From the NCBI GenBank assembly GCA_965116415.1, contig OZ220693.1, forward strand, positions 556,753 through 620,752: a DNA stretch of 64,000 bases. The letters are read 5' to 3'. Of the stretch, positions 1-64,000 are shown one piece after another. The stretch is from Dehalococcoidia bacterium (GTDB lineage Bacteria; Chloroflexota; Dehalococcoidia; Lucifugimonadales; UBA1123). The notes under the pieces were generated by a model. That model had not been told where the DNA came from. It ran no database searches and saw nothing but the letters and a program-made list of their open reading frames with translations. A program made the position numbers and the translations under genes. Position 1 is the stretch's first letter, and each line of letters starts with the position of its first letter.

Positions 1-924
1 AGGGGCGCCGCCATCATGGGCGCGCTGAGCGCGCTCGACATCGCCCTGTGGGACATTGCCGGCAAGCAGTTCGGCGTGCCAACCTATCAGCTCCTCGGAG
101 GCAAGGTACGCGACAAGGCTCGTGTGTACTACCACGTATTCGGCGACACCAGGGAGACGCTCGTAAAGGGCGTGAAAGACGCCAAGGAGATGGGGTTCAC
201 GGCTGTCGGCCACCTGACACCGTTCCTGGACGAGGATCGAGACGTCCCCTACTTCAAGACCCATGCCAACAAGATCAAGGACGCGATTGACGCCGTCGGT
301 ATGTACAGGGACGCGGTGGGCGACGACGTAGACCTCTGTATAGAAATCCACCGCCGTCTCAGCCCCGCCGAAGCCATCGCGCTGGCCCGAGGAATCGAGC
401 AGTTCTATCCGTTTTTCTACGAAGACCCGATCCTGCCCGACAACTTCGATGCCATGGAGTTGGTCGCGCAGCACATCAACATCCCCATTGCGACTGGCGA
501 ACGTCTGCACACGATCCACGAATTCGAGATGCTGCTCAAGCGCGGAGCCGTGCAGTACGTCCGTCCCGACGTCTGCATGGTCGGCGGCATAACCCACGCC
601 AAGAAAATCGCGGCCTTGGCTGAAGCCCATTACGTTGGTGTCGTGCCCCATAATCCACTAAGCCCTGTCAGCACCGCTGCGTGCCTTCAGATAGCGGCGT
701 GCATTCCCAACTTCGCGCTGCAGGAGCTCCCAACCGGAGAGCATGAGCCGCCTAAGTCCGAGATCGTGAAGTCTGCGGTCATGCAGGAAAACGGCTACCT
801 CATCGTCCCGGACGCGCCAGGCATCGGCATCGAGCTAGCGGAGGACGCAGCTGAAAAGCACCCGTTCACCCCGAGAGTCGTCTCCACACGGCTCCACGAA
901 GATGGCTCGGTGATCGATCAGTAA
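1..924 (+). CDS. Enolase-superfamily acid-sugar dehydratase (galactonate/mannonate dehydratase-like), 5' end cut by window edge
   Basis: The frame is open from base 1. Motifs 'LDIALWDIAGK..YQLLGG', 'IEIHRR', 'FYEDP', 'IATGER', 'VRPD' and 'VVPHNP' are typical of MR/MLE-type dehydratases. Confidence 0.85.
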   Translation, partial: RGAAIMGALSALDIALWDIAGKQFGVPTYQLLGGKVRDKARVYYHVFGDTRETLVKGVKDAKEMGFTAVGHLTPFLDEDRDVPYFKTHANKIKDAIDAVGMYRDAVGDDVDLCIEIHRRLSPAEAIALARGIEQFYPFFYEDPILPDNFDAMELVAQHINIPIATGERLHTIHEFEMLLKRGAVQYVRPDVCMVGGITHAKKIAALAEAHYVGVVPHNPLSPVSTAACLQIAACIPNFALQELPTGEHEPPKSEIVKSAVMQENGYLIVPDAPGIGIELAEDAAEKHPFTPRVVSTRLHEDGSVIDQ

Positions 925-925
925 G

Positions 926-2122
926 ATGGACATCCAGGTACGAGTGATAAAAGAGGACGAGTTCGATTCCTGGTCGCGATCGGAGGCTCGCGGATTCAGC
1001 ACTCACGCTAGTGACGAATACGTTGAGATCGCCCGGTCATTCGCTGAGGTCGACAGGACCTTTGGCGCATTCGACGGCGCCGAGATAGTCGGAACTACTA
1101 CCACAAGGACGTCAGCGGTCACCGCCCCGGGGTACATTGCAGTGCCGGTCGGCTACGTCGACGACGTCTCGGTCCATGCCACGCACCGACGACGGGGCAT
1201 CCTCACTCGCATGATGCGCGCCCAGTTGGACCACATACATGAGAGAGGAGAGCCACTAGCTGGGCTGACATCATCAGAGAGTCTGATCTATGGACGTTTT
1301 GGTTTCGGGGTGGCGACATGGGTCGAACAGTGGAGCATCGACCGCAGGCACACAGCCATGACGCTGTCACCGAGTCCCGCCGGCAAGATGTCTTTCATCG
1401 ACCCTGAAGTTGCGCGCTCAGAATGGCCCAGGCTTCATAAGAGAGTCAGGGAAGGCCGGATCGGCATGGTCCACTACAACACTGCCTACTGGGGAGCAGC
1501 ACTGTGGGACTCCGAATGGCAGCGACAGGGGGCGGGTGAGTTCTTCCATGTCGCTCACCTTCGTGACGGCCATGTGGCCGGACTGTGCACATATCGCGTA
1601 AGGGACCACGAGGTGCTGGTTGTCTTTCTGCTGGGAGAAGATCCCGAGATTGAAGCGAGCCTGTGGCAGTACTGCTTCGGCATCGACCTGATGTCCAAGA
1701 TCCGCGGTTTCAATCGATCCCTTGACGACCCGCTACCGTGGCGTCTGGAAGACGTGCGCAAGTTGCAGCGGGTCACGACCGATCACTTGTGGCTAAGGCT
1801 GATTGACGCCAGCGCCGCCCTCGAAGCCAGACGTTATGACTGTGAAGGTCGAATCACGCTCAATGTCTCGGATGACTTCTGTCCCTGGAACGACGGCGTG
1901 TACACCCTGGAAGCTGGGCGAGAAGGCGCGGTCTGCACGGCCACTGGAAGGACGCCGGATCTGCACCTGGACGTTGCCGACCTCGCTGCCGTCTACCTTG
2001 GCGGCACGTCCTTCTCGGAACTTGCGGGCGCAGGACGTGTCAAGGCTTCCCGCGAGGCTGCTCTTGACGTGGCCGACCGCATGTTTCGCACCAATCGTGT
2101 GCCTTGGACCCTCGAGCTATAG
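926..2122 (+). CDS. Eis-like GNAT N-acetyltransferase (GNAT-GNAT-SCP2-like architecture)
   Basis: 398 aa. 'VSVHATHRRRGILTRMM...ESLIYGRFGFG' and the C-terminal 'LWLRLIDASAALEARRY' block are colinear with mycobacterial Eis as I recall it. The ATG lies 1 nt after the upstream stop. Confidence 0.85.
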   Translation: MDIQVRVIKEDEFDSWSRSEARGFSTHASDEYVEIARSFAEVDRTFGAFDGAEIVGTTTTRTSAVTAPGYIAVPVGYVDDVSVHATHRRRGILTRMMRAQLDHIHERGEPLAGLTSSESLIYGRFGFGVATWVEQWSIDRRHTAMTLSPSPAGKMSFIDPEVARSEWPRLHKRVREGRIGMVHYNTAYWGAALWDSEWQRQGAGEFFHVAHLRDGHVAGLCTYRVRDHEVLVVFLLGEDPEIEASLWQYCFGIDLMSKIRGFNRSLDDPLPWRLEDVRKLQRVTTDHLWLRLIDASAALEARRYDCEGRITLNVSDDFCPWNDGVYTLEAGREGAVCTATGRTPDLHLDVADLAAVYLGGTSFSELAGAGRVKASREAALDVADRMFRTNRVPWTLEL

Positions 2123-2238
2123 CTGCCTACCAGCCCCAAGAATCGCTATGCTAGAATTGTGCGTCTCGTTGCCAGCACGGCTTACATGCTCGTGACTTGG
2201 CGATACCGACAAGACCGACCACTTACAGGAGCACCCAC

Positions 2239-2901
2239 ATGGATGTAGCAACAGTCAAGCTCGACCCCAGGACCGTCACCGGCAAGAAGGTGCGTCAGCT
2301 AAGGCGTCAAGGCGTCATCCCGGTGCACATGTATGGCGCGGACATTCAACCGTCAAACCTTCAGATTGACGGTCGCACCCTGAACAGGCTCCTGCCGCAG
2401 GTCGGTACCAACATCCCGGTCTCAATCGAAGTCGAAGACCTGGACAGCGAGAACATCTGCTTCGTACGAGAGGTACAGCGCCATCCAGTGACCGAAGAAG
2501 TGCTCCACGTTGACTTCCTGCGAGTCGACATCACCAGGACGGTCAGCGCTGAGGTGCCCCTCACTCTCACTGGGACATCTCCCGCGGTGGCAGAGATGGC
2601 TGGGACTCTACTGCAGAACGTCCAGACACTGTCCATCGAGGCACTGCCTATGAACATGCCCGCCGAGATACCCGTCGACATCTCTGTGCTCGTCGACTTC
2701 GATACGACGCTGCAGGTGGGGGACGTCGAAGTGCCCGGGAACGTCACAGTGTTGAATGACCCTGAAGACGCGATCGTACTGGTAGCCCCGCCGCGCCTCG
2801 AGGTCGAGACCTTCGATGACGAGGAACTCGAAGAGGGCGAGGTCGAAGGCGAAGAGGGTGCAGAGGAGTCCGAAGGGGCCTCCTCAGAAGACGAGAGCTA
2901 A
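2239..2901 (+). CDS. rplY: 50S ribosomal protein L25 / general stress protein Ctc form
   Basis: 'TGKKVRQLRRQGVIPVHMYG' is an L25 N-terminus, followed by an acidic C-terminal tail. ATG 2239 is preceded by AGGAG (2226-2230). The track ORF starts at an upstream TTG (2197). Confidence 0.9.
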   Translation: MDVATVKLDPRTVTGKKVRQLRRQGVIPVHMYGADIQPSNLQIDGRTLNRLLPQVGTNIPVSIEVEDLDSENICFVREVQRHPVTEEVLHVDFLRVDITRTVSAEVPLTLTGTSPAVAEMAGTLLQNVQTLSIEALPMNMPAEIPVDISVLVDFDTTLQVGDVEVPGNVTVLNDPEDAIVLVAPPRLEVETFDDEELEEGEVEGEEGAEESEGASSEDES

Positions 2902-2926
2902 ACTCGTACCCACCAAGCGAAGCGGC

Positions 2927-4024
2927 CTAGCTGACCCTGTACTGAGCCAGCGCCTCCTCGTTCAGACTGATACCAAAGCCTGGTCGGTCCGGCGGGCTGA
3001 CGTGCCCATCTTCGACTTCGAGGGTCTCATCGAACATCTGCCCCCACATAGGGTCCGTCGAGTTGCTGTAGTACTCGACCGTTAGCCCGTTCGGGATAGC
3101 GGACACCAGGTGAACGTGAACGTCCTGGTTTCCGTGCGGGGCGATGTGCATGTCGTGCGCCTGCGCGAGTGCGGCAACCTTCATGAACTCCGTGACGCCG
3201 CCCATGATTAGGCCATCGGGCTGAAGTATGTCGCAGCATCGGCCTTCGATGAGCTCTCTGAATCCGTAGCGTGTGTACTCGTTCTCGCCAGTGGCTACCG
3301 GGATTGTCGTTGACTGGCTAACGAGCCTGTGGCCCTCGTAGTCGTCTGGGTTGACCGGCTCCTCGAACCAGAACACGTCATAGGGTTCCATTTTGCGGGC
3401 GATCTCCTGCGCCTGGTAGTGCCTGTAGGCGCAGTTGGCATCGACCATCACCCTGACGTCCGGCCCAACCGCCTCCCGTACTACTCGAACCCTCTCGACG
3501 TCTTCGTTGATCGGCGCGCCGCCGATCTTCATCTTCACAGCCCGAGCGCCCATCTCGATCGCGATGGCCATCTCCTCGGCCAGTTCGCCAAGGCCCTTGC
3601 CCTCCTCGTAGTAGCCTCCAGCGATGTATACCGGCACCTTGTTCGTGTAACCGCCGAGCAACTTATACACCGGCAGTCCGGTGGCCTTGCCCTTCAGGTC
3701 CCACAGTGCGATATCGATGCCACTGATTACACGAGTCGTGATACCTCGCCTGCCGACAAGCTTCGGCTGCCAGAGGTCATCCCATATTCTTTCCGTGTCG
3801 AATGGGTCCTGTCCCACCACAACCTGGGCGAAGTGGTCGAGAATCGCCTTACCGATCTCCTCGGCCCCCTGGACTCCCCCCGCCAGGCCTACACCCGTCA
3901 CGCCCTCATCAGTTTCGACCTTAACGACGTTCAGCCCAGCCGTCGGATACACGTACATCCCGTTTCGGATCGGCTTTGCGCGCTTCCAACGGTAGGTTTC
4001 CATGTTGAGGGACGTGATCTTCAT
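2927..4024 (-). CDS. Mandelate racemase/muconate lactonizing enzyme family protein (enolase superfamily)
   Basis: 'MKITSLNMETYRW', 'GIDIALWDLKGK..YKLLGG', 'VMVDANCAY', 'FEEP' and 'ATGENE' motifs. The internal ATG at 4024 gives the usual MKI N-terminus. The track ORF extends to 4093. Confidence 0.85.
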   Translation of the reverse strand: MKITSLNMETYRWKRAKPIRNGMYVYPTAGLNVVKVETDEGVTGVGLAGGVQGAEEIGKAILDHFAQVVVGQDPFDTERIWDDLWQPKLVGRRGITTRVISGIDIALWDLKGKATGLPVYKLLGGYTNKVPVYIAGGYYEEGKGLGELAEEMAIAIEMGARAVKMKIGGAPINEDVERVRVVREAVGPDVRVMVDANCAYRHYQAQEIARKMEPYDVFWFEEPVNPDDYEGHRLVSQSTTIPVATGENEYTRYGFRELIEGRCCDILQPDGLIMGGVTEFMKVAALAQAHDMHIAPHGNQDVHVHLVSAIPNGLTVEYYSNSTDPMWGQMFDETLEVEDGHVSPPDRPGFGISLNEEALAQYRVS

Positions 4025-4163
4025 TGCGAGTGCTGCTCCCGTTTCACTTCCTGCCAGGTCTGTTCCTGCCCTGTTCCGACGCCGAGTCATCAAACTTCAG
4101 AACCAGGGCGTTCGGGGCGGAGTATAGCATAGCGACTCCAGACAGAACGCGCGGCGAACCCGT

Positions 4164-4192
4164 TTGACACGGTCTGACCGCATACCTATGAT
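4164..4192 (+). promoter_or_regulatory. Candidate sigma70-type promoter TTGACA-N17-TATGAT for the VWA gene
   Basis: TTGACA at 4164-4169, a 17-nt spacer, and TATGAT at 4187-4192, about 50 nt upstream of ATG 4241. Confidence 0.5.
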
Positions 4193-4240
4193 TGCGCCAT
4201 TCTGCCGAGCCAACGGTTCGCTGCATTGGGGGTCCGACCT

Positions 4241-6262
4241 ATGATCGGCTACCGCTACTCCCGCTGGGACGGTTCTCAACATCCCTTCGACTTCGACGAG
4301 GACGACATCCTCGACGCCCTGTCCGAAGACATTATGAATCACGGCGACGTCAACCGTGCCATGCGGAACCTGCTTCGCAGCGGAATGTCAGGCGATCAGG
4401 GCCAGAGAATCACCGGGCTGCGTGAGATGAGGGAAAGACTGAGGCAGATGCAGCAACAGAAGCTCCAGCAGTACAACCTCGAGTCTGCGATGGACGACAT
4501 CAAGGAGCGGCTACAGGACGTTCTCGACACCGAACGAAGTGGTATCGATAGGAGGGTCTCCGAAGCACAGGAAGACTTGGACAACGCCGGCGAGAACAGG
4601 GACGCTCTCCAACCCGCCATGGACCTCCTCGAGTCGCGAGCACAGCAGAACATGGAGAAGCTGGACCAACTGCCGGATAGCCCTGCAGGTCAGATGCGGG
4701 AGTTATCTGAGTACGACTTCATGGACCCGGAGGCACGGCAGAAGTTTGAAGAGCTAATGGACATGCTCCGGCAGCAGATGATGCAGAACTTCTTCCAGGG
4801 CATGAAGGACGCCATCGATGACATGTCGCCGGAAGACATGCAGCGTATGCAGGAGATGATCCAGGCTCTGAACCAGATGCTGCAAGACCGGGCCATGGGT
4901 GAAGATCCCGATTTCGAAGGATTCATGGAGCAATACGGTCAATTTTTCGATCCGGATAGGCCGGCAAGCCTCGACGAGCTGATCGAACGGCTGCAGCAGC
5001 AGATGGCCTCCATGCAGTCCCTGATGGACTCGATGCCCCAGCAGATGCGGGACGAGCTGATGGACATGCTCCAATCTTCGATGGACCAGTCGATGATGGG
5101 CGACCTGTCGGAACTGGCATCACTCATGTATGAGATGTTCCCATTCGATGACATGGCGAACGAGTATCCCTTCATGGGGGATGAGTCAGTCACACTGGAA
5201 CAGGCGATGAGGCTGATGGAACAGCTCCAGGACATGGACAGGCTGGACGATCAGTTCGAGTCGATGACCCGTCAGGGCAACGTCGACGACATCAATCTGG
5301 ACAAAGTTGAAGAGCACCTCGGAGACGAGGCCAGAAGAGAGATGGAGCAGCTTCAACAGCTCGTCAAGCAGCTGGAAGAGGCAGGCTACCTCAGGCGCGA
5401 CGGCGACCGCCTGGAGATCACCGCCCGAGGGATGCGTAAACTGGCCCAGAACGCGCTCAGAGAAGTGTTCTCAGAGATGAACAAGGACAGGATGGGCAGG
5501 CACGAGGTGTTCACAAGGGGCGATGGTGGTGAGTTCACCGGGGAAACCCGGCAATACCAGTTTGGAGACCCGTTCGACATCGACCTGCACAGAACGCTGT
5601 TCAACTCCGTGGTCCGAGGAGGGCCGAATGTTCCCGTGCAACTCTCTGTGGAAGACATGGAGATCCGGCACACGGAGCATTTGACGCAGACGGCAACAGT
5701 CCTGCTGCTGGACCAGAGCAAGTCAATGGGGATGTTCGGGTACTGGGGCCCGGCCAAGAAGGTCGCAATGGCGCTCTACTGGCTCATCCACTCCCAGTTC
5801 CCCAGGGACTACTTCTACCTGGTTGGGTTCTCCGACTACGCCATGGAGTTCAAGGAAGAGGACCTGCCGGAAGTCACATGGAACTACTGGAACTCTGGCA
5901 CCAACATGCAGCATGGACTGATGCTGGCACGCAAGCTGTTATCGCGTCAGAAAGTAGCCAACAAACACGTCATCATGGTGACGGACGGCGAACCCACAAC
6001 GCACCTGGAAGAGGGTCACGCTTACTTCAGCTATCCTCCCAGCTATCGTACGATCGAAGAGACTCTCAAAGAGGTAAAGCGCTGCACACAGGACGGCATC
6101 ACGATCAACACCTTCATGCTCGAAGCCAACTACTACCTGATGGACTTCATCGACCGGCTGACGAAGGTGAACAACGGGCGGGCGTTCTACAGCACTCCCA
6201 ACCAGCTCGGTGAGTACGTCATGGTCGACTACCTGCGGTCCAGGAAGCGCCGGATATCCTGA
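4241..6262 (+). CDS. von Willebrand factor type A (VWA) domain protein with long acidic Met/Gln-rich coiled region
   Basis: The C-terminal VWA fold carries a MIDAS-like motif 'LLLDQSKSM...GTNMQHGL...IMVTDGEPT'. The N-terminus 'MIGYRYSRWDG' is typical of this family. The track start is TTG 4226; ATG 4241 is preferred. Confidence 0.8.
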   Translation: MIGYRYSRWDGSQHPFDFDEDDILDALSEDIMNHGDVNRAMRNLLRSGMSGDQGQRITGLREMRERLRQMQQQKLQQYNLESAMDDIKERLQDVLDTERSGIDRRVSEAQEDLDNAGENRDALQPAMDLLESRAQQNMEKLDQLPDSPAGQMRELSEYDFMDPEARQKFEELMDMLRQQMMQNFFQGMKDAIDDMSPEDMQRMQEMIQALNQMLQDRAMGEDPDFEGFMEQYGQFFDPDRPASLDELIERLQQQMASMQSLMDSMPQQMRDELMDMLQSSMDQSMMGDLSELASLMYEMFPFDDMANEYPFMGDESVTLEQAMRLMEQLQDMDRLDDQFESMTRQGNVDDINLDKVEEHLGDEARREMEQLQQLVKQLEEAGYLRRDGDRLEITARGMRKLAQNALREVFSEMNKDRMGRHEVFTRGDGGEFTGETRQYQFGDPFDIDLHRTLFNSVVRGGPNVPVQLSVEDMEIRHTEHLTQTATVLLLDQSKSMGMFGYWGPAKKVAMALYWLIHSQFPRDYFYLVGFSDYAMEFKEEDLPEVTWNYWNSGTNMQHGLMLARKLLSRQKVANKHVIMVTDGEPTTHLEEGHAYFSYPPSYRTIEETLKEVKRCTQDGITINTFMLEANYYLMDFIDRLTKVNNGRAFYSTPNQLGEYVMVDYLRSRKRRIS

Positions 6263-6278
6263 CTACCTCTGAGAAGGC

Positions 6279-6797
6279 CTAGCCGAATGGCCACCACCAT
6301 CGACGTCGACCACTGCTGGCCTCGCTAGTAGCCTGCTGCACCTGCTGCTGCGTCGGAATGCTGATTGGCTGCCTGCTGAAGAGGCCCATCTGCCCAAGCG
6401 CCCGGTGGAACTGCTCCAACTGAAGAGGCTTCCTGGCGTACCTGCTGGGCGGAATCGAGTACGATTCAAGCAGGCTGGACTCGGCCTCCGTACCCGTGAG
6501 AAGCATCACGGGAATCGAGACCAGATCCTCGTCCTGGTTCATCTCAGCCAGTACCTCAGTGCCGTCCTTCTTGGGAAGTCTGAGGTCGAGAAGGATGAGA
6601 TCAGGCCTGGCGGCGTCTGAATACTCCCCCTCTTTCTTCAGAATGGCCAGGGCAATCTCGCCATCCTCCGCATGGGTAATGTTGGCCCGCTGGTTGGAGC
6701 GCTCGATGGTGTCCTGAGCGAGCCGGAAGTCAGCGGGGTTGTCTTCTACCAGGAGTATCTCGATAGGGCGATCACCAATATCTGTAACCATTGGCAT
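6279..6797 (-). CDS. Stand-alone response regulator receiver (Rcp1/CheY-like)
   Basis: 'ILLVEDNPADFRL...PDLILLDLRLPKKDGTEVL...PVMLLTG' is a receiver domain. There is no output domain, only a ~40 aa tail. Confidence 0.9.
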   Translation of the reverse strand: MPMVTDIGDRPIEILLVEDNPADFRLAQDTIERSNQRANITHAEDGEIALAILKKEGEYSDAARPDLILLDLRLPKKDGTEVLAEMNQDEDLVSIPVMLLTGTEAESSLLESYSIPPSRYARKPLQLEQFHRALGQMGLFSRQPISIPTQQQVQQATSEASSGRRRWWWPFG

Positions 6798-6817
6798 AAC
6801 CTCCTGGGCGCAGAGCC

Positions 6818-8455
6818 CTAACTCGTTACCGGGATGTTGAATCGGAACGTGGAGCCACTCCCTACCTCCGATTCAACCCAGATCCTACCCCCGTGGCGTT
6901 GGGCTATCTTACTACACAGTGCGAGACCTATACCAGTACCGGTATAAGCTGTTCGGGAATGAAGTCGAGCGAACATGCCAAATATCCGTTCCTGGTAGTC
7001 GGGCGCGATTCCAATGCCGTTGTCCTTGACTGAAAACACCCAGTCGGAACCCTGCAGTTCCGCCCAAATCTGAATTCGCGGGTCTGATTCTCCGGTGAAC
7101 TTAAGAGCGTTGCCTATCAAGTTCTGGAACAGCCTTGCAAGTTGGGCCTCATCGCCGTTGACAATGGGTAGCGGCGAGCACTCAACCTTCGCCTTCTGGC
7201 TCCTGATCGCCTCGTTAAGGCTTCCGAGTACCGAGTCCATTATGCGGGTGCAGTTCACGGGCTCCAGTTCCCCACCCTGAGTCCCCACACGCGAATACTC
7301 CAGCAGATCCGTTATCAGACGCTGCATCCTCTCGGCGCCGTCAATTGCGAAGTCCATGAACTCGTGGGCAGTGTCGTCAAGTTGGTCCCCGTAACGCTCC
7401 TTGACCAGACCGACGTACGCCGTGATCGTCCTCAGAGGCTCCTGAAGATCGTGGGATGCAGCATAGGCAAACTGTTCGAGGTCCGAGTTTGATCGAGCCA
7501 GATCGTCCTGCGCTCGGACGATGTCGGCATATAGAAGGGAGTTGGCAATCGCTGGCGTGATTTGGGATGCAATCCGAGAAAGCATCTCCGCGTCCTCGTC
7601 GTCGTACGCGTTATCCAACAGCGAACGAGCATTCAGGATACCAAACAGTTCACCTCTATAGATTAGCGGCGCAAGGACGACCGATGGATACCTGATCAGG
7701 TTCGGAAAGCGCCTTTCCATCTCCGCCGGATCGCCCTGAACTACCATGGCGCTGCGCGACTGTACAGCCTCGTATGTAACCGTTCCCTCCAGCGAAATGA
7801 CCTCTCCTGGATTCCGTCCCTGGATCTGGTCTCCAAGGACGTACGCGTTCGTGAAGGTTTTGTCGTCCAGGTTCACCAAGCTGATTGAGAGTCTGTCAAA
7901 TGGGATTAGGCTGCGGAGCTGCTCACCAAAGCCGGCGTAGACATCATCGATATCGAGGCTTGAGCTGATAATTCTGCCGATCTCTCCAAGTGTCTCGTTC
8001 TGTGTAGCGAGTCTTCGCGCCTCCTCGCCCGCAGCTATCATGGCCGCGTGCGCAGCTTTCATTCGTGTGACATCGGTAGAGTAGATTCGAATGACCAGGT
8101 CTTCTGGTATGTACATGAACTTCTGTTCAAAAGTAGATCCCTGTACGTTCAATTCCCGGGACTGTACGCCGGTACCCTCGTTTATCAAGCGGGCTCGAAT
8201 CGGCCCCATCTGACTGGCCAGAGGATGGGAAGTTCTGGGCGCGTTGGGATCAAGCAACTCTTCGGCTGCCGGGTTCATATAGGTGACGTTGCCGTCGAGA
8301 TCGGTCTCTACAACCGGATTGGGATTATGAAGAGGAAATGACGACATCCTCTCCGACAGCGACTCGGCAGCGGCCATGGTCTGCTCCTCAGACCTGCGAC
8401 CCGCTCCCGCTAGTCGGCGTACGATGCCGGCCAGATGATTTTCTCGACTGTTCAT
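6818..8455 (-). CDS. Sensor histidine kinase (PAS-GAF-HisKA-HATPase_c), cytoplasmic
   Basis: H-box 'ASHDLQEPLR', N-box 'LFQNLIGNALKF', and G-boxes 'DNGIGI' and 'GTGIGLALC'. No TM segment is seen. The gene lies 20 nt upstream of the receiver gene. Confidence 0.9.
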   Translation of the reverse strand: MNSRENHLAGIVRRLAGAGRRSEEQTMAAAESLSERMSSFPLHNPNPVVETDLDGNVTYMNPAAEELLDPNAPRTSHPLASQMGPIRARLINEGTGVQSRELNVQGSTFEQKFMYIPEDLVIRIYSTDVTRMKAAHAAMIAAGEEARRLATQNETLGEIGRIISSSLDIDDVYAGFGEQLRSLIPFDRLSISLVNLDDKTFTNAYVLGDQIQGRNPGEVISLEGTVTYEAVQSRSAMVVQGDPAEMERRFPNLIRYPSVVLAPLIYRGELFGILNARSLLDNAYDDEDAEMLSRIASQITPAIANSLLYADIVRAQDDLARSNSDLEQFAYAASHDLQEPLRTITAYVGLVKERYGDQLDDTAHEFMDFAIDGAERMQRLITDLLEYSRVGTQGGELEPVNCTRIMDSVLGSLNEAIRSQKAKVECSPLPIVNGDEAQLARLFQNLIGNALKFTGESDPRIQIWAELQGSDWVFSVKDNGIGIAPDYQERIFGMFARLHSRTAYTGTGIGLALCSKIAQRHGGRIWVESEVGSGSTFRFNIPVTS

Positions 8456-8507
8456 TTCGGCTCCTGTTTATGGACCGCGAATCGCACAGGCGACGCCTCG
8501 ACCTCAG

Positions 8508-9455
8508 TTACGTACCGAACTTGGCTCCCGGTTTCAGACCGGCCTCTTCCGTCCACTCGGGCGACATGACCTTTCGGCCCCCCGCCGGCTGGACCCTCCC
8601 AACAAGTATGGCGCCTCCATTGGCGGCCACAGTGAAGCCCTCTTCTGAGACCGCCGTCACCTCACCGGCCTGACTGCCCGTATCTCCAACAATCTTGCTG
8701 GCCCTGAAGAATCCCACTGAGGAGCCGTTCAAGGTTGTATTTGCCCCTGGGCTGGGATCGCCTCCTCTGACCAGGTTGTACACTTCATCAACCGTCTGGT
8801 TTTCCCAGTCGATCACCACATCCTCTGCCCTGCACCACCCCTCGTAGGTAGCATCGTCGTGGTTCTGGTCTATTCTGGGCGCGTTGCCTTCACGGACCAT
8901 CTGGACCGATTCGACCATCGCGTCCACACCCATCTGGTACAGCTTGCCGAAGTAAAGCGAGCCGAGCGTGTCGTCAGGCGTGATCTCCACTTCCTTCTGC
9001 AACAGTATTGGCCCTGTGTCCAGTCCCTTGTCAGGCCAGAAGATGGAGAGCCCAGTGACTGTTTCACCCCAGATGATCGGCCAGTTCATGGAGCTGGGTC
9101 CACGGTGCTTCGGTAGAAGCGATGGGTGGTACTGGATAGTCCCGTGAGTCGGCGTTTCCAGTATCTCGTCGGGAACGATGTCGGTTACAAACGCCATCAC
9201 ACAGAGGTCAGCCTTCAGCTCCAGGAAAGCATCGATTGCGACTTTGCGCCGCATCCTCCGAAACTGATGCACAGGTATGTCCCGTTCGACAGCTTCCTGT
9301 TTGATTGGGTCGAACGGCCGACCCTCCCGGTCGGGCGGACAGAACACTCCGACAATGTTCTCACCACTATCAGCCAATGCCGCCAGAACGTCTTTGCCAA
9401 ATGCAGCCTGACCTATCACGGCGACTCGCATGTCGTCAGCCATTTTTGAAACCAT
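8508..9455 (-). CDS. Formyltransferase-family protein resembling the N-terminal hydrolase domain of 10-formyl-THF dehydrogenase / Fmt
   Basis: 'YHPSLLPKHRGPSSMNWPIIWGE..GLSIFWPDKGLDTGPILLQ' is the formyl-transferase core, followed by an Fmt-C-like tail. An alternative start is ATG 9431 (MRVAVIG). Confidence 0.8.
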   Translation of the reverse strand: MVSKMADDMRVAVIGQAAFGKDVLAALADSGENIVGVFCPPDREGRPFDPIKQEAVERDIPVHQFRRMRRKVAIDAFLELKADLCVMAFVTDIVPDEILETPTHGTIQYHPSLLPKHRGPSSMNWPIIWGETVTGLSIFWPDKGLDTGPILLQKEVEITPDDTLGSLYFGKLYQMGVDAMVESVQMVREGNAPRIDQNHDDATYEGWCRAEDVVIDWENQTVDEVYNLVRGGDPSPGANTTLNGSSVGFFRASKIVGDTGSQAGEVTAVSEEGFTVAANGGAILVGRVQPAGGRKVMSPEWTEEAGLKPGAKFGT

Positions 9456-9702
9456 CCAGCCTTTCCCAGGGTATACCCGATGTTTAACCAGAATTTATCA
9501 CTATCTGCGAGTCGGCGGCAATCCTGTGGGGATTAGATGGCCATGGAACGCAAGCCGGCCCTGGCCCGCCGTGAAGTACCCGCAGCCCCATCGGCAACTC
9601 GGCAACACTGATTGACTGAGGTTCAGCCGCATCGCTACAATTTTCAGTAAGGCGCAAGGCGCACTCCAATTCTCATGTTACGCGAAGGAGGGACGCTGTC
9701 AT

Positions 9703-9948
9703 ATGAACTCAAGCTTCATAAGGAAGGTCGAGAAGGCAAAAGACTACGCACTCCAGAAGGAACGGGTAGATTTCCAGAGCTGTACGATCAGGTTCCATGG
9801 AGAGAATAGCGACCACACAATTACTTATGAGGCTGGAAACTGGGCATGTGACTGCGACTTTCTGATTGGCAGAGACACCTGCACTCACATTATGGCACTT
9901 CAGATGATACTTGAAGACATGGTTTCGGAAGTGCCCGCAGTTACCTGA
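9703..9948 (+). CDS. Small SWIM-type zinc-finger protein
   Basis: 81 aa. 'CDCDFLIGRDTCTH' fits the CxCxnCxH SWIM signature. AGGAGGG (9687-9693) lies upstream of the ATG. Confidence 0.7.
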   Translation: MNSSFIRKVEKAKDYALQKERVDFQSCTIRFHGENSDHTITYEAGNWACDCDFLIGRDTCTHIMALQMILEDMVSEVPAVT

Positions 9949-9972
9949 TCACACTTCGTCAGCCAAGAGGAA

Positions 9973-9999
9973 GGGCCACGCTCGGCGCGTGGCCCTTTT
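9973..9999 (+). terminator. Rho-independent terminator after the SWIM gene
   Basis: Stem GGGCCACGC (9973-9981) pairs with GCGTGGCCC (9987-9995), followed by TTTT (9996-9999). Confidence 0.65.
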
Positions 10000-10087
10000 G
10001 CTTTCTACTTTACTCCCTAGCACCGAGGCATCGGCTGCCGCCCTCTACTTACGCGAAGTCGGCAATCACGGGTCCTCCGAGTGTCAC

Positions 10088-11335
10088 TCACTCCATGCGG
10101 CTGAACACCACGCAGGCGTTCTGGCCACCGAATCCGAAGCTGTTTGACAGCACATGTGCTACGTCAGCCTTCCTTGCCTCATTGGGGACGTAGTCGAGGT
10201 CGCAGCCCGGGTCGGGGTGTTGGTAGTTGATCGTGGGGTGAATCAGGCCGTTCTGGATCGACTTCACGCAGGCGACGCCCTCAAGGGCCCCTGCCCCTCC
10301 GAGGGCATGCCCGATCATTGACTTCGTCGAGCTGATCGGGACCCTGTAGGCATCGTCACCGAAGGCCAGCTTGATTGCCATCGTCTCCACCTGGTCGTTG
10401 ATCGGAGTGGATGTACCATGGGCATTTATGTAGCTGATGTCTCCGGGCTCAAGGTCAGCATCCTCGATTGCCCAGCGGATAGCCCTTGCGGCGCCGGTTC
10501 CGTCTTCGTCCGGCTGAACGGCGTGGAAGGCATCTGAAGAGACTCCGTAGCCAGTAACCTCTGCCAGAATCTCAGCGCCCCGGCTTTCTGCGTGCTCCAG
10601 CGTCTCCATGACCAGGACCGCAGCCCCCTCCGAGGGCACAAATCCGTCCCTCTTGGCATCGAAGGGCCTGCTGGCTTTCTCCGGTTCTTCGTTCTGCCTG
10701 CTGAGAGCCTTGATGACGTTGAACCCGCCAAGACCAAGCTGGCTTATTCCTGCCTCACAGCCTCCCCCAAGGATCACGTCAGCAACCCCGCGCTGGAGCG
10801 CGACTGCTGCCTCCCCGATTGCCTGTGTCCCCGCTGCACATGCCGTAATGACGGTTGACGTATATCCCTTGAGTCCATAGATTCGGCTCACATTGGCCGC
10901 AGCCATGTTCGGCAGTATCATCGGAATGAAGAATGGCGACATTCGCATCCCGCCCCTGCGGACGAGAATGCGGGCATTGTCCTCGGTGGTCGGGAAGCCA
11001 CCGTTGCCATTGCCCATGACAACCCCGATCCGGTCCACGTTCTCCTTCGACAGGTTGAGTCCTGCATCCTCGATTCCGGCGGCGGCGGCGGCAACCGCCA
11101 TCTGCGAGAAGCGGGCCATCCTTCGGTGTTCACGACGATCGATGTAGTCGCCCGGATCAAAGCCGGTGACTTCGCCCGAGATTCTGGACGGAAACTCTGA
11201 GGGATCGCAGAGCGTCATCGGCCCGATTCCGGACCTTCCGTTCACGAGATGGTCCCAGTATTCATCTATCGATTCGCCCAAGGGCGTCATCGCTCCCATG
11301 CCGGTGATCACCACGCGAGTTGTGGCGTTCTTCAT
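10088..11335 (-). CDS. fabF: Beta-ketoacyl-ACP synthase II
   Basis: 415 aa. Active-site context 'TACAAG', the 'HGTSTP' and 'GHALGGAG' His motifs, and 'NSFGFGGQNA' at the C-terminus. Confidence 0.95.
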   Translation of the reverse strand: MKNATTRVVITGMGAMTPLGESIDEYWDHLVNGRSGIGPMTLCDPSEFPSRISGEVTGFDPGDYIDRREHRRMARFSQMAVAAAAAGIEDAGLNLSKENVDRIGVVMGNGNGGFPTTEDNARILVRRGGMRMSPFFIPMILPNMAAANVSRIYGLKGYTSTVITACAAGTQAIGEAAVALQRGVADVILGGGCEAGISQLGLGGFNVIKALSRQNEEPEKASRPFDAKRDGFVPSEGAAVLVMETLEHAESRGAEILAEVTGYGVSSDAFHAVQPDEDGTGAARAIRWAIEDADLEPGDISYINAHGTSTPINDQVETMAIKLAFGDDAYRVPISSTKSMIGHALGGAGALEGVACVKSIQNGLIHPTINYQHPDPGCDLDYVPNEARKADVAHVLSNSFGFGGQNACVVFSRME

Positions 11336-11367
11336 GAGGCTACTCTCCTGTTCTATCCGACTGCGCT

Positions 11368-12792
11368 CTAGAGGTCTTCTACTCGTGGCCTGTGTACCGG
11401 CCCTCTCAAGTTTTCATAGATTTCGGGTTCAATGCCTTCGAGTTCTTCGATGGCCTCGGCAGCGAGGGCCAGTGAACCCGAGCAGAGCACCAGGTCATTT
11501 CGTCCGGCCAGCGCTACTGCGTGTCGCAGCCCTTCCGACACTGTCTCAAACTCTCCGGCCAGGTCAAGGCCGAATCTCCTGACCACCTCAGCAGTGACAC
11601 CTGCGTGGGCCGAGCGTGGATGCCTGGACTGCACCGCGACCACTTCCGGAGCTAGCTTGGCGAATGCTTCCAGCATTCCCTCTGCGCTGTGTCCGCCCAG
11701 AGACCCGAAAACTAACACCACTCGACTGGGGTCAATCAGCTGCCTGATTGTGTCGACAAGCCTGCCAACTGAGTACGGATTGTGCGCTCCGTCTACGGTT
11801 ATCGTCTTTCCCTCGCGTTCGTAGACCTGGAACCTCGCTGGCCAGCAGACTTCCCGAACGCCTTGTTCAATGGAATCGTCCGATACGTTGAAGCCCCGTT
11901 CTCGGAGCAACTCAACTGCAGCTACCGCAGTTGCCACGTTCTCAATCTGGTAGTCACCAACCAGAGGTGTCCACAGGCTATATGTGCGCCCATCGCCTAC
12001 TAGCTCAATTGACTGCCCGCTGATGTCTGCGGTCACACTTCGACTATCAAAGTGCTCAGAGGCTTTCAGAATCGGAGAGCCCCTGTCATTCGCAATCTGG
12101 TCAAAGACCTGCATAGCCTCACAGGACCACTGGGGGCCAATCACACAGGGCACACCTGGCTTGATAATCCCTGCCTTCTCGGTTGCGATCTTGGCAATCG
12201 TGTCACCAAGCGTGGCCGCGTGGTCGATGCTAATCGACGTTATTGCCGAAACCTCGGGGGTTACGATGTTGGTGGAGTCCAGCCGCCCTCCAAGTCCAAC
12301 CTCAAGCACCTGGAAGTCGGCGCCGATGTTGCGGAAGTGGACCATTCCCAGAACAGTCATCATCTCGAAGAAGGTAACGCCACCGTATGGTCCGGTTGCC
12401 CCTACATTCTCCACTGCGGGCCAGATCTGAGCGACCAACGCCGCGAATTCCTCACGGGAGATTGGGGCGAGACCCACGCGGACTCTCTCGCAAACAGTAT
12501 GCAGGTGCGGCGACGTGAACAGACCGACCGTATACCCTGCACTTGAAAGTATTGACGTTATGAGAGCGGAGGTGCTGCCCTTCCCTTTGGTTCCAGCGAC
12601 ATGAACTGCAGGCACAGCCCGGTGTACATGGTCCAGGCGTTCGGCGAGCAGACCTACCCTCTCCAGGTGAAAGCCTGAGTGCCCTGGGGAGTGAGTAGAC
12701 CGCTCGAAGTCGGCGAGTCCCATCGCCATATCGACGGCCTGATTGAAGTCAAGTGTCCCTGGAGTAGCTGATGGCATGGAATCGCGATTCAA
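11368..12792 (-). CDS. folC: Bifunctional folylpolyglutamate synthase / dihydrofolate synthase
   Basis: 'VAGTKGKGST' P-loop and 'FTSPHL', with Mur-ligase-type middle and C-terminal domains. Confidence 0.9.
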   Translation of the reverse strand: MNRDSMPSATPGTLDFNQAVDMAMGLADFERSTHSPGHSGFHLERVGLLAERLDHVHRAVPAVHVAGTKGKGSTSALITSILSSAGYTVGLFTSPHLHTVCERVRVGLAPISREEFAALVAQIWPAVENVGATGPYGGVTFFEMMTVLGMVHFRNIGADFQVLEVGLGGRLDSTNIVTPEVSAITSISIDHAATLGDTIAKIATEKAGIIKPGVPCVIGPQWSCEAMQVFDQIANDRGSPILKASEHFDSRSVTADISGQSIELVGDGRTYSLWTPLVGDYQIENVATAVAAVELLRERGFNVSDDSIEQGVREVCWPARFQVYEREGKTITVDGAHNPYSVGRLVDTIRQLIDPSRVVLVFGSLGGHSAEGMLEAFAKLAPEVVAVQSRHPRSAHAGVTAEVVRRFGLDLAGEFETVSEGLRHAVALAGRNDLVLCSGSLALAAEAIEELEGIEPEIYENLRGPVHRPRVEDL

Positions 12793-12887
12793 TTCGTGAA
12801 GAGATCTCTCGCCGCCTTGTACGGATACTGTAGCGCACCGGCAGTTGGGAATCCACCATCAAGCCTTACGCCCGGCACTGTCGACAG

Positions 12888-14285
12888 TTACTCATGACGC
12901 TCCAGTTCGGTGGCAGCAAGATTCAACAGGTCCGGTATGTACGACTCCAGCACGCGCAGGTCCACGGAGGGATACTCCAGGTGCGCGACGATGTTCCTGT
13001 GGTAGTGGAAGGCCCGCTGGAGAGCGGCAATGGGCTTCGCTGCCTCAAACGCCTCTTTCAGGGGGGCAGCAGGCGCAAACTCTCTCCACTCTTCCAAATA
13101 CGCTTCAGCCAGTACCGGAATCCTGGCCACCTGAGGAATAAGCACAGGATCGAAGAGAGGATTGGACACGAACGAGTCCGACCAGTCCATGATGACCGGT
13201 ACTCCATCCCTGACGAACATGTTCCCTGCATCCAGATCGCCGTGAACGAGCGTCCGGGGAAGACCGGCTGAATCTACCAGCTCGCAGTGCTCAGCCACAG
13301 TTTCCAGGTACGGGGTGAGACGCTCCAATGCCCTATCAGTTCGATCAGCTTCGTAACCGAGGGCGAGGCCCCTTGGGTCGTGCGACCACTTCCTGAGCTT
13401 GCTGCCTATCGCTGCCGTGGAACGCCTTTCGAGACCCAGTCCTTCCAGTAGACCAGTTTCTCCCACGAATCCGATTTGCAATCTGGCCAGTCTCCGCATC
13501 GCTTCGCACCACAACTCCACGCTGTCAGTGGCTCCCAAGGTCAGGTCGCCCAGATCATCCATGAGCATCCAGCCGCGGTCCGTGTCCACGGCGGCCATCC
13601 CGGGACTGATGTCAGGAAATCGGGCAGCAACAATGTTGGTAACCGCAACCTCTCGCGAGAAGAACGACGGAGATGCCTTGAAGAAATGTCGCTTCGAGCC
13701 GTACCGGGTTCTGACATCCACACGCACCACACTGGAAATCGACCACGACCGGACGGGGGTAAGCGTAACCTGCGCGTCTGAATACTGTGACTCAATGTGA
13801 CCGGAAACCCACTCTCGCGCTTCGCACCACCACTCTTCAGGCCACTCCCATGGAACGACTGGACTTACCGGCTCGGGGCTGGAAACCCGCTCACATTCCA
13901 TGCGAATAGAGTCGGCCTGCGAGTCGTCAAACCCGCCGAGATTGCAGACCTCAACCGGATCCGTCCAGCGAAAGTCGTCGACCAGTCGTTCGGCGTCGTC
14001 CGACTTCACAGCGGAGTACAGACGAGGCCTTCCCTCTTCCAAGTTACCCTGGTCCAGGCACCTCAGAACTCGGACATCAACCCCTAGCATCCGTTCTGTC
14101 TCGTGAACGAACTCCTCGATCTCGGGGTAGAAGCGATCCATGACGCGCACACTGGGCAGGGACGGAGGATCGCAGGTCGTCACCGCAATCTTCCTGCCAG
14201 CTTGGGAGAAGACTACAGCGAGTGCGGGGATATAGACCTCACCCGACCCGTGGTGGTCAGAGTTCGATGACCCCAACACCGTCAC
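12888..14285 (-). CDS. Phosphotransferase (APH/choline-kinase-like fold) with uncharacterised ~190 aa N-terminal region
   Basis: Brenner motif 'LVHGDLDAGNMF' plus 'IMDWSD' (DFG-equivalent). The GTG start overlaps the upstream CapA-like gene by 29 nt. An alternative ATG is at 14141. Confidence 0.7.
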   Translation of the reverse strand: MTVLGSSNSDHHGSGEVYIPALAVVFSQAGRKIAVTTCDPPSLPSVRVMDRFYPEIEEFVHETERMLGVDVRVLRCLDQGNLEEGRPRLYSAVKSDDAERLVDDFRWTDPVEVCNLGGFDDSQADSIRMECERVSSPEPVSPVVPWEWPEEWWCEAREWVSGHIESQYSDAQVTLTPVRSWSISSVVRVDVRTRYGSKRHFFKASPSFFSREVAVTNIVAARFPDISPGMAAVDTDRGWMLMDDLGDLTLGATDSVELWCEAMRRLARLQIGFVGETGLLEGLGLERRSTAAIGSKLRKWSHDPRGLALGYEADRTDRALERLTPYLETVAEHCELVDSAGLPRTLVHGDLDAGNMFVRDGVPVIMDWSDSFVSNPLFDPVLIPQVARIPVLAEAYLEEWREFAPAAPLKEAFEAAKPIAALQRAFHYHRNIVAHLEYPSVDLRVLESYIPDLLNLAATELERHE

Positions 14286-15585
14286 TCACGCTTACATTCA
14301 CACCGAGGGGTTCGGAGAGCCGCTTCATTCTCTGTAGCGAGTGCTGGCTGGACCGTCCGGTCGCGAGTACCGGTCTGCCCCTCTGCGACCTCGCCTTGCC
14401 GTGTCCCAAGTCGATGGGGTGGAGTTCAATCCGGTCAAGCTCGCCAGACTTAAACTCGCAGCGCGCGACGACGCTGTTCCAGTAGATCGCATCCCCCGGG
14501 AATCCTCTCGTGTCGTTCTCACTCCGCCGATCGTAGAAGTCGGCCGGAGTGCTTTCAGGCCCCAGTCCTACGGACTCAAAGTTGAATGCGGGCTGCCACT
14601 TCACTGTATCGTTCTGGAAGATGAAGTTGCCGAGGCTGTAGAAGATAGGTCTGCCTTCGTAGATCTCCACGGCGCGGGTGATGTGTGGACCGTGACCCAG
14701 GAAGGCATCTGCACCGGCGTTAATGCACGCTCTTGCGAAGGTCTGAAGAAATTCTGGCGGTTCGTCCGTGGTGTCCCCGCTCTCGTGGCAGTGGAACGAC
14801 ACAAACACCCAGTCAGCCATCCGGCTCGCGTCCCTGATCCACTTCAGGTTCTCGTCCATGTCGCGCTGGTTTGGCCTTGTCGACTTGCCAAACTCCTCAC
14901 CCAGGACAAACTTCCTGCCCAGGAAACCGAGCTGAGTGTCGTTGTCCTGCATAACCGTGCCCTTGGGCCTGAACCGCCTCTGCGCCGCGTTGCTCGCCTC
15001 GAATCCCAGGTTGCGGCTGACCCGCTTCATCGAATCGAAAGCCGGACGGTCCACTGTGTAGGTGACGGAGTGGCGAAGCGCGTTGAGTCCAGGCCTGCCA
15101 GGCAGGTCCGGTCGCTGGTCCATCGCCCTGCCCGCCTCGCTGAATGTTGACGACGCGGAGATTAGCGCCACCCTTCCGGCGGACGTGTCCAGGTATCCGG
15201 GAGCGCGGGCCTCGCTCTGGTTGCGTCCCGTGCCCGCGAATGCCATCCCGATGCTCTTCAGGTGGTCGATATTTGTCAGAACGCCGCCTTCGCCATAGTC
15301 GTAGCTGTGGTTGTTGGCGGTCGACACCAGGTTGATTCCGGCCCAGCTAAGCTCTTCGAGGTTTGCCGGATCAGACCCGGTAAATGTGCCGCCAGCCATC
15401 CCCGGAGAGTGCTCGAAGTCGTGCATGAGCATCTCGAGGTTGGTGTAACCGACATCGGCATTTTTGAAAAGGTCGACAAGTGATAGGAATCTCGGCTCCT
15501 TGAACACCGACAGGCGTCGAGTGATCATCGTGTCGCCGCTGGCGACTAGCGTTAGATTCCCGGATTCCGCGTCGTAGAGTGTCAT
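14257..15585 (-). CDS. CapA/PgsA-family (PGA_cap) metallophosphoesterase-like protein
   Basis: 'LVASGDTMITRR', 'GYTNLE', 'STANNHSYDYG' and 'HCHESG...LGHGPH' motifs of the CapA family. Confidence 0.8.
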   Translation of the reverse strand: MTLYDAESGNLTLVASGDTMITRRLSVFKEPRFLSLVDLFKNADVGYTNLEMLMHDFEHSPGMAGGTFTGSDPANLEELSWAGINLVSTANNHSYDYGEGGVLTNIDHLKSIGMAFAGTGRNQSEARAPGYLDTSAGRVALISASSTFSEAGRAMDQRPDLPGRPGLNALRHSVTYTVDRPAFDSMKRVSRNLGFEASNAAQRRFRPKGTVMQDNDTQLGFLGRKFVLGEEFGKSTRPNQRDMDENLKWIRDASRMADWVFVSFHCHESGDTTDEPPEFLQTFARACINAGADAFLGHGPHITRAVEIYEGRPIFYSLGNFIFQNDTVKWQPAFNFESVGLGPESTPADFYDRRSENDTRGFPGDAIYWNSVVARCEFKSGELDRIELHPIDLGHGKARSQRGRPVLATGRSSQHSLQRMKRLSEPLGVNVSVSDGVGVIEL

Positions 15586-15597
15586 AGTTGCAGCGCT

Positions 15598-16161
15598 TCA
15601 GCCTGTTCCTGGGTCGTACTCGGCGGCCAGCATTCCCATTACAACAGAGTTAGCTCTCTCTTCACCGTGTGGCCTGCTCTGACGTAGGGTCCCCTCGTGG
15701 ATGAACCCAACCCGCTCGAACAGCGTGCGAGCCGACAGGTTGAACTCCGGAACATCCACCCACACCCGGTAGAGTCCGTATTCATTGAATGCCAGATCAA
15801 GTGCCGCTCTTATGCCCGGAACGCCGTATCCACGAGTCCACCGGCTGCGTTGTCCCATCAGGATAGAAAGCTGGCCGTCGCCAAGCGCCTCGTCTAATCC
15901 AAGGTGGATCTCTCCGATGTGCTCGCCTTCGTCAGTGTACACGGACATCGTCACATGCGCCGGGTCTTCCAGGGCACGCGCAAATTCCTCATCTGTGGCA
16001 TCCTCCATCTCGGCAGGACGGTAGCCGAGATGGGCCGGTTCTCCATAGGCGTATCGTCCGAACCAGCTATCTGTGGTCTCTTCGTCCTCGAGCCACTCTC
16101 TAATTCTAGTCACGTCTTCCCGCGTGACCCCTCTTAGTGAAACAGTTCGTTGTCTTGTCAC
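15598..16161 (-). CDS. GNAT family N-acetyltransferase (RimJ/RimL-like)
   Basis: 187 aa. 'RGYGVPGIRAALDLAFNEYGLYRVWVDVPEFNLSARTLFERVGF' is an acetyl-CoA-binding core. Confidence 0.8.
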   Translation of the reverse strand: MTRQRTVSLRGVTREDVTRIREWLEDEETTDSWFGRYAYGEPAHLGYRPAEMEDATDEEFARALEDPAHVTMSVYTDEGEHIGEIHLGLDEALGDGQLSILMGQRSRWTRGYGVPGIRAALDLAFNEYGLYRVWVDVPEFNLSARTLFERVGFIHEGTLRQSRPHGEERANSVVMGMLAAEYDPGTG

Positions 16162-16335
16162 AGGAGTCCTCCGTAGCCTGAAAACTAGGAAGATATAGTC
16201 GAATCTTGTCGTGCGAATGTCGTCTACCGCTGGTGACGACGTCCGTGCCAGTATTATACATTGACGAGCGCATATATGGCTTGCAACACCATTTGCCAGT
16301 AACGACCCTGGCTCATCCCGGAGGAAAATCGCACA

Positions 16336-17511
16336 ATGTCAATTCAGCCAGTAGTACAACAGGCGCAGGAGTACATGACCTCCCAGGACGTGGACGGATG
16401 GCTCGTGTACGACTACAGAGGCCTCAATCCCATCCTGTCGGACACGGTCGGACGAGTCGGCCACGTCACAAGACCAGTGTGGCTCTGGATACCACAGAGT
16501 GGAGATCCTCACATGCTGGTCAGCTTCGTTGACCAGAGCAGGTTCACACACCTCGGCATCGATTCAACGCTCTTTGTAAACCGGATCGACATGATCGACA
16601 AGTTGAAGGACAGGCTAGGTGCGTCGGATCGCATCGCCATGGAGTATACCCCCGACGGGGCACTGCCACGCGTGTCTAAGGTGGACGGCGGCACACTCGA
16701 GTTGGTGCGAGGACTAGGGGTAGACGTAGTGTCATCTGCAGATCTTCTCCAGTATGCCACCCAACGCTGGACGGAAGAGCAACTTGCATCTCACATCTTT
16801 GCCGCTGAGAAGCTGACTCAGATCGTGCTGGAGGCTTTTGAGCACATCGGGAAGAGTCTCGACGAAGGCATCACCGAGTTCGATACCGCCGAGTTCATTC
16901 GCAACCGGTTCCGCGACAACGGGCTGGTGGTGACAGACGGCCCCGCAGTCGCCGTCAACGAGCACGCCTCTGATCCCCACTTCGACCCTACTCCTGAGAA
17001 CTCCGTCAGGATCAAGCGCGGAGACTGGGTGCTGATAGACCTGTGGACCCGGCTGCCCGGCGAGGACGACATGTTCGGCGACATCACCTGGACTGCCTAC
17101 GTGGGCGACGACGTTCCTGCCAGACACCAGGAAGTGTTCGACAACGTCCTTGGGGCCCGCGACGCTGCATTGGCCGAAATGGTAACCGCGTTCCAGGAGG
17201 GGCGCACCCTCCAGGGCTGGGAGCTGGACAAGGTGGCCAGGGACTACATTGAAGCTACCGGCTACGGCGAGTACTTCAACCACCGTCTGGGCCACAGCCT
17301 GGGGCGAGAGGTCCACTCCAACGCCGTCAACCTGGACTCGTGGGAGACGTACGACACGCGGCAGCTGATTCCGGGCATAGCCGTGACCATTGAGCCAGGA
17401 ATCTATGTTCCCGAATTCGGTGTGAGGTCAGAGATAGACGTCTTCTACTCAGAAGATGGGCCGCAGGTCACGACAGATATGCAGCGGGAGGTCGTGCTGA
17501 TCGAGAGCTAG
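16336..17511 (+). CDS. M24 family metallopeptidase (Xaa-Pro aminopeptidase-like)
   Basis: Pita-bread metal ligands 'DLW..GD', 'HRLGHSLG', 'VTIEPG' and 'SEIDV'. Confidence 0.85.
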   Translation: MSIQPVVQQAQEYMTSQDVDGWLVYDYRGLNPILSDTVGRVGHVTRPVWLWIPQSGDPHMLVSFVDQSRFTHLGIDSTLFVNRIDMIDKLKDRLGASDRIAMEYTPDGALPRVSKVDGGTLELVRGLGVDVVSSADLLQYATQRWTEEQLASHIFAAEKLTQIVLEAFEHIGKSLDEGITEFDTAEFIRNRFRDNGLVVTDGPAVAVNEHASDPHFDPTPENSVRIKRGDWVLIDLWTRLPGEDDMFGDITWTAYVGDDVPARHQEVFDNVLGARDAALAEMVTAFQEGRTLQGWELDKVARDYIEATGYGEYFNHRLGHSLGREVHSNAVNLDSWETYDTRQLIPGIAVTIEPGIYVPEFGVRSEIDVFYSEDGPQVTTDMQREVVLIES

Positions 17512-17513
17512 GA

Positions 17514-18752
17514 CTACTGACCGGCGCCCAGCTGATTCGCTGTCTTGGGGAGTCGTGTCGCCCACAGTATCAGTGCGCCGAGTATCACAAGCGCGCCACC
17601 GAATAGGAACGTGGCTGAGTTCCCCCACTGGTCCGCGACCCAGCCGGCTGCCCACGGAGAGAACGCTCCGATGAAGCTTGCGCCGTAGATCAGGGACACC
17701 ACCGTCGACTGGGCCTGGCCCTGCGCGACGTCCATTGCTCCGGCTATGTAGATCGTGTGTAGCGAGTACAGGAAGGCTCCCATGACCAGGACTACAAGCA
17801 CGAGCTGTGGCCCGGGTTCTGCAAACCTCAGACACATGATCAGAAGTCCAAGCGCAAGCGTGCAGGGTACGAGGACGACCTTGCGTCCGAACCTGTCCGA
17901 CAGGAACCCCATAATAGGCTGCGCGACAATGCCGGTTACCTGGGCGCCAGACATGAACAGCCCGATTACGACCTTTTCATAGTCGAGGTCTTCCAGCAGG
18001 TAAACGGGCAGGAACCCCATTACCGCTGACTGCCCGGAGCTTCGAAGTGCCGTCACGAAGACAAGGGAAAGCATCGCCCTTCGCTTCACCAGCGTCACCA
18101 GTGAAGTCAGGTATTGCCCCAGGGACTCGGCATCCGCCGCCGCGGCAGGAATGCTCCGCATCATCAGGTACACGGCGACGGCGATTATCAGCGCCGGGAG
18201 CACGCTCATGTGGAGCACGTCCCGCCATTCGAAGGCTACCAGGTACGTCCCGCTGATCAGACCGCCGGTCAACACCGGGCCTACAACTTCGCCAACGCTT
18301 CCTCCGGTGCCGTGCAGCGAGATTGCGAATCCGCGCCTGTCAGGGAACTTCCGGGACAGCGACGCAATGGCCGGTGGGTGATATAGCGACGGTCCTATTC
18401 CGACGAGCAGCATCACCGCGAACAGGAACCAGTAGCTCGGCGCACTGCCCATCAGGTAGTAGGAGACACCCATGATGCCCAGCGAGAGCATAAGCATCAG
18501 GCCCGACCTGTTTGCGAAACGGTCGCCGAGGTAACCGGCGACCATCGTCGTCGTACCGCTGGTGACCCTCTGCGACGTCGCGAGCAGTCCGAACTGGGTG
18601 CCGCTGAGGCCGAGATCGTCCTTGATGACGGCCAGGATGACGGACTGAAGTCCCGAGTTATAAATGTGCTTTACGGTGTGCCCAAGAACGACCGTGAACG
18701 CAAGCTGATTACGGCCCCTCTTGATTTCCTCAGTTACCTGAATTGTTGCCAT
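17514..18752 (-). CDS. MFS transporter
   Basis: 412 aa, about 12 predicted hydrophobic helices, and MFS loop motifs 'GYLGDRFANR' and 'LSDRFGRK'. Confidence 0.85.
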   Translation of the reverse strand: MATIQVTEEIKRGRNQLAFTVVLGHTVKHIYNSGLQSVILAVIKDDLGLSGTQFGLLATSQRVTSGTTTMVAGYLGDRFANRSGLMLMLSLGIMGVSYYLMGSAPSYWFLFAVMLLVGIGPSLYHPPAIASLSRKFPDRRGFAISLHGTGGSVGEVVGPVLTGGLISGTYLVAFEWRDVLHMSVLPALIIAVAVYLMMRSIPAAAADAESLGQYLTSLVTLVKRRAMLSLVFVTALRSSGQSAVMGFLPVYLLEDLDYEKVVIGLFMSGAQVTGIVAQPIMGFLSDRFGRKVVLVPCTLALGLLIMCLRFAEPGPQLVLVVLVMGAFLYSLHTIYIAGAMDVAQGQAQSTVVSLIYGASFIGAFSPWAAGWVADQWGNSATFLFGGALVILGALILWATRLPKTANQLGAGQ

Positions 18753-18779
18753 CGTTGTAGAAGACCGCCTTACTGACCG

Positions 18780-19967
18780 CTACTGATGCCGCCTGCCTTC
18801 GTATGGATGCTCAGCGCCCAGCAGGTCGCCTTCAGCGAACCGCGTTAACCTGAACTGGCTGACAGGATGATCACTCGACTCCCCGCGCATCACAAGCTCA
18901 GCCACCATGCGACCCACTACAGGCGACAGTTTGAACCCGTGTCCACTGAATCCGACCGCCCAGTATAGACCTTCCACAGTCTGAGATCGGTCAAGTATCG
19001 GATTGCCGTCCGGTGTCATGTCGTATAGAGAGCCGTAGCCGCCACGGCAGATCGCTGCTTCAAATTCGGGGAATCTCAGCTTGGCGCGGTCCCAGAAGCG
19101 TGTGATTACATCGTGGTCTGCGTTAAGACCGAACGCGTCCGGGTTGGCTACTTCCGCCAGGTCTTCCAGGGCCTCACCGCCTATAACCGTATCGTGGTCT
19201 CCATATACTCGGAAATATGCACCTGTTGAGTAGTCGATTATGTTTGTGTTTAGGCTCTCAAGTGGAGGAGGCCTTCTCATGTGCACCATCTGGACACGAA
19301 TGGGAGTAACCGGCAGGGACTCCCCGACTGCAGCGCCCAGATAGTGACACCACGGCCCTACAGCGGCGACCACCGTTGAAGTCTCAATTGTCCCCGAGCT
19401 TGTCTCCACACCCGCAATCCTTCCTCCAGAGACGACCAAACCTGACACTGGAGTCTGCGTGTGTATCTCGGCTCCGTAATCCCTGGCCCGCTCGGCGTAG
19501 GCGTAGGTCGTAGTGACGGGGTCAGCGTGACCCGCATCCGGCTCATAGGTGCCCATTGTTATCTCTTCAAGGTTCGCCTGGGGTACCATCCCGGCGACCT
19601 CTGTCGGTGTCAGCGTCTCTATGTTGACACCAAGGTCTCTGTTCATCTCAACGTTTGCGCGGGCAGCAGCCTCGTCCCGTTCTGTGAACATCAGGATTCT
19701 GCCGCCTTGTACGAACCGAGGATCACCTCCAATCGCGTCCCCGAAGTTCTGGAAGATCTCCCTTGACTCGGTCGCCATCCTCACCAGCGTGGGATGCAGG
19801 TAGTGCTCACGCACCATCGCACCGGACCGGCCCGTTGCGCCACCAGCTAGGTGACCCTTCTCCACCAGCACCACCCTGCCTGCGCCCATCCGAGCCAGGT
19901 GCATGGCGATGCTTGTCCCGTTAACTCCACCACCGATTACCACAACGTCCGCAGTCGCACTAGTCAT
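18780..19967 (-). CDS. FAD-dependent oxidoreductase (DAO / sarcosine-oxidase-beta-like)
   Basis: N-terminal 'DVVVIGGGVNGTSIA' dinucleotide fold. The length and 'GFSGHGFK' are typical of the DAO family. Confidence 0.85.
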   Translation of the reverse strand: MTSATADVVVIGGGVNGTSIAMHLARMGAGRVVLVEKGHLAGGATGRSGAMVREHYLHPTLVRMATESREIFQNFGDAIGGDPRFVQGGRILMFTERDEAAARANVEMNRDLGVNIETLTPTEVAGMVPQANLEEITMGTYEPDAGHADPVTTTYAYAERARDYGAEIHTQTPVSGLVVSGGRIAGVETSSGTIETSTVVAAVGPWCHYLGAAVGESLPVTPIRVQMVHMRRPPPLESLNTNIIDYSTGAYFRVYGDHDTVIGGEALEDLAEVANPDAFGLNADHDVITRFWDRAKLRFPEFEAAICRGGYGSLYDMTPDGNPILDRSQTVEGLYWAVGFSGHGFKLSPVVGRMVAELVMRGESSDHPVSQFRLTRFAEGDLLGAEHPYEGRRHQ

Positions 19968-20028
19968 CGTTCATTCCTTGCCCCGTGGATACCAGCTGCC
20001 AGGCGCCATTGGGAGGCGCCAGATGGGA

Positions 20029-20057
20029 TTGTACGGCTAAGCGCCAGTCCATACAAT
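20029..20057 (+). promoter_or_regulatory. Candidate promoter TTGTAC-N17-TACAAT (hexamers are also an inverted repeat)
   Basis: TTGTAC at 20029-20034, a 17-nt spacer, and TACAAT at 20052-20057. AGGAG at 20076-20080 and ATG 20089 follow. Confidence 0.45.
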
Positions 20058-20088
20058 ACGCCGCACTTCCCACGCAGGAGAACATCAT

Positions 20089-20814
20089 ATGACAACCTCG
20101 AATCCCATCTCCGACGAAACTCTCGAAGTTCTCAGGAACATCCCCACCCAGACCCTTATCGACGCCCTCTGGGTTAAGAACTGGCCTCAGAGCTACGTTG
20201 AGGGGGCGCGGCCTCTCCAACTAGGACAGAAGATGGCCGGGCGTGCGGTTACCCTGCGCTTTGTGCCCCATCGTCCCGACTTGGCCGCTGACAAGCCCAG
20301 GGCAGACCAGTCGGCCGAGTACGTGGCAATCGAGCAGTGCGGCCCCGGGGAGGTGCTCGTGGTCGACGCAATGCGATGGACGTATAGCTCCATAGGCGGC
20401 GACATCAAGTTCTTCAGGATGATGCAGCTTGGCGCGGGCGGGCTGGTTACCGATGGCGCTGTCCGGGACAGTGTTGCCCTCCGAGAGTACGGCTTCCCCG
20501 TGTTCAGCGCGTCGACGACGGCGAAGCAGGGACCAGCGGAGTTCTGGCCCTGGCAGGTCAACGACGCCATCCAGTGCGGTGGAGTCCTCGTCAGGCCGGG
20601 CGATGCGGTCGTGGGAGACGACGACGGCGTTGTAGTCGTACCCAGGTCAGAGGTGGACGAAGTCATTCAAATCGCCCACCAGCGTGAGGAGGTCGAGGAG
20701 ATCGTCAAGGCCCAACTGGAAGTCGAGCGCTGCTCCCCCGGCAAGTACTACCCCTTCAACGACGAGACCTGGAAGCTCTACGAGGCCAAGACTGGCAAGA
20801 AGCGTCCGGGGTAA
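20089..20814 (+). CDS. RraA-family protein (HMG/CHA aldolase / oxaloacetate decarboxylase-like)
   Basis: 'GEVLVVDA...GGDIKFFRMMQLGAGGLVTDGAVRD' is the RraA-like fold signature. Confidence 0.75.
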   Translation: MTTSNPISDETLEVLRNIPTQTLIDALWVKNWPQSYVEGARPLQLGQKMAGRAVTLRFVPHRPDLAADKPRADQSAEYVAIEQCGPGEVLVVDAMRWTYSSIGGDIKFFRMMQLGAGGLVTDGAVRDSVALREYGFPVFSASTTAKQGPAEFWPWQVNDAIQCGGVLVRPGDAVVGDDDGVVVVPRSEVDEVIQIAHQREEVEEIVKAQLEVERCSPGKYYPFNDETWKLYEAKTGKKRPG

Positions 20815-20818
20815 CTCT

Positions 20819-21625
20819 CTAGTCCATCCGCGACCCACCGGTGACATTGATCGCCTGCCCGGTGATGTTCAGCGACAGGTCGGAGGCCAGGAACACTGCC
20901 AGGTGCGCGATGTCCTCCGGCGTCTGCTCGCGGCCAAGCGGCATCCTGGCCTGGATGGAACGGTCGAAGTGCTCCCTTGGAGTAATGCCTGACTGGCCAT
21001 CGTCAAGGTTGATGTTTCGTACCGCAATCCGCTCCCACATGTCCGTCCAGAGAGACCCCGGGCAGATCGCGTTTACGTTGATGTTGAATGGCGCGAGCCC
21101 CAGAGCATAGGCCTGTGTGAGGCTGATTACGCTGGCCTTGGAGGCATTGTACGCTGGATTACCTGGACCGCCCTGTCGCCCCGCAACAGATGCGATATTG
21201 ACGATCTTCCCGTAGTTTCGCGTTTTCATGTACTCGGAGATTGCATCTGAAGCCTTGGCGACCCCTTTCACGTTCACGGCGTAGATCTGGTCCCAGTCAT
21301 CCTCGATCGGCCGGTCGCGGTTCTCCCATCCGGCGGCGCCGATAATCCCTGCATTGTTGACAAGTATGTCGATCTGTTCGAACAGATCGACCACTTCGCT
21401 CGCCAGGCGGTCCAGCGACTCCTGCTGAGTTACATCAACCTGAAGTGCCCCGAACTCGGTGTTCGGGTGGGCCTGACTCAGCTCCGACGCAGTCTGTCTT
21501 ACGTTTTCGATGTTCAGGTCGCAGATCACCACCGTTGCCCCGTACAACGCCATCTTGTCCGCAATGGCGCGTCCTATTCCACGGGCCGAACCGGTCACGA
21601 TTGCTACTTTGTCGTTGAGATCCAT
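20819..21625 (-). CDS. SDR family oxidoreductase
   Basis: 'TGSARGIGRA' cofactor motif, 'NNAG', and the catalytic 'YNASKAS'. Confidence 0.9.
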   Translation of the reverse strand: MDLNDKVAIVTGSARGIGRAIADKMALYGATVVICDLNIENVRQTASELSQAHPNTEFGALQVDVTQQESLDRLASEVVDLFEQIDILVNNAGIIGAAGWENRDRPIEDDWDQIYAVNVKGVAKASDAISEYMKTRNYGKIVNIASVAGRQGGPGNPAYNASKASVISLTQAYALGLAPFNINVNAICPGSLWTDMWERIAVRNINLDDGQSGITPREHFDRSIQARMPLGREQTPEDIAHLAVFLASDLSLNITGQAINVTGGSRMD

Positions 21626-21760
21626 TTACCCACCTCGCATTTTCACTCCGAGCCGCCAGTGGGTGCGATTGTAGCACCGGGCAAAGGCTCACGCCCGCAG
21701 GGGTTCACAGCTCCACCGTGATAGAATACGCGCGCTCAAGTAAGCCCTGAGGAGTGTCTC

Positions 21761-21946
21761 GTGTCAGAGTTATCGATCGATGATGTTCGCAAGTTAGCGG
21801 AGACTATGGGACTGGAGTTGGACGAGTCCAGGGCTCGGACAATAGCGTCCCGCCTTTCCGGCATCATGGAGGTGCTGGAGGATATTCCCGACGAACTGCT
21901 CGATTCTGTCGAGCCGGCCCACCGGTTCGAAGTTGGCCGGGAGTAG
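21761..21946 (+). CDS. GatC-like small protein (AtzG-like putative amidase partner)
   Basis: 61 aa. The GTG start is preceded by GAGGAG. 'LSIDDVRKLAETMGLELDESRARTIASRLSGIMEVLEDI...VEP' follows the GatC pattern. The stop lies 4 nt before the amidase ATG. Confidence 0.65.
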   Translation: MSELSIDDVRKLAETMGLELDESRARTIASRLSGIMEVLEDIPDELLDSVEPAHRFEVGRE

Positions 21947-21950
21947 AGAC

Positions 21951-23381
21951 ATGGCCAGTAATGACCTTCACCTAATGACCATCGCCGAACTCGGCAGGCT
22001 GATACAGACCCGGCAGCTCTCTCCTGTCGAACTGACACGTTCCTTCCTGCAACGAATCGAACGTCTCAATCCCACTCTCGGCGCCTACATAACCGTCATG
22101 TCGGAAACTGCCAGTGCCGAGGCGGCCCAGGCAGAAGCCGAGATCAGCATCGGCAATTACCGGGGGCCGATGCACGGAATCCCGGTCGCCATCAAGGACA
22201 TCATCTACACGGAAGGCGTTCTGACCAGCGCAGGCTCGCGGGTGCTGGCCGACCACTTTCCGGAGTACGACTCGACGATTGTCGAGCGGCTTCGAAATTC
22301 GGGAGCGGTCCTCCTGGGCAAGTTGAACCTGAGTGAGTTCGCGGTCGGCGGCACCATCGACCACCCGTATGGCACTCCGCGCAACCCGTGGAACCTGGAC
22401 CGGTCTGCCGGAGGTTCCAGCAGCGGATCGGGAGTCGCCGTTGCTGGCGGTCTGTGTGCAGGCGCACTGGGGTCGGACACAGGCGGATCGATAAGGGGGC
22501 CAAGCGCGTTCTGCGGCATCGTTGGGCTTCGCCCGACCTACGGTCGCGTGACTCGGCATGGTGTTGTACCGATGAGTTGGAGCCTCGACACAGTCGGTCC
22601 AATGACCAGGACCGTCGAAGACTGCGCGATCATGCTCCAGGCAATTGCCGGCCAGGATGAGCGCGATACGTCATCGAGCTCCGAGCCGGTGCCAGACTAC
22701 GTTGGGGCCCTGTCTCGAAGGACGGACCCAGTAAAGGTTGCCATTCCGCCGGACGCCCTCGAATACGAAGGCTTGGACACCGAGGTCCGGGCGGGCGTTA
22801 TTTCAGCCGTGGACAACCTCGCGGAGCTGGGCGCTGACATCGACGAAGTCCGCCTTCCAGTTTCGGCCCAAAGTGGCGCCGTCTTTCTGGCAACCGCGGA
22901 CGTCGACGCGGCAACCTTCCATCTCGATTGGCTGAAGACCCGTGGGGATCTGTACGACTGGAGCACGCGCACGCGCCTTGAATCGGCGGTCCTGACCCCG
23001 GCCACCACCTACATCAGGGCCCAGAGGGCGAGGACACTCATCAGGAACGAAATGATGTCCGCCCTTGAAGACCACGATGTGATCGTGCTGCCCGCCAGTC
23101 CGACACTAGCCCCGTCAATCGCGCAGTCCACTGGCTCGCCAGGAGGTTACTACCAGGGCCGGCTCGATCTGGGAAGGCGGCAGTACACCAGCCCAGCCGC
23201 TCTTGCAGGGCTTCCAGCAATATCCGTGCCCTGCGGGCTCTCAGACTCGGGTCTGCCAATCGGGGTCCAGATAATCGGACGCCCATTCGAAGAAGACGTC
23301 GTACTGAGTGTCGCCTACAGGTACGAGCAGGCCACCGGCTGGAGCGACCGTCGCGCCCCCGAACCTGAGGTCCCTGCATAA
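21951..23381 (+). CDS. Amidase-signature family amidase (not canonical GatA)
   Basis: 'GIPVAIKD' (catalytic Lys) and 'GGSSSGSGVAVAGG..GSDTGGSIRGPS' AS signature. It lacks the GatA-specific central and C-terminal motifs. ATG 21951 is preceded by GGGAG. Confidence 0.9.
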   Translation: MASNDLHLMTIAELGRLIQTRQLSPVELTRSFLQRIERLNPTLGAYITVMSETASAEAAQAEAEISIGNYRGPMHGIPVAIKDIIYTEGVLTSAGSRVLADHFPEYDSTIVERLRNSGAVLLGKLNLSEFAVGGTIDHPYGTPRNPWNLDRSAGGSSSGSGVAVAGGLCAGALGSDTGGSIRGPSAFCGIVGLRPTYGRVTRHGVVPMSWSLDTVGPMTRTVEDCAIMLQAIAGQDERDTSSSSEPVPDYVGALSRRTDPVKVAIPPDALEYEGLDTEVRAGVISAVDNLAELGADIDEVRLPVSAQSGAVFLATADVDAATFHLDWLKTRGDLYDWSTRTRLESAVLTPATTYIRAQRARTLIRNEMMSALEDHDVIVLPASPTLAPSIAQSTGSPGGYYQGRLDLGRRQYTSPAALAGLPAISVPCGLSDSGLPIGVQIIGRPFEEDVVLSVAYRYEQATGWSDRRAPEPEVPA

Positions 23382-23420
23382 CCCCCTCTCCCTCAGGGAG
23401 AGGGTTGGGGTGAGGGTGAA
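23382..23420 (+). repeat. Intergenic palindrome + G-tract element, copy 1
   Basis: The sequence is CCCCCTCTCCCTCAGGGAGAGGGTTGGGGTGAGGGTGAA, immediately after the amidase stop. CCCTCTCCCT pairs with AGGGAGAGGG. Near-identical copies are at 44069 and 51348. Confidence 0.85.
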
Positions 23421-23557
23421 TAGTCACTATTCCATGCTCATGGCGCTTCCCGTGAACCTCTGGATTCCAACTTTCGCTGGAACGACCGACCAATGCAATC
23501 GTCTCCGACTCCGAGTGAACTTTACCCGGTAAATCCAAAACAGTTACGCTTAATAGA

Positions 23558-23632
23558 CGGGGTGTGGCGCAGCGGTAGCGCGCCTGTTTTGGGAACAGGA
23601 GGTCGGCGGTTCGATCCCGCCCACCCCGACCA
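23558..23632 (+). tRNA. tRNA-Pro (anticodon UGG), CCA encoded
   Basis: Hand-folded cloverleaf: acceptor CGGGGTG/CACCCCG, D arm GCGC-AGCGGTA-GCGC, anticodon arm CCTGT-TTTGGGA-ACAGG, variable loop AGGTC, and T arm GGCGG-TTCGATC-CCGCC, followed by A-CCA. Confidence 0.93.
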
Positions 23633-23662
23633 CTGAATGCTCTCACCTTCCCGGCCACGCCC

Positions 23663-24349
23663 ATGCAGGACCGTCCCGACCAAACTGGTACTCCCCGTTC
23701 AGGGTCAGCCGTCCGTGGGCTGACACAGACAGAAGCCACCCAGATCCAGGTCAACGACTGGTGGAAGCGCCCATTCGACCTCCTCGTGCTGATCGCCGTA
23801 CACGTTGCCTTGGCGCCAATCTGGGCAGTTTTGTGGGTATCGATTCCCCTGGCGATCTGGCTGCACGACCGTGGTCCCGTTTTCTACACCCAGGAACGCC
23901 TGGGTAAGAACAGACGAGTCTTCAGGGTGTACAAGTTCAGATCGATGATCCCGGACGCTGAACGACACACGGGAGCAGTCTGGGCCGAGGAAGACGATCC
24001 CAGGATCACCCCAATCGGCGCATTCCTCCGCAGTCGAGCCCTCGACGAGTTGCCGCAGGTGATCAACATGTGGAAGGGCGACATCAGTCTGGTAGGTCCC
24101 AGGGCCGAACGACCGGAGCTGTCCGAGGAGTTCGAGTCCAGCTATCCTGGATTCGCATGGCGCCTCACGGTAAGGCCCGGGATGACCGGCCTCGCCCAAA
24201 TCTACGGCAGGTACTCCACCCATCCCCGCAATAAGCTGCGATACGACATGCTTTACATCCGGCGGATGTCCCCGTGGCTTGACGTCAGGCTACTGGTGTC
24301 GTCAGTCCTCCTGACCCTTCGCGGCCGGTGGCAAGGCGAAAAACGCTAG
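23663..24349 (+). CDS. Polyprenyl-phosphate sugar-phosphate transferase (bacterial sugar transferase, WbaP/EpsL C-terminal type)
   Basis: 'KRPFDLL', 'PVFYTQERLGKN...FRVYKFRSM', 'DPRITPIGAFLR...LDELPQ' and 'GDISLVGPRAERPE' motifs. The exact start is uncertain. Confidence 0.88.
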   Translation: MQDRPDQTGTPRSGSAVRGLTQTEATQIQVNDWWKRPFDLLVLIAVHVALAPIWAVLWVSIPLAIWLHDRGPVFYTQERLGKNRRVFRVYKFRSMIPDAERHTGAVWAEEDDPRITPIGAFLRSRALDELPQVINMWKGDISLVGPRAERPELSEEFESSYPGFAWRLTVRPGMTGLAQIYGRYSTHPRNKLRYDMLYIRRMSPWLDVRLLVSSVLLTLRGRWQGEKR

Positions 24350-24475
24350 GCAGCCAGAAGTCCGGCTGAGAGCGGCGAATGGCGATACTCCACTCCGGCG
24401 AGGGTCGGAATCCAGAGTGGCAGCCATCACTCCCACCCCTAGTTGAACTAGACAGCGTTCATAAGCCGAAAACAC

Positions 24476-26482
24476 TTACTGCCGGCTTTCCAGTTCCTCC
24501 TGCTGCTCTGAGATCCGGATGATCTCCCGCGTCCGGGGAGCCAGCACCGTCGCCTCATCGATGTGCTCGCGTGCTACTGCAAGGTACTCGGGGTTGCGCG
24601 TAGAGGCCACCTGGTAGAACTGCGCGGTCAGCGCCCTGATCCTCCAATTCTGAGGTTCGTCGTCAAGTCCGGCCTCCGCCGCAGTTCCCACAGACTCCAC
24701 TGCCAGCGCGAACTCCTCGTCCGACATCTCCTGGGCGCCCTCGGTTGCCTGTGAAATCAGGATGATCCTCGGGTAGTTGCCAAGGCCCGGGAACTCTGAA
24801 ACTGACCTGGTAAGCACCTCTTCCTTCTGCTCCCATGTACCCTGTCCAATCGCGCCCTGGACCACGGTCATCGCCGAAGAGAAAGGCATGAACGTGTAGA
24901 ACAGGAGTAGCCCAGTCAGGACAGACACGATCAGGACCACAACCGCAACACCGATCGAGTTCCTGTGGAAACCCGCGACGGCAGCCAGTCCCAGTCGCTG
25001 GCCGAGACCTTCAGGGATCAGTTTCGTCCTGCGCTCGGGTGGCTCATCAGTCAGTTCCTGAACTCCTAGCTCCCGCTCCTCTGAGATCAGAAATGCAACC
25101 AGGAGAGCAAACAGCAAGGTCGTCGTAGTAGTGTCGAATAGGAACAGGTTCTGTACGAAGTACGCTGCCGCCGTCGCCCCGACTATAGCTATGAATACCT
25201 GGTGCCATCCACTTCTCCGACGGAACGAAGCCAGCAGAACAGCCACCATCCCCAGCCAGATGAGCAGATACGTGGTCAGGCCAAGTACGCCCTTGGTTGT
25301 AAGCTCTTCGAACACTTTGCTGTGCGCCTGATCGAATCGCTCTCGAATGCCGGAGTCGACATCGAAGTACCTTCCCCACGCGATCAGGAAGTTCTCGGGC
25401 CCCCATCCCAACACCGGTCGGTCCTGGAACGCCTCGAGTCCAGCCTGTACGGCAACCAGCCGACCACGAGAGCTATTGTCGTCCAGGCCAATGGATGCTA
25501 AGCGCCTGAGCGTAGTACTTGACTCCTGCAGCGGGTCAAGCACAGTCGTGGTCCTCATCACGAGTACCAGGGTGATACCCATTACTGCGGCGACGATCAC
25601 ACCGAGTGCAGCCCACCTTATGACCCTCATATTCCCCCAGATGAGATACGCGACGCCAAACACGACCGCGCCTGCAGCCATGCCCACAATGGCTCCCCGC
25701 GTCCCAGTAAGCCAGAGCGCCCAGAGGTTGATGACAACCGCTAAGACCCAGAGGACCCGAAGCCACGTCGTTAGGTCCAGTGACCAACCGGCCTGCTCTT
25801 CCACCCTTCGTTGCCGGCGTCTGGTTGCGCGCCTTCTCACCTCCACACTTGGCTCGATGTCCGGCTTGAGGAACGAGTAGACAATCAGACCCACGCCGAT
25901 CATGGCGTTCACCATCGTGTAGGCGCCAACGTAGGTGGCGTTACCCAAGGTGGATTCGATTCTCTGCGAAGACCCTAGGATGTCCATGCTGTACACATCG
26001 AAGTGGTGCGCCAGTCCAAGGCCAGAGACGATCGCCCCAATCACGAGGTTGACCGTGAACGGCACTTGCCAGTCTTTGATAGATCTGAAGACTGAGCCTG
26101 CCATCATCGCGAAAACAAACCAGTGGGCAAGATCGTATATGCCCTGCATCCGCTCGTACGTCGACCAGAAGCTCCTCGTGAAACTGACTCCAGTGAGCCC
26201 CGCAATCAGTGAGACGACCAGCCATGCGCCGAATGCAATCAGAATCCACGAACGCGATGGGCGGTAGCCCGAGAAGTACAGGACCAGTATCAGCCACAAA
26301 GCAAACGTGATCTCGATGATGACTCGTGCGTATATCGCCTTCCCAACTACGTAGGGAAAGTACGTCGATGTGGTCACGACCAGCGGCACGAAAAGGACCG
26401 CCATCAGCCCAAGTCGCACTGCCCAGAGGAGCAGTCTCTCGATGTCTGAGGCGCTAATGGTGCTGGTCTGCTGTTGTGTCAT
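24476..26482 (-). CDS. O-antigen ligase/polymerase-like (Wzy_C) polytopic membrane protein with soluble C-terminal helical-repeat domain
   Basis: Many TM helices. 'LTGTRGAIVGM' and 'QAHSKVFEELTTKGVLGL' resemble the Wzy_C core. ATG 26482 (MTQQQ) is preferred over the track start 26539. Confidence 0.7.
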   Translation of the reverse strand: MTQQQTSTISASDIERLLLWAVRLGLMAVLFVPLVVTTSTYFPYVVGKAIYARVIIEITFALWLILVLYFSGYRPSRSWILIAFGAWLVVSLIAGLTGVSFTRSFWSTYERMQGIYDLAHWFVFAMMAGSVFRSIKDWQVPFTVNLVIGAIVSGLGLAHHFDVYSMDILGSSQRIESTLGNATYVGAYTMVNAMIGVGLIVYSFLKPDIEPSVEVRRRATRRRQRRVEEQAGWSLDLTTWLRVLWVLAVVINLWALWLTGTRGAIVGMAAGAVVFGVAYLIWGNMRVIRWAALGVIVAAVMGITLVLVMRTTTVLDPLQESSTTLRRLASIGLDDNSSRGRLVAVQAGLEAFQDRPVLGWGPENFLIAWGRYFDVDSGIRERFDQAHSKVFEELTTKGVLGLTTYLLIWLGMVAVLLASFRRRSGWHQVFIAIVGATAAAYFVQNLFLFDTTTTTLLFALLVAFLISEERELGVQELTDEPPERRTKLIPEGLGQRLGLAAVAGFHRNSIGVAVVVLIVSVLTGLLLFYTFMPFSSAMTVVQGAIGQGTWEQKEEVLTRSVSEFPGLGNYPRIILISQATEGAQEMSDEEFALAVESVGTAAEAGLDDEPQNWRIRALTAQFYQVASTRNPEYLAVAREHIDEATVLAPRTREIIRISEQQEELESRQ

Positions 26483-26629
26483 ATGGTCATGAACCTGGAA
26501 GCGAATGGCTGCGGCGATTATATGAACGCCCCGAATCATTGGTCAACGAGCAAGGCTCATTGACACTTGCAACTCGGTTGACTCAAGGTCAGAATACTCC
26601 CAGACTTGGCTTTGGGGGATGCTCAGTAA

Positions 26630-28177
26630 ATGAAGTACGACACAATAATCGTGGGAGCTGGGTCGGCAGGCTGCGTACTGGCGTCAAGACTCTCTGAGGA
26701 CCGGCACAGGTCCGTATTGCTGCTGGAGGCAGGTCCTGACTACCCTGACTTCGACAGAATGCCGGATCACGTGAAGTATGGTGTGCACCCCTGGTATGAG
26801 TCGTACGACCCACTGTCCCACACCTGGGGCTACGAGGCGAACGCTGTCCCAGGCAGGGAGCCCTTCAGGCTTCCTCGCGGCAAGGTCATGGGTGGCTCCA
26901 GCGCGATCAATGGTCAGGTCTGGTTCAGAGGGATACCCGAGGACTTCGAAGAGTGGGCCGAGGCAGGCAACGAGGGTTGGAACTTTCTGGACGTCCTGCC
27001 CTACTTCCGAAAGTCGGAGACCGACCTCGACTTTCCAGGAGACGACTTCCATGGCTCGGACGGTCCCATTCCGGTCCGTCGCTACAGGGAAGACGAGCTT
27101 CTTTCCAGTCCACGAGCATTCCTGGATGCGTGCGTGGCGGCTGGATTTCCGCGGACGGACGATGTCAACCACCCCGAGTCGACCGGAGTGGGCCACTACG
27201 CATTCAACCGCATAGACGACGTTCGGATGAGCACCGCCCTGACGTACCTCGACATGGCTCGCACCCGGCTCAACCTCACGGTGCGCTCCGAAGTCCTGGC
27301 ACATCGCGTTCTTTTGGAAGGGCGCCGTGCAGTCGGAGTCGAGGCCGAATCAGGCGGGGAGGTCTTTAGCGTCTACGCTGACAACGTCATCCTGAGCGGG
27401 GGCGCAATCAATTCGCCGCAGCTCCTGCTGCTCTCAGGCGTTGGACCTTCCGATCATCTCGCAGAGCACGGCATCGAGACAGTCCACGACCTACCCGGTG
27501 TCGGCCAAAACCTCCGAGACCACCCGGCGATATTCATGCACTACGTTAGCCAGACAGAGCTACCGGACCGTCCTCCGGGTCTCCAGATTGGCATGAGGTA
27601 CACTACCCCCGGTTCGCCGTTCAGAAACGACATGCAGATGCGCCCCCTTCAGATTCGAACTGAGCACATACCCGTGGACTTCGACCTCAGACCAGGTCAC
27701 ATTCCGACCGGATTCAGCATCGCCATGCAGAAGGCCCTGTCAGTTGGCGAGCTGCGTCTGTCCAGCCCGGATCCCAACGACCAGCCGGTCCTGGACTACC
27801 GCTACCTGACCGATCCTTTCGATCTGGAAAGGATGCGCGGGGCCGTCAGGCTGTGCGCCGAGATTTCCGCTATGCCCGAGTACGCTCCAGCCAGCATGAC
27901 ACGGCTCAATCCCTCCGACGAAGTACTTTCCAGCGACGACAGCCTCGACGCATGGCTCCTTAAGAACGTCGTCACCCAGCACCATTCGTCGGGGACATGC
28001 AAGATGGGGCCTGCCAACGATCGTATGGCGGTCGTTGACCCGGGTTGCCATGTTCACGGACTGGAAGGCCTTATGGTGGTCGACGCATCGATCATGCCTG
28101 ACGTGGTGAGGGCAAACACCAACTCGACCACCATCATGATCGCGGAGAAGGTCGCCGAAGAGATCCGCTCCAGCTAG
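26630..28177 (+). CDS. GMC family oxidoreductase (choline dehydrogenase-like)
   Basis: 'YDTIIVGAGSAGCVLASRLSED', 'GKVMGGSSAINGQ', and the C-terminal 'HHSSGTCKMG' active-site block. Confidence 0.92.
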   Translation: MKYDTIIVGAGSAGCVLASRLSEDRHRSVLLLEAGPDYPDFDRMPDHVKYGVHPWYESYDPLSHTWGYEANAVPGREPFRLPRGKVMGGSSAINGQVWFRGIPEDFEEWAEAGNEGWNFLDVLPYFRKSETDLDFPGDDFHGSDGPIPVRRYREDELLSSPRAFLDACVAAGFPRTDDVNHPESTGVGHYAFNRIDDVRMSTALTYLDMARTRLNLTVRSEVLAHRVLLEGRRAVGVEAESGGEVFSVYADNVILSGGAINSPQLLLLSGVGPSDHLAEHGIETVHDLPGVGQNLRDHPAIFMHYVSQTELPDRPPGLQIGMRYTTPGSPFRNDMQMRPLQIRTEHIPVDFDLRPGHIPTGFSIAMQKALSVGELRLSSPDPNDQPVLDYRYLTDPFDLERMRGAVRLCAEISAMPEYAPASMTRLNPSDEVLSSDDSLDAWLLKNVVTQHHSSGTCKMGPANDRMAVVDPGCHVHGLEGLMVVDASIMPDVVRANTNSTTIMIAEKVAEEIRSS

Positions 28178-28223
28178 CGCACTTGTTTCAGACCCCACGA
28201 TTCACTATTCTCAAGTTGCACTC

Positions 28224-29588
28224 TTGAGAATACGAGGGATTATCGTGGTAGAAGCGCCAACCCAGGTTGATCTGGACAAGCTCGTCTCGCTCTGTAAGCG
28301 ACGCGGCTTCATATTTCAGAGCAGTGAGATCTACGGAGGCATGGCGAGCACCTGGGACTACGGTCCTCTTGGCGTCGAATTGAAGAAGAACGTCAAGGAC
28401 TCCTGGTGGCGCACTTTCGTGTGGAGCCGCGATGATATCGTCGGCCTGGACGCCTCGATCCTCATGCACCCCGACGTATGGCGCGCCAGTGGTCACGTCG
28501 GAAGCTTCACCGACCCGCTGGTGGAGTGCAAGGTCTGCCATCTCAGGTTCAGGGAAGACCACCTTGACGGCCCCGATTGCCCGGACTGCGGTGGCGAGCT
28601 CACGGACCCTCGTCACTTCAACCTCATGTTCAAGACGTTCGTTGGTCCGGTCGAAGACCAGGCCTCCGAGGCCTACCTTCGCCCAGAGACCGCCCAGGGA
28701 ATCTTCGTCAACTTCGACAACGTGCTCACAGCCACTCGCAAGCGGCTCCCCTTCGGTATCGCCCAGATTGGGAAGGCCTTCAGGAACGAAATCACCACCG
28801 GCGGCTTCATATTCAGGACACGCGAATTCGAGGCCATGGAGATCGAGTACTTCGTGATGCCGGGAGAAGACGAGGAGTACCACGATCGCTGGATCAAGGA
28901 CTGCCTTGGCTGGTACACCGACCTCGGTGTGAGCCCCGACCGCCTCAGGTTGAGGGCCCACGACGCAGACGAACTCTCTCACTACTCGAAGGCCACCCAC
29001 GACATCGAGTACCTCTATCCCTGGGGGTGGGGCGAGATTCAGGGCATCGCCAACCGCACCGACTACGACCTCAAGGCTCACACCAAGGCCAGCGGTCAGA
29101 GCCTGACCTACTTCGACCAGGAGAGTGGACAGCACATCGTTCCCTATGTAATCGAACCCGCTGCAGGTGTCGACAGGTCAGTTATGACATTTCTGGTCGA
29201 CGCCTACACCGAGGAACAGGTCACGTCTGCGTCCGGCAAGACCGAAAGTCGCACGCTTCTAAAGCTCCATCCTGAGATCGCTCCCGTTAAGGTCGCCATA
29301 CTCCCGCTATCGAGAAACGCCCGCCTTACGCCTACCGCGCGTGAGGTGTTTGAGGCCGTTCAGGGATCGGGCCGCATCTCTGGTTTCGTTCAGTACGACG
29401 ACACGCAGAGCATCGGGCGACGCTACCGGCGTCAGGACGAGATTGGCACTCCGCTGTGTGTGACTGTTGACTTCGACACAATCGACGACCGCGCCGTTAC
29501 AATTCGAAACAGGGATACCATGACCCAAGAACGAGTCCCGATCGAGAATCTCGCTGACGAACTCTCACGGAGTTTGGCCGAGTTCTAG
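28224..29588 (+). CDS. glyQS: Glycine--tRNA ligase (class II, dimeric GlyQS type)
   Basis: 'RRGFIFQSSEIYGG..STWDYGPLG', 'FRNEI..GGFIFRTREFEAMEIEYF', and the anticodon-binding C-terminus. The start is TTG 28224 or GTG 28245 (after GAGGGA). Confidence 0.95.
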   Translation: MRIRGIIVVEAPTQVDLDKLVSLCKRRGFIFQSSEIYGGMASTWDYGPLGVELKKNVKDSWWRTFVWSRDDIVGLDASILMHPDVWRASGHVGSFTDPLVECKVCHLRFREDHLDGPDCPDCGGELTDPRHFNLMFKTFVGPVEDQASEAYLRPETAQGIFVNFDNVLTATRKRLPFGIAQIGKAFRNEITTGGFIFRTREFEAMEIEYFVMPGEDEEYHDRWIKDCLGWYTDLGVSPDRLRLRAHDADELSHYSKATHDIEYLYPWGWGEIQGIANRTDYDLKAHTKASGQSLTYFDQESGQHIVPYVIEPAAGVDRSVMTFLVDAYTEEQVTSASGKTESRTLLKLHPEIAPVKVAILPLSRNARLTPTAREVFEAVQGSGRISGFVQYDDTQSIGRRYRRQDEIGTPLCVTVDFDTIDDRAVTIRNRDTMTQERVPIENLADELSRSLAEF

Positions 29589-29690
29589 GTTGCCGGCCTG
29601 CCTGAAACCAGGGGGTGGCTGCATTGCGTACAGATGTACAAATGTGGCCGGATAGAGCAAGGCACAATCTGTGAGGGTATGTTCCAAGGC

Positions 29691-30275
29691 ATGACGATGC
29701 ACAATAGTCTCGCCACAAGGGGTGTCGTACTATTCGCGGTGATTGCGCTCCTGGCGATTGCAGTCCTGTCGTGCTCCTCAGAGGAGTCTCCGACAGCGGA
29801 GCCGGAACAGGCGACTGATACCGAGGATACCCTGGACGACGCTCCCGACTTCGAGCTCGTCCTGTTCGGAAACGAAGATCACGAGGCAGGTGAAACCATC
29901 AGGCTGTCTGAGTTCGCTGGGAAGCCCGTAGTGCTCAACTTCTGGTTCCCGTCCTGCCCGCCGTGTGTCGCCGAAATGCCTGACTTCGAGACCGCTTACC
30001 AGGAGTTCAAGGATGACGGTGTAGAGTTCATCGGCATCCAGCTCGTCGGCCTGGACTCTGTGGACGACGGCCAGGAGTTCGTAAACAAGATTGGCGTCAA
30101 CTACAGCGTGGGCCCTGACAAGATCGGCGACAAGATGGGCGAAATAGTCATGGAATACATGATCTCTGGATTTCCCACGACGGTGCTCATCGACAGGGAC
30201 GGCAACATCCAAAGGCGATGGTCCGGAGCGCTAGACCTCGAAAAGCTCCGGGAGCTGATTCACGAGATCATGTAA
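29691..30275 (+). CDS. TlpA/ResA-like thiol-disulfide oxidoreductase lipoprotein
   Basis: Lipobox 'AVLSCSS' and thioredoxin-fold 'FWFPSCPPCVAEMP'. The start is ambiguous (29679, 29691 or 29697; the track gives 29634). Confidence 0.85.
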   Translation: MTMHNSLATRGVVLFAVIALLAIAVLSCSSEESPTAEPEQATDTEDTLDDAPDFELVLFGNEDHEAGETIRLSEFAGKPVVLNFWFPSCPPCVAEMPDFETAYQEFKDDGVEFIGIQLVGLDSVDDGQEFVNKIGVNYSVGPDKIGDKMGEIVMEYMISGFPTTVLIDRDGNIQRRWSGALDLEKLRELIHEIM

Positions 30276-30328
30276 CTCCAGTTGCTGCTCCGGATGTGGC
30301 TGCGGACCGAAGTTCCAAGCCTGGTCCG

Positions 30329-30862
30329 ATGTTACAATTATCCGACGAAATTCGGAGCGGACAGTTGACCTATAGTGAAGTGTTCCTGCTCGTAGTCAGA
30401 TGGGTGCACCTGACAGCGTCCGTGGCGTGGGTAGGAGGCAGCATCTTCTACCTCTTTGTGTTGAGACCGGCCCTGCGTCGCTCGTCTGACACTGGCCGCG
30501 AAGTAAACCGCCATACTGCCGCTGAGTTCAAGGTTCTGGTCGACGTCTGCTTCTTCCTGCTGGTGGTCACGGGCATCAGCCTGACTTTCGACCGCCTCAG
30601 CCAGGGCGTAACAGGCACGTCCTATGTGATCGTTCTCGCGATTAAGGTCGTGTTGAGTATCTGGATGTTCGTGCTGGCTTCCAGGCGAAGACGACGCACG
30701 TTGCTGTCTGAAGCCTACCGAGAGCCAGAAGCACCGCCACAGGGATTCCTGCAACGGGGACTTAGGGCAATTTCGGGCTACAACACAATCATCATTCTCG
30801 GCGTGGTGGTCTTTCTACTTGCGGACCTGTTAAAGGTCATGTACGAGATGGCCCTGCGCTGA
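30329..30862 (+). CDS. Integral membrane protein, ~4 TM (CopD-like?)
   Basis: Hydrophobic helices 'VFLLVVRWVHLTASVAWVGGSIFY', 'VCFFLLVVTGISL', 'VIVLAIKVVLSIWMFVL' and 'IIILGVVVFLLADLL'. The family call is tentative. ATG 30329 avoids overlap with the upstream gene. Confidence 0.5.
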   Translation: MLQLSDEIRSGQLTYSEVFLLVVRWVHLTASVAWVGGSIFYLFVLRPALRRSSDTGREVNRHTAAEFKVLVDVCFFLLVVTGISLTFDRLSQGVTGTSYVIVLAIKVVLSIWMFVLASRRRRRTLLSEAYREPEAPPQGFLQRGLRAISGYNTIIILGVVVFLLADLLKVMYEMALR

Positions 30863-30881
30863 ATCCACGGAGCATCTGAAA

Positions 30882-31064
30882 ATGCGAATGACACTCATGG
30901 AAATCCTGGTCTGCCCGATGTGTCGTGGCGATCTGGACCTTACGGTCACTGAACAGGACGGCGACGAAATCGTGTCGGGAATTCTTCGCTGCAAAGAGTG
31001 CCAGGAAGAGTATCCGATCGAAGACACGATTCCCAACATGCTGCCGCCATCGCTTCGAGGCTGA
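30882..31064 (+). CDS. Trm112-family small zinc-ribbon protein (UPF0434)
   Basis: 60 aa. 'LVCPMCRGDL...LRCKECQEEYPIEDTIPNML' is the classic Trm112 pattern. Confidence 0.85.
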   Translation: MRMTLMEILVCPMCRGDLDLTVTEQDGDEIVSGILRCKECQEEYPIEDTIPNMLPPSLRG

Positions 31065-31092
31065 CCTTCCCAAATAACACCACAGATAAGTG

Positions 31093-32523
31093 TCAGTCCT
31101 GGAAGCCCCCATAGAGCTTACTCTCAGCAAGATCGACGACCCGGTACGGCAGTCCCGATTGGGACACGGTACTCTCCCCTTCAGGGGTGATCAGGAGCGT
31201 TCCACCATTGCCAACCGACCGTCCCTGGGACATGATCATCGATCCGGCCACGAAGCTCATCACTGGGGAATTCCGGTCCGGATCCAGCACGGTGATGTCA
31301 GCGTCAGCACCCACTGTGAAATGGCCCTTGTCCAACAGACCCATCATCCTCGCGGGAGTCCATGACAGCTTGTCAGCCATCTCCAGAGGGGTCAGCGCGC
31401 CGAATTCAACCAGCGCCATGGTGCTCTGGATGGCGACGTTTCTCGGATGGGACCCACCATCGGTGCTCACCGCATCGACCGTGAACTCGCCTTCGTCATC
31501 CTTGGCCGTGGTGAGAGTAAACGCCGAAGAAGGTACGTTCACTGGGAAGCTCATTCCGACATTGCTGTCGGACTCGTCGAATAGCCTCAGCGCCTCTTGC
31601 CGTTTAGCGTAGTAGATTGCGCCCTCAGACTGCGCCACTACCGCGCCATAGCCGTCCACGATCGCCTGCCGAAGCCCTTCGCGCGTAGTCTCATAGCCGC
31701 GCAGCCTGAGACAGTTGCGGGGCACGTCGGCTATTACATTGCCTTTCTCATCGCATCTTCCGCTGGTGCCGTTCTGCACCGCGTGATACACCTCTGAGAC
31801 GAGCTGGTCGCTCATGCCATCGAGAATCTCCAGGGCTTCGACGCACTCGGTAGCCGCGTCTTCGATCACGCCCCGGCAGTAGCTGTTCACGTGACACACG
31901 TGCAGGCGACCATTCCCAACAAGAGCCGGGACCTCCCGCAGGCCCTCGAGTTGGCTGCCAGTCTCGGTCGTGCCGAGATGAAACGCGATGTAGGCCCTCT
32001 GTGCATTGGCCTCGGCGATTACCGTTGCCGTCTCTTCCGGCGAAAACGGATGGTAGCCGCCGAGTATCTTCAAGCCAAAGCAACCCTGACGTAGTGCCCC
32101 AGTCACGATGTCGCGCATCGCCGACGCCGACAGCTTCCCACTCGGAATCGTAAGTCCGGGTATCAGCGCGAAATTCCCTGCGACGTTCAGACCTGCTCCC
32201 CGCCTCTTGATCCCGTCGATCAGTGACGGCCCGGTCCCGCCCATGTCCAGTACGGTCGTGGTGCCGGCACGCGCCAGCATTCCGTAACCCAGTGCCGGGT
32301 CCCAGTTCCGCGACAGTCCCGCAACGTGGGCGTGTGTGTCGATCTGACCGGGCATGACCCACAAACCAGATACGTCCACGACTTCGTCCGCGTTCCCAGG
32401 ATCCAACTCGGCCTCTAAGCGATCTATCACGCCATAGCGTACCGCGAGATCAGCCTCGCCCTCGAATGAGTTCTTGGGATCGAGGACTGTCCCCCCCTTG
32501 AGTAACAGGTCGTATCGAGCCAT
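31093..32523 (-). CDS. Amidohydrolase-superfamily metallohydrolase
   Basis: 'DLLLKGGTVLDP', 'VMPGQIDTHAHV' (HxH metal site) and 'HVCHVNS'. Substrate unknown. Confidence 0.8.
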   Translation of the reverse strand: MARYDLLLKGGTVLDPKNSFEGEADLAVRYGVIDRLEAELDPGNADEVVDVSGLWVMPGQIDTHAHVAGLSRNWDPALGYGMLARAGTTTVLDMGGTGPSLIDGIKRRGAGLNVAGNFALIPGLTIPSGKLSASAMRDIVTGALRQGCFGLKILGGYHPFSPEETATVIAEANAQRAYIAFHLGTTETGSQLEGLREVPALVGNGRLHVCHVNSYCRGVIEDAATECVEALEILDGMSDQLVSEVYHAVQNGTSGRCDEKGNVIADVPRNCLRLRGYETTREGLRQAIVDGYGAVVAQSEGAIYYAKRQEALRLFDESDSNVGMSFPVNVPSSAFTLTTAKDDEGEFTVDAVSTDGGSHPRNVAIQSTMALVEFGALTPLEMADKLSWTPARMMGLLDKGHFTVGADADITVLDPDRNSPVMSFVAGSMIMSQGRSVGNGGTLLITPEGESTVSQSGLPYRVVDLAESKLYGGFQD

Positions 32524-32621
32524 GGGTCTCCCGGAAGCGCGGAGTCGATTGCGGACGCTGATAAGTCAGCGCGTATAGTACACTATGCGCCATCCAAATC
32601 CGAAAGAGAGGACGTGCATTG

Positions 32622-33488
32622 ATGAAGCTAGGAGTGGTATTCCCACAGACAGAGATCGGAAGTGACCCCGGTGGAGTGAGGGCGTACGCAGAGGCCGCCG
32701 AGGAGATGGGTTACAACCACATCATCGTTTTCGATCACGTGCTCGGCGCGAATGCTGAGTCCAGGCCTGGATGGAGCGGGGCCTACCGACACACCGATGC
32801 CTTCCACGAACCATTCGTCCTGTACGGCTTTCTTGCCGCCGTAACGAGCAGCGTCGAGCTGGTAACCGCTGTCATTATCTTGCCTCAGCGCCAGACCGCC
32901 CTCGTCGCCAAACAGGCCGCGGCAGTAGACGTTCTAAGTCAGGGACGGCTGAGGCTGGGAATCGGTGTCGGCTGGAACCCCGTCGAGTACGAGGCCCTTG
33001 GCGAGAACTTCCACGATCGTGGTCGGCGCTCAGAAGAGCAGATCGACCTGATGCGCAAGCTATGGACAAACGACCTCATCACCTACGAAGGCAGGTGGCA
33101 CAAGGTCACCGACGCGGGCCTCAATCCCCTGCCAGTACAGCAGCCGATCCCGGTCTGGTTCGGAGGCGCAGCTCCTCAAACGATCAGACGTGTCGCGACA
33201 ATGGGTGACGGCTGGTTCCCCCTCTTCCGTCCTGACGATCACGGACGCGAGCTGATTGCCAGCATGAGGGAACAGGCCGCAGCGGCTGGCCGCGATCCAT
33301 CTTCGATCGGGGTCGAAAGCTGGGTGTCGATCCGAAACTCTTCTGAAGACGACCAGCGCCAGCTCATCGAAACGTGGCAGGAGTTGGACGCCACTCACAT
33401 CTCAGTAAACACGATGAACGCTGGGATTGACTCCGTAGATGGCCACATCGAAGCTATCCGCAGGTTCAAGGAGATGGCGGAGGGCTAA
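32622..33488 (+). CDS. Luciferase-like (LLM class) F420-dependent oxidoreductase
   Basis: 'MKLGVVFPQTEIGSDPGGVRAYAEAAEEMGYNHIIVFDHVLG' and 'LGIGVGWNPVEYEALG' are typical of the Rv2161c-type LLM subgroup as I recall it. Confidence 0.8.
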   Translation: MKLGVVFPQTEIGSDPGGVRAYAEAAEEMGYNHIIVFDHVLGANAESRPGWSGAYRHTDAFHEPFVLYGFLAAVTSSVELVTAVIILPQRQTALVAKQAAAVDVLSQGRLRLGIGVGWNPVEYEALGENFHDRGRRSEEQIDLMRKLWTNDLITYEGRWHKVTDAGLNPLPVQQPIPVWFGGAAPQTIRRVATMGDGWFPLFRPDDHGRELIASMREQAAAAGRDPSSIGVESWVSIRNSSEDDQRQLIETWQELDATHISVNTMNAGIDSVDGHIEAIRRFKEMAEG

Positions 33489-33556
33489 GGAGATAGGCCC
33501 GAAGACTCGTTCGAACGTCGAAGCGGTGCGGGGAGGCGGTTAAGGATTCGCGGGAG

Positions 33557-35392
33557 CTAGTTGGCGGCCGCCGGCGCTGGCGGGCTTTCGAAGATGTCCG
33601 CGAAGTTCTCGCCCTCTATCGTCTCGTTTTCGAGAAGATACTCAGAGACCCGGTCCAAATTCGGTCTGTATTCCTTAAGGAGCCGCATCGCGGTATCGTA
33701 CGCGCCGCCGATCAGGCTCTGCACCTCGTCGTCGATCTGCTCCGCCACGCTGTCGGAGTAGTCCCGCTGTTCTGAGATCTCGCGGCCCAGGAACACGAGC
33801 TCGTCGCGCTTTCCGAAGGTCCTCGGTCCGAGCTTCTTACTCATCCCGAATCGAGTGACCATGGTGCGCGCGATGTTCGTCGCCTGCTCAAGGTCGTTGC
33901 TCGCCCCAGTGGTAACTTCTCCGAACACAAGCTCCTCAGCTGCACGTCCTCCCATCGCCATCGCAAGTCGGGCTTCAAGCTGATCGCTCGTGATCAGGTT
34001 TCGGTCCTCTTCCGGAACGGTCTTCGTGTACCCGCCGGCCTGGCCTCGGGCTATTATCGTAACCTTGGCCACGGGGTCTGCATCGGGCAGAACATGGGCC
34101 ACCAGGGCATGACCGGCCTCGTGATAGGCAGTGACTTCCTTCTCGTGCTCACTTATGACGCGGCTCCGCCGCTCGGGGCCTGCGGTCACCCTATCGATGC
34201 TTTCAGAGAATTCGTCCGGGCCTATCAGCTTCTTGGTACGCCGGGCAGCAAGAATGGCCGCCTCGTTCACAAGGTTCGCCAGATCCGCTCCACTGAATCC
34301 AACTGTCTGACGGGCCACTCGCTCTAAGTCCACGTCCTCATCCAACGGCTTCCCGTCAGAGTGGACCTTCAAGATCTCTGTCCTACCCCTCAGGTCGGGG
34401 TTGTCAAGTATCACCCTCCGGTCGAAACGACCGGGTCGCAGCAACGCTGGGTCCAATATGTCCGGGCGGTTCGTCGCCGCCATCACGATCACGTTCGTTC
34501 CAGTGTCGAAGCCATCCATCTCCACCAGGATCTGGTTCAGGGTCTGCTCTCGCTCGTCGTGACCTCCTCCAAGTCCTGCCCCACGATGTCGTCCTACAGC
34601 ATCGATCTCGTCAACGAACACGATACACGGTGCGTTCCGCTTAGCCTGGTCGAACAGGTCACGCACCCGACTCGCTCCCACTCCAACAAACATCTCTACA
34701 AACTCTGATCCGCTGATGTTGAAGAACGGAACTCCTGCCTCTCCTGCTACCGCTCTCGCCATCAGGGTCTTTCCCGTTCCAGGAGGACCTACCAGCAACA
34801 CTCCCTTAGGAATCTTCGCTCCCAATGCCAAAAAACGCTCTGGGAACTTCAGAAACTCTACAACCTCCTGCAACTCCTCCTTCGCCTCCTCTACCCCAGC
34901 AACATCAGAGAAACTCACCTGCGGACTGTTCCCCATGAACATCCGCGCTCGACTACGTCCGAAACTGAACGTCTGGTTCGTGTTCCCCTGGGCACTCCTC
35001 ATCATGAACAGCAGGATCGCTCCAAAGAAGATCAACGGCAGGAAGTTGAACAACACCCCCAACAGCGACGACAGTCCACTCTGTCCACGTGAGATGATCT
35101 CAACGTTCGACGTCGTAAGGTCCACACCACCACGCTGGAGTATCTCCACTATCGAAGACCCACTCTCCTTGCGCGACATCAGCGTCTCTCCTGACGTCGT
35201 CACGATCGTCAGACTGTCTCCCTTCACCTCGATGGTCGAGACGTTGCCCCGTGCGGTCATCGCGACCACGTCGTTTATCCCGATCTCCTGGTCGCCTCCT
35301 ACTGCGCCAGAAAGCAGGTTCACTACGATCGCTACTATCGCCACCGTGATCAGTAGATAGATGAGGGTCCTACGCATGAAAAGGCAGACCAT
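33557..35392 (-). CDS. ftsH: ATP-dependent zinc metalloprotease FtsH
   Basis: Walker A 'GPPGTGKT', 'IVFVDEIDA', the SRH region and 'HEAGHAL' zinc site. An alternative start is ATG 35377. Confidence 0.96.
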
Positions 35393-35682
35393 CCTCCCCG
35401 TCGCTCATAGCTGGGACAATGCGCTCAAAGTATACCAGATGAGGGCCCTTACTCACCTAGACAAGGCGATGTGCCGACGTTCGGTGTGAGAGGGACCTGA
35501 TTGTATTCAGACCGCTGCATGTGTGATATAGTCGGGCGCAAGTTCAAGCAACGCTGAGGAAGTTTTCAGTAAATTTGCGGCGCCAAATCCTGTCCGATTG
35601 CGGAATCAAGAGTCCTGTCACACATTCAGCTAAGCAGCAACGAGGTAGTCAATTCAGAAGCATTGAAGTGGGAGGATGCTCA

Positions 35683-37683
35683 ATGAGATTGGCAATTAGT
35701 TTGACCGTTCTGGCTATGGTCCTCGCCCTCGCGGCTCTCGCGTGTACGCGGGAAGTCGTCAAAGAGGTCGAGGTTCCAGGTGAGACGGTCGTCAAGGAAG
35801 TCGTCAAAGTCGAGACTGTCGAAGTTCCAGGCGAGACTGTCGTCAAGGAAGTCGTCAAAGTCGAGACTGTCGAAGTTGAGAAACCCGTAGAAGTAGTAAA
35901 AGAAGTCGTCAGGGAAGTTGTGGTCGAAAAACCTATCGAGGTCGTCAAGACTGAGATCAGAGAAGTGATCGTCGAGAAGCCGATTACTCAGATCAAAGAG
36001 ACCGTCATAATCGCCACACCGTCGCCGGCCGATGCCATGATGGACGAGCGAATAGTGCCCGCTGGCACCTTCAATGGCGCGATCGGTGGGTTCTCCCCGG
36101 TTTCGGGTTGGGGCCCGTCATGCACGGCGTGCTCGCAGCTCGTCGGTGCGAGCGTTGGTGAAGCTCTGTTCGCGACCGCCAGAGACGAGTCCGGCGCCAT
36201 CGGTCTCACACCCTGGCTGGTGGAGAAGTGGGAGCTGGCCGACGACGCTTCGTACAGCGACTTCAAGCTGCAGGAAGGCGTACAGTTCCACCAGGACTTT
36301 GGTGAGTTGACCGCCGATGACGTAGCTTGGTACTTCAACCTGATAAACACCAACACCAACCCCGAGTCCAAGCACGACACAGGTGTCCAGATCTTTGACC
36401 TGGCAATGGCCGAAGTCATCGATCGGTACACCGTCCGATTCAACTGGGGCAGCTACGGCGGCTACACCCTCATGATGGAGTTCACAGACCTCCAGGAGGG
36501 TGTCGAGACCATGTCCAAGAAGGCATTTGACACCAAGGGCCAGGAGTGGATGTCCGAAAACGTACCGATCACCACCGGTCCGTTCGAAGTCCAGAAGTGG
36601 ACCCAGGGCGAGGAGATCAGGCTGATCGCCGTTCCGGACCACTGGCGCAAGACATCCAACATAGCCCGCGTCAGCATACTGGCTGTCCCCGAAGGGACCA
36701 CCAGGAGGGCCATGCTCGAGTCCGGTCAGGCGCACGGAGCGCAGATCGGGTTGAAGGACATGCCCGCCATGATCAACTCCGGCTTCAAGCTTGCCCCGGA
36801 ACTCATCCAGAACCAGGTCAACCTGGGCTTCGGTGGCAACTACTGGGAGAGCATCCACGCGAAGTCCGGGGACCCCTTGGAGAGGACTCGCGATATCTCT
36901 AAGCCGTGGGTCGGCGATCCGTACGAGAATGGTGACACCTACGACGAGAACACGCCTTCCATGCAGAATTCCAGGAAGGTCCGCTGGGCGCTCTCGCAAG
37001 CTATTGACCGCGATCTGATCGCTGAGACAGTGCTGAGCGATCTCGGCTGGGGATTCCCCGTCGGACACATGTCCACTGACGATCCGCTCTACCTGAGCAA
37101 TCCAGGTAGGTGGGATATTCCTTACGACCCCGAAGGAGCGCAGGCACTGCTTGAAGAGGCAGGTCACGGTGGATGCTCTAACCTGACGCCGATCGTCTGG
37201 ACTGGACCCAGCGGAGTCGGCGTGGAAGTTTGGGACGCTGTCGGCGTAATGTGGCAGACCAATCTCGGCTGCACGCCCGAATTTGACCGCACCGACTACT
37301 ATGCCCAGCATCGCCCGGGTATCGTCGCCAGGACCAGCATAAACATTTACAGTGGCTGCTGCCCCGGCATGGGGATCTGGCCCATGGAGTGGAGCTTCAG
37401 CTCGGAAAACTACCCCGGAGGTTTCGGTGTAGGCATCGAGACGCCCACCCACTCACGGATTTACACGACCAAGAAGCAAACGTCCGATCCTGAAAAAGTC
37501 ATTGCCCTCGGTCTTGAACAGCATGACTTCAATCACTTCTGGCAGCTGTTCTCAGGAATCGTCCGATTCCCCGACGGCTCCATGTATGATCCCCAGACTG
37601 TGTACTGGGAAGACATGCGACCATTCCAGTGGAACAAGATCGGCGGACTCAGGAGCTTCGAGGACGCAAAACTGGTCGAGTAA
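35683..37683 (+). CDS. ABC transporter substrate-binding lipoprotein, family 5 (peptide/nickel type) with Val/Glu/Lys-rich tether
   Basis: Signal plus lipobox 'LALAALAC', a ~100 aa (V/E/K)n linker, then an SBP_bac_5-like body. ATG 35683 follows GGGAGGA. The track ORF starts at 35575. Confidence 0.85.
   Translation: MRLAISLTVLAMVLALAALACTREVVKEVEVPGETVVKEVVKVETVEVPGETVVKEVVKVETVEVEKPVEVVKEVVREVVVEKPIEVVKTEIREVIVEKPITQIKETVIIATPSPADAMMDERIVPAGTFNGAIGGFSPVSGWGPSCTACSQLVGASVGEALFATARDESGAIGLTPWLVEKWELADDASYSDFKLQEGVQFHQDFGELTADDVAWYFNLINTNTNPESKHDTGVQIFDLAMAEVIDRYTVRFNWGSYGGYTLMMEFTDLQEGVETMSKKAFDTKGQEWMSENVPITTGPFEVQKWTQGEEIRLIAVPDHWRKTSNIARVSILAVPEGTTRRAMLESGQAHGAQIGLKDMPAMINSGFKLAPELIQNQVNLGFGGNYWESIHAKSGDPLERTRDISKPWVGDPYENGDTYDENTPSMQNSRKVRWALSQAIDRDLIAETVLSDLGWGFPVGHMSTDDPLYLSNPGRWDIPYDPEGAQALLEEAGHGGCSNLTPIVWTGPSGVGVEVWDAVGVMWQTNLGCTPEFDRTDYYAQHRPGIVARTSINIYSGCCPGMGIWPMEWSFSSENYPGGFGVGIETPTHSRIYTTKKQTSDPEKVIALGLEQHDFNHFWQLFSGIVRFPDGSMYDPQTVYWEDMRPFQWNKIGGLRSFEDAKLVE
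35773..35874 (+). repeat. In-frame 51-bp tandem duplication (2 copies) inside the SBP tether
   Basis: 35773-35823 and 35824-35874 differ at 2 synonymous positions. Each copy encodes VPGETVVKEVVKVETVE. Confidence 0.9.
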
Positions 37684-37710
37684 TCGATTAGCAACTACGG
37701 TAAGTTGGGT

Positions 37711-37732
37711 AGAGCGTGGATTCGCACGCTCT
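37711..37732 (+). other. Intercistronic stem-loop after SBP gene
   Basis: AGAGCGTG (37711-37718) pairs with CACGCTCT (37725-37732). No T-tract follows. Confidence 0.45.
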
Positions 37733-37794
37733 GCCCGACAACTCACTTGATTAGTTGAACCCCCGGTCTCTGACCTCTCAGGACGGTACTAAGT

Positions 37795-38730
37795 TTGACC
37801 ACCTTCATCGTCAGACGACTAGTTACTTCCATCATCGCGATCGCGGCTGCGGGTATGCTCGTCTTCGGCCTCTCAAGGGGTTTGGCCGATCCCAGGTACA
37901 CCTTGATCGGCGAGGCCGGCTACGGCATGTCACAAGAGACATGGGAGAGACTTGGCCGCGAGTTGCACCTAGACAAACCTGTGCCGGTGCAGTTCTTCTA
38001 TTGGGTCATAGCCATATCGCAAGGAGACTTCGGCAAGGACCTGCACGACGATAAGGCCGTGCTTCCCAAGCTGGCCGAGAAGATTGTCCCAACCGCCAAG
38101 CTTGGCCTGGTCTCTTGGATCATCGCTACGTTGATCGGCATACCTCTGGGTGTAATTTCAGCCATCAGCAGGGGATCGTTCCTGGACTATTTGGCTCGCG
38201 GATTTGCCCTCTTTGGGCAGGCTGTTCCGACCTTCTGGGCCGGGATTCTAATGATCATACTCTTCACCGTGTACCTGGACTGGCTGCCAGCCGCGGGAAT
38301 AGGAGAGGGGATAGCAATCCGCAATTACATTATGCCGTCAGTGGTATTGGCCTGGTTGCCGGCGGCCGGATATCTGCGCTTTACGCGTTCTGCCATGCTC
38401 GAAGTGCTCGACTCAGAGTACGTCAAACTGGCCAAGGCCAAGGGTGTTCCCTACCGGTCTATAATCTGGAAACATGCCTTCAGAAACGCCTCTCTAATTC
38501 CCCTCACGGCAACCGCGCTCGTCTTGGCCGGGTTCATCACTGGGTCGGTCCTCGTAGAGGCGGTATTCGCTTGGCCCGGCATCGGCTTCTATGCTGTCCA
38601 GGCCGTGCAGACCAACAACATAAACGTACTGGTTGCAATCGTCCTCATATTCACCGTGCTGTTTATATTTGCAAACTTCGTCGTCGACATCATGTACGGC
38701 CTGCTTGATCCTCGGATCAGGTACTCATGA
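37795..38730 (+). CDS. ABC transporter permease (DppB/OppB-like)
   Basis: 311 aa with 6 TM. N-terminal 'FIVRRLVTSI' and the EAA-type loop 'EYVKLAKAKGV'. TTG start after AGGACGG. Confidence 0.9.
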   Translation: MTTFIVRRLVTSIIAIAAAGMLVFGLSRGLADPRYTLIGEAGYGMSQETWERLGRELHLDKPVPVQFFYWVIAISQGDFGKDLHDDKAVLPKLAEKIVPTAKLGLVSWIIATLIGIPLGVISAISRGSFLDYLARGFALFGQAVPTFWAGILMIILFTVYLDWLPAAGIGEGIAIRNYIMPSVVLAWLPAAGYLRFTRSAMLEVLDSEYVKLAKAKGVPYRSIIWKHAFRNASLIPLTATALVLAGFITGSVLVEAVFAWPGIGFYAVQAVQTNNINVLVAIVLIFTVLFIFANFVVDIMYGLLDPRIRYS

Positions 38731-39620
38731 CCGCAGAAGCTCTGGGCACGAGACCTTCAGGTTTTTGGGCGTCTCTGGGACGGATCTATGGATTCCTGAC
38801 CCGCTGGCCCGTCATTCCGATTGTGATACTTGTCACTCTGGTCCTGATGGCGATTTTCGCTCCTGTAATCACCCTTCACGAACCCCTGGATGGCAATCTG
38901 CGCGAGAGGAACGTCCCTCCCTGGGGATTTGAGACCGGCAGCACCAACCACATCTTTGGGACAGACCATGTCGGTAGAGACATCTTCAGCCGCGTCGCCT
39001 ACGGTTCTCGTGTCTCACTCATGGTCGCTGCTGTTGCGCTAGTGACCGGCACAATAGTTGGCACGGTACTCGGCCTGGTCGCGGGATATTTCGGCGGAAT
39101 AGTGGACGAGATCATAATGAGGATCGTCGACATCTGGTTCGCTTTCCCATTCTTGATGATTGCCCTGCTGATTGCAGCGGTCGTAGGTCAGGGAATATCC
39201 ACAATAATGGGCCTTTTGGTCCTGCTCGTTTGGTCCAGTTACGTTCGCTACGTGAGAGCTGAAGTCCTGACCCTCAGGGAACGAGACTATGTCGCCCTGG
39301 CAAGAGTCGCCGGCGCCTCCACGATGCGCATTCTCATGAGGCACCTCTTGCCGGGCGTCACGAACACCGTCGTCGTCGTCGCCACGCTGCGGGCCGGACA
39401 GCTAGTGCTGGCTGAGGCATCGCTCAGCTTCCTCGGCGCTGGGATCCCTCCCCCGACGCCAACACTAGGCTCAATGATCGCCGATGGCAGAGATTACTTG
39501 AGAGACGCGTGGTGGATTTCAGTGTATCCAGGGATTACCATATTCTTAATGGTAATGTCTCTGAACTTCCTGGGTGACTGGCTCCGTGACCGGATCGATC
39601 CCAGGCTGAGGCAGCTTTAG
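38727..39620 (+). CDS. ABC transporter permease (DppC/OppC-like)
   Basis: 297 aa. 'DYVALARVAGAS' EAA loop. ATGA start/stop overlap with the upstream permease. Confidence 0.9.
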   Translation: MTAEALGTRPSGFWASLGRIYGFLTRWPVIPIVILVTLVLMAIFAPVITLHEPLDGNLRERNVPPWGFETGSTNHIFGTDHVGRDIFSRVAYGSRVSLMVAAVALVTGTIVGTVLGLVAGYFGGIVDEIIMRIVDIWFAFPFLMIALLIAAVVGQGISTIMGLLVLLVWSSYVRYVRAEVLTLRERDYVALARVAGASTMRILMRHLLPGVTNTVVVVATLRAGQLVLAEASLSFLGAGIPPPTPTLGSMIADGRDYLRDAWWISVYPGITIFLMVMSLNFLGDWLRDRIDPRLRQL

Positions 39621-39670
39621 GAACGAACGGTCCCGGTCGTCATTTGGCCGACCTAACGCCGAGGTCTGAA

Positions 39671-40792
39671 ATGTCTAGCGAAGCGAAACTGCGGCGCACT
39701 CCTCTTTATGATGTCCACTCCAGCATGGGAGCAAAGTTCGTGCCGTTCGCTGGCTGGGAGATGCCCGTGCAGTACGGCAGCATCCTGGAAGAGGCGCGGG
39801 CGGTTCGTTCAGGGGTTGGGCTGTTCGACGTGTCCCACATGGGTCGCCTGGAGATCCTCGGCGCGGACGCGGCCGACCTGCTGAACTCGACGCTGAGCAT
39901 CAGGGTCGACAACCTCGGAGTGGGACGTGCTCGGTACAACGTCATCTGCGATTCCGACGGCGGCATCATCGACGACTGCATCGTTTACAGGCGAGGAAGG
40001 GAGCGCTTTCTTCTCGTACCGAATGCTTCGAACACAGGTCCGGTCGTTGAGTGGCTGGAAGAGTGGACGCCGAACGAGGCGGACGTGACTATGAAGAACG
40101 TGACGCCCGACGTCGCCATGATTGCTTGTCAGGGGCCAGGCGCCGAAGAGACCCTCCAGCGTCTTACGGACTTCGACGTTTCGATGTCGAACCTGAGGCC
40201 ATTCAGGGGCAGGACCATGACGATCTGCAGCGCGTCGTGCTACGTGGGAAGGACCGGGTACACCGGTGAAGATGGCTTCGAGATCATGGCGCCATCGGAT
40301 GCCGCGCCGTCTGTGTGGCAGGCACTTGTAGATCAGGGCGCAGCCTCGTGCGGGCTGGCGGCACGAGACGTGCTCAGGCTCGAAGCAGGGCTGCTGTTGC
40401 ACGGCAACGACATGGACACGTCGGTGAACCCGTACGAAGCGGGATTGGGCCGGTTCGTTGAACCTGACCGTAAAGAGTACGTCGCCGGTAAGGCGCTACG
40501 CAGGGTCCTGGACGAAGGAATATCGCGTAAGCTGGTTGGATTTGCGATGGAAGGAAGAGGCATCGCCCGTCACGGCTACCGGATACTCGACGGAGAGAGA
40601 ACCATCGGAGAGGTGTCATCCGGCGGGCCTGCACCGACTCTTGACTTGAACATAGGCATGGGCTATGTTCCCATCGAATATTCGGAGCCGGGAACACGTA
40701 TCGAAATCGAAATACGGAACCGCCCCGTGAAGGCTCAGGTTACTGACCTCCCATTCTACGCAGGCGGCAATGTTTTGGTCGGTGCATTGTGA
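39671..40792 (+). CDS. gcvT: Glycine cleavage system aminomethyltransferase T
   Basis: 'RTPLYDVH...GAKFVPFAGWEMPVQY', 'FDVSHMG' and 'GYTGEDGFEI'. ATG 39671 is preferred over the track TTG 39644. Confidence 0.95.
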   Translation: MSSEAKLRRTPLYDVHSSMGAKFVPFAGWEMPVQYGSILEEARAVRSGVGLFDVSHMGRLEILGADAADLLNSTLSIRVDNLGVGRARYNVICDSDGGIIDDCIVYRRGRERFLLVPNASNTGPVVEWLEEWTPNEADVTMKNVTPDVAMIACQGPGAEETLQRLTDFDVSMSNLRPFRGRTMTICSASCYVGRTGYTGEDGFEIMAPSDAAPSVWQALVDQGAASCGLAARDVLRLEAGLLLHGNDMDTSVNPYEAGLGRFVEPDRKEYVAGKALRRVLDEGISRKLVGFAMEGRGIARHGYRILDGERTIGEVSSGGPAPTLDLNIGMGYVPIEYSEPGTRIEIEIRNRPVKAQVTDLPFYAGGNVLVGAL

Positions 40793-40846
40793 ACCCCCTT
40801 AATGGCTCGGGTGACCATCCCACCTTTCTACATGTGGTGAGAACTC

Positions 40847-41233
40847 ATGAATCCAGATAATCTCAAGTATTCGCGTGAGCATGAATGGCTAAACGTTGAC
40901 GACGACGGATATGCCATAATTGGCATAACCCACTTTGCCCAGGACAGTCTGGGCGATGTGGTCTTTGTCGAACTGCCTGAAGTTGGCGGCGATGTCGGCC
41001 AGTTCGAAAAGATGGGCGAGATCGAGTCCGTTAAGGCCGTATCGGACCTCTATTCCCCAGTCAGTGGCAAGGTCGTTGAACGAAACGACAGGCTGCTCGA
41101 CCAACCTGAGCTCGTGAACGACAGCCCTTACGAAGATGGCTGGATGTTGAAGGTCCAGATGGACGACTCGTCGGAAGTGGACAACCTCCTGAGTTCGTCC
41201 CAGTACGACGACCTCCTGGAATCCGAGGCGTAG
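40847..41233 (+). CDS. gcvH: Glycine cleavage system H protein
   Basis: 'EIESVKAVSDLYSPVSG' lipoyl-lysine motif; 128 aa. Confidence 0.95.
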   Translation: MNPDNLKYSREHEWLNVDDDGYAIIGITHFAQDSLGDVVFVELPEVGGDVGQFEKMGEIESVKAVSDLYSPVSGKVVERNDRLLDQPELVNDSPYEDGWMLKVQMDDSSEVDNLLSSSQYDDLLESEA

Positions 41234-41241
41234 ATCGCACC

Positions 41242-42572
41242 ATGGCGCCAAACGAGTACCAGTCTCCGTATGTCCCTAACACCGATCCCGACCGACGAGC
41301 GATGCTCGACGTCATTGGGGTCGATTCTATAGAAGAGCTGTTCGCCGACATACCGGACGGCTACCTGAACTACGACCTCGATATCCCATCGGCCCGCAAC
41401 GAGCTTGACCTCACTCGCTACGCTCGGGAACTCGCCGCCATGAACCGCACCCCAGGCGAATACGCCTGCTTCCTGGGCGCAGGTTCGTACAGGCACCACA
41501 TTCCTGCTGTGGTCAGGCAGATCACCAGTCGAAGCGAGTACATGACCGCCTACACGCCGTATCAGCCTGAGGTTTCTCAGGGCACCCTCCAGACGGCGTT
41601 CGAGTTCCAGAGTCTCATCTGCCAGCTGACCGGAATGGACGTGGCCAATCTCGGCATGTACGACGGCTCGACATCTCTGGCCGAGGCCGCTCTCATGGCA
41701 TCGAGAATCACACGCAGACACCGGGCAGCGGTCGTTGACTCCGTATCGCCCCTGTACCGCGAGGTTCTGGACACGTACGTGCAGGCGCCGGGAATTGAAA
41801 TCAACACAGTTCCCGCTTCGGCCGATTCCCTACCTGACGAGACGGCTTGTCTTATTGTCCAGCAGCCTAACTTCTACGGCTACATGGAAGACGTCGACAG
41901 GCTCGCAAAGATGGCGCACGATGCCGGAGCGCTGCTGATCGTCAGCGTGGACCCCGTATCGCTCGGTATGTTCAGACCTCCGAGCGACTACGGCGCAGAC
42001 ATCGTAGTCGGAGAGGGCCAGGCTCTCGGCGTTCCCACCACGTTTGGCGGCCCATACGTCGGGCTATTTGCCTGCAAGCAGGACTACATCCGGCAGATGC
42101 CAGGACGTATTGTTGGCAAGACCGTCGACACTCGCGGCGAAGAAGCGTACGTCCTGACCCTGCAGACACGCGAGCAGCACATCAGGCGGAGCGAGCAACG
42201 TCAAACATCTGCACCGCGGTTGCACTCATCGCATTGATGTCCACTGTCTATCTCGCGTCTTTCGGACGACGTGGACTCCGTCATGTAGCAGAGCTCTGCT
42301 ACCACAAGTCTCACTACGCCGCCGACCGGATTGAGGAGATTCCAGGATACTCAGTGCCAATGGACGGTACATTCTTCCAGGAGTTCGTAGTCGAATGCCC
42401 TGGGAACCCTTCAGAGATCAACGAAAAGCTGCTGGACTACGGAATCATAGGCGGAGCCGATATTAGCCCGCAGGTGCCAAACGGCATGTTGGTGTGCGTC
42501 ACCGAAATGAACACACGGGACGAGATAGAGAATCTGGTCGCAGCATTGGCTGAGATAGGGGGAGCGGCATAG
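41242..42572 (+). CDS. gcvPA: Glycine dehydrogenase (decarboxylating) subunit 1, reading frame interrupted by a 1-nt frameshift near 42189
   Basis: Track ORFs 41242..42237 and 42234..42572 are the N- and C-terminal parts of one GcvPA. Switching frame at CGG|GAG (42187-42191) reads '..REQHIRR ERATSNICTAVALIALMSTVYLASFG..', the conserved GcvPA segment. Confidence 0.85.
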
Positions 42573-44054
42573 ATGGCTTCCCTCCTTGAAAGAGCTGCGC
42601 TGGACCGGCGAAAACTGCTCATGGACCGCAGCAGGTCGGGGCGTATCGGCACGACCCTTCCGCCGCTCGATGTTCCTGAGACTCAGCTGCCAGACTCGTC
42701 CATGCTTCGCGACGAACTGGACCTCCCGGAGGTATCCGAGGGGGAGATCGTCCGTTACTTCTCGCAGATTAGCCAGTTCAACTTCTCAATAGATCACAAC
42801 TTCTACCCGCTCGGCAGTTGCACGATGAAGTACAACCCGAAGCTGAATGACGAGATCGCGTCAATTCCGGGGTTCGCCCAAATACACCCGCTGCAGCCCG
42901 TGGCCACAGTGCAGGGCGCCGTCAAATTGGTGTGGGAGCTCCAGGAAGTCCTGAACGAGATTACGGGCATGGCCGGCTGCTCGCTCGCTCCCATGGCAGG
43001 CGCCGACGGTGAACTTGCGGGCCTCCTGATGGCGAGGGCCTACCACCTCGACCGCGGCGACGATAAGCGAAAGAACGTGTTGATTCCCGACTCCGCGCAC
43101 GGCACCAACCCGGCATCCGCAGCGATGGCTGGCTTCAACGTCGTGACTCTGCCCTCCGACTCGGCCGGCAATACCGACCTCGACGCCCTGAGAGACTCAG
43201 TAAGCGACGAACTGGCAGGCTTGATGATTACCCTGCCGAGCACACTAGGGCTCTTCGACACCAATATCCTCGACGTAACGCGCATCGTTCGCGACGCCGG
43301 GGGAATTGTGTACGGCGACGGCGCCAACCTCAACGCGATCGTCGGCAGGGTCAAGTTCGGGGACTTAGGCTTCGACGTCATCCACTCCAACCTGCACAAG
43401 ACCTTCACCCAACCACACGGCGGCGGCGGCCCAGGTGCAGGCCCTGTCATCGCCGGACCAAGGCTCGTTGACTACCTGCCAACACCTGTCGCTGGGAGGC
43501 ATCAGGACAACGGTGAAGAGACGTTCTCACTTGATACACCGGCGAATACGATCGGCCGGATGGGAGCGTTCCACGGAAACTTCGGAGCCCTGGTGAGGGC
43601 GTGGTCATACATCTTCACACTTGGCAAAGAGGGCATCCCGCAGATTAGCGAGGACGCCGTCATCAACGCCAACTACATTCTCAGCGAGCTCAAGGGGCAC
43701 TACGACCTCCCGTATGACCGTACCTGTATGCACGAGGTGGTCTTTGCGGCGACCAATCTCAGGCGCGAACATGGCGTCCGCGCAATGGACGTAGCGAAGC
43801 GCCTGATCGACTACGGAATACACCCACCCACGATGTACTTCCCGCTCGTCGTCGAAGAGGCGTTGATGATTGAACCGACCGAGACAGAGTCCAAGGAGAC
43901 CCTGGATTACTTCATCGAAGTGATGAAGCAGATCGCAGCTGAGGCCGCAGAAGACCCGGACATGCTCCACGAAGCGCCACACAACACACCGAATACCCGG
44001 CTGGACGAGGCCCGCGCCGCCCGCCGACCAGACCTCAGGTGGCGACGCCAATAA
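42573..44054 (+). CDS. gcvPB: Glycine dehydrogenase (decarboxylating) subunit 2
   Basis: 'NFYPLGSCTMKYNP' and 'SNLHKTF' (PLP-Lys). The ATG directly abuts the gcvPA stop. Confidence 0.95.
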   Translation: MASLLERAALDRRKLLMDRSRSGRIGTTLPPLDVPETQLPDSSMLRDELDLPEVSEGEIVRYFSQISQFNFSIDHNFYPLGSCTMKYNPKLNDEIASIPGFAQIHPLQPVATVQGAVKLVWELQEVLNEITGMAGCSLAPMAGADGELAGLLMARAYHLDRGDDKRKNVLIPDSAHGTNPASAAMAGFNVVTLPSDSAGNTDLDALRDSVSDELAGLMITLPSTLGLFDTNILDVTRIVRDAGGIVYGDGANLNAIVGRVKFGDLGFDVIHSNLHKTFTQPHGGGGPGAGPVIAGPRLVDYLPTPVAGRHQDNGEETFSLDTPANTIGRMGAFHGNFGALVRAWSYIFTLGKEGIPQISEDAVINANYILSELKGHYDLPYDRTCMHEVVFAATNLRREHGVRAMDVAKRLIDYGIHPPTMYFPLVVEEALMIEPTETESKETLDYFIEVMKQIAAEAAEDPDMLHEAPHNTPNTRLDEARAARRPDLRWRRQ

Positions 44055-44068
44055 GAACTAGACAACAT

Positions 44069-44108
44069 CCCCCTCTCCCTTGAGGGAGAGGGCTGGGGTG
44101 AGGGTGAA
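44069..44108 (+). repeat. Intergenic palindrome + G-tract element, copy 2
   Basis: The sequence is CCCCCTCTCCCTTGAGGGAGAGGGCTGGGGTGAGGGTGAA, 15 nt after the gcvPB stop. Confidence 0.85.
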
Positions 44109-44185
44109 TACCCACCCCTTCAGCACGCAGCACGACATAAGAAGAGACCTTGTAAATCCTCTAACAACAGGAGATAGAAAAAGAG

Positions 44186-44647
44186 ATGTCAGAAGTAGGC
44201 CATATGGCCCCAGACTTCACCCTACCCGCCCATAACGGCGAACCGATTACCCTTAGCGACTTCAGGGGAGAGAAGAACGTCGTTCTGTCGTTCCACATCT
44301 TTTCCTTCACAGGTGGTTGAACGCACCAGGTCTCCTCGATGCGTATACACAACGCATCATTCGAGGAGGCTGGCGCCCAGGTACTGGGCATAAGCTGTGA
44401 CTCCCGACCGACACAGGTAGCGTTCGCTTCGTCCTTGGGATCGATCCCATATCCGCTGCTGGCTGACTACTGGCCGCACGGCGGAGTGTGCCAGAGTCTG
44501 GGCATACTGAACGAACAGCTCGGAGCGCCCTTCAGAGCGATCATCATAATCGATAAAGAGGGTGTCATCAGGTTCAAGGAGACCTACACTGCCGCTGGGG
44601 ACGTCGATCCCCGTGCGATCCTGGCAGAGGTCGAGAAGCTCCCATAA
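44186..44647 (+). CDS. AhpE-like 1-Cys peroxiredoxin with in-frame TGA (44318-44320) at the peroxidatic Cys position; candidate selenoprotein
   Basis: Hand translation gives '[31 protein letters not shown][TGA][64 protein letters not shown]'. It is in the same frame as track ORF 44339..44647 and totals 153 codons. Confidence 0.7.
44332..44368 (+). promoter_or_regulatory. Stem-loop 11 nt downstream of the in-frame TGA (candidate bacterial SECIS)
   Basis: The outer stem is 44332-44339 paired with 44361-44368 (8 bp) and the inner stem is 44340-44344 paired with 44352-44356 (5 bp). The apical loop is AUACACA and the 3' bulge is UCAU. Confidence 0.4.
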
Positions 44648-44685
44648 CCAAGCAATCTTCTGATCAGTCCGCCTCGGGCGGCGCG

Positions 44686-45492
44686 ATCCAACGCCGGGGA
44701 CCGTTCCGGGAGGGGGAGTACGTCCAACTTCTTGATCGCCGCGGACGCACTTACCTTGTCCAACTCACGCCCGGAGACCTCTTCGAGACGCACATCGGCA
44801 ATTACCCTACCGGCGACCTGATCGGCCAGCCCGAGGGCTCACGGATCGTCACCAACCGGGGCCACCGGCTGTTAGCGGTCAGACCTACCCTGTCGGACCT
44901 GACACTCCGGATGCCGAGGCTCGCGACGGTCATGTACCCCAAGGATCTCGGCGCGCTGCTCGTGTACGCCGACATCTTCACCGGCGCACGTGTCCTGGAG
45001 GCCGGTGCCGGCTCGGGAGCAGTCACCATGACTCTGCTCAGGGCCGTTGGAGAGACCGGACGCGTATTTACCTACGACGTGCGGCAGGACATGCTCGATC
45101 AGGCGCAGTCCAACATCGCAAGGTACTTCGAGAGCTGGGATAACCTTGAGCTAAAGATTGGCGACGTTTATGAAGGCTTCGTCGAGGAAGATATAGACAG
45201 GATCGTCCTTGATCTCCCGGAGCCCTGGCACGTCGTCCCACATGCTTCGGACCGCCTCGTACCCGGCGGTCTGTTCTTCGGCTTCATACCGACCGTTCCG
45301 CAGGTTGACGAGCTAGTCCGTACTCTTCGCCGGCAGAGAACGTTCGGATTGATCGAGACAATGGAGATCATGATGCGCCAGTGGAACGTCAGTGGGCGCA
45401 GTGTGAGACCTTCACATCGCATGGTGGGTCACACGGGATTCATCGTCACCGCCCGCCGCGTGAGCGAGCGTTCGTCAGAGACAGAAGACTAA
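44686..45492 (+). CDS. trmI: tRNA (adenine58-N1)-methyltransferase TrmI; 5' boundary uncertain (no canonical start codon upstream of conserved N-domain)
   Basis: The in-frame upstream translation 'GPFREGEYVQLLDRRGRTYLVQLTPGDLFETHIGNYPTGDLIGQPEGSRIVTNRGHRLLAVRPTLSDLTLRMPRLATVMYPKD' is the TrmI N-terminal domain. The track ATG 44911 would delete it. 'VLEAGAGSGAVT' is the SAM motif. Confidence 0.8.
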   Translation: MQRRGPFREGEYVQLLDRRGRTYLVQLTPGDLFETHIGNYPTGDLIGQPEGSRIVTNRGHRLLAVRPTLSDLTLRMPRLATVMYPKDLGALLVYADIFTGARVLEAGAGSGAVTMTLLRAVGETGRVFTYDVRQDMLDQAQSNIARYFESWDNLELKIGDVYEGFVEEDIDRIVLDLPEPWHVVPHASDRLVPGGLFFGFIPTVPQVDELVRTLRRQRTFGLIETMEIMMRQWNVSGRSVRPSHRMVGHTGFIVTARRVSERSSETED

Positions 45493-45496
45493 GAAA

Positions 45497-46678
45497 CTAA
45501 CCGACTGGCAGATGCCGATCAGTTGCCACTGGCGATCTAAGTTGCCTTGTTGTCTGAGATGACGGTATCAGCTCGGAGGCCCGCTCAATCCCGCTGTCCT
45601 TCTCCTGGACCAACACCCTGAACTTGCCTAAGCCCTCAGGGTCGATCAGGCGACGCATTGCGCGCACGTTGGACCTGCGCCGCATGGAAGCGAGTCCCGA
45701 ATCCCCAAGGGCCTCCTCCATCCGAGCGTATCCAAGCGAGTGGAGAAACTCCGCCTGTGTAGTCAGAAAGACCGGGCGAAGATCGACCTCCCGTCCTTCC
45801 TCGATCAGAGCAGTGAAATCGACATGCGCCGTCATGTCCTGTCGACCAACGCGCTGGTAAGGACTCCCGCCCTCAGTATGCCGATAGTACGTCTGGAGCG
45901 TTCCACGGCTTCTCTTGTAGGAGTACAGCTCTTCCCGCTCGTACCCATAGTCTATGGTCATCACGAACCCGCGCCTGAGACACGCTGCCACGTCGCTCAT
46001 CCACGTCATGACACCCGCGTTGATCTCTCCCCTGTACCTGTCAGGCAGCAACCTGCCTACAGAAGAGAGCCTGTCGACAATCAGCGTCGTGGAAGGCTCA
46101 CCAAGCTGATCGACAAAAGCACCGGCTTCGTCCAGGTCAACATAGACCTCACACGGCAGTCCTTCCTTGAATTCAAACCTGTGTACCGGCATGGCGTCGA
46201 GCAATTCATTCGATATAACGCACCCCACGACACCCCCAACCGGAAGACCTGTCGACGATATCCGCTCAACCCCTGTTCCATCGGGGAACGAGTCTCCGGC
46301 GTTGACCCTGTCAACCGCGACGTACCTGATCGACTCCGAGAGCCGGGTGAAATGGGAACGGGCATACCTGACAATATCTGTCCCCAGGATGCCATCGCCC
46401 GAACCCGCTTCAATAACCCAGAAGGGACTTGGACAGCCCAGCCTGCGCCACATAGTTTCCAGTTGCACACAGATTAAGGCTCCGAATGCAGGGTGGGCGA
46501 CGGGGCTGGTGAAGTAGTCACCTCCTGCGCCTATTGGTCTGCGGCTCGAGTAGTAGCCATCGGGATGATAGAGGGCGACCTCCATGAACTCCGCGAAAGT
46601 TATCGCTCCAAAGACTTGAATGCGTCTTCGGATCTCTCGCTCAGCGTCGGTCTGCTTACTGCCTTCGGTGACAAACAA
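45497..46678 (-). CDS. MidA/NDUFAF7-family class I SAM-dependent methyltransferase (DUF185)
   Basis: 'ITFAEFMEVALYHPDGYY', 'GDYFTSPVAHPAFG' and 'VIEAGSGDG' motifs. Confidence 0.85.
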   Translation of the reverse strand: MFVTEGSKQTDAEREIRRRIQVFGAITFAEFMEVALYHPDGYYSSRRPIGAGGDYFTSPVAHPAFGALICVQLETMWRRLGCPSPFWVIEAGSGDGILGTDIVRYARSHFTRLSESIRYVAVDRVNAGDSFPDGTGVERISSTGLPVGGVVGCVISNELLDAMPVHRFEFKEGLPCEVYVDLDEAGAFVDQLGEPSTTLIVDRLSSVGRLLPDRYRGEINAGVMTWMSDVAACLRRGFVMTIDYGYEREELYSYKRSRGTLQTYYRHTEGGSPYQRVGRQDMTAHVDFTALIEEGREVDLRPVFLTTQAEFLHSLGYARMEEALGDSGLASMRRRSNVRAMRRLIDPEGLGKFRVLVQEKDSGIERASELIPSSQTTRQLRSPVATDRHLPVG

Positions 46679-46755
46679 GGACGATATAACTCCCGGAGTT
46701 GGGAAGTAGACGCTTGAGGATCGATGGAATGGTCAGCAGGGGTCATCTAAAGCAG

Positions 46756-46784
46756 AAGGGACACTGCCTGTCGCAATGTCCCTT
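46756..46784 (-). terminator. Possible terminator hairpin after small ORF / citrate synthase unit
   Basis: AAGGGACA (46756-46763) pairs with TGTCCCTT (46777-46784) around a 13-nt loop. On the minus strand it is followed by the T-rich run CTGCTTTAG. Confidence 0.4.
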
Positions 46785-46819
46785 ACTTCTGTCTTTCGGT
46801 CTGGCGTGCCCCGATGAGC

Positions 46820-47017
46820 TCAGGTCCTGGAACTCTGCTGCTGCCTCGCAGCTCGCCTCCTCCTGCCGTCGCGGTCCCATCCCGAACCCTGAATCGAGTT
46901 CTTGAACTCGCGGATTGCGCCGCACACCTTACATCTGCCGTTACTTGTTGGGCCGTTCGGCTGTTCGATTACCCAGTAATGCTGGCAGTCGCTGTCAACT
47001 ACAGACTCATCGTTCAA
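46820..47017 (-). CDS. Hypothetical small Cys/His protein (CxH...CxxC, zinc-ribbon-like) with Arg-rich tail
   Basis: 65 aa. TTG start 7 nt after GGGAAGAAGG. The sequence contains 'CQHYWVIEQPNGPTSNGRCKVCG'. It lies 34 nt downstream of citrate synthase on the same strand. No family is recognised with certainty. Confidence 0.4.
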   Translation of the reverse strand: MNDESVVDSDCQHYWVIEQPNGPTSNGRCKVCGAIREFKNSIQGSGWDRDGRRRRAARQQQSSRT

Positions 47018-47051
47018 TTACAGACCTTCTTCCCTTATTGTGTGCAGACGA

Positions 47052-48191
47052 CTAGACCCGCTCTTCAATCGGCACGTACGGCACATCCATCGGCCCTGTG
47101 TAGAGGAGCCTGGGCCTTAGCAGTATGTTGTTCTCGAACTGTTCAACGACCTGCGCGGTCCATCCAGGTACCCTGCCCATCGCAAATATAGAGATGAACA
47201 GATCGTCCGGAATATCGAGGAGATAGTAGATCGCGCCCGAGAAGAAGTCGACGTTCTGATAGATTCCCCGCCTGCGGTATGGCTCCATCACCTCAATGAC
47301 GGACTGGAGAATCTGGAACCATTTGGGCTCGCCCTTGCGTTCCCCGAGTTCCCGCGCATCATCCTGGAGGTGGACCGACCTCGGATCGAGTGCCTTGTAC
47401 ACTCGATGGCCGAAACCCATAATGCGTCCGCCACCCCGTAGGCGCTCCCGAACGTAGTTCTCCGCGTTCTCCTCAGTGCCGATCTCCTGGGTCATCTTCA
47501 TGACCTCTTCGGCAGCTCCGCCATGCGACGGACCCTTGAGAACTCCGATGCCAGTCGTGACGGCACAGTGCAGGTCAGCCTGCGTGGACGCGGTCACGCG
47601 TGCCCCGAAGGCAGAGGCATTGATTCCATGCTCCGCATGAAGCACGAAATCCTTGTCTATCAGCTTCGCGTCCTGTTCGGCCGGCCTCTCTCCGAACAGC
47701 ATGTACAGGAAGTTAGCCGCATGGCCCAGGCTCGGGTCTGGGTCCAGTGCCTCGTTTCCCTCCCTGATCCTGGCGTGCGCCGCGACTATGGTCGACGCCT
47801 GAGCGGTCAGGCGGACGCCCTTTCGAAGCGTTGCCTCCGTGGAGTTATCCTCGGTGTCAGGATCATAGGCGGACAGCGCAGAGACCGATGTTCTGAGCAC
47901 GTCCATGGGGTGCGAATTCCGTGTCAGGCGGATAACGTCCAGAATCTCGCCAGGAAGCTCGCGGGCTGTCTTGAGCTCCGAGTCAAATGTGGCCAGTTCC
48001 GCCTGGGTCGGCAGGTGTCCATACATCACCAGGAACGCTGTCTCTTCGAAGGTAGATTTCTCTGCAAGTTCGTGGATGTCGTATCCACGATAGAGAAGCT
48101 TGCCCACGTCGCCGTCAATGAAACTCGACGTGGTCCTGTCTATGTAAACTTCGCGAAGGCCACGATGAAGCTGGACCTTCCGTTCTGTCAT
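47052..48191 (-). CDS. gltA: Citrate synthase (~380 aa type)
   Basis: 'LLYRGYDIHELA', 'HAEHGINAS', 'GPSHGGAAEEV' and 'GFGHRVYK..DPR' catalytic motifs. ATG 48191 follows GGGAGGA. The track start 48338 lies upstream of the predicted promoter. Confidence 0.93.
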   Translation of the reverse strand: MTERKVQLHRGLREVYIDRTTSSFIDGDVGKLLYRGYDIHELAEKSTFEETAFLVMYGHLPTQAELATFDSELKTARELPGEILDVIRLTRNSHPMDVLRTSVSALSAYDPDTEDNSTEATLRKGVRLTAQASTIVAAHARIREGNEALDPDPSLGHAANFLYMLFGERPAEQDAKLIDKDFVLHAEHGINASAFGARVTASTQADLHCAVTTGIGVLKGPSHGGAAEEVMKMTQEIGTEENAENYVRERLRGGGRIMGFGHRVYKALDPRSVHLQDDARELGERKGEPKWFQILQSVIEVMEPYRRRGIYQNVDFFSGAIYYLLDIPDDLFISIFAMGRVPGWTAQVVEQFENNILLRPRLLYTGPMDVPYVPIEERV

Positions 48192-48328
48192 ATCTTGTCC
48201 TCCCACACTGCGGCGACGTCTTGCCCGAGGGGCCGACTCATGCCAAGACAGGCTATGGTGAAGGCGTACTAATGAGGGTGTACAGGCTTCAGTTGTAGTC
48301 GTTTGATGATGCCCCGAAAAGCATCGAA

Positions 48329-48357
48329 ATTCTAGCATTGGCCCCGTTTAGTGTCAA
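48329..48357 (-). promoter_or_regulatory. Candidate near-consensus promoter TTGACA-N17-(TGc)TAGAAT for citrate synthase
   Basis: The minus strand reads TTGACA (48357-48352), a 17-nt spacer, and TAGAAT (48334-48329) with a TGn extension. An AT-rich tract lies upstream. Confidence 0.55.
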
Positions 48358-48586
48358 GAAATCTGAACCTTTCATAAACGTAATTTATGATGTTTAATTC
48401 ATGCTTTCCGGTACACTACAAACCGCTCAGTATCCATCTGGGATACCAGAACATAGGCGTCTCTAACATACTCCCAGCGCTCGTAGGCGCTGAGGCATCA
48501 GCAACGACTACAGGTCGTTCATTGCCCCATTGAGTCCTATGCGTGCAGACCTTCACGCATTGTCATTTCACACACTCAACAGTCGT

Positions 48587-48626
48587 CTGTTACGCAGTTC
48601 ACAATTGACCGACCAAAATATATACT
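48587..48626 (+). promoter_or_regulatory. Candidate rex promoter (TTCACA-N17-TATACT) overlapped by a Rex-box-like site
   Basis: CTGTTACGCAGTTCACAA (48587-48604) matches 11 of 14 specified positions of TTGTGAAnnnnTTCACAA. The -35 is TTCACA at 48598-48603 and the -10 is TATACT at 48621-48626. Confidence 0.4.
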
Positions 48627-48712
48627 ATCTTCGAGCCCCAGCAGTCTGACGTGCGGAGTTTAGCCAATCCAGGCGTCGCCCGCGTGTTCTCGGTTCGGAG
48701 TCAGTATGTCAA

Positions 48713-49339
48713 ATGCAGCAAGTAGAAGTTCCTGAAGTAGTTGTCCTTCGCCTCCCGCTGTACGTCAGAGCGCTTACACAGTTGCAGCGAGAGGGGACGT
48801 CCGTCGTAAGTTCACAGCAGCTTGGTGAACGACTCCAGATGACGCCGGCCCAGATCCGCAAGGACCTGAGCTACTTCGGCAGGTTCGGCAAGCAGGGACG
48901 CGGCTACAGCATCGAATTCCTGCTCGAAGAGCTGAGGGATATCCTCGGACTGAACGGAGAGTGGCGCGCATGTCTGATCGGCGTCGGACGCCTGGGAAGG
49001 GCCATCATCAACTACACCGGCTTCGCCCCTGAGGGTTTCACGATCGTCGCCGCATTCGACAGCTCAGACCACCAAGTTGGTGCCTCGGTCGGCGACCTGA
49101 GTGTTCAGCCCATGAGTGATCTGCGAAGCGTCGTTGCCGACCTGGACATTGCAATCGGCATAGTGGCTGTACCCGCCGCTGAAGCGCAGTCCGTAATCAA
49201 CCGCCTCGTGGAGATCGGGCTAAAGGGCATACTCAACTACGCTCCTGTCGCGCCGTATGTCCCCAGGGGCGTCGTTGTGAGAAACATCGACCCGGTGCTG
49301 TCCTTACAGTCGATGACGTTCTACCTGAAGAACGGATAG
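48713..49339 (+). CDS. rex: Redox-sensing transcriptional repressor Rex
   Basis: 'LRLPLYVRAL', 'SSQQLGERLQMTPAQIRKDLSYFG.FGKQGRGY' winged helix, and 'LIGVGRLGRA' Rossmann motif. Confidence 0.93.
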   Translation: MQQVEVPEVVVLRLPLYVRALTQLQREGTSVVSSQQLGERLQMTPAQIRKDLSYFGRFGKQGRGYSIEFLLEELRDILGLNGEWRACLIGVGRLGRAIINYTGFAPEGFTIVAAFDSSDHQVGASVGDLSVQPMSDLRSVVADLDIAIGIVAVPAAEAQSVINRLVEIGLKGILNYAPVAPYVPRGVVVRNIDPVLSLQSMTFYLKNG

Positions 49340-49407
49340 CGCAGGTCTCGAGCGTGAGGTTCGATGCCACAGGTGCGGCAAGCGAACCCAACTAAAGAGA
49401 GGATAGG

Positions 49408-49848
49408 CTATCCCGCAGGCTGCTCGCGCCTTGGTCGTCGTCGACGCCTTCGCGCGACTCCAAGCCTGGCAGCCGAGCGGCGCATAGAAGCTAGCGCACG
49501 TTCCAGATCCATGTCGGACTCGGCGGAGGCTACACGCTCCTGCGCACGTTGAAGGGCAGTCTCGGCACGTTCCTCGTCAATCTCGTCCGCGTGTTCGGCA
49601 GTGTTCGCGAGAATGGTAACCTTATTGCCGATAACCTCGAGGAAGCCGCCGCTGACAGCCATGAATGTGTCTTCACCGTCCTTGGTGACTTTGATCTCAC
49701 CGGGCGCCAGTGTGGTCAGAAGCGGTGCGTGGTTCGGGAGGACTCCCAACTCGCCGCCCGCTCCGGGGGCAACCAGAACGCTCACGTCTTCAGAATAGAC
49801 CACGCGCTCCGCAGTCACTATTTCCAGTTTCATCTCTGCCATGTTCAT
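49408..49848 (-). CDS. atpC: F1 ATP synthase subunit epsilon
   Basis: 'LEIVTAERVVYSEDV..LVAPGAGGELGVLPNHAPLLT', in operon position after atpD. Confidence 0.93.
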   Translation of the reverse strand: MNMAEMKLEIVTAERVVYSEDVSVLVAPGAGGELGVLPNHAPLLTTLAPGEIKVTKDGEDTFMAVSGGFLEVIGNKVTILANTAEHADEIDEERAETALQRAQERVASAESDMDLERALASMRRSAARLGVARRRRRRPRREQPAG

Positions 49849-49906
49849 TCACCAGAAAACTGACGTTCCAGTTGGCTCATACGCCAGTCGTGGATTCGTA
49901 GGAGCT

Positions 49907-51334
<1,428 letters not shown>

Positions 51335-51347
51335 TTACTGAACCTTA

Positions 51348-51386
51348 CACCCTCTCCCTGAGGGAAAGGGCTGGGGTGAGGGTGAA
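51348..51386 (+). repeat. Intergenic palindrome + G-tract element, copy 3 (between atpG and atpD, antisense to the operon)
   Basis: The sequence is CACCCTCTCCCTGAGGGAAAGGGCTGGGGTGAGGGTGAA, within the 101-nt atpG-atpD spacer. Confidence 0.85.
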
Positions 51387-51405
51387 ATTCCAAATTCACT
51401 AGTCA

Positions 51406-52272
51406 TCAAGCCTCGACCGCAGCGGCGCCGCCAATGATGTCGAGGAGCTCTGTTGTGATGGACTCCTGCCTGGCCTTGTTCATTACTAGAGTAAGGTCTT
51501 CCACCATCGCGTTAGCGTTGTCCGTTGCATTTCTCATGGCGACCATTCGCGCAGACTGCTCGCTGGCGATTCCCTCAAGGAGTGCGTGGAAGATCTCCAT
51601 CTCAACGTACCGGGGAAGCAGCTCAGTCAAGACTTCCATCGGGTCGGGTTCGTAAATGTACCCCACCTGGTCCTGTGGCCTTAGCTCTGCCGGCTGTACG
51701 GGGAGCAGCTGCTCCACGACCGCCTGCTGCAGGGTGGTGTTGACGAACTTCGCGTAAGCGATGTAGACAGCATCTACTTCCTGAGTCTCGTAGGACTCCA
51801 TCGCGAGTCTCGCAACCGGTGAGATGTCCAGTACCGTGGGCCTGTCGCTGATGTCGGTAAACACGGCCCTGACGTTGCGCGCGTATCGGACCATGAAGTC
51901 CCGCCCCTTGCGACCTACGGCGATCACCCTTGCGTTGTCGCCATATTCCGCAATGAACTGTCCCGCGGCCCTGTTGATGTTGGAGTTTAGGCCACCCGTC
52001 AGACCGCGGTCCGGCGTGATCAGGACAACCTCTACCCGCCTGATATCGCGACTTGCGAGCAGGGGGTGAATGTTGTCTTCATCCTCCTGTGGCTGCGCAG
52101 CCAGATCGGCAAGAAGGCTGTGGAGGTCGTCAGAATACGGCCTGCTGGACAGCGCAGAGTCCTGCGCGCGGCGCATCTTGGACGCCGCGATCATCGACAT
52201 CGCGTTCGTTATCTTCGCGGTGTTCTCAACGCTTCGTATTCTGCGTCGTAGCTGTCGAACACTAGCCACCAT
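51406..52272 (-). CDS. atpG: F1 ATP synthase subunit gamma
   Basis: 'LRRRIRSVENTAKITNAM' N-terminus and 'ITTELLDIIGGA' C-terminus. Confidence 0.95.
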   Translation of the reverse strand: MVASVRQLRRRIRSVENTAKITNAMSMIAASKMRRAQDSALSSRPYSDDLHSLLADLAAQPQEDEDNIHPLLASRDIRRVEVVLITPDRGLTGGLNSNINRAAGQFIAEYGDNARVIAVGRKGRDFMVRYARNVRAVFTDISDRPTVLDISPVARLAMESYETQEVDAVYIAYAKFVNTTLQQAVVEQLLPVQPAELRPQDQVGYIYEPDPMEVLTELLPRYVEMEIFHALLEGIASEQSARMVAMRNATDNANAMVEDLTLVMNKARQESITTELLDIIGGAAAVEA

Positions 52273-52299
52273 GGCTGGCCGTCCTTGTGGAGATTAGGA

Positions 52300-53811
52300 C
52301 TAGTACGGAACGCTGTCCTTGAAATCTTGGATCGCTCCGCTGAGCGCTTCACCTGTCTCGTCGCTGATCGATCTTTCGTTGCGAATCGTCGTGAGCAGCT
52401 CAGGATGGTTAGCGTCCATGTAGCTGTGGAACGCGTTCTCAAAGGCGATTACCCGATCGATTTCAACATCGTCCAGGAAGCCGTTGACTAGCGCATAGAT
52501 AACCGAGACCTGCTTTTCGACTGCCAGAGGCACGTTCTGCCCCTGCTTGAGGACTTCAGTAGCACGCTGTCCACGCTCGAGCTGTCGGCGTGTGGCGGGA
52601 TCGAGGTCTGCGGTGCCGAACTGCGCGAACGTTACCAGTTCTCGATACTGCGCCAGGTCAAGTCTCAGTGTGCCGGCGACCGATCTCATCGCTCTCGTCT
52701 GCGCCGAGCTTCCCACGCGGGAAACCGACAGACCGGCGTTGACCGCTGGCCGTATGCCCGAGTTGAACAGCTCGGTCTCCAGGTATATCTGACCGTCTGT
52801 AATAGAGATGACGTTCGTCGGCACGTAGGCCGACACGTCGCCAGCAAGAGTCTCGATGATAGGCAGAGCGGTTATGGATCCTCCGCCGTGCTCGTCGTCC
52901 ATCTTGGCGGCCCTCTCCAGCAGTCTGCTGTGGAGGTAGAACACGTCACCAGGATACGCTTCGCGTCCTGGCGGGCGCCTGAGCAGCAGCGACATCTCAC
53001 GGTACGCCCAGGCGTGCTTCGAGAGATCGTCATAGACGATGAGCGCGTCCTGGCCCTGGTCCATGAAGTACTCCGCCATGGCACATCCGGTATACGGAGA
53101 GAGGTACTGCATCGGGGCCGGGTCAGCCGAGTTAGCCGCAACAACGATGGTGTGCTCCATCGCTCCATGGCTCTCGAGGAGCGCCACAGTCTGCGCGACC
53201 TTGCTCGCCTTCTGGCCTATGGCCACATAAATGCAGATGAGGTCGCCGCCACGCTGGTTGATTATCGCATCCAGCGCGATTGCAGACTTGCCAGTCGAGC
53301 GGTCGCCAATTATTAGCTCCCGCTGACCGCGTCCAATCGGGATCATTGCGTCGATCGCCTTGATTCCGGTCTGGACAGGAGTATCGACCGCAATGCGAGT
53401 TGAAACGTCTGGCGCCACAACCTCGACAGGCTTGGACTCGGACGTGTCGACCGGCCCCTTGCCGTCGATCGGCTCTCCCAGTGCACTGACAACGCGACCG
53501 AGAAGGCTCTCACCTACAGGGACTTCCACGATCCTGCCGGTGCTGCGGACCCGCGAGCCCTCCTTCACCGCGAGAGGATCGCCCATGATCACCGCGCCAA
53601 CTGAGTCCTCCTCGAGGTTCAGCGCCATGCCCATCGTGCCGCCCTCAAACTCAAGCAACTCTGTGTAGGCTGCGCCTGAGAGACCGTGGACCTGGGCAAC
53701 GCCGTCGCCGACTTCGATCACAGTTCCCTCATCGACGGCTTCTAGTTGCTGCTCCCAGTTCTCTATCTGGCTCCGTATTACGGAGGCTATGTCCTGTCCT
53801 CTGACCGCCAT
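52300..53811 (-). CDS. atpA: F1 ATP synthase subunit alpha
   Basis: 'GDRSTGKS' P-loop and '[20 protein letters not shown]'. ATG 53811 follows GGGAGG. The track start is 53874. Confidence 0.97.
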
Positions 53812-53896
53812 TTCGGCCTCCCTGTAACGTCGTCCGACTGATGAAAGCGGGTGAACCTCGGAGAGTTCACGCATTTGCTTCTTGGTTTCTAGTTAT

Positions 53897-54436
53897 TCAG
53901 CGCCGCTGGGCAAGCTCACGCCGCATGTTCTGCAGCCTGGCCCGCGCACTGCCGTCCATGACCTTGTCGCCCACCCTGATCACCAGGCCTCCGAGGATTT
54001 CAGGATCGACCCGAGTCGTGAGCCTGACATCCTTCCCCGAGAGATCGTTGAGCATCTGGGTGACCTGATGTTGCTGTTCGTCGGTAAGCGAAACTGCCGA
54101 AACTACTTCGGCCCGCTCAATGCCCTGGTGAGCGTCCAGCATCTCCTGGAACACATCCGCGATCCCAGGAAGCATATCAACAAGCCCCCGGCTTGCGAGC
54201 AGCGCCATGAGGTTCAGCCCAAGCGGGCCCACCGAGGATCCCAGGCTCTCACGTATGAGAGCTTCCTTCTGGGACATGGAAATACGCGGAGCCGACAGAG
54301 TCTGCCTGAACTCATCGTTAGTGATCGAGTCAGCCAGCTGTGTCAGATCATCCAGCCAGCGCTCAAGCTCGTCGCTCTCTGAAGCGATCTCGAACACCGC
54401 CTGGGCGTACCTTCTTGCCGAAGCGCCTGCAGGCAT
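53897..54436 (-). CDS. atpH: F1 ATP synthase subunit delta (OSCP)
   Basis: 'RRYAQAVFEIA' N-terminus and 'ILGGLVIRVGDKVMDGS' C-terminal motif. Confidence 0.9.
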   Translation of the reverse strand: MPAGASARRYAQAVFEIASESDELERWLDDLTQLADSITNDEFRQTLSAPRISMSQKEALIRESLGSSVGPLGLNLMALLASRGLVDMLPGIADVFQEMLDAHQGIERAEVVSAVSLTDEQQHQVTQMLNDLSGKDVRLTTRVDPEILGGLVIRVGDKVMDGSARARLQNMRRELAQRR

Positions 54437-54487
54437 AGACCCTACCTGTCTCTCTGCTGGTTAACGGGCAACATCACGGAAGCAGAG

Positions 54488-54991
54488 CTAGTTGCGGCTT
54501 GCACTCTGAGTACCCTCTTCAAGGACCTGATCAATCAACACACTGTGGTCCGAATCGTCAAGAGAGCGCCTGATGACCCGCTCCGCCGCAACGACGGCAA
54601 GCCCGGCGAACTCCCGACGAAGGTCCTCAATTGCGGCATCCCGCTCACGCTGGATATTGGCTTCGGCGCGAGAACGCTCTGCGGCGATCTCTTCCCGAGC
54701 CCTTGCAAGCTCCTCTTCGCGGAACCGGTCAGCGACCTCACGCGCTTGAGCAATCATCTGCTGACCCTCAGCGCGAGCTGACTCAAGCTGCTCCTGCATC
54801 TCTTCTCGAGACTGAGCAGCTTCTTCCTGCGCTCGCTGCGATGCCTCCAGACTCTCCCTGATCCGGGCCGATCTCTGGTCGAGAACATTGACCAAGGGTC
54901 TGTACAGGAGATACGTCAGCAGTCCGACCAGGATGACAAAGCTGATCAGGTGGGTCAGCAGACCCGGTAGGTTTATTCCTAAGGCTTCCAT
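54488..54991 (-). CDS. atpF: Fo ATP synthase subunit b
   Basis: Single N-terminal TM helix followed by a long charged helix; operon position. Confidence 0.88.
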   Translation of the reverse strand: MEALGINLPGLLTHLISFVILVGLLTYLLYRPLVNVLDQRSARIRESLEASQRAQEEAAQSREEMQEQLESARAEGQQMIAQAREVADRFREEELARAREEIAAERSRAEANIQRERDAAIEDLRREFAGLAVVAAERVIRRSLDDSDHSVLIDQVLEEGTQSASRN

Positions 54992-55106
54992 GCCTTCACC
55001 TCACCTGCTCCCAACGTCCTTCAGATGTGCTTCGCAGCACCCGATTCACAGAACCGGTACGAACCACCCTCTAAGGACTGTGGACAACTCACTCCCCGAC
55101 AGGAAT

Positions 55107-55132
55107 GAGCGCCATCGTCAACAGATGCGCTC
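55107..55132 (-). other. Stem-loop immediately downstream of atpE stop
   Basis: GAGCGC (55107-55112) pairs with GCGCTC (55127-55132), extendable with one bulge. It begins 3 nt after the atpE stop codon (55135-55137). Confidence 0.45.
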
Positions 55133-55134
55133 CG

Positions 55135-55383
<249 letters not shown>

Positions 55384-55457
55384 TCAGAGGTTGACTACCT
55401 GCTCTTGTTTCCGATGAAAGTCGAAATCAGATTTCGATCTTATGGGCGTGAATCTAC

Positions 55458-56525
55458 CTAGTGGTGTTCCCCCCCGTGGCTCACAGTAGCGGCAGCGGCG
55501 AACACGAGCGTCAGCATCGAGAAGATGAACGCCTGGATGACACCAACAAACAGCTCGAGACCCAGGAAAGGAATTATGCCTATCAGCGGGATAAGGAAGA
55601 TCATCGCCGCGAGAAGTACCTCACCAGCAAAGATGTTCCCGAACAGACGGAAGGTAAAGCTGACGACCTTCGCCACTTCCGAAATCAGTTCCAGTATGCC
55701 TACGAAGAAGCCGATGGCCCCTTCCTTGAAGTTAATGAACTTGCCGATATGTCCGAGCACGCCAAGCTGGCTGAATCCCCAGAAGTGGATCATCACCATC
55801 GCTACGATAGCGATTGCGAGCGTAGTATTAAGGTCAGTGTTGGCGCTCCTGAACCATGGGACCAGTACGCCCGCCTGCTTGCCTTCCTTCTCGGAGTCGG
55901 GGAGTTCCTTCCATTCCTTGACGCTGATATTAGTTCCCACAGACCCTGGGGCAAGGTAGCCGAAGGCTCCCTCACCTTCGAAGATCTGCACCTCCTTGTG
56001 CGCGAGACAGTCATCGTACTTGGCCGCATCGTCAAGGTAGCCGTCACAGTAGTGATGTGCGATCTCTTCATAGCTCTCAATCCGGCCTATCGTGCCGAAT
56101 CCTGGAAGTATGCCGATCCAGTTGGCTATGAATATGAAGAGGAAGATGCTCATCACCAGCGGGAAGAACCTTCGGGCGCGTTCCCGTCCGGCGATGGTCT
56201 CAGCAAGGTTGAGGAAGAACTCGAGGATTACTTCGACGAGGCCTTGGAATCGTCCGGGGACGTCCGACAGTCCGCTGCGGACTTTGAGAGCGATGATCAG
56301 GAGAACGACAATTGCGATCCAGGTCGCCAGCACCGTGTTGGTGAGCGTGTAGCCCCCGATGATAGGGTCGGCGAGGACGGGTTCTGCGGGGATGTGGATA
56401 GCGGCGAGAGGAGCTCCGAGGAAACCGAAACCAATAGCCTCGCCAAGCGCTCCACCTAGCACCGCAACCACGAAGATTACTAAAGCCGCCGCAAGTATGA
56501 CTAGGGCCTTAGGGCTGCGCAGCAA
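55458..56525 (-). CDS. atpB: Fo ATP synthase subunit a, unusually long (355 aa) owing to a ~75-aa loop insertion
   Basis: 'RLFGNIFAGEVLL' (essential Arg) and 'DLNTTLAIA'. There is extra sequence between 'GFGTIGRIE' and 'LVPWFRSANTDLN'. Confidence 0.93.
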   Translation of the reverse strand: MLRSPKALVILAAALVIFVVAVLGGALGEAIGFGFLGAPLAAIHIPAEPVLADPIIGGYTLTNTVLATWIAIVVLLIIALKVRSGLSDVPGRFQGLVEVILEFFLNLAETIAGRERARRFFPLVMSIFLFIFIANWIGILPGFGTIGRIESYEEIAHHYCDGYLDDAAKYDDCLAHKEVQIFEGEGAFGYLAPGSVGTNISVKEWKELPDSEKEGKQAGVLVPWFRSANTDLNTTLAIAIVAMVMIHFWGFSQLGVLGHIGKFINFKEGAIGFFVGILELISEVAKVVSFTFRLFGNIFAGEVLLAAMIFLIPLIGIIPFLGLELFVGVIQAFIFSMLTLVFAAAATVSHGGEHH

Positions 56526-56579
56526 CTATAAGTTCCCCTATCGAGCTTCAGGCCTTAAGCAGACCCGCTATCCGTCCGA

Positions 56580-56801
56580 TCACTGCTCGTCAGGGGTGAC
56601 CAGCACGGCCATGAGCATTCTGTACATTCCCACAACCGCTACTGCAATTCCGACACACAGCCCTACCAGAGTGAGGATCGGGCCGGTATCCAACTGCCGG
56701 TCTAGGAGTAATCCCCCGACAGCTCCCCCGCCGATGCACATGGCCACAAACCAGCCTATGCCCAGTAATCGCAGGGCCAAGGCCACTTTCTGACCGCGCA
56801 T
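56580..56801 (-). CDS. AtpZ/AtpI-family small membrane protein
   Basis: 73 aa with 2 TM. It is the first gene of the atp operon. 'LRLLGIGWFVAMCIGGGAVGGLLLD' is typical. Confidence 0.75.
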   Translation of the reverse strand: MRGQKVALALRLLGIGWFVAMCIGGGAVGGLLLDRQLDTGPILTLVGLCVGIAVAVVGMYRMLMAVLVTPDEQ

Positions 56802-56820
56802 CAGGGGTCCCCTTGAAAGC

Positions 56821-56856
56821 TTGTGTAGTATATCACAATCGAAAAATCGGAATCAA
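56821..56856 (-). promoter_or_regulatory. Candidate atp-operon promoter (TTGATT-N18-TATACT) with embedded Rex-box-like palindrome
   Basis: TTGTGTAGTATATCACAA (56821-56838) matches 12 of 14 specified positions of TTGTGAAnnnnTTCACAA. On the minus strand the -35 is TTGATT (56856-56851) and the -10 is TATACT (56832-56827). The SD AAGGGG precedes ATG 56801. Confidence 0.5.
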
Positions 56857-56939
56857 CGAGACCCGAAAACCCGTTGCAGTACCCGGGTGAGAGGTCAAGA
56901 TCAAACGGATGACGCCTCGTCTCCCACTTCTCAGAAGGC

Positions 56940-57851
56940 CTACTCCAGGCGACCTCGCAGCCTGGGGTCGAGGTGATCGCGCAGCGCGTCCCCAAACAGG
57001 TTGAAGGCAAGTATGGTCAGCGTAATCGCGCAGCCCGGGAACACTACCAGCCACCACGGCGGCTTGAACGACGCGACAAGAATTCCGCCCAGCATGTTTC
57101 CCCAACTCGGGTCAGGCGGCGGGATCCCTAGACCCAGATAGCTCAAAGCCGCCTCGGTGAATATCGCGCCACCAAGACTCGCGCTCGCTACCACTAGCAG
57201 CGGCGCGACACACTGCGGTGTGACGTGACGAATCATGATCCGCACCGGCGATGCACCTATCATCCGAGCAGCGAGCACGTACTCAGACTCTCGAATCAGA
57301 AGGGCGACCGATCTGATAATTCGTGTGGTACCCGCAATCCCGGTCGCAGCTATGGCAATGATGACCGTATTGACTCCCGCACCAAGCGCCACCAACAGCA
57401 GGAGCGCAAGGATTACGCTCGGGAATGAGATAAGCACATCCAGCAGTCGCTGGCTCAGCAGGTCGAACCTGCCGCCCAGGTACCCGCTCAGCACTCCCCA
57501 CGAAAAGCCTATGATCTTCGAGATTACGATTGCCGTAACCGACACCATCAGGCTCAGGCGAGTGCCTGCGATAACCCTGCTCAGCGTATCCCGGCCCAGT
57601 CCGTCTGTCCCCATCGGAAACTCCAGGGACGGGGTCTGCAGCAGCGCGCCGTAGTTTGACTTCAGCGGGTCCTCAGGGGCAAGCAATGGTGCAAACAGCG
57701 CCACAAACACCATGAATAGCAGGAACACCGCCGCTCCGGTTCCAAGAATCGAAGACCTCGCGAATCGTTTCGTGTTCTCATAGAACGCCTCGAATCGCGA
57801 CTGACGTTTGGGTTGAATCTCCCCTAGCAGCGGTTCGGAACCTTGGACCAC
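56940..57851 (-). CDS. ABC transporter permease (DppC/OppC-like)
   Basis: 'FVALFAPLLAPEDP' and 'EYVLAARMIGAS' EAA loop. GTG 57851 after GAAGAGAAGGAG gives 303 aa with no overlap. The track ORF (to 58163) overlaps the upstream gene by 265 nt. Confidence 0.88.
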   Translation of the reverse strand: MVQGSEPLLGEIQPKRQSRFEAFYENTKRFARSSILGTGAAVFLLFMVFVALFAPLLAPEDPLKSNYGALLQTPSLEFPMGTDGLGRDTLSRVIAGTRLSLMVSVTAIVISKIIGFSWGVLSGYLGGRFDLLSQRLLDVLISFPSVILALLLLVALGAGVNTVIIAIAATGIAGTTRIIRSVALLIRESEYVLAARMIGASPVRIMIRHVTPQCVAPLLVVASASLGGAIFTEAALSYLGLGIPPPDPSWGNMLGGILVASFKPPWWLVVFPGCAITLTILAFNLFGDALRDHLDPRLRGRLE

Positions 57852-57898
57852 GATCTCCTTCTCTTCAGTCCGGCTCGGCAGTGAAATTCCGGCCGGAC

Positions 57899-58858
57899 CT
57901 ACTGATACCTGATGCGGGGATCGATCAACCCGTACGCGAGATCGACCACCAGGTTGATAACGACGAAAACGATTGCATACAGCAGGACCAGATTCTGGAT
58001 TATCATCCAGTCCCGCTCCTCTATGCCCCCAACCAGTGCCGTGCCAAGTCCGGGGACTGAGAATGCCCTCTCGACGGCGACAGAGCCTCCAAGAAGGAAC
58101 GCTAGCTGGAGCCCGGACAGGGTAATCACGGGGAGCATCGCGTTTCTGACGACGTGTCGCCACATTACCACTTTCTCACCCAGCCCCTTGGCTCTAGCTG
58201 TTCGAACGTAGTCCTCCCTGAACACCTCCAGGAGCTGTGTCCGCGCCATTCGCGCGATGAACGCGCCCAGGCCAATGCCGAGAGCTAACGCCGGACCAGC
58301 CATGATCTGAAGGTTCTTCACCGGATCGTCCCAGATGTTGTACACAGTAATTGGCGGTTTCCAACTGAAGAAGATTACTGTGACGAGTATGAACGTCATG
58401 CCCAGCCAGAAACTTGGGATGGCCATGAACAGGGTGATGAAGAACCTGGCTATGTAGTCGACGGCCGAGTTTCGCCAAGCCGCCGCTACGATTCCAATTG
58501 GCAGTCCTACAATCCATGAGATGATCACCGCGGCAATGCCGATCTGCATCGTCAGCGGTCCCCGACGCAGGATGGTCGCGCTTATTGGCTGGTCCGTCCA
58601 GAATGAACTGCCCATGTCGCCCCTGGCGACGTCACCAATCCAGACGAGGTATTGGACAACAAGCGGCTTGTCGAGCCCCAGGCTCTTGCGCGCGGCCTCA
58701 AGCTCCGCCTCGCTCAAGACGTAGATCCCCGTGTTCTCTCCGAAGATCTGCTCAAGGGGATCACCAGGGAGAAGCCTCATCGCAACGAAGATCAGCACGG
58801 TGACGCCGAAAACTGTCGGTATGGCGAGCGCCAGTCTTCTGAGGATATAAGTCTGCAT
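57899..58858 (-). CDS. ABC transporter permease (DppB/OppB-like)
   Basis: 'YILRRLALAIPTVFGV' and 'DYVRTARAKGL' EAA loop. Confidence 0.9.
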   Translation of the reverse strand: MQTYILRRLALAIPTVFGVTVLIFVAMRLLPGDPLEQIFGENTGIYVLSEAELEAARKSLGLDKPLVVQYLVWIGDVARGDMGSSFWTDQPISATILRRGPLTMQIGIAAVIISWIVGLPIGIVAAAWRNSAVDYIARFFITLFMAIPSFWLGMTFILVTVIFFSWKPPITVYNIWDDPVKNLQIMAGPALALGIGLGAFIARMARTQLLEVFREDYVRTARAKGLGEKVVMWRHVVRNAMLPVITLSGLQLAFLLGGSVAVERAFSVPGLGTALVGGIEERDWMIIQNLVLLYAIVFVVINLVVDLAYGLIDPRIRYQ

Positions 58859-58960
58859 GGAAGTCTACTCCCAGGCCCATGCTGCGGGCTCAGGACATTG
58901 TCGCTCCGGGCGTCGACTCCGTAAACGGGTCAACCCAAGTTGGCCGACTGTGAAAGAGAT

Positions 58961-58993
58961 GGCCGGAACCGCCTCTTGCGTACGGTTCCGGCC
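58961..58993 (-). other. Strong intercistronic hairpin between SBP and permease genes (possible attenuator or mRNA-stability element)
   Basis: GGCCGGAACCG (58961-58971) pairs with CGGTTCCGGCC (58983-58993), an 11-bp perfect stem 18 nt after the SBP stop. On the transcript it is followed by ATCTCTTTC. Confidence 0.55.
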
Positions 58994-59010
58994 TTGAAGT
59001 GCTTCTAGGA

Positions 59011-60786
59011 CTACCTATCCAGCCAGACAGTCTCAAACCTGCCCCACTCGGTCTGGACCCTGTTTTCCAGCTGCAAGCCCTTCACATAGTCGCGCCACAT
59101 GGGCATGTGCGCTGTGAAGCCGAAGTGGAACTGTGGCGGGTTGTCGTCCAATATTTCCTCGCCCTTACGGAACAATTCCGCACGCTTCATGCCGTCGAGC
59201 TCTCCGTTCAGGTCCTCGACAATGGCGTCAAACTCAGGATTGGAGTACTTGCCGAAGTTCTGCGATGCGCCTGTCGTCCACACGACCTGCCACAGCGGTG
59301 TATGGTTTTTGACCGGCGAGTGGAAGATCGTGCTCAGCACGAGGTCGAAGTCCTTCTTGTACTCCTCGGATACTAGCGCCCTCTCTACGACGCTAATCTC
59401 AATGTCCATGCCCAGATTTGTGCTGAGCTGGTCGACGAAGAACGGCGACAGCACCTCTGCGTGACCAGGGACTGATGCCGACACAAGGCTGAACGTCCGA
59501 AGCCCCTCGCCGTTCGGATAGCCGGCTTCTGCCAGAAGTCTCTGCGCTTCCGCGATGTCGTCCGCGTTGTCACGCTTGTATCCGGGTGTCTGGTAGAGTT
59601 CGTCGTCTGGTGTGGCGCCCTCTCCACCCTTGGACATCCACCTGCTGACTATGTTTACCTCTTCTCTATAAACGTCAACGGCCTGATGTCGGTTGATGGC
59701 GAGGTGAACTGCCCGCCTAACCTTGGGATCGTCGAACGGAGCCTTCTCGTTGTTCCACTTGACCTCGAGGGCTCCAAAGTTGTCGAGCAATGCTACGTAT
59801 ACATCGTCACGCTTCTCGCCCTCTTCCCAGGTGTCCCGTGAGACGTTCCAGGAAAAGTCCGCGTTCCCGGTCAACACGGCCGTGCCCCTGTCAGTCCAGG
59901 CGGGAACGTGCTGCATTATCACCGTGTCAACATAAGGGAGTTCAGGGTTCCAGTAGTCGGTGTTCTTCTCGAATTCCCAGAGCTCACCAGGCTTGTTCTC
60001 TACGAACTTGAATGGGCCTGTCCCCGGCGCCACCAGTGTTCTCAGGTCGTTATTGTTCGCCTCAAGAACGTCCGATGGATAGATGACAGCGCTGGTCATC
60101 GAGAACAGGTCGAACTGCCACACTCTCGGCTCATGCAGCTCGAATTTGACGGTGTAGTCATCCATCTTCTCTATTGAGCCAATGGCATCGAACAGGCTCT
60201 GACTGACGCTCGTCATACCCTCGTACTTGTCGGGGAAGATAATCCTGTCGAAAGTCGCCACCACATCGTCGGCATTGAATTCCGAGCCATCGTGGTACTT
60301 TACGCCCTCACGAAGGTTGAACGTGAAGCTCATGCCATCTTCAGCAACGTCCCAGCTTGTCGCAAGTTCAGGGGTAATCTCGGCCAGGCCCACCGTAGGA
60401 TCGAGGCCGAATAGCTTGTTATAGAAGGACGTCATAATGTGGCCGGCGCCGCCCTGGTGAATGTCGAAGTGCTTCGTCGTCGCGCCCCACGCCGTCTTCA
60501 CAGTGCCGCCCGACTTGGGATTGGGGTCGGGAGACATCAGACAACCAATCTTGCACTCCATGGCCGGCTCGGCCATTGCCACTGGAGCAGCAGTTGGTGC
60601 TGCCGGAGCTGCTGGCGCCGGTGCTGGCGGGGCTGCTGACGCTGGGGCTGCCGGCTCGGCTTCTTCCTCAGACGAGCTGCAGCCGGTCACCGCCAAGGCC
60701 AAAACTAGTACCGCACTCAGAATTAAGATACTGACCAATCTGGCCGATGTGAATTTGCCTACCACCTGCAATCCTCCTCTTCGCAT
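59011..60786 (-). CDS. ABC transporter substrate-binding lipoprotein, family 5, with Ala/Pro-rich tether
   Basis: Lipobox 'LAVTGCSS', an (A/P)n linker, then an SBP_bac_5-like body. The likely true start is GTG 60765, 6 nt after AGAGGAGGA. Confidence 0.85.
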   Translation of the reverse strand: MRRGGLQVVGKFTSARLVSILILSAVLVLALAVTGCSSSEEEAEPAAPASAAPPAPAPAAPAAPTAAPVAMAEPAMECKIGCLMSPDPNPKSGGTVKTAWGATTKHFDIHQGGAGHIMTSFYNKLFGLDPTVGLAEITPELATSWDVAEDGMSFTFNLREGVKYHDGSEFNADDVVATFDRIIFPDKYEGMTSVSQSLFDAIGSIEKMDDYTVKFELHEPRVWQFDLFSMTSAVIYPSDVLEANNNDLRTLVAPGTGPFKFVENKPGELWEFEKNTDYWNPELPYVDTVIMQHVPAWTDRGTAVLTGNADFSWNVSRDTWEEGEKRDDVYVALLDNFGALEVKWNNEKAPFDDPKVRRAVHLAINRHQAVDVYREEVNIVSRWMSKGGEGATPDDELYQTPGYKRDNADDIAEAQRLLAEAGYPNGEGLRTFSLVSASVPGHAEVLSPFFVDQLSTNLGMDIEISVVERALVSEEYKKDFDLVLSTIFHSPVKNHTPLWQVVWTTGASQNFGKYSNPEFDAIVEDLNGELDGMKRAELFRKGEEILDDNPPQFHFGFTAHMPMWRDYVKGLQLENRVQTEWGRFETVWLDR

Positions 60787-60830
60787 GCTGCCGCGAAATC
60801 TCCGGGCAGCCCATTCGGAAATGCGACCCC

Positions 60831-60859
60831 AGCATAATTCAATAAAATTGATTCTTCAA
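60831..60859 (-). promoter_or_regulatory. Candidate promoter TTGAAG-N17-TATGCT for the second ABC operon
   Basis: The minus strand reads TTGAAG (60859-60854), a 17-nt AT-rich spacer, and TATGCT (60836-60831). Confidence 0.4.
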
Positions 60860-60965
60860 TGGCTGTTCCCATTTGCGAAAAACTTCACTATGCGGTCGCC
60901 CACATTGCTTTGGTCTTGTATCGTAGTTAGAAAGTCAGCACCGACAGAGGTGTTTCAAGGCAAAC

Positions 60966-62282
60966 ATGCAATCCGACACCGACAAGCGTTCTGGACGCAC
61001 GCAACTCATCCTGCGTTGGTGGAGCCCCCCTGCGGCGCTCCGCAAAGAACGGCGACGAATCTGGTTCGCCTTGGCTGTTGCCGCGTTCGCGCTTACGGTC
61101 ACGGTATCTGCGACCAGTCTGTGGAACTACAACGGGCTCTCATTGCCAGGACCAGGCCCCACCAGCAACATCTCAGCTTCCATTGCAACAGTCCCTGCCC
61201 TCCCACCAGTGGGACCGCATGGAACTGTCGAGTGGACCTTCGATGCTGGACAGCCGCTGTCGGCTCCGGCTACCCCGGACGGAGAGGCTGTCCTTGTAGT
61301 CTCCGGGACTACCCCGAAGAACGGCACAATCGCCTCGCTCTCCACATCTGACGGCTCCGTGAATTGGAGCATCAAGTTGAACAGTCTTGCGGACTACTCT
61401 CCCGTGGCGGCAGGCAACCTGGTTTTTGTAGGCACTCGAGCTGGCTACTTGCTGGCACTAGACCGCGATACCGGGGCAACGATCTGGACTGCTGACCTGG
61501 AGTCCTCTGTCCTGGGGGCACCGATCGTTGACGAGGGGGGCATCTACATCGCCTCGAAGTCCGTCTTCGCCATCGACGCCGCTACCGGCAGGCAACTGTG
61601 GCGACACGAGGTGGGTGGAGATGTATCGCGTCCTCTCCGCTCTTCCGCTGGAGTCATTGCCGCTATCAGCTCGGATGGGAACGTCAATCTCATCAATGCC
61701 TCGAACGGCAGACGCCGTCTGACTTTCCCCCTTTGGTTCAGCACGTCTGCTGCACCTGCTGTCTCGGACACCACTCTGGTTATTCCAGGAGATCGCGCCT
61801 TCGCGCAAGCACTCGAAATAACCGAGCGCGATGTCCCCATGGAGAAGGCAATGAGATACTGGTGGACCAAGCTCTGGCTGTGGGACATGGCCCCCAGACC
61901 TCCCCTGCCACGCGCCTATCTGTGGCAGAACCGGGAGTTGGGTGGAGACAGGTCATACGCCCTCGGCGCGGACGAAGGGGCCGTATACATTGGAGTTGCA
62001 GAAGCAGACCTATCGGGCAAGCTTGTCGCCCTGGACGTGGCCACAGGGGAAGCGAAGTGGACGGTCGCGACAGTGTCCAGAATCCTCGACCCCGCCATAC
62101 TGGCGGGTCAATCAGTAATCGCGGGCACGGAACGCGACGGGATCGTCGCGGTGGACAAGTCAACTGGCGCCCTCCTGTGGGAATTGCCCGCGGTTGACGG
62201 ACTCGGAGCCGCTCCCGCGCTCACTGCCAAGGGGCTGCTCCTTGTTCCAACAGCCGGAGGCCTGCTCAGAGCTATTCGGTAG
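60966..62282 (+). CDS. PQQ-like (BamB/YVTN-type) beta-propeller repeat protein with N-terminal TM/signal anchor
   Basis: Repeated 'G.L.ALD..TG...W' blades, for example 'GYLLALDRDTGATIWT', 'VFAIDAATGRQLWRH', 'LVALDVATGEAKWT' and 'IVAVDKSTGALLWE'. Confidence 0.8.
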   Translation: MQSDTDKRSGRTQLILRWWSPPAALRKERRRIWFALAVAAFALTVTVSATSLWNYNGLSLPGPGPTSNISASIATVPALPPVGPHGTVEWTFDAGQPLSAPATPDGEAVLVVSGTTPKNGTIASLSTSDGSVNWSIKLNSLADYSPVAAGNLVFVGTRAGYLLALDRDTGATIWTADLESSVLGAPIVDEGGIYIASKSVFAIDAATGRQLWRHEVGGDVSRPLRSSAGVIAAISSDGNVNLINASNGRRRLTFPLWFSTSAAPAVSDTTLVIPGDRAFAQALEITERDVPMEKAMRYWWTKLWLWDMAPRPPLPRAYLWQNRELGGDRSYALGADEGAVYIGVAEADLSGKLVALDVATGEAKWTVATVSRILDPAILAGQSVIAGTERDGIVAVDKSTGALLWELPAVDGLGAAPALTAKGLLLVPTAGGLLRAIR

Positions 62283-62350
62283 ACCTCCCTGGGCGAGCGC
62301 GGCTGCCCTATTGAGGTGGATGAGCTTGAACCCAAATAACGCCAAAACAA

Positions 62351-62379
62351 CACAGGCCCCGCATGTTGCGGGGCCTGTG
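62351..62379 (-). terminator. Rho-independent terminator (13-bp stem) serving the bifunctional-nuclease gene; also sits after the convergent propeller gene
   Basis: CACAGGCCCCGCA (62351-62363) pairs with TGCGGGGCCTGTG (62367-62379). On the minus strand it is followed by TTGTTTTGG. Confidence 0.7.
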
Positions 62380-62395
62380 ACAGATTACCTCTTTG

Positions 62396-62959
62396 CTATT
62401 GGCGCTGCTGTTGCGGTTTGTCGCCTTCGCCGAGGTCCTCAAGATCGAGACTGTCGATGAAGTCCGAAAATGCAGACAGGCGCTTCAGTTCGTCCTCGTT
62501 CAGCTCGCGCTGTTCGCCCTCTCCGGTCTGGTCGGGAATGACGGCCTTACCCGTCTCATCGTCCATTTGAACGCCGACCTTCTCAATGACGGCTTCCTCC
62601 GCGTAGATGGGAGCATTCGCTCTCACTGCCAATGCAATCGCGTCGGACGGGCGCGAGTCGATCTCTACCTGACCGCCTTCGTACTCCAGCACAATCTTCG
62701 CATAGAACGTGTCGTCGCTCAGGTCGGAGACTATGATGTGGTTAACCTGAGCGCCGAGCGATGTGATGACCGATCCGAGCAGGTCGTGCGTGAGCGGTCG
62801 AGGAACGCTCATTTCCTGCAGTTTCAGTGCGATGGCGTCAGCCTCGTTGGCGCCTATCCAGATGGGTAAGTAGCGATCAGTGTCCTTGACCTTGAGGATC
62901 ACCACGCGCTGGTAATTCATCAAGCTGACGCGGATACTGTCGATTGACATCTCCCGCAT
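62396..62959 (-). CDS. Bifunctional nuclease (BFN/DUF151) family protein with acidic C-terminal tail
   Basis: 'RVVILKVKDTDRYLPIWIGANEADAIALKLQ...PRPLTHDLL' is the DUF151 core. Confidence 0.85.
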   Translation of the reverse strand: MREMSIDSIRVSLMNYQRVVILKVKDTDRYLPIWIGANEADAIALKLQEMSVPRPLTHDLLGSVITSLGAQVNHIIVSDLSDDTFYAKIVLEYEGGQVEIDSRPSDAIALAVRANAPIYAEEAVIEKVGVQMDDETGKAVIPDQTGEGEQRELNEDELKRLSAFSDFIDSLDLEDLGEGDKPQQQRQ

Positions 62960-63043
62960 TTGTCTTCCCCTTACTGATTGGCTGCGCCAATTCTAGTTTT
63001 CGTCCGTATAGGTGTCAACGCACCGACTCCCGTGTGAGGGACC

Positions 63044-63244
63044 TCAGTTTGGATCACCATCAGACGATACGACCGTCTTAACTCTCCTGTCCAGCGCGGA
63101 ACGAGGCATTAGGATGCGCCTTTTGCATGTTAGACACGAAAGCCCGATGTCTGCACCGAGGCGTACGACTTCCCAGTCCGTCCCACCGCAGGGGTGCTTC
63201 TTGCGAAGCTGCAGCACCCACCCAAGTCCGTACTGGGTCACCAT
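63044..63244 (-). CDS. DUF951-family small protein
   Basis: 66 aa. 'KKHPCGGTDWEVVRLGADIGLSCLTCKRRILMPR' matches the DUF951 pattern as I recall it. It overlaps the pyrF stop by 7 nt. Confidence 0.75.
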   Translation of the reverse strand: MVTQYGLGWVLQLRKKHPCGGTDWEVVRLGADIGLSCLTCKRRILMPRSALDRRVKTVVSSDGDPN

Positions 63245-64000
63245 TCCCTGCCCTCCGCGGCAAGTACGGAGTTGATGTCGTCTCGAAGCTTCGAGGCCGC
63301 CTTTCGCGCCGCCTCCGCGAAGTTGTCAGGATCCCTGGAGGCATACGTGATTCCTCTGGACGAGCTTATCAGGACGTTGGGAGCGTCAGTATCGAGTCCA
63401 TGCTGTAGGCTGGCGTCGAGGTCGCCTCCTTGCGACCCTATTCCCGGCACGAGTATTGGCATGCCGGGGCACCTGTTTCGTATGAGGGCAAGCTCCGATG
63501 GGTACGTGGCCCCAGCCACGAGCCCCAGGTTCGAGGTAGCCTGATTCCACTCGGAAGCCTTAATCGCCATCCACTCGAATAGGGGAACAGATGCTCCCTC
63601 GTATTCAACCGGCACATCCTGGAACTCCGCGGCTCCCGGGTTGGATGAGCGGCACCAGACGATCACGCCGCGATCTTCATACTCCAGGTATGGTTCTATG
63701 GAGTCGCTCCCTCCCCAGGCGTTGACGGTTGCGGCGTCGAAGTCCCAGGTGTCGAACAGGGCGCGAGCATACATCTTGTTGGTCGAGCCGATGTCACCCC
63801 TCTTGCAGTCAGCAATGAGCACTACGTCAGGAGCAACGTCGCGTATGTGATTGACAGTGCGCTCAAGCGCTACCAGACCAGGAATTCCCAACGCTTCATA
63901 GAAAGGGAAGTTCGGCTTGTACGCACAGACGAGGTCGTGAGTGGCGTCTACTATGCGGGAGTTGAACTCAGCCACGTCGTCGATGGCCATGAGGTCAGGG
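63238..64000 (-). CDS. pyrF: Orotidine-5'-phosphate decarboxylase (type 2), N-terminus beyond window edge
   Basis: 'AYKPNFPFYEALG' and 'DCKRGDIGSTN' catalytic motifs. The frame remains open to base 64000. Confidence 0.9.
   Translation of the reverse strand, partial: PDLMAIDDVAEFNSRIVDATHDLVCAYKPNFPFYEALGIPGLVALERTVNHIRDVAPDVVLIADCKRGDIGSTNKMYARALFDTWDFDAATVNAWGGSDSIEPYLEYEDRGVIVWCRSSNPGAAEFQDVPVEYEGASVPLFEWMAIKASEWNQATSNLGLVAGATYPSELALIRNRCPGMPILVPGIGSQGGDLDASLQHGLDTDAPNVLISSSRGITYASRDPDNFAEAARKAASKLRDDINSVLAAEGREW

Follow-up and report, generated by a model that had tools for sequence, protein, structure and literature searches.

Within the analysed window, a 64,000-nucleotide stretch of Dehalococcoidia DNA, a gene for an amidase-signature enzyme is immediately preceded by an open reading frame of only 61 codons. 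This arrangement raises the question of whether the small ORF is a gene, and whether the two products form the GatC-GatA portion of a tRNA-dependent amidotransferase, a counterpart of AtzG-AtzE, or an enzyme of another lineage. To our knowledge, AtzE-AtzG is the only GatCA-derived two-subunit amidase characterised so far. The original prediction, a GatC-like subunit with a non-canonical GatA-like amidase as an analogue of AtzG-AtzE, is supported here. We consider it likely that the pair is a heteromeric GatCA-derived amidase with a non-catalytic clamp as its small subunit, analogous to AtzE-AtzG but of a separate lineage, and not a canonical amidotransferase. The features of the locus are listed in Table 1.

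Table 1. Features of the amidase locus and its neighbours (positions in the window)
Feature	Position	Strand	Basis and remarks
MFS transporter	17514..18752	-	PF07690; candidate substrate importer
DAO-family FAD oxidoreductase	18780..19967	-	PF01266, E 3e-71; candidate pathway partner
RraA-like protein (aldolase/oxaloacetate-decarboxylase fold)	20089..20814	+	PF03737, E 9e-34; candidate pathway partner
SDR-family oxidoreductase	20819..21625	-	Pfam adh_short; divergently transcribed; candidate pathway partner
Shine-Dalgarno-like GAGGAG	21749..21754	+	6 nt 5' of the small-ORF GTG; read from sequence
Small ORF	21761..21946	+	GTG start, 61 aa; putative GatC-derived non-catalytic subunit
GGGAG ribosome-binding site of the amidase	21939..21943	+	Within the last small-ORF codons, 7 nt 5' of the amidase ATG; read from sequence
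Amidase-signature enzyme, GatA-like	21951..23381	+	476 aa; Pfam, curated models, triad mapping
9-bp perfect GC-rich hairpin CCCTCTCCC-TCA-GGGAGAGGG	23384..23404	+	3 nt past the amidase stop; read from sequence

The small ORF ends in a TAG codon at 21944-21946, and its 61-residue product is MSELSIDDVRKLAETMGLELDESRARTIASRLSGIMEVLEDIPDELLDSVEPAHRFEVGRE. Its anatomy had been described beforehand as a GTG-initiated frame with a GAGGAG ribosome-binding site, lying 4 nt from an amidase-signature gene, and the coordinates bear this out, with exactly 4 nt between the small-ORF stop and the ATG of the amidase. The location of the amidase ribosome-binding site inside the small ORF suggests translational coupling. 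In relatives, either 3-4 nt separate the two genes or there is an overlap of 4 or 8 nt. In all 65 orthologous Dehalococcoidia/SAR202 loci taken from species-representative genomes, the amidase is directly preceded by an intact small ORF on the same strand, so the small ORF is conserved beside orthologous amidases, a point on which the original prediction hinged. It was also found in every other locus examined, and the pairing persists where all remaining neighbours differ.

One clade (P0149, P0161 and P0163; loci L004 and L049) carries an in-frame fusion of the two genes, with a small-protein homologue, a Pro/Ala linker and the amidase in a single chain. An AF2 model of the fusion gave pLDDT values of 83-93 for the N-terminal domain, which rests on three sequences in the underlying alignment (A5), and below 50 for the linker. 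A mixed alignment (A4), in which fusions, small proteins and amidases were combined, set the small proteins wrongly within the amidase region and was dropped for A5. The pLDDT of the catalytic core in the fusion model was oddly low.

The dN/dS ratio of the small ORF is 0.08-0.15 against close relatives, with a median of 0.16. Its product belongs to a family with 943 members in a large database, restricted to Dehalococcoidia/SAR202, in which both length and sequence are conserved; 43 close homologues are of equal length. Related paralogues exist, two of them within one genome (L074, L082). The dN/dS of about 0.1, the 65 intact upstream copies and the in-frame fusion in one clade show that the small ORF is a real gene, with purifying selection acting at the amino-acid level. 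The expectation that annotation would easily miss it proved wrong: gene callers generally find the small ORF, and databases hold its product, unnamed or as 'hypothetical protein'.

Taken singly, the small protein of the window resembles known families only faintly. It scores 17.9 bits (E 0.0028) against TIGR00135 (gatC), which is below the curated cut-off of 47.1, and it has no match in Pfam, with both PF02686 and PF13318 absent at E<=1. A profile of close homologues (A1) gave a weak GatC signal in the PDB (E 0.08). Since the single-sequence and A1 searches gave weak GatC signals, a broader profile (A2) was needed. For the family, 44 cluster representatives were drawn from 1.84 billion proteins, none of them a GatC of canonical length. 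Their profile matched three solved GatC chains, those of Aquifex (3h0l_C, E 4.6e-5), S. aureus (2df4_C, 1.1e-4) and P. aeruginosa (4wj3_C, 3e-3), in alignments colinear with GatC residues 1-54. In contrast to these, AtzG (6c62) was not matched at E<=10. A designed coiled coil scored equal to GatC in this search, and therefore helical bias contributes to the profile matches. When the members were compared individually, 30 of the 44 matched TIGR00135, six matched the AtzG-like family PF13318 weakly (best E 1.6e-4) and three matched PF02686. One member also weakly matches PRK07235. With three GatC chains and 30 members matched, the GatC-like pattern noticed in the original prediction is more than chance.

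The predicted structure of the small protein (AF2, pLDDT 85) has three helices, spanning residues 6-15, 22-39 and 44-47; a VEP motif and a short tail come after the last of them. A Foldseek search of the PDB with this model returned GatC, AtzG, GatC and GatC at ranks 1-4, in agreement with the likeness claimed for the 61-residue product, at E values that are individually non-significant (0.13-1.7 for the GatC-like matches, 0.68 for AtzG 6c62_C at rank two). The N-terminal two-helix segment ending in VEP, with which GatC packs on GatA, is present. The C-terminal loop and beta-strand of GatC are absent: the small protein has 61 residues against about 95 in GatC, and the alignment ends near GatC residue 54. 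In GatC, the C-terminal part crosses the GatA-GatB interface and pairs with GatB (PMC4027206).

The amidase matches the Pfam Amidase family (PF01425) end to end (E 2e-122). The Ser-cisSer-Lys motifs reported earlier were located at K82 (Lys), S156 (cis-Ser) and S180 (nucleophile), aligned to K79, S154 and S178 of S. aureus GatA, and all three residues are invariant in 13 orthologues. This triad is common to all amidase-signature enzymes. Against the curated gatA model (TIGR00132), the amidase scores 362.6 bits in two stretches, about 120 bits under the equivalog cut-off of 481.1. It likewise falls below the cut-offs of the AtzE models TIGR02715 (338 bits against 425.75) and NF006631 (351.6 against 461) and of the allophanate hydrolase models. 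The closest solved relatives are GatA chains (321-235 bits), followed by AtzE (219 bits). These matches demonstrate homology of the small protein to GatC and of the amidase to GatA. Judged by sequence, the pair is nearer to GatC/GatA than to AtzG/AtzE, while by curated cut-offs the two proteins are members of neither GatC, GatA, AtzE nor the AtzG-like family.

The glutamine-binding residues of GatA are Tyr309, Arg358 and Asp425 in S. aureus numbering (bioRxiv 10.1101/733030). At the Tyr309 position, the amidase has an invariant F312. Arg358 pairs with the invariant R342 in the MAFFT alignment and in the alignment of predicted helices, but falls in a gap by phmmer, so that its alignment is ambiguous. 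Ambiguity also affects Asp425, which aligns to R404, with the invariant D406 two residues away inside an insertion of 6-7 residues. A phmmer-based reading that Arg358 and Asp425 lack equivalents was withdrawn after the MAFFT and helix comparisons, which pair R342 with Arg358, and because D406 sits beside the Asp425 site. As F312, R342 and D406 may correspond to the glutamine-binding residues, a glutaminase-type activity of the amidase is conceivable. The claim that the amidase lacks GatA motifs was partly confirmed: the score is below the gatA cut-off and the GatA segment SSNLARYDGVRYG is missing, but residues that may stand in for the glutamine-binding Arg and Asp do occur.

In line with the earlier observation that gatB is not adjacent, no GatB domain was detected among the window ORFs scanned, and neither a second amidase nor a second GatC-like ORF was found among them. 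Canonical GatA and GatC were not found in 1.7 Mb of related loci with an Aquifex GatA query rebuilt from the PDB alignment and the motif EGFG.EV..R, a result that carries no weight because these loci make up <1% of each genome. Downstream of the amidase lie the hairpin, tRNA-Pro and a sugar transferase. The hairpin lacks a T-run and possibly closes the transcription unit; a promoter and terminator scan found nothing and did not call it. The upstream neighbours recur in part of the family. Among 52 orthologous loci with full flanks, the RraA-like and DAO-family genes were each present in 20, the SDR gene in 17 and the MFS gene in 12. The SDR gene also occurs near the pair in L001-L003 and L005-L007, the DAO-family gene in L001-L004 and the MFS gene in L001 and L005-L007. 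In L004, the RraA-like gene runs into the fused small-ORF/amidase gene, its stop overlapping the start of the latter. In other clades the neighbours include RNase II and ComF-like, luciferase-like and arylsulfotransferase-like genes. A search across the loci for a universally conserved neighbour, as a clue to the substrate, found none beyond the pair itself, and none of the neighbours scanned was atzH-, atzD- or atzF-like. The presence of MFS, DAO-type oxidase, SDR and RraA-like genes in part of the family suggests catabolism, although the pathway inference is weak because only about 40% of the orthologous loci share this neighbourhood.

On these data, we propose that the pair descends from the GatC-GatA portion of a tRNA-dependent amidotransferase. 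The 476-residue subunit would be the catalyst and would free ammonia from a carboxamide or ureido group by the Ser-cisSer-Lys mechanism. Its 61-residue partner would be non-catalytic, retaining the N-terminal helix pair and VEP motif that GatC uses to pack on GatA and having shed the GatB-binding C-terminal half. Because the GatA-packing part is kept and the GatB-binding half lost, the small protein would most likely do no more than clamp the amidase so that it folds and stays stable, in the way that AtzG serves AtzE. The two proteins most likely form a physical complex, and the strict gene pairing and natural fusions lend indirect support to an obligate two-subunit complex. The genes would be co-transcribed and probably translationally coupled, yielding equal amounts of the subunits. 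The neighbours suggest catabolism of the substrate, which may be an amide of an amino acid or a small organic acid that contains nitrogen.

Several other readings were weighed against this one. The small ORF could be a leader or upstream ORF that regulates translation of the amidase and whose peptide has no structural role. This would fit its very short length and its tight coupling to the amidase start, with the amidase ribosome-binding site inside it. However, strong purifying selection on the amino acids, the confidently predicted fold, the GatC homology of the peptide and its retention as the N-terminal domain of natural fusions make this extremely unlikely. A true AtzE-AtzG enzyme acting on 1-carboxybiuret or a related ureido acid is a better candidate, yet still improbable. 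The two systems share their architecture, in which the small gene sits immediately 5'; the AtzE models score nearly level with gatA, AtzG ranks second among the structural matches of the small protein, and a few family members weakly match PF13318. Against this, the amidase falls short of both AtzE cut-offs, the window protein has no PF13318 match, the family profile recovers the three GatCs and not AtzG, and the atz-type genes sought nearby were not found.

The two proteins could instead be a canonical but divergent GatC-GatA, with gatB elsewhere in the genome, that makes Gln-tRNA or Asn-tRNA. Bacteria can have gatC and gatA adjacent and gatB distant, GatA is the top-scoring family among the curated models and also the best solved relative of the amidase, orthologous amidases are often named GatA in databases, and the residues that may replace the glutamine-binding Arg and Asp point the same way. 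We nevertheless regard this as highly unlikely, given that both proteins lie far under the equivalog cut-offs, the small protein lacks the GatB-binding half, the GatA segment is deleted, and the genes sit among catabolic and transport genes. The family is moreover limited to part of one class and includes the related paralogues, with two in one genome. A further variant, for which the chances appear slim, is a GatB-independent GatCA remnant that would still bind an alpha-amino-acid amide such as Gln or Asn, with the invariant F312, R342 and D406 as possible stand-ins for Tyr309, Arg358 and Asp425 of GatA, and pass ammonia or product to a new partner. The RraA-like protein is a candidate for this partner, its gene being translationally coupled to the fused form in L004; if true, the pair would donate or channel ammonia as a module of a new type that acts outside tRNA metabolism.

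The preferred reading, a clamp-dependent GatCA-derived amidase, can be set beside several known systems. According to PMC6219798, AtzE-AtzG is thought to be derived from GatCA; AtzG has no catalytic role, joins AtzE in an obligate heterotetramer and is required for AtzE to be soluble. Like AtzE-AtzG (the 1-carboxybiuret amidohydrolase of Pseudomonas sp. ADP, PDB 6C62), the pair combines an amidase of GatA ancestry with the gene for a GatC-derived subunit of ~60-70 residues directly 5', has no GatB partner and is set among catabolic genes for nitrogenous compounds. In contrast to AtzE-AtzG, it falls outside the AtzE and PF13318 models, is closer in sequence to GatC/GatA, has its host in Chloroflexota (Dehalococcoidia/SAR202) rather than Proteobacteria and also occurs as a fused single chain. 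In Proteobacteria, atzG-atzE-atzH clusters are the rule (PMC6219798), whereas no atzH (DUF3225/NTF2) gene follows the amidase here. With GatC-GatA of bacterial GatCAB (PDB 2DF4, 3H0L, 4WJ3), to which both proteins are closest in sequence and structure, the pair shares the triad, the two-helix and VEP segment and the gene order. It differs from GatCAB in the truncated small subunit, the missing GatA segment, the lack of a nearby gatB and a clade-restricted rather than universal distribution. Yeast mitochondrial GatF (PDB 4N0H/4N0I) is likewise a lineage-specific variant or replacement of GatC that acts in trans as a scaffold for a GatA-type amidase, GatA requiring GatC or GatF for folding (PMC4027206). 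Unlike the shortened small protein, GatF bridges GatA and GatB and has an extra N-terminal domain.

The pair would represent a second, independent lineage of GatCA-derived two-subunit amidases, abundant in marine and sponge-associated Dehalococcoidia/SAR202. With about 940 homologues, strict pairing and a natural fusion, the vestigial GatC clamp would be a recurring evolutionary solution rather than a one-off. The assignment would correct a widespread 'GatA' misannotation in Dehalococcoidia/SAR202 genomes and would point to a nitrogen-releasing step in these organisms, which are noted degraders of recalcitrant organic matter. To obtain soluble enzyme, the amidase would best be co-expressed with the 61-residue protein or made as the natural fusion.

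A weak lead concerns the amidase of Rhodococcus sp. N771 (PDB 3A1K; PRK07235 type, 508-residue chain), to which the small-protein model matched in part and weakly at Foldseek rank 10 (prob 0.51, E 2.0). This amidase is a single-chain, homodimeric enzyme. Together with the weak PRK07235 match of one family member, this hints that amidases of this type may carry a fused helical element akin to the small protein.

The small ORF and the amidase gene lie on the same strand, and the GGGAG inside the small ORF together with the 4-base gap gives the layout expected for translational coupling. The original prediction had described both ORFs accurately to the base, including their coordinates, the ribosome-binding site, the 4-nt gap and the amidase signature.

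Positions of the pair, its surroundings and related ORFs (positions without a locus prefix refer to the window)
Feature	Position	Strand	Remarks
GAGGAG	21749-21754	+	6 bases 5' of small-ORF GTG
Small ORF, 61 codons	21761-21946	+	GTG start; stop TAG 21944-21946
GGGAG	21939-21943	+	within final small-ORF codons, 7 bases 5' of amidase ATG
Amidase ORF, 476 codons	21951-23381	+	ATG start, 4 bases past small-ORF stop
Perfect 9-bp GC hairpin, CCCTCTCCC-TCA-GGGAGAGGG	23384-23404	+	3 nt past amidase stop
tRNA-Pro(TGG) gene	23558-23632	+	same strand as amidase, downstream of hairpin
Envelope genes	23663-26539		Bac_transf sugar transferase; 687-aa Wzy_C/O-antigen-ligase-like membrane protein
61-aa ORF (MALSEEARVRELAELVGITISEEELSEVTNRF...)	L087:9814-9999		upstream of paralogue-tier amidase
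Paralogous amidases	~10001-11410 each		L072, L074, L077-L086, L088, L089
Second-subfamily ORFs	L092:5001-5192, L090:1407-1589, L094:5001-5183		proteins P0231, P0236, P0249, P0270

The small ORF is a genuine gene and is conserved. Among 5.8 billion proteins searched, 43 were close homologues (identity 59-100%), nearly all exactly 61 aa long and all from Dehalococcoidia-type assemblies. When 1.84 billion cluster representatives were searched with a profile, 44 representative sequences of 54-87 aa emerged, the sole length exception being one repetitive protein of 1,960 aa, and the family reached 943 members in a later profile search. The dN/dS ratio was 0.08-0.15 against close relatives, with a median of 0.16 over 106 pairs. 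AlphaFold2 on the family alignment modeled the small protein with a mean pLDDT of 85, with three helices (residues 6-15, 22-39 and 44-47) and lower order in the tail.

This gene and the amidase form an inseparable pair. One genome per GTDB species was scanned with an alignment of amidase orthologues, yielding 304 amidase relatives, and small ORFs were detected by the family HMM on six-frame ORFs. As the original prediction entailed, the small ORF is conserved beside orthologous amidases: it is intact, on the same strand and directly upstream in every one of the 65 loci with an amidase of 60-92% identity to that of the window. Most junctions have a gap of 3-4 nt or an overlap of 4 or 8 nt, and four loci have gaps of 120-210 nt. 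Loci reached through the protein database likewise carry it upstream, including two (L008 and L009) where all other neighbours are different. Moreover, in one clade both genes are fused in one frame (proteins P0149, P0161 and P0163, 556-560 aa; loci L004 and L049), in the order small-protein homologue, Pro/Ala-rich linker of ~35 residues, amidase. The AlphaFold2 model of P0161 has the same three helices in its N-terminal domain (pLDDT 83-93) and a linker (55-90) below 50. Gene fusion is a classical sign that two products act together, here the small protein and the amidase, though a fusion alone does not show where the small domain binds.

Within the amidase part of the P0161 model, pLDDT also falls below 50 at residues 173-187, 216-228 and 265-302. 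These segments hold the amidase-signature core with its GGSS and GSDTGGS loops, which are the best conserved regions of the alignment; the low values probably stem from an alignment that is shallow and low in diversity.

The window small protein alone is marginally GatC-like (TIGR00135, E 0.0028), and a profile of its close homologues reached E 0.08 against the PDB. The 44-member profile matched three independent GatC chains (Aquifex 3h0l_C, 4.6e-5; S. aureus 2df4_C, 1.1e-4; P. aeruginosa 4wj3_C, 3e-3), each as one colinear alignment of the entire small protein to GatC residues 1-54, up to the common VEP motif. Helical composition contributes to this score: in the same search, a designed coiled coil did about as well. 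The GatC assignment is nonetheless corroborated by member-by-member matches: among 18,950 models TIGR00135 was the commonest family, found individually by 30 of 44 members, with Pfam AtzG-like matched by six and Pfam GatC by three. Foldseek of the small-protein model against 350,542 PDB chains placed GatC 9a62_B, AtzG 6c62_C and GatC 3kfu_G and 3kfu_J at ranks 1-4 and further GatC chains at ranks 8, 9 and 13, all with individually non-significant E-values. Rank 10 was a weak match (prob 0.51) to part of the Rhodococcus sp. N771 amidase chain 3a1k (508 residues), and one family member weakly matched the NCBIfam amidase model PRK07235; this amidase type may contain a fused GatC-like helical element.

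The amidase matches Pfam Amidase PF01425 over its full length (E 2e-122). By alignment, K82, S156 and S180, invariant in 13 orthologues, correspond to the catalytic K79/S154/S178 of S. aureus GatA. The best curated families were gatA (362.6 bits), AtzE (351.6 and 338) and generic amidase, all under their cut-offs, and the closest solved relatives were five GatA chains (321-235 bits), followed by AtzE (219 bits). The fusion model matched GatA and AtzE structures about equally (TM normalised to target 0.80-0.86). Glutamine is bound in S. aureus GatA by Tyr309, Arg358 and Asp425 (bioRxiv 10.1101/733030). In phmmer alignments Arg358 falls in a deletion of the window amidase and Asp425 is replaced by Arg; in contrast, MAFFT alignment with the family pairs Arg358 with invariant R342 (motif TRTRLES) and puts invariant D406 two residues off the Asp425 position, within a 6-7-residue Arg-rich insertion (GGYYQGRLDLGRRQY). 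At the Tyr309 position the window amidase has F312, which is invariant. Helices predicted in the P0161 model also disagree with the phmmer placement of Arg358 and Asp425, and therefore absence of the GatA substrate residues cannot be asserted. For the substrate, an alpha-amino-acid amide or another amide bearing a carboxylate is a plausible guess, no more.

We regard a canonical GatC-GatA amidotransferase as a very improbable reading of the pair. Two conserved GatC helices make a hydrophobic bundle with GatA, which is unstable without GatC or GatF (PMC4027206); the small protein retains this GatA-binding half but lacks the GatB-binding half. Both proteins score well under the equivalog cut-offs, GatA segment SSNLARYDGVRYG is missing from the amidase, and no GatB domain was found among the window ORFs scanned. 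The family is also limited to a part of a single bacterial class, the best 80 of the 304 relatives all being from Dehalococcoidia, SAR202 or Chloroflexota MAGs, and the same class holds a paralogue group (46-51% identity) likewise under the gatA cut-off. We consider a two-subunit, non-canonical amidase quite probable. The original prediction of a GatC-like subunit with a non-GatA, AtzG/AtzE-like amidase and no adjacent gatB is supported with corrections: its claim that GatA-specific motifs are lacking holds for segment and score, but R342, D406 and F312 are possible counterparts of the glutamine-binding residues.

AtzE-AtzG is the closest characterised system in kind. Without AtzG, AtzE is insoluble; a GatCA origin is proposed for the pair, and Proteobacteria commonly carry atzG-atzE-atzH clusters in settings of nitrogen-compound catabolism (PMC6219798). 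The window pair is nearer in sequence to GatC/GatA. It lies outside the AtzE-AtzG family: the amidase scores below both AtzE cut-offs, the AtzG-like Pfam model does not match the small protein, and no atzH accompanies them. We infer that the pair works like AtzE-AtzG. We therefore place it among the GatCA-derived two-subunit amidases, as one from a new phylum that also has a natural fused form, and not as a new kind of system. It extends a recently discovered principle and helps annotation and expression of these enzymes.

Upstream of the pair lie genes for an M24-family peptidase, an MFS transporter, a DAO-family FAD oxidoreductase, an RraA-like protein and an SDR transcribed divergently; the hairpin and tRNA-Pro(TGG) gene are followed by cell-envelope genes and a GMC oxidoreductase. 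Counted over 52 orthologous loci whose flanks are complete, RraA-like and DAO genes occur in 20, SDR in 17 and MFS in 12. These genes are also found in SAR202 contigs and in the diverged clade with the fusion; there the stop of the RraA-like gene overlaps the start of the fusion gene. Other clades have unrelated neighbours, so that the pair is the only universal unit. With low confidence, the recurrent set might take up a small nitrogenous acid, hydrolyse an amide, oxidise an amine or amino acid, and split a 2-oxo acid by aldol cleavage or decarboxylate it.

In the window clade the envelope genes separate amidase and GMC oxidoreductase; at L002 and L003 the GMC gene directly follows the amidase and envelope genes are absent at that position. 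They look like an insertion beside the tRNA-Pro gene.

The paralogous amidases have VOC/glyoxalase-like or amidohydrolase-like genes upstream and no family small ORF within 10 kb; one MAG holds two copies (L074, L082). The ORF of L087 precedes an amidase of 47% identity and is more GatC-like than that of the window, with a direct tblastn match to Aquifex GatC (E 2.6e-4); this arrangement may be an evolutionary intermediate. A second, very uniform GatC-like subfamily of 60-63 aa (MADLTKEEV..GHAVGLEI.DPELTEVTYSLNALLEALD.INPPGLE.VEPLPI) occurs in Dehalococcoidia and Candidatus Tectomicrobia. Its ORF lies 121 nt upstream of a paralogue-group amidase (46-51%) in L092 and after amidase fragments in L090, with no amidase within 5 kb in L094 and L095; the protein may be a small subunit encoded apart from its amidase, or have another role. 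Annotation drift was also noted in public records (P0074, P0079, P0080, P0133, P0136, P0142, P0143, P0211, P0236): NCBI or JGI call amidase orthologues 'GatA', and members of the small-protein family are 'hypothetical', with one named 'ribosomal protein L12E/L44/L45/RPP1/RPP2' and another 'GatC'.

Follow-up and report, generated by a model that had tools for sequence, protein, structure and literature searches.

The three elements in the window

The window, that is the whole 64-kb stretch of DNA analyzed here, derives from an uncultured Dehalococcoidia bacterium and contains three near-identical elements of about 37 nt at positions 23384, 44071 and 51350. All three were intergenic and located on the + strand. 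A preliminary description of this DNA had correctly recognized them, with starts (23382, 44069 and 51348) that take in two extra 5' bases. Copy 1 (23384..23420, + strand) was arranged as CCCTCTCCC-TCA-GGGAGAGGG-TTG-GGGTGAGGG-TGAA, with the Y-block CCCTCTCCC at 23384-23392, a TCA loop at 23393-23395, the R-block GGGAGAGGG at 23396-23404, a TTG loop at 23405-23407, the third block GGGTGAGGG at 23408-23416 and a lineage-specific TGAA tail at 23417-23420. Copy 2 (44071..44108, + strand) was arranged as CCCTCTCCC-TTGA-GGGAGAGGG-CTG-GGGTGAGGG-TGAA, with the Y-block at 44071-44079, a TTGA loop at 44080-44083, the R-block at 44084-44092, a CTG loop at 44093-44095, the third block at 44096-44104 and the TGAA tail at 44105-44108. 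Copy 3 (51350..51386, + strand), arranged as CCCTCTCCC-TGA-GGGAAAGGG-CTG-GGGTGAGGG-TGAA, was slightly decayed. Its Y-block (51350-51358) and TGA loop (51359-51361) were followed by an R-block (51362-51370, GGGAAAGGG) with a G->A change at 51366, a CTG loop (51371-51373), the third block (51374-51382) and the tail TGAA (51383-51386).

The flanking genes of all three copies were confirmed by Pfam or tRNA calls and their functions were unrelated. The stop of an amidase gene (23381; Pfam Amidase, E = 2e-122) precedes the start of copy 1 by 2 nt, and tRNA-Pro(TGG) at 23558 is located 137 nt past its end, the placement that had been given before. Copy 2 follows the stop of gcvPB (44054), the final gene of a gcvT-gcvPA-gcvPB cluster, at a distance of 16 nt, and an AhpC/TSA gene (44186) begins 77 nt past the end of the copy. 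Copy 3 occupies the 101-nt atpG-atpD spacer inside the atp operon, antisense to the operon. The tRNA-Pro was the sole Rfam match at the gathering threshold.

A pattern with fixed loops matched copies 1 and 3, and 0.00 matches were expected from 100 dinucleotide shuffles. Copy 2 fell outside this pattern because its loop is one base longer. Exact occurrences of GGGGTGAGGGTGA and CCCTCTCCC, 9- and 13-mers of the core, were restricted to the three sites within the window. A translated peptide repeat was ruled out, since all three copies lie outside coding regions. The preliminary description had named, as what would refute it, a motif confined to these sites or one lying inside coding frames; neither was the case, as it is intergenic and enriched in relatives, with up to 20 copies in 21 kb.

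Family membership and predicted triplex architecture

No annotated feature type had seemed to explain the element at first sight. Judged by sequence, the three elements are members of the BoxC / PIT ('potential intrastrand triplex') / TMECO family of E. coli and other bacteria, rediscovered in a new host. The family has been named BoxC as a palindromic repeat of the 1990s (see the survey of Bachellier et al., 1999), PIT element (Hoyne and Maher, 2000, 2002) and TMECO 'triplex motif' (Holder et al., 2015, PMC4666352). The pattern of Holder et al., CCCTCNCCC-N3-6-GGGNGAGGG-N3-GGGNGAGGG (PMC4666352), was matched exactly by copies 1 and 2 and with one mismatch (51366) by copy 3. Identity to individual copies of E. 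coli K-12 (Holder Table 1) amounted to 31-33 of 34-36 nt, and copy 2 was identical to K-12 TMECO no. 2 at 33 of 35 nt. A 46-nt query found matches in 5403 of 5426 complete E. coli genomes, at a median of 16 places per genome; the best matches showed 87% identity over 44 nt.

The three copies share with the E. coli elements the three blocks, the regular expression, similar loops (TGA, TTGA; TTA or NNG), a strictly intergenic and multi-copy occurrence, high similarity among copies and one strand capable of a class-II purine-motif intrastrand triplex. In E. coli, copy number differs sharply between close relatives and the flanks are unusually variable (PMC4666352), and copy number and site occupancy also differed between close relatives of the window. 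For the E. coli copies no link to mobile elements was found, and their neighbour genes are of unrelated functions (Holder et al., 2015, PMC4666352). The differences concern the host, here an uncultured member of the Dehalococcoidia (Chloroflexota), and the arrangement, since the window copies are single and all on one strand whereas inverted type A and type B pairs are frequent in E. coli. In addition, the Dehalococcoidia copies display a lineage-specific conserved head (..ATC) and tail (TGAA) unlike those of E. coli, and in the Dehalococcoidia relatives, unlike in E. coli, the element coexists with a co-varied sister family. The TMECO pattern was reported in 262 proteobacterial genomes (Holder et al., 2015, PMC4666352); in the accessible portions of the supplementary text of that study, five name stems of the phylum Chloroflexota or its genera were all absent. 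A search of the later literature on this repeat family yielded nothing additional beyond Holder et al. (2015) and Kaplan et al. (2016).

The loops TGA, TTGA and TTA are common to E. coli and the Dehalococcoidia, though the triads do not constrain them. Such shared loop sequences hint at a sequence-specific factor or at horizontal transfer, both outside the scope of the explanation preferred below. That a 35-nt sequence is about 90% identical in E. coli and an uncultured Chloroflexota sharpens the old question of why this triplex-capable sequence is kept and multiplied across phyla, and by which mechanism. For annotation, the sites should be labelled as BoxC/PIT-type repeats and not as novel regulatory elements or G4 switches.

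The third block GGGTGAGGG is a mirror image of the R-block GGGAGAGGG in which each A is faced by A or T. Mirror symmetry of this sort is the hallmark of a purine-motif triplex. It had been overlooked in the preliminary description, where the third block was read as a G-tract tail and not as a mirror repeat of the second block. With the + strand unpaired, CCCTCTCCC would form Watson-Crick pairs with GGGAGAGGG across the 3-4-nt loop, and GGGTGAGGG could then fold back over the 3-nt loop and dock as a purine third strand in the major groove, antiparallel to the purine block. The resulting reverse-Hoogsteen triads would comprise seven G*G:C, one A*A:T and one T*A:T. In copies 1 and 2 all nine Watson-Crick pairs and all nine purine-motif triads could be formed, and copy 2 was extendable to 10. 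The perfect hairpin described earlier therefore holds for these two copies and not for copy 3, in which the G->A change at 51366 breaks one Watson-Crick pair and one triad and leaves eight of each.

A class-II triplex scanner (nine triads, at most one mismatch in the pairs and at most one in the triads) detected exactly three sites in the window, namely the three copies, and none in 20 shuffles. A chance origin of the three copies was ruled out by these shuffle controls (0.00 pattern matches, no triplex sites). The window and 80 atpD loci together provided a sample of 1.49 Mb selected without regard to the repeat; in it, 41 of 47 perfect 9-bp homopurine/homopyrimidine hairpins were accompanied by a triad-compatible third block. 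Among the purine blocks that were not mirror-symmetric, 20 were antiparallel-compatible and 0 parallel-only.

Oligonucleotides of the E. coli element form a triplex with a Tm of 70-82 C, and their NMR spectra show 18 imino signals, as expected of a triplex, and lack the pattern of a G4 (Holder et al., 2015, PMC4666352). The window copies differ from these oligonucleotides by few bases, mostly in the loops, so that the fold observed in vitro for the near-identical E. coli sequences may be expected for them. PIT elements blocked DNA polymerase in vitro and had neither promoter nor terminator activity in E. coli (Hoyne and Maher). DMS footprinting in living E. coli did not detect the triplex, and the duplex wins when the complementary strand is present (PMC4666352). 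The elements resemble the mirror repeats of H-DNA in the mirror symmetry of the purine block, in the reverse-Hoogsteen triads and in a tie to genetic instability. However, H-DNA involves a long duplex mirror repeat and supercoiling, while here one strand has all the blocks and needs only strand separation.

Sister families and competing readings

The best relatives in the genome collection showed 94-95% AtpD identity and only ~80% nucleotide identity in atpD. In a metagenome scan with AtpG, no relative exceeded 68% identity, one 34-residue partial match aside. In the nearest relative (L122, OY764155.1), 20 perfect triplex motifs were detected within 21.4 kb (807-13989) and could be divided into two families. 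Family A, of the window type, had six copies, and family B, with the blocks CCTTCCCCC / GGGGGAAGG / GGATGGGGG, had 14. Both families have the head AA[A/G]TC and the tail TGA[A/T] in common and their loops are similar. The first loop is TTGAY or TCGAY in family B and TCA, TCT, TGA or TTGAT in family A, and the second loop is YTA in nearly all copies of both. Family B differs from family A by six coordinated substitutions, with one T.A*A triad moved, and keeps all nine pairs and all nine triads.

The two families were also followed in IMG/VR contigs. In hairpin-only scans, 52% of the family A and 45% of the family B hairpins among the matches listed were accompanied by the cognate third block, figures that are not independent evidence because the three-block unit is copied whole; only comparisons between families count. 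Chimeras joining the hairpin of one family to the third block of the other were absent from 606 and 322 strand-sides among the IMG/VR matches listed. The sequences favour mirror symmetry as the conserved property, and so the triplex competence of one strand rather than G4 potential.

The preliminary description had proposed a hairpin/G4 switch, in which a quadruplex of the four G-tracts competes with the hairpin as a regulatory toggle in DNA or RNA. Its reading of the G-tracts as G3-N3-G3-N2-G4-N3-G3 was correct. The G3+N1-7 rule is formally satisfied in all three copies, which are the only canonical quadruplex matches on either strand of the 64 kb. The switch itself was not new, since the E. 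coli elements had been published as HPG1/HPG2 'G-quadruplex-hairpin-duplex switch' motifs (Kaplan et al., 2016, PMC5100583). That study viewed the very same elements from the G4 side, as four G-tracts after a C-rich tract, intergenic and often paired; the interpretation differs, not the object. The CD spectra of E. coli HPG2 differ between K+ and Mg2+/Li+ at similar melting temperatures, suggesting a G4 in K+ (PMC5100583), which conflicts with the NMR result for the E. coli element. An analogous repeat of Methanomicrobiaceae passed from triplex to G4 after annealing in K+ (PMC8044849). The Methanomicrobiaceae repeats, which combine a potential quadruplex sequence (PQS) with a C-tract, are likewise intergenic and form a hairpin, an antiparallel triplex or a G4 according to S1 probing and CD, but they are archaeal, carry the C-tract 3' of the G-runs in the reverse arrangement and are unrelated in sequence (PMC8044849).

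As a conserved fold, however, the G4 was not supported. Family B (GGGGGAAGG-YTA-GGATGGGGG) is found in the same spacers and flanks as family A and retains nine of nine triads; with no more than two G3+ tracts, it falls short of the canonical quadruplex rule. The triplex is favoured over the quadruplex because this sister family keeps all nine triads without four G3 tracts. The third block obeys a mirror symmetry that a G4 does not require, the NMR signals of the E. coli element are those of the triplex (PMC4666352), and at copy 3 and at the atp copies of the nearest relative the mRNA carries the C-rich and not the G-rich strand. A hairpin/G4 toggle therefore appears very unlikely, and family B together with the mirror symmetry favours the triplex.

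Outside the three elements, no canonical PQS was present on either strand of the window, compared with about 4.9 in mononucleotide shuffles. This suggests PQS avoidance elsewhere in the window.

In the nearest relative, 16 of the 20 copies are located in or beside the atp operon, all antisense to it. The spacers between atpB and atpC hold 14, a further one lies shortly before atpB, and two lie shortly past atpC. The atpG-atpD spacer of this relative contains a five-copy tandem array of family B with a 63-nt period. Transcripts of the atp operon, which is essential, must therefore run through the copies.

This distribution bears on an RNA-level role, in which a GC-rich transcript hairpin would terminate transcription, or would protect or process 3' ends in a REP-like manner and so set relative mRNA levels. 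Such a role would suit copies 1 and 2, which are in sense orientation 2 and 16 nt past stop codons, and the predicted RNA hairpins are stable (-19 to -21 kcal/mol); being palindromic, the hairpin is predicted for the atp transcript as well (-16.7 kcal/mol). However, the hairpins of copies 1 and 2 were unremarkable against shuffled controls (z-scores of -0.6 and -0.9), although minimum-free-energy folding models no triplexes, and G/C-rich sequences fold well even when shuffled, which keeps the z-scores modest. None of the copies is followed by a U-run on the strand of the upstream gene (tails TGAATAG and TGAATAC; TGTAAGG in the sense of the atp mRNA). Promoter and terminator scans gave nothing relevant on the transcribed strands at the three copies. 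The terminator role put forward in the preliminary description thus found no confirmation, with no T-run at any copy and copy 3 within the atp operon, and PIT elements lacked terminator activity in E. coli (Hoyne and Maher). An RNA-level role would also leave the conserved, co-varying third block unexplained and has to accommodate the 16 copies that the nearest relative tolerates in or beside an essential operon. We regard it as improbable.

Recognition of duplex DNA by a conserved nucleoid or regulatory protein would account for the extreme conservation of block and loop sequences across phyla. However, the neighbour genes are functionally unrelated both here and in E. coli, the orientation relative to genes varies, and families A and B share their context despite six differing positions in the blocks, which speaks for structure rather than sequence as what is recognised. 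A sequence-specific binding site is the least probable of the readings considered, and hardly to be expected.

Two further features of the nearest relative were observed beside the repeats. Four tandem HicB-like (UPF0150) antitoxin genes are located between atpA and atpG (6488-8720), an insertion absent from the window, and each is followed by a short reading frame that, by eye, is a putative HicA. At 13153-14893 there are two adjacent paralogues of the Uma2 family (putative restriction endonuclease), with a triplex motif before each.

Probable gain and loss, and strand orientation

Taken together, we consider it likely that the three elements are structured BoxC/PIT-type repeats, triplex-capable, selfish or neutral, and without a dedicated regulatory role at the three sites. 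Repeats of this kind would be gained, tandemly amplified and lost in intergenic spacers and would mark indel-prone DNA; they are probably not gene-regulatory signals at these sites.

Copy number in 80 related loci ranged from 0 to 20 per ~21 kb. Across 69 related loci, the median atpG-atpD spacer measured 56 nt, compared with 101 nt in the window, which corresponds approximately to the median plus one 40-nt element. In most related loci this spacer was empty, and four lineages contained different variants. One of the loci (L125) had a different variant in the opposite orientation, and another (L189) a decayed copy of family A. In E. coli, the gldA-yijF spacer of one strain (L121, 1460-1640) contains an inverted BoxC pair, while K-12 and Eco889 (L440/L441) have a REP/BIME pair instead with identical conserved boundaries. 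The BoxC pair and the REP pair are alternative repeat cassettes at this site. These occupancy patterns fit a REP-like repeat that is gained and lost.

A second repeat, CGTTCGTCCTGAGCCTGTCGAAGGAC, was noted in locus L142 (OZ244251.1), where triplex motifs are embedded in its arrays (13800-17500).

For the mode of spread, and only for this part of the explanation, a REP/MITE-type non-autonomous element mobilised in trans by a RAYT/HUH-like enzyme that recognises the folded single strand has to be considered. The elements are short, GC-rich, palindromic intergenic repeats tolerated inside operons, as REP/BIME are, and spacer occupancy differs between relatives. Outside the three blocks, families A and B have a conserved head and tail in common, the BoxC and REP pairs of gldA-yijF interchange at the same site, and the strand-orientation bias described below recalls single-strand transposition. 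However, Pfam searches of 47 window proteins (46 ORFs of at least 180 aa and the AhpC/TSA product) and of 10 ORFs of the L122 locus revealed no transposase, integrase or HUH gene. The RAYT/TnpA(REP) transposase that the preliminary description had proposed to look for was thus absent from the 47 proteins of the 64-kb window. The flanks of 24 aligned copies contained neither terminal inverted repeats nor target-site duplications, only the short head (..ATC) and tail (TGAA). Unlike REP/BIME and REPIN-RAYT systems, the elements have no GTAG-type head and no RAYT was found among the tested proteins, and they contain an obligatory third block that REPs lack. In the window there was no RAYT gene among the 47 proteins, no 5' tetranucleotide head and no inverted doublet, the copies being single and in one orientation. 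The tandem arrays, with their 63-nt periods, resemble products of slippage or unequal recombination, and Holder et al. found no mobile-element link in E. coli (PMC4666352). Of the earlier REP/MITE-like assignment, the dispersed intergenic repeat with a GC-rich hairpin that is enriched in relatives was upheld, while the RAYT/MITE features (no transposase among the 47 window proteins, no terminal inverted repeats or target-site duplications) were not. Mobilisation by such an enzyme is unlikely in our view.

Matches were very common in IMG/VR contigs (at least 120 in each scan), and 622 records of a plasmid database, mainly from Proteobacteria, were also matched. We make no claim of plasmid carriage from the latter, since some are chromosomal fragments such as an eccDNA with entC-fepB. 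Cultured phage genomes gave 4 partial matches in 50,697 records, so that the element is essentially absent from them. Placement 'inside ORFs' of over half of the IMG/VR copies was rejected as an artefact of spurious long ORFs that a crude ORF caller predicts in GC-rich DNA. Some IMG/VR contigs, such as L267, L202 and L055, contained many copies, with up to eight hairpins in 10 kb among the matches listed; these copy-rich contigs may be host DNA or prophage flanks.

The orientation of the repeats was compared with GC skew. The + strand of the window has a negative GC skew throughout, and all three G-rich elements (3/3) are located on it. In the nearest relative (1-21395) the skew on the atpD-sense strand was +0.08 to +0.25, unusually strong compared with ~0.04 in the window, and 20 of 20 copies were on the C-rich strand, opposite the atpD-sense strand. 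With the elements masked, the triplex strand was on the C-rich strand in 124 of 172 IMG/VR loci among the matches listed (L001-L419), and in 67 of the 74 listed loci with an absolute skew of at least 0.1 (p = 2e-13); these loci may be phylogenetically clustered, and the direction of replication is deduced from the skew alone. Orientation agreed with the majority coding strand in only ~60% of the IMG/VR matches listed, and where skew and coding strand disagreed, skew predicted 22 of the listed loci and the coding strand 8. In E. coli K-12, 13 copies were on the leading and 10 on the lagging strand (counted from Holder Table 1), showing that the bias is not universal.

The preference of the triplex-forming (Y-R-R) strand for the C-rich strand is possibly new. 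The C-rich strand presumably corresponds to the lagging strand and would thus serve as the template for leading-strand synthesis. The uniform orientation suggests that folding on single-stranded DNA might have consequences in vivo. That the repeats fold in living cells and that this folding shapes their orientation is a tentative proposal, and we consider it rather doubtful. If true, orientation together with the three-way covariation of the blocks across several families would provide evidence from genomes that intrastrand purine triplexes are relevant in vivo, and would supply what footprinting in E. coli failed to show. BoxC-like elements would then constitute a class of selfish repeats defined by structure and present in several bacterial phyla. 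Only the orientation bias and the block covariation go beyond the literature consulted. The co-varied sister family and the bias relative to GC skew make the relevance of the triplex in vivo testable by comparative genomics and simple biophysics.

An observation of a different kind concerns the AhpC/TSA peroxiredoxin ORF next to copy 2 (44186-44647, + strand). It contains an in-frame TGA (44318-44320) at the expected position of the catalytic Cys (..SFTGG*THQ..), and when Cys was substituted for the TGA, the Pfam domain spanned the stop codon (E = 5e-32). A selenocysteine peroxiredoxin with a bacterial SECIS element is the probable reading, but the TGA could also mark a pseudogene or stem from a sequencing error. 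A 7-bp hairpin is located 20 nt downstream of the in-frame TGA.

Follow-up and report, generated by a model that had tools for sequence, protein, structure and literature searches.

An AhpE-type peroxiredoxin gene of Dehalococcoidia with a UGA codon, probably read as selenocysteine, at its peroxidatic position

Peroxiredoxin (Prx) selenoproteins of the pfam00578/TxxU type are among the most abundant selenoproteins in marine metagenomes, with 43 genes reported from the Sargasso Sea (PMC1088965) and 253 genes from the GOS data (PMC2398784). Most of the other marine members of this group keep a Pro ahead of the catalytic Thr, as in FPKAFTGGU, FPKASTPGU and YPLDWTGTU. PrxU of Eubacterium acidaminophilum provides the experimental precedent for a Prx with selenocysteine (Sec) as its peroxidatic residue (Sohling 2001, cited in PMC13188914). 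The Pro of the PxxxTxxC/U motif is termed 'highly conserved' in a 2026 review (PMC13188914). In bacteria, Sec insertion is directed by a SECIS element, a stem-loop directly 3' of the Sec UGA to which SelB binds (PMC9312934).

Among proteins of known structure, the closest to the one described here is AhpE of Mycobacterium tuberculosis (Rv2238c), an actinobacterial protein of 153 residues that PDB titles name a 1-Cys peroxiredoxin. Its peroxidatic residue is Cys45. The reductant of AhpE is mycoredoxin/mycothiol (named in PDB 5id2 and in a JGI annotation), a feature of AhpE that is not assumed for the protein considered here.

We analyzed a 64-kb stretch of Dehalococcoidia DNA, referred to below as the window, which is about 85% identical to the nearest genomes at the DNA level and therefore represents a separate species. 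With high confidence, we read positions 44186-44647 as a single gene for a 153-residue AhpE-type peroxiredoxin in which the peroxidatic residue is Sec; the stop codon inside this gene almost certainly encodes Sec at the catalytic site. The gene resembles the marine Sec-Prx family (PMC1088965, PMC2398784) in its Pfam family, its TxxU motif, the peroxidatic position of its Sec and its marine bacterial origin. A read in the 2008 GOS supplement with U at the site (JCVI_READ_1092963440716) shares 65% identity with the window protein along its entire length, and that supplement contains another read belonging to the same subfamily. Since the GOS selenoprotein list of 2008 included the subfamily, the gene adds a new ortholog to a selenoprotein family already known and is not a discovery, and all of the results below leave current understanding standing. 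The new points are small: an assignment to SAR202, where the Sargasso and GOS lists name no organism; Ile or Val in place of a "universal" Pro; and a lineage lying beyond the NCBIfam PrxU model. In the open-access literature, we found no publication that places this lineage in SAR202 or calls it an AhpE-type selenoprotein. The first-pass annotation of the window had named anaerobes and marine metagenomes as sources of Sec-containing Prx, and PrxU and the Sargasso and GOS selenoproteomes bear this out.

Gene structure and neighborhood

The coding sequence and the open reading frames called within it are as follows.

44186..44647, plus strand: coding sequence read as an AhpE-type peroxiredoxin selenoprotein, 153 codons including UGA for Sec at codon 45, then TAA
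44170..44173, plus strand: GGAG, putative Shine-Dalgarno-like sequence, 12 nt 5' of the ATG at 44186
44339..44647, plus strand: 102-aa open reading frame of gene callers, the C-terminal two thirds of the gene, starting at internal Met52

Sequence and translation place the start ATG at 44186 and the TAA at 44645-44647, and the 153-codon frame has a single break, an in-frame TGA at codon 45 (44318-44320). The mechanical list of open reading frames splits the gene at this break, giving one frame of 44 aa (44186-44320) and another of 102 aa (44339-44647). The first-pass annotation was thus right both that the list misses the full gene and that the gene needs to be re-annotated; the appropriate call is a single selenoprotein of 153 aa.

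For comparison with relatives, a one-genome-per-species collection was scanned, yielding 415 confirmed stretches, and the best 80 of the 415 were combined with six metagenome loci and the window into a set of 87 family sequences, whose protein identity to the window sequence ranges from 58 to 96%. The best 80 stretches are all Dehalococcoidia, SAR202-cluster or Chloroflexota metagenome-assembled genomes, many of them closed chromosomes of 2.7-4.3 Mb. The prx gene is near-universal among the SAR202/Dehalococcoidia relatives sampled.

The neighbors of the gene in the window are the following.

39644..44054, plus strand: glycine-cleavage operon gcvT-gcvH-gcvPA-gcvPB, directly upstream of prx (Pfam, synteny)
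39644-40792, plus strand: gcvT (Pfam)
40847-41233, plus strand: gcvH (Pfam)
41242-42572, plus strand: gcvPA, frameshifted in the window (Pfam)
42573-44054, plus strand: gcvPB (Pfam)
44686..45492, plus strand: TrmI/GCD14-like tRNA methyltransferase gene, the downstream partner (Pfam TrmI-like_N and GCD14)

The methyltransferase gene follows prx immediately downstream in 80 of 83 loci, and the two genes are probably co-transcribed. The start codon of the trmI-like gene is uncertain, since no canonical start precedes 44911. On the other side, gcvPB lies within 500 nt upstream of prx in 45 of 79 loci, and the open-ocean clades lack it; the adjacency of gcv and prx is clade-specific. The frameshift in gcvPA, near 42188, is a probable 1-nt indel that is missing from six relatives. 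Past the methyltransferase, the window carries a Methyltransf_28 gene and citrate synthase on the other strand.

Family, fold and active site

With Cys put at codon 45, the read-through product matches the Pfam AhpC/TSA profile (PF00578) at 110.9 bits (5e-32; gathering cut-off, 26 bits), and the match runs across the TGA, with residues 4-130 covering profile positions 1-123 of 124. In a phmmer search of the PDB, the seven best matches are all M. tuberculosis AhpE (E = 2.5e-31), headed by 5c04, the F37H mutant, and the next subfamily, 2-Cys Prx, follows at about 1e-14. The window protein is 42% identical to AhpE over 130 residues, and, as the alignment contains no gap before the site, position 45 of the query falls on Cys45 of FTGIC. 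AhpE is thus the nearest subfamily, ahead of Prx1/AhpC, Prx6, Prx5, Tpx and BCP/PrxQ.

The fold was modeled with AF2 on P0039, a natural ortholog with Cys at codon 45 that shares 59% identity with the window protein, with the family used as the alignment. The predicted structure (pLDDT 95.7, pTM 0.91) has the thioredoxin-like Prx fold. Its 12 best matches in the PDB are all AhpE, with TM scores of 0.93-0.95 and rmsd of 1.3-1.6 Å; Bcp4 comes next at a TM score of 0.91, and all top matches are peroxiredoxins. The first-pass annotation had described an AhpE-like product, with homology continuing through the TGA and the TGA placed on the column of the peroxidatic Cys; the sequence identity together with the TM score of 0.95 for the Cys-ortholog model, the extent of the Pfam match with conservation on both sides, and the alignment opposite Cys45 support these three statements in turn.

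Among NCBIfam models, the best match is PrxU (NF040737), with a score of 58.8 bits (cut-off, 270) and only partial coverage of its 233-position profile. The window gene is no PrxU equivalog and belongs to another Prx subfamily, and no NCBIfam model names its lineage.

The active-site elements are listed below.

44294..44299, plus strand: His37-Ile38, with Ile at the canonical Pro position of PxxxTxxC/U and His37 invariant
44309..44320, plus strand: T-G-G-U, the TxxU redox motif, Thr42 to Sec45, with Thr invariant in 87/87
44318..44320, plus strand: UGA, read as Sec (residue 45), at the peroxidatic-Cys position; aligned with AhpE Cys45 and TGA in 86/87
44534..44536, plus strand: Arg117 codon, conserved active-site Arg, invariant in 87/87 and aligned with the AhpE Arg in 'ANRGTF'

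Thr42, Arg117 and His37 are invariant in all 87 sequences (window, best 80 of 415 and six metagenome loci). Thr42, Sec45 and Arg117 align with Thr42, Cys45 and Arg116 of AhpE, the last of which is mutated in PDB 4xih (R116A). The window protein and AhpE thus share a length of 153 aa, a peroxidatic residue at position 45 and the conserved Thr and Arg, whereas AhpE, from Actinobacteria, has Cys45, Pro38 and Phe37, and the window protein, from Chloroflexota, has Sec45, Ile38 and His37.

The Prx pattern is clearly broken at the canonical Pro position of PxxxTxxC/U, which is occupied by Ile in 85 of the 87 sequences and by Val in the other two; the same position keeps Pro in AhpE (F-P) and in most distant Cys homologs, with Gly in one (P0080). 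Profile, fold, Thr, Sec and Arg nonetheless all point to a Prx, and on that basis we class the protein as one. A Pro-less, His37-containing Sec site on the crystallized AhpE scaffold offers a tractable natural experiment on the roles of Sec and Pro.

Cys71 is found in 79 of the 87 sequences; Cys102, which the window protein has, is found in 33; and five members have no Cys at all besides Sec, so that an internal resolving Cys is not obligatory.

Codon 45 among relatives and the genetic code

In the 87-sequence set (window, best 80 of 415 and six metagenome loci), 86 members have TGA at codon 45 and one has TGC, encoding Cys (L006, the source of protein P0039). The codons flanking the TGA vary synonymously. 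A further variant, P0006, which was checked separately from the 87, has TCA (Ser) at codon 45 in two independent assemblies. Conservation of TGA with Cys as the alternative is the Sec/Cys signature, and it effectively excludes both a read error and a pseudogene. The Cys/Sec column on which the Sec-recoding proposal of the first-pass annotation depends is therefore present, with TGC in L006 and TGA elsewhere in the set.

It follows that a true stop, arising from pseudogene formation or from a sequencing error in this assembly and leaving no full-length protein, is extremely unlikely. The base accuracy of the window is imperfect, as the probable indel error in gcvPA indicates, and errors or recent inactivations do occur in this window. 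The TGA itself, however, is corroborated by many assemblies: it recurs in dozens of independent ones and so is not a read error, and across the 86 sequences from independent assemblies that carry it the frame, the active site and synonymous variation are all kept. A pseudogene would not remain intact over a divergence that reaches 58-96% identity.

Database proteins at first sight suggest another reading, in which TGA is reassigned genome-wide, to Trp as in code 4 or to Gly as in code 25. A protein search returned two populations: 102-aa proteins of 79-96% identity on contigs of up to 3.3 Mb, which represent the same truncated call as in the window, and proteins of about 152 aa and 52-69% identity on short ENA contigs, with W at column 45. 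Most of the 'full-length' database homologs (P0001 to P0030) show this W. The underlying DNA is nevertheless TGA, and the stored protein is not obtained under table 11; the W is therefore an artefact of code-4 gene calling on short contigs. Within the window, TGA terminates 9 of 48 long, Pfam-supported open reading frames, so that the code is standard and not reassigned, and TGA is conserved in frame only in prx. Moreover, an enzyme with Trp or Gly as its peroxidatic residue would be inactive. We regard reassignment as vanishingly unlikely.

The uniqueness of the prx codon was examined by comparative screening. The 134 pairs of open reading frames joined by TGA in the window are noise apart from Prx, and a screen of 5185 U-centered peptides over 1.59 Mb yielded, apart from Prx, nothing but off-frame translations. 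In neither the window nor the 1.59 Mb of relatives' DNA was a further TGA conserved in frame detected. An in-frame TGA at 15598-15600, between GNAT and PGA_cap open reading frames, was considered and rejected as merely the stop codon of the GNAT gene ahead of the next gene.

With the codon read as Sec, public data are seen to carry three wrong forms of this gene: the 102-aa fragment, which is present even in closed NCBI/ENA chromosomes; the 44-aa and 102-aa pair; and a protein of full length in which code-4 calling has placed a spurious Trp. The 102-aa call is identical in many relatives (P0011, P0020, P0040, P0049 and others), where it stands beside a 44-aa AhpC-TSA call. As the NCBIfam PrxU model leaves the lineage uncovered, its members appear in public genomes as fragments or as "W" translations. 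The same miscalling is met again in the 415 stretches confirmed in the one-genome-per-species collection, for which there is no NCBIfam rescue model, and the practical value of the present analysis lies in re-annotating the gene and its counterparts in hundreds of Dehalococcoidia/SAR202 genomes.

Decoding of the UGA as Sec presupposes the corresponding machinery. No selA, selB, selD or tRNA-Sec was found within the 64-kb window by Pfam searches of 49 long open reading frames, ARAGORN and Rfam, nor did any of the four turn up in 1.59 Mb of relatives' flanks, with tRNA-Sec searched by ARAGORN over the window and 86 loci; given a sample of 64 kb, the absence of Sec genes is uninformative. One relative that carries the TGA gene, L039, is contig MPND01000001.1 of 'SAR202 cluster bacterium bin90'; the record MPND00000000 corresponds to bin90 in the study by Slaby et al. 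2017 (PMC5649159). Table S4 of that study, read by column order, gives SelA = 3, SelB = 1 and SelD = 1 for bin90, and it also lists SelA, SelB and SelD for SAR202 bins 16, 87, 22 and 127. Thus, at least one genome with the TGA gene has the pathway, and by analogy the genome from which the window derives would be expected to have it too. The organism and its SAR202 relatives are probable selenium users with a selenium-dependent peroxide defense, and such selenium use bears on the demand for trace elements in sponge symbioses and the deep ocean.

The hairpin 3' of the UGA and its possible role

The coding sequence directly 3' of the UGA is predicted to fold into a two-tier hairpin with the following parts.

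44326..44373, plus strand: SECIS-like two-tier hairpin within the coding sequence (predicted fold, pairing conservation, recoding control)
44332-44338 / 44362-44368, plus strand: outer stem, 7 bp, beginning 11 nt past the UGA
44340-44344 / 44352-44356, plus strand: inner stem (predicted fold)
44345-44351, plus strand: apical loop of 7 nt, AUACACA (predicted fold)
44357-44360, plus strand: 3' bulge of 4 nt (predicted fold)
44326-44329 / 44370-44373, plus strand: extra closing pairs, in the window's genome (predicted fold)

The 68 nt from the UGA fold with a dG of -29.7 kcal/mol (z = -4.1), and the 39-nt hairpin core has a z of -6.5. The same architecture is predicted for most of 75 distinct family sequences, in a gap-free alignment of which outer-stem pairing reaches 92%, compared with 37-55% for slid controls. 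At three outer-stem pairs, C-G is switched to U-A or G-C to A-U, in 16, 20 and 12 sequences, and the inner helix is swapped wholesale between clades with pairing kept (UGCGU/ACGCA, CCGAAUU/AAUUCGG, CAGGGC/GCCCUG). Because the inner helix shifts register between clades, an RNAalifold consensus of the 75 sequences recovers just 4 bp from the outer stem.

Since each of the three switching pairs links two third codon positions and every change runs from GC to AT, a control for GC drift was run. For the same six columns, the phi values of the true stem partners are 0.77, 0.91 and 0.62, compared with 0.28-0.64 for cross-partners; covariation clearly exceeds the GC-drift background at two of the three varying pairs, and pair 21-45 is no better than background. 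In a second control, synonymous codons were shuffled within each gene. The median native hairpin has a stability of -17.4 kcal/mol, versus -7.9 kcal/mol for the synonymous recodings, and in 85% of genes no more than 5% of the recodings match the native stability. For the window, the values are -22.3 and -10.3 kcal/mol, and 0 of 200 recodings are as stable as the native hairpin. The structured RNA is under selection. Three AT-rich relatives (L059, L062, L077) keep the TGA with no significant hairpin, and the Cys form (L006) retains the hairpin.

A stable, conserved, covarying hairpin 11 nt past the UGA is what is expected of a SECIS stem-loop, and we consider it a candidate SECIS; the RNA signal implied by the initial proposal of Sec recoding was thus found. 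The published consensus of bacterial SECIS elements has a G in the apical loop, and the AUACACA loop contains no such G. The hairpin further differs from described bacterial SECIS elements in its two tiers with a 3' bulge, its clade-specific inner helix and the lack of an Rfam match: no SECIS family was detected in a gathering-threshold Rfam scan of the window or in a permissive scan of 44250-44450, which gave only tRNA-Pro and two chance-level matches (g2 and Spot 42). Some genuine SECIS elements are known to deviate from the consensus (PMC9312934). A role as a terminator was rejected, as the hairpin has no U-tract and no terminator was called on the plus strand.

The unusual loop leaves room for a reading in which the UGA is read through with no selenium involved, by near-cognate insertion or by Cys insertion via the hairpin, or in which only the 102-aa fragment is functional. 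The Ser variant points the same way, in that some populations tolerate a residue that is neither Sec nor Cys. Against this, the position is that of the catalytic nucleophile and the only sense alternatives are Cys and Ser, each seen once; Sec machinery is reported for a relative with the same gene (bin90); and an independent pipeline, that of the GOS selenoproteome, classed the family as selenoproteins. The 102-aa fragment, judged on the modeled fold, would lack β-strands 1-3 and the whole active-site helix. We therefore hold selenium-free readthrough or a functional fragment to be very unlikely.

We favor decoding of the UGA at 44318-44320 as Sec during translation, for which the hairpin (core 44332-44368) may act as a bacterial SECIS that would bring SelB and Sec-tRNA(Sec) to the ribosome. 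In the protein, the selenolate at residue 45 would attack and reduce hydroperoxides, aided by Thr42 and Arg117. The resulting selenenic acid would then be recycled by an external thiol reductant in AhpE-like, 1-Cys-type chemistry, as expected from the properties of the family.

The SAR202/Dehalococcoidia Sec-Prx may, more tentatively, form a mechanistically distinct AhpE-type lineage, in which adoption of Sec was coupled to loss of an active-site Pro that is nearly universal elsewhere (H-I/V-x-x-F-T-G-G-U), with a lineage-specific SECIS devoid of the consensus loop, and which has become fixed in hundreds of species within a bacterial group that ranks among the most abundant in the deep ocean and in sponges, while being systematically unannotated there; taken as a whole, we consider this proposal rather doubtful. 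The scientific interest of the locus is modest and resides in the Pro-less site, the non-consensus SECIS-like hairpin and the natural Cys and Ser variants.

A second, small hairpin lies directly 3' of the first.

44374..44390, plus strand: second small hairpin, GCGCCCAGGTACTGGGC (codes A-Q-V-L-G)

As the Cys form has it too, this hairpin may be a consequence of the coding sequence alone. It is predicted in nearly all family members, and RNAalifold, which shows G-C/A-U switches in two of its pairs, recovers it as well.

Codon-45 variants of prx and the hairpins after the TGA

Two forms of the Sec-peroxiredoxin gene prx carry another codon at position 45:

L087:1091-1549 and L088:679-1137, prx variant with TCA (Ser) in place of TGA
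L006:521-979, the only Cys (TGC) ortholog

The Ser variant was found in two independent metagenome assemblies (ERZ27257750 and ERZ23496520), and the SECIS-like hairpin that follows codon 45 is intact in both copies. Peroxidase activity should be lost with Ser at the peroxidatic site. The hairpin is also retained in the Cys ortholog (z = -3.45), which suggests either a recent Sec-to-Cys switch or another role of the structure. Immediately 3' of this hairpin lies a second, smaller one:

44374-44390, GCGCCCAGGTACTGGGC, coding A-Q-V-L-G

It is kept across the prx family, Cys form included, and two of its pairs show G-C/A-U switches.

An AT-rich clade of three loci (L059, L062 and L077) retains the TGA, with no significant hairpin 3' of it (about 10133-10207 in each locus; z about 0), and 12-14% of synonymous recodings fold equally well. 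Recoding in these relatives relies either on another signal or on one that is much weaker.

In public collections, many prx copies have Trp at the Sec position (proteins P0001-P0030, e.g. L005:127-588), an artefact of calling genes on short contigs with translation table 4. In closed genomes, the gene is stored as 44-aa and 102-aa fragments.

Genes around prx and a repeated intergenic element

The coding sequence for the N-terminal domain of the downstream TrmI-like tRNA methyltransferase extends 5' of the first canonical start codon, at 44911, and no in-frame ATG, GTG or TTG occurs between the preceding stop and that position (44644-44911). A conserved ATT/ATC is located at 44686, four codons ahead of the GPF motif, and the prx stop is overlapped by an ATA at 44644. 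This arrangement is shared by four relatives (L008-L010 and L016); more distant ones (L001 and L013) have ATG/GTG. The lack of a canonical start ahead of this domain points to initiation at a non-canonical codon, or to translational coupling with prx.

Upstream, gcvPA is broken:

41242-42572, gcvPA, broken near 42188 into two ORFs in different frames (331 aa and 112 aa)

The ORFs match positions 3-314 and 330-428, respectively, of Pfam GDC-P. One base present in all six relatives compared is missing here ('CAGGCG-GAGCG'), the result of an assembly indel or else of a frameshift that arose very recently.

The gcvPB-prx gap holds one of three copies of an intergenic element of ~40 nt:

23382-23421 (+)
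44069-44108 (+), in the gcvPB-prx gap
51350-51387 (+)

The consensus, CCCCCTCTCCCTyrAGGGAGAGGGyTGGGGTGAGGGTGAA, has a palindromic part and, after it, a G-rich tail. Three matches were reached by 0 of 100 shuffles. The element looks like a REP-like repeat.

A second AhpC/TSA-Redoxin family gene, and transposases

29634-30275, AhpC/TSA-Redoxin family gene with a WFPSCPPC motif

Its product, a membrane-anchored TlpA/ResA-like thiol:disulfide oxidoreductase, is all Cys and not a selenoprotein.

One relative's locus, L001, contains four DDE transposase genes (DDE_Tnp_1_4):

L001:3932-5257
L001:14886-16211
L001:16777-17874
L001:18502-19827

Missing from the otherwise syntenic L002-L004, all four are located <20 kb from the prx locus.
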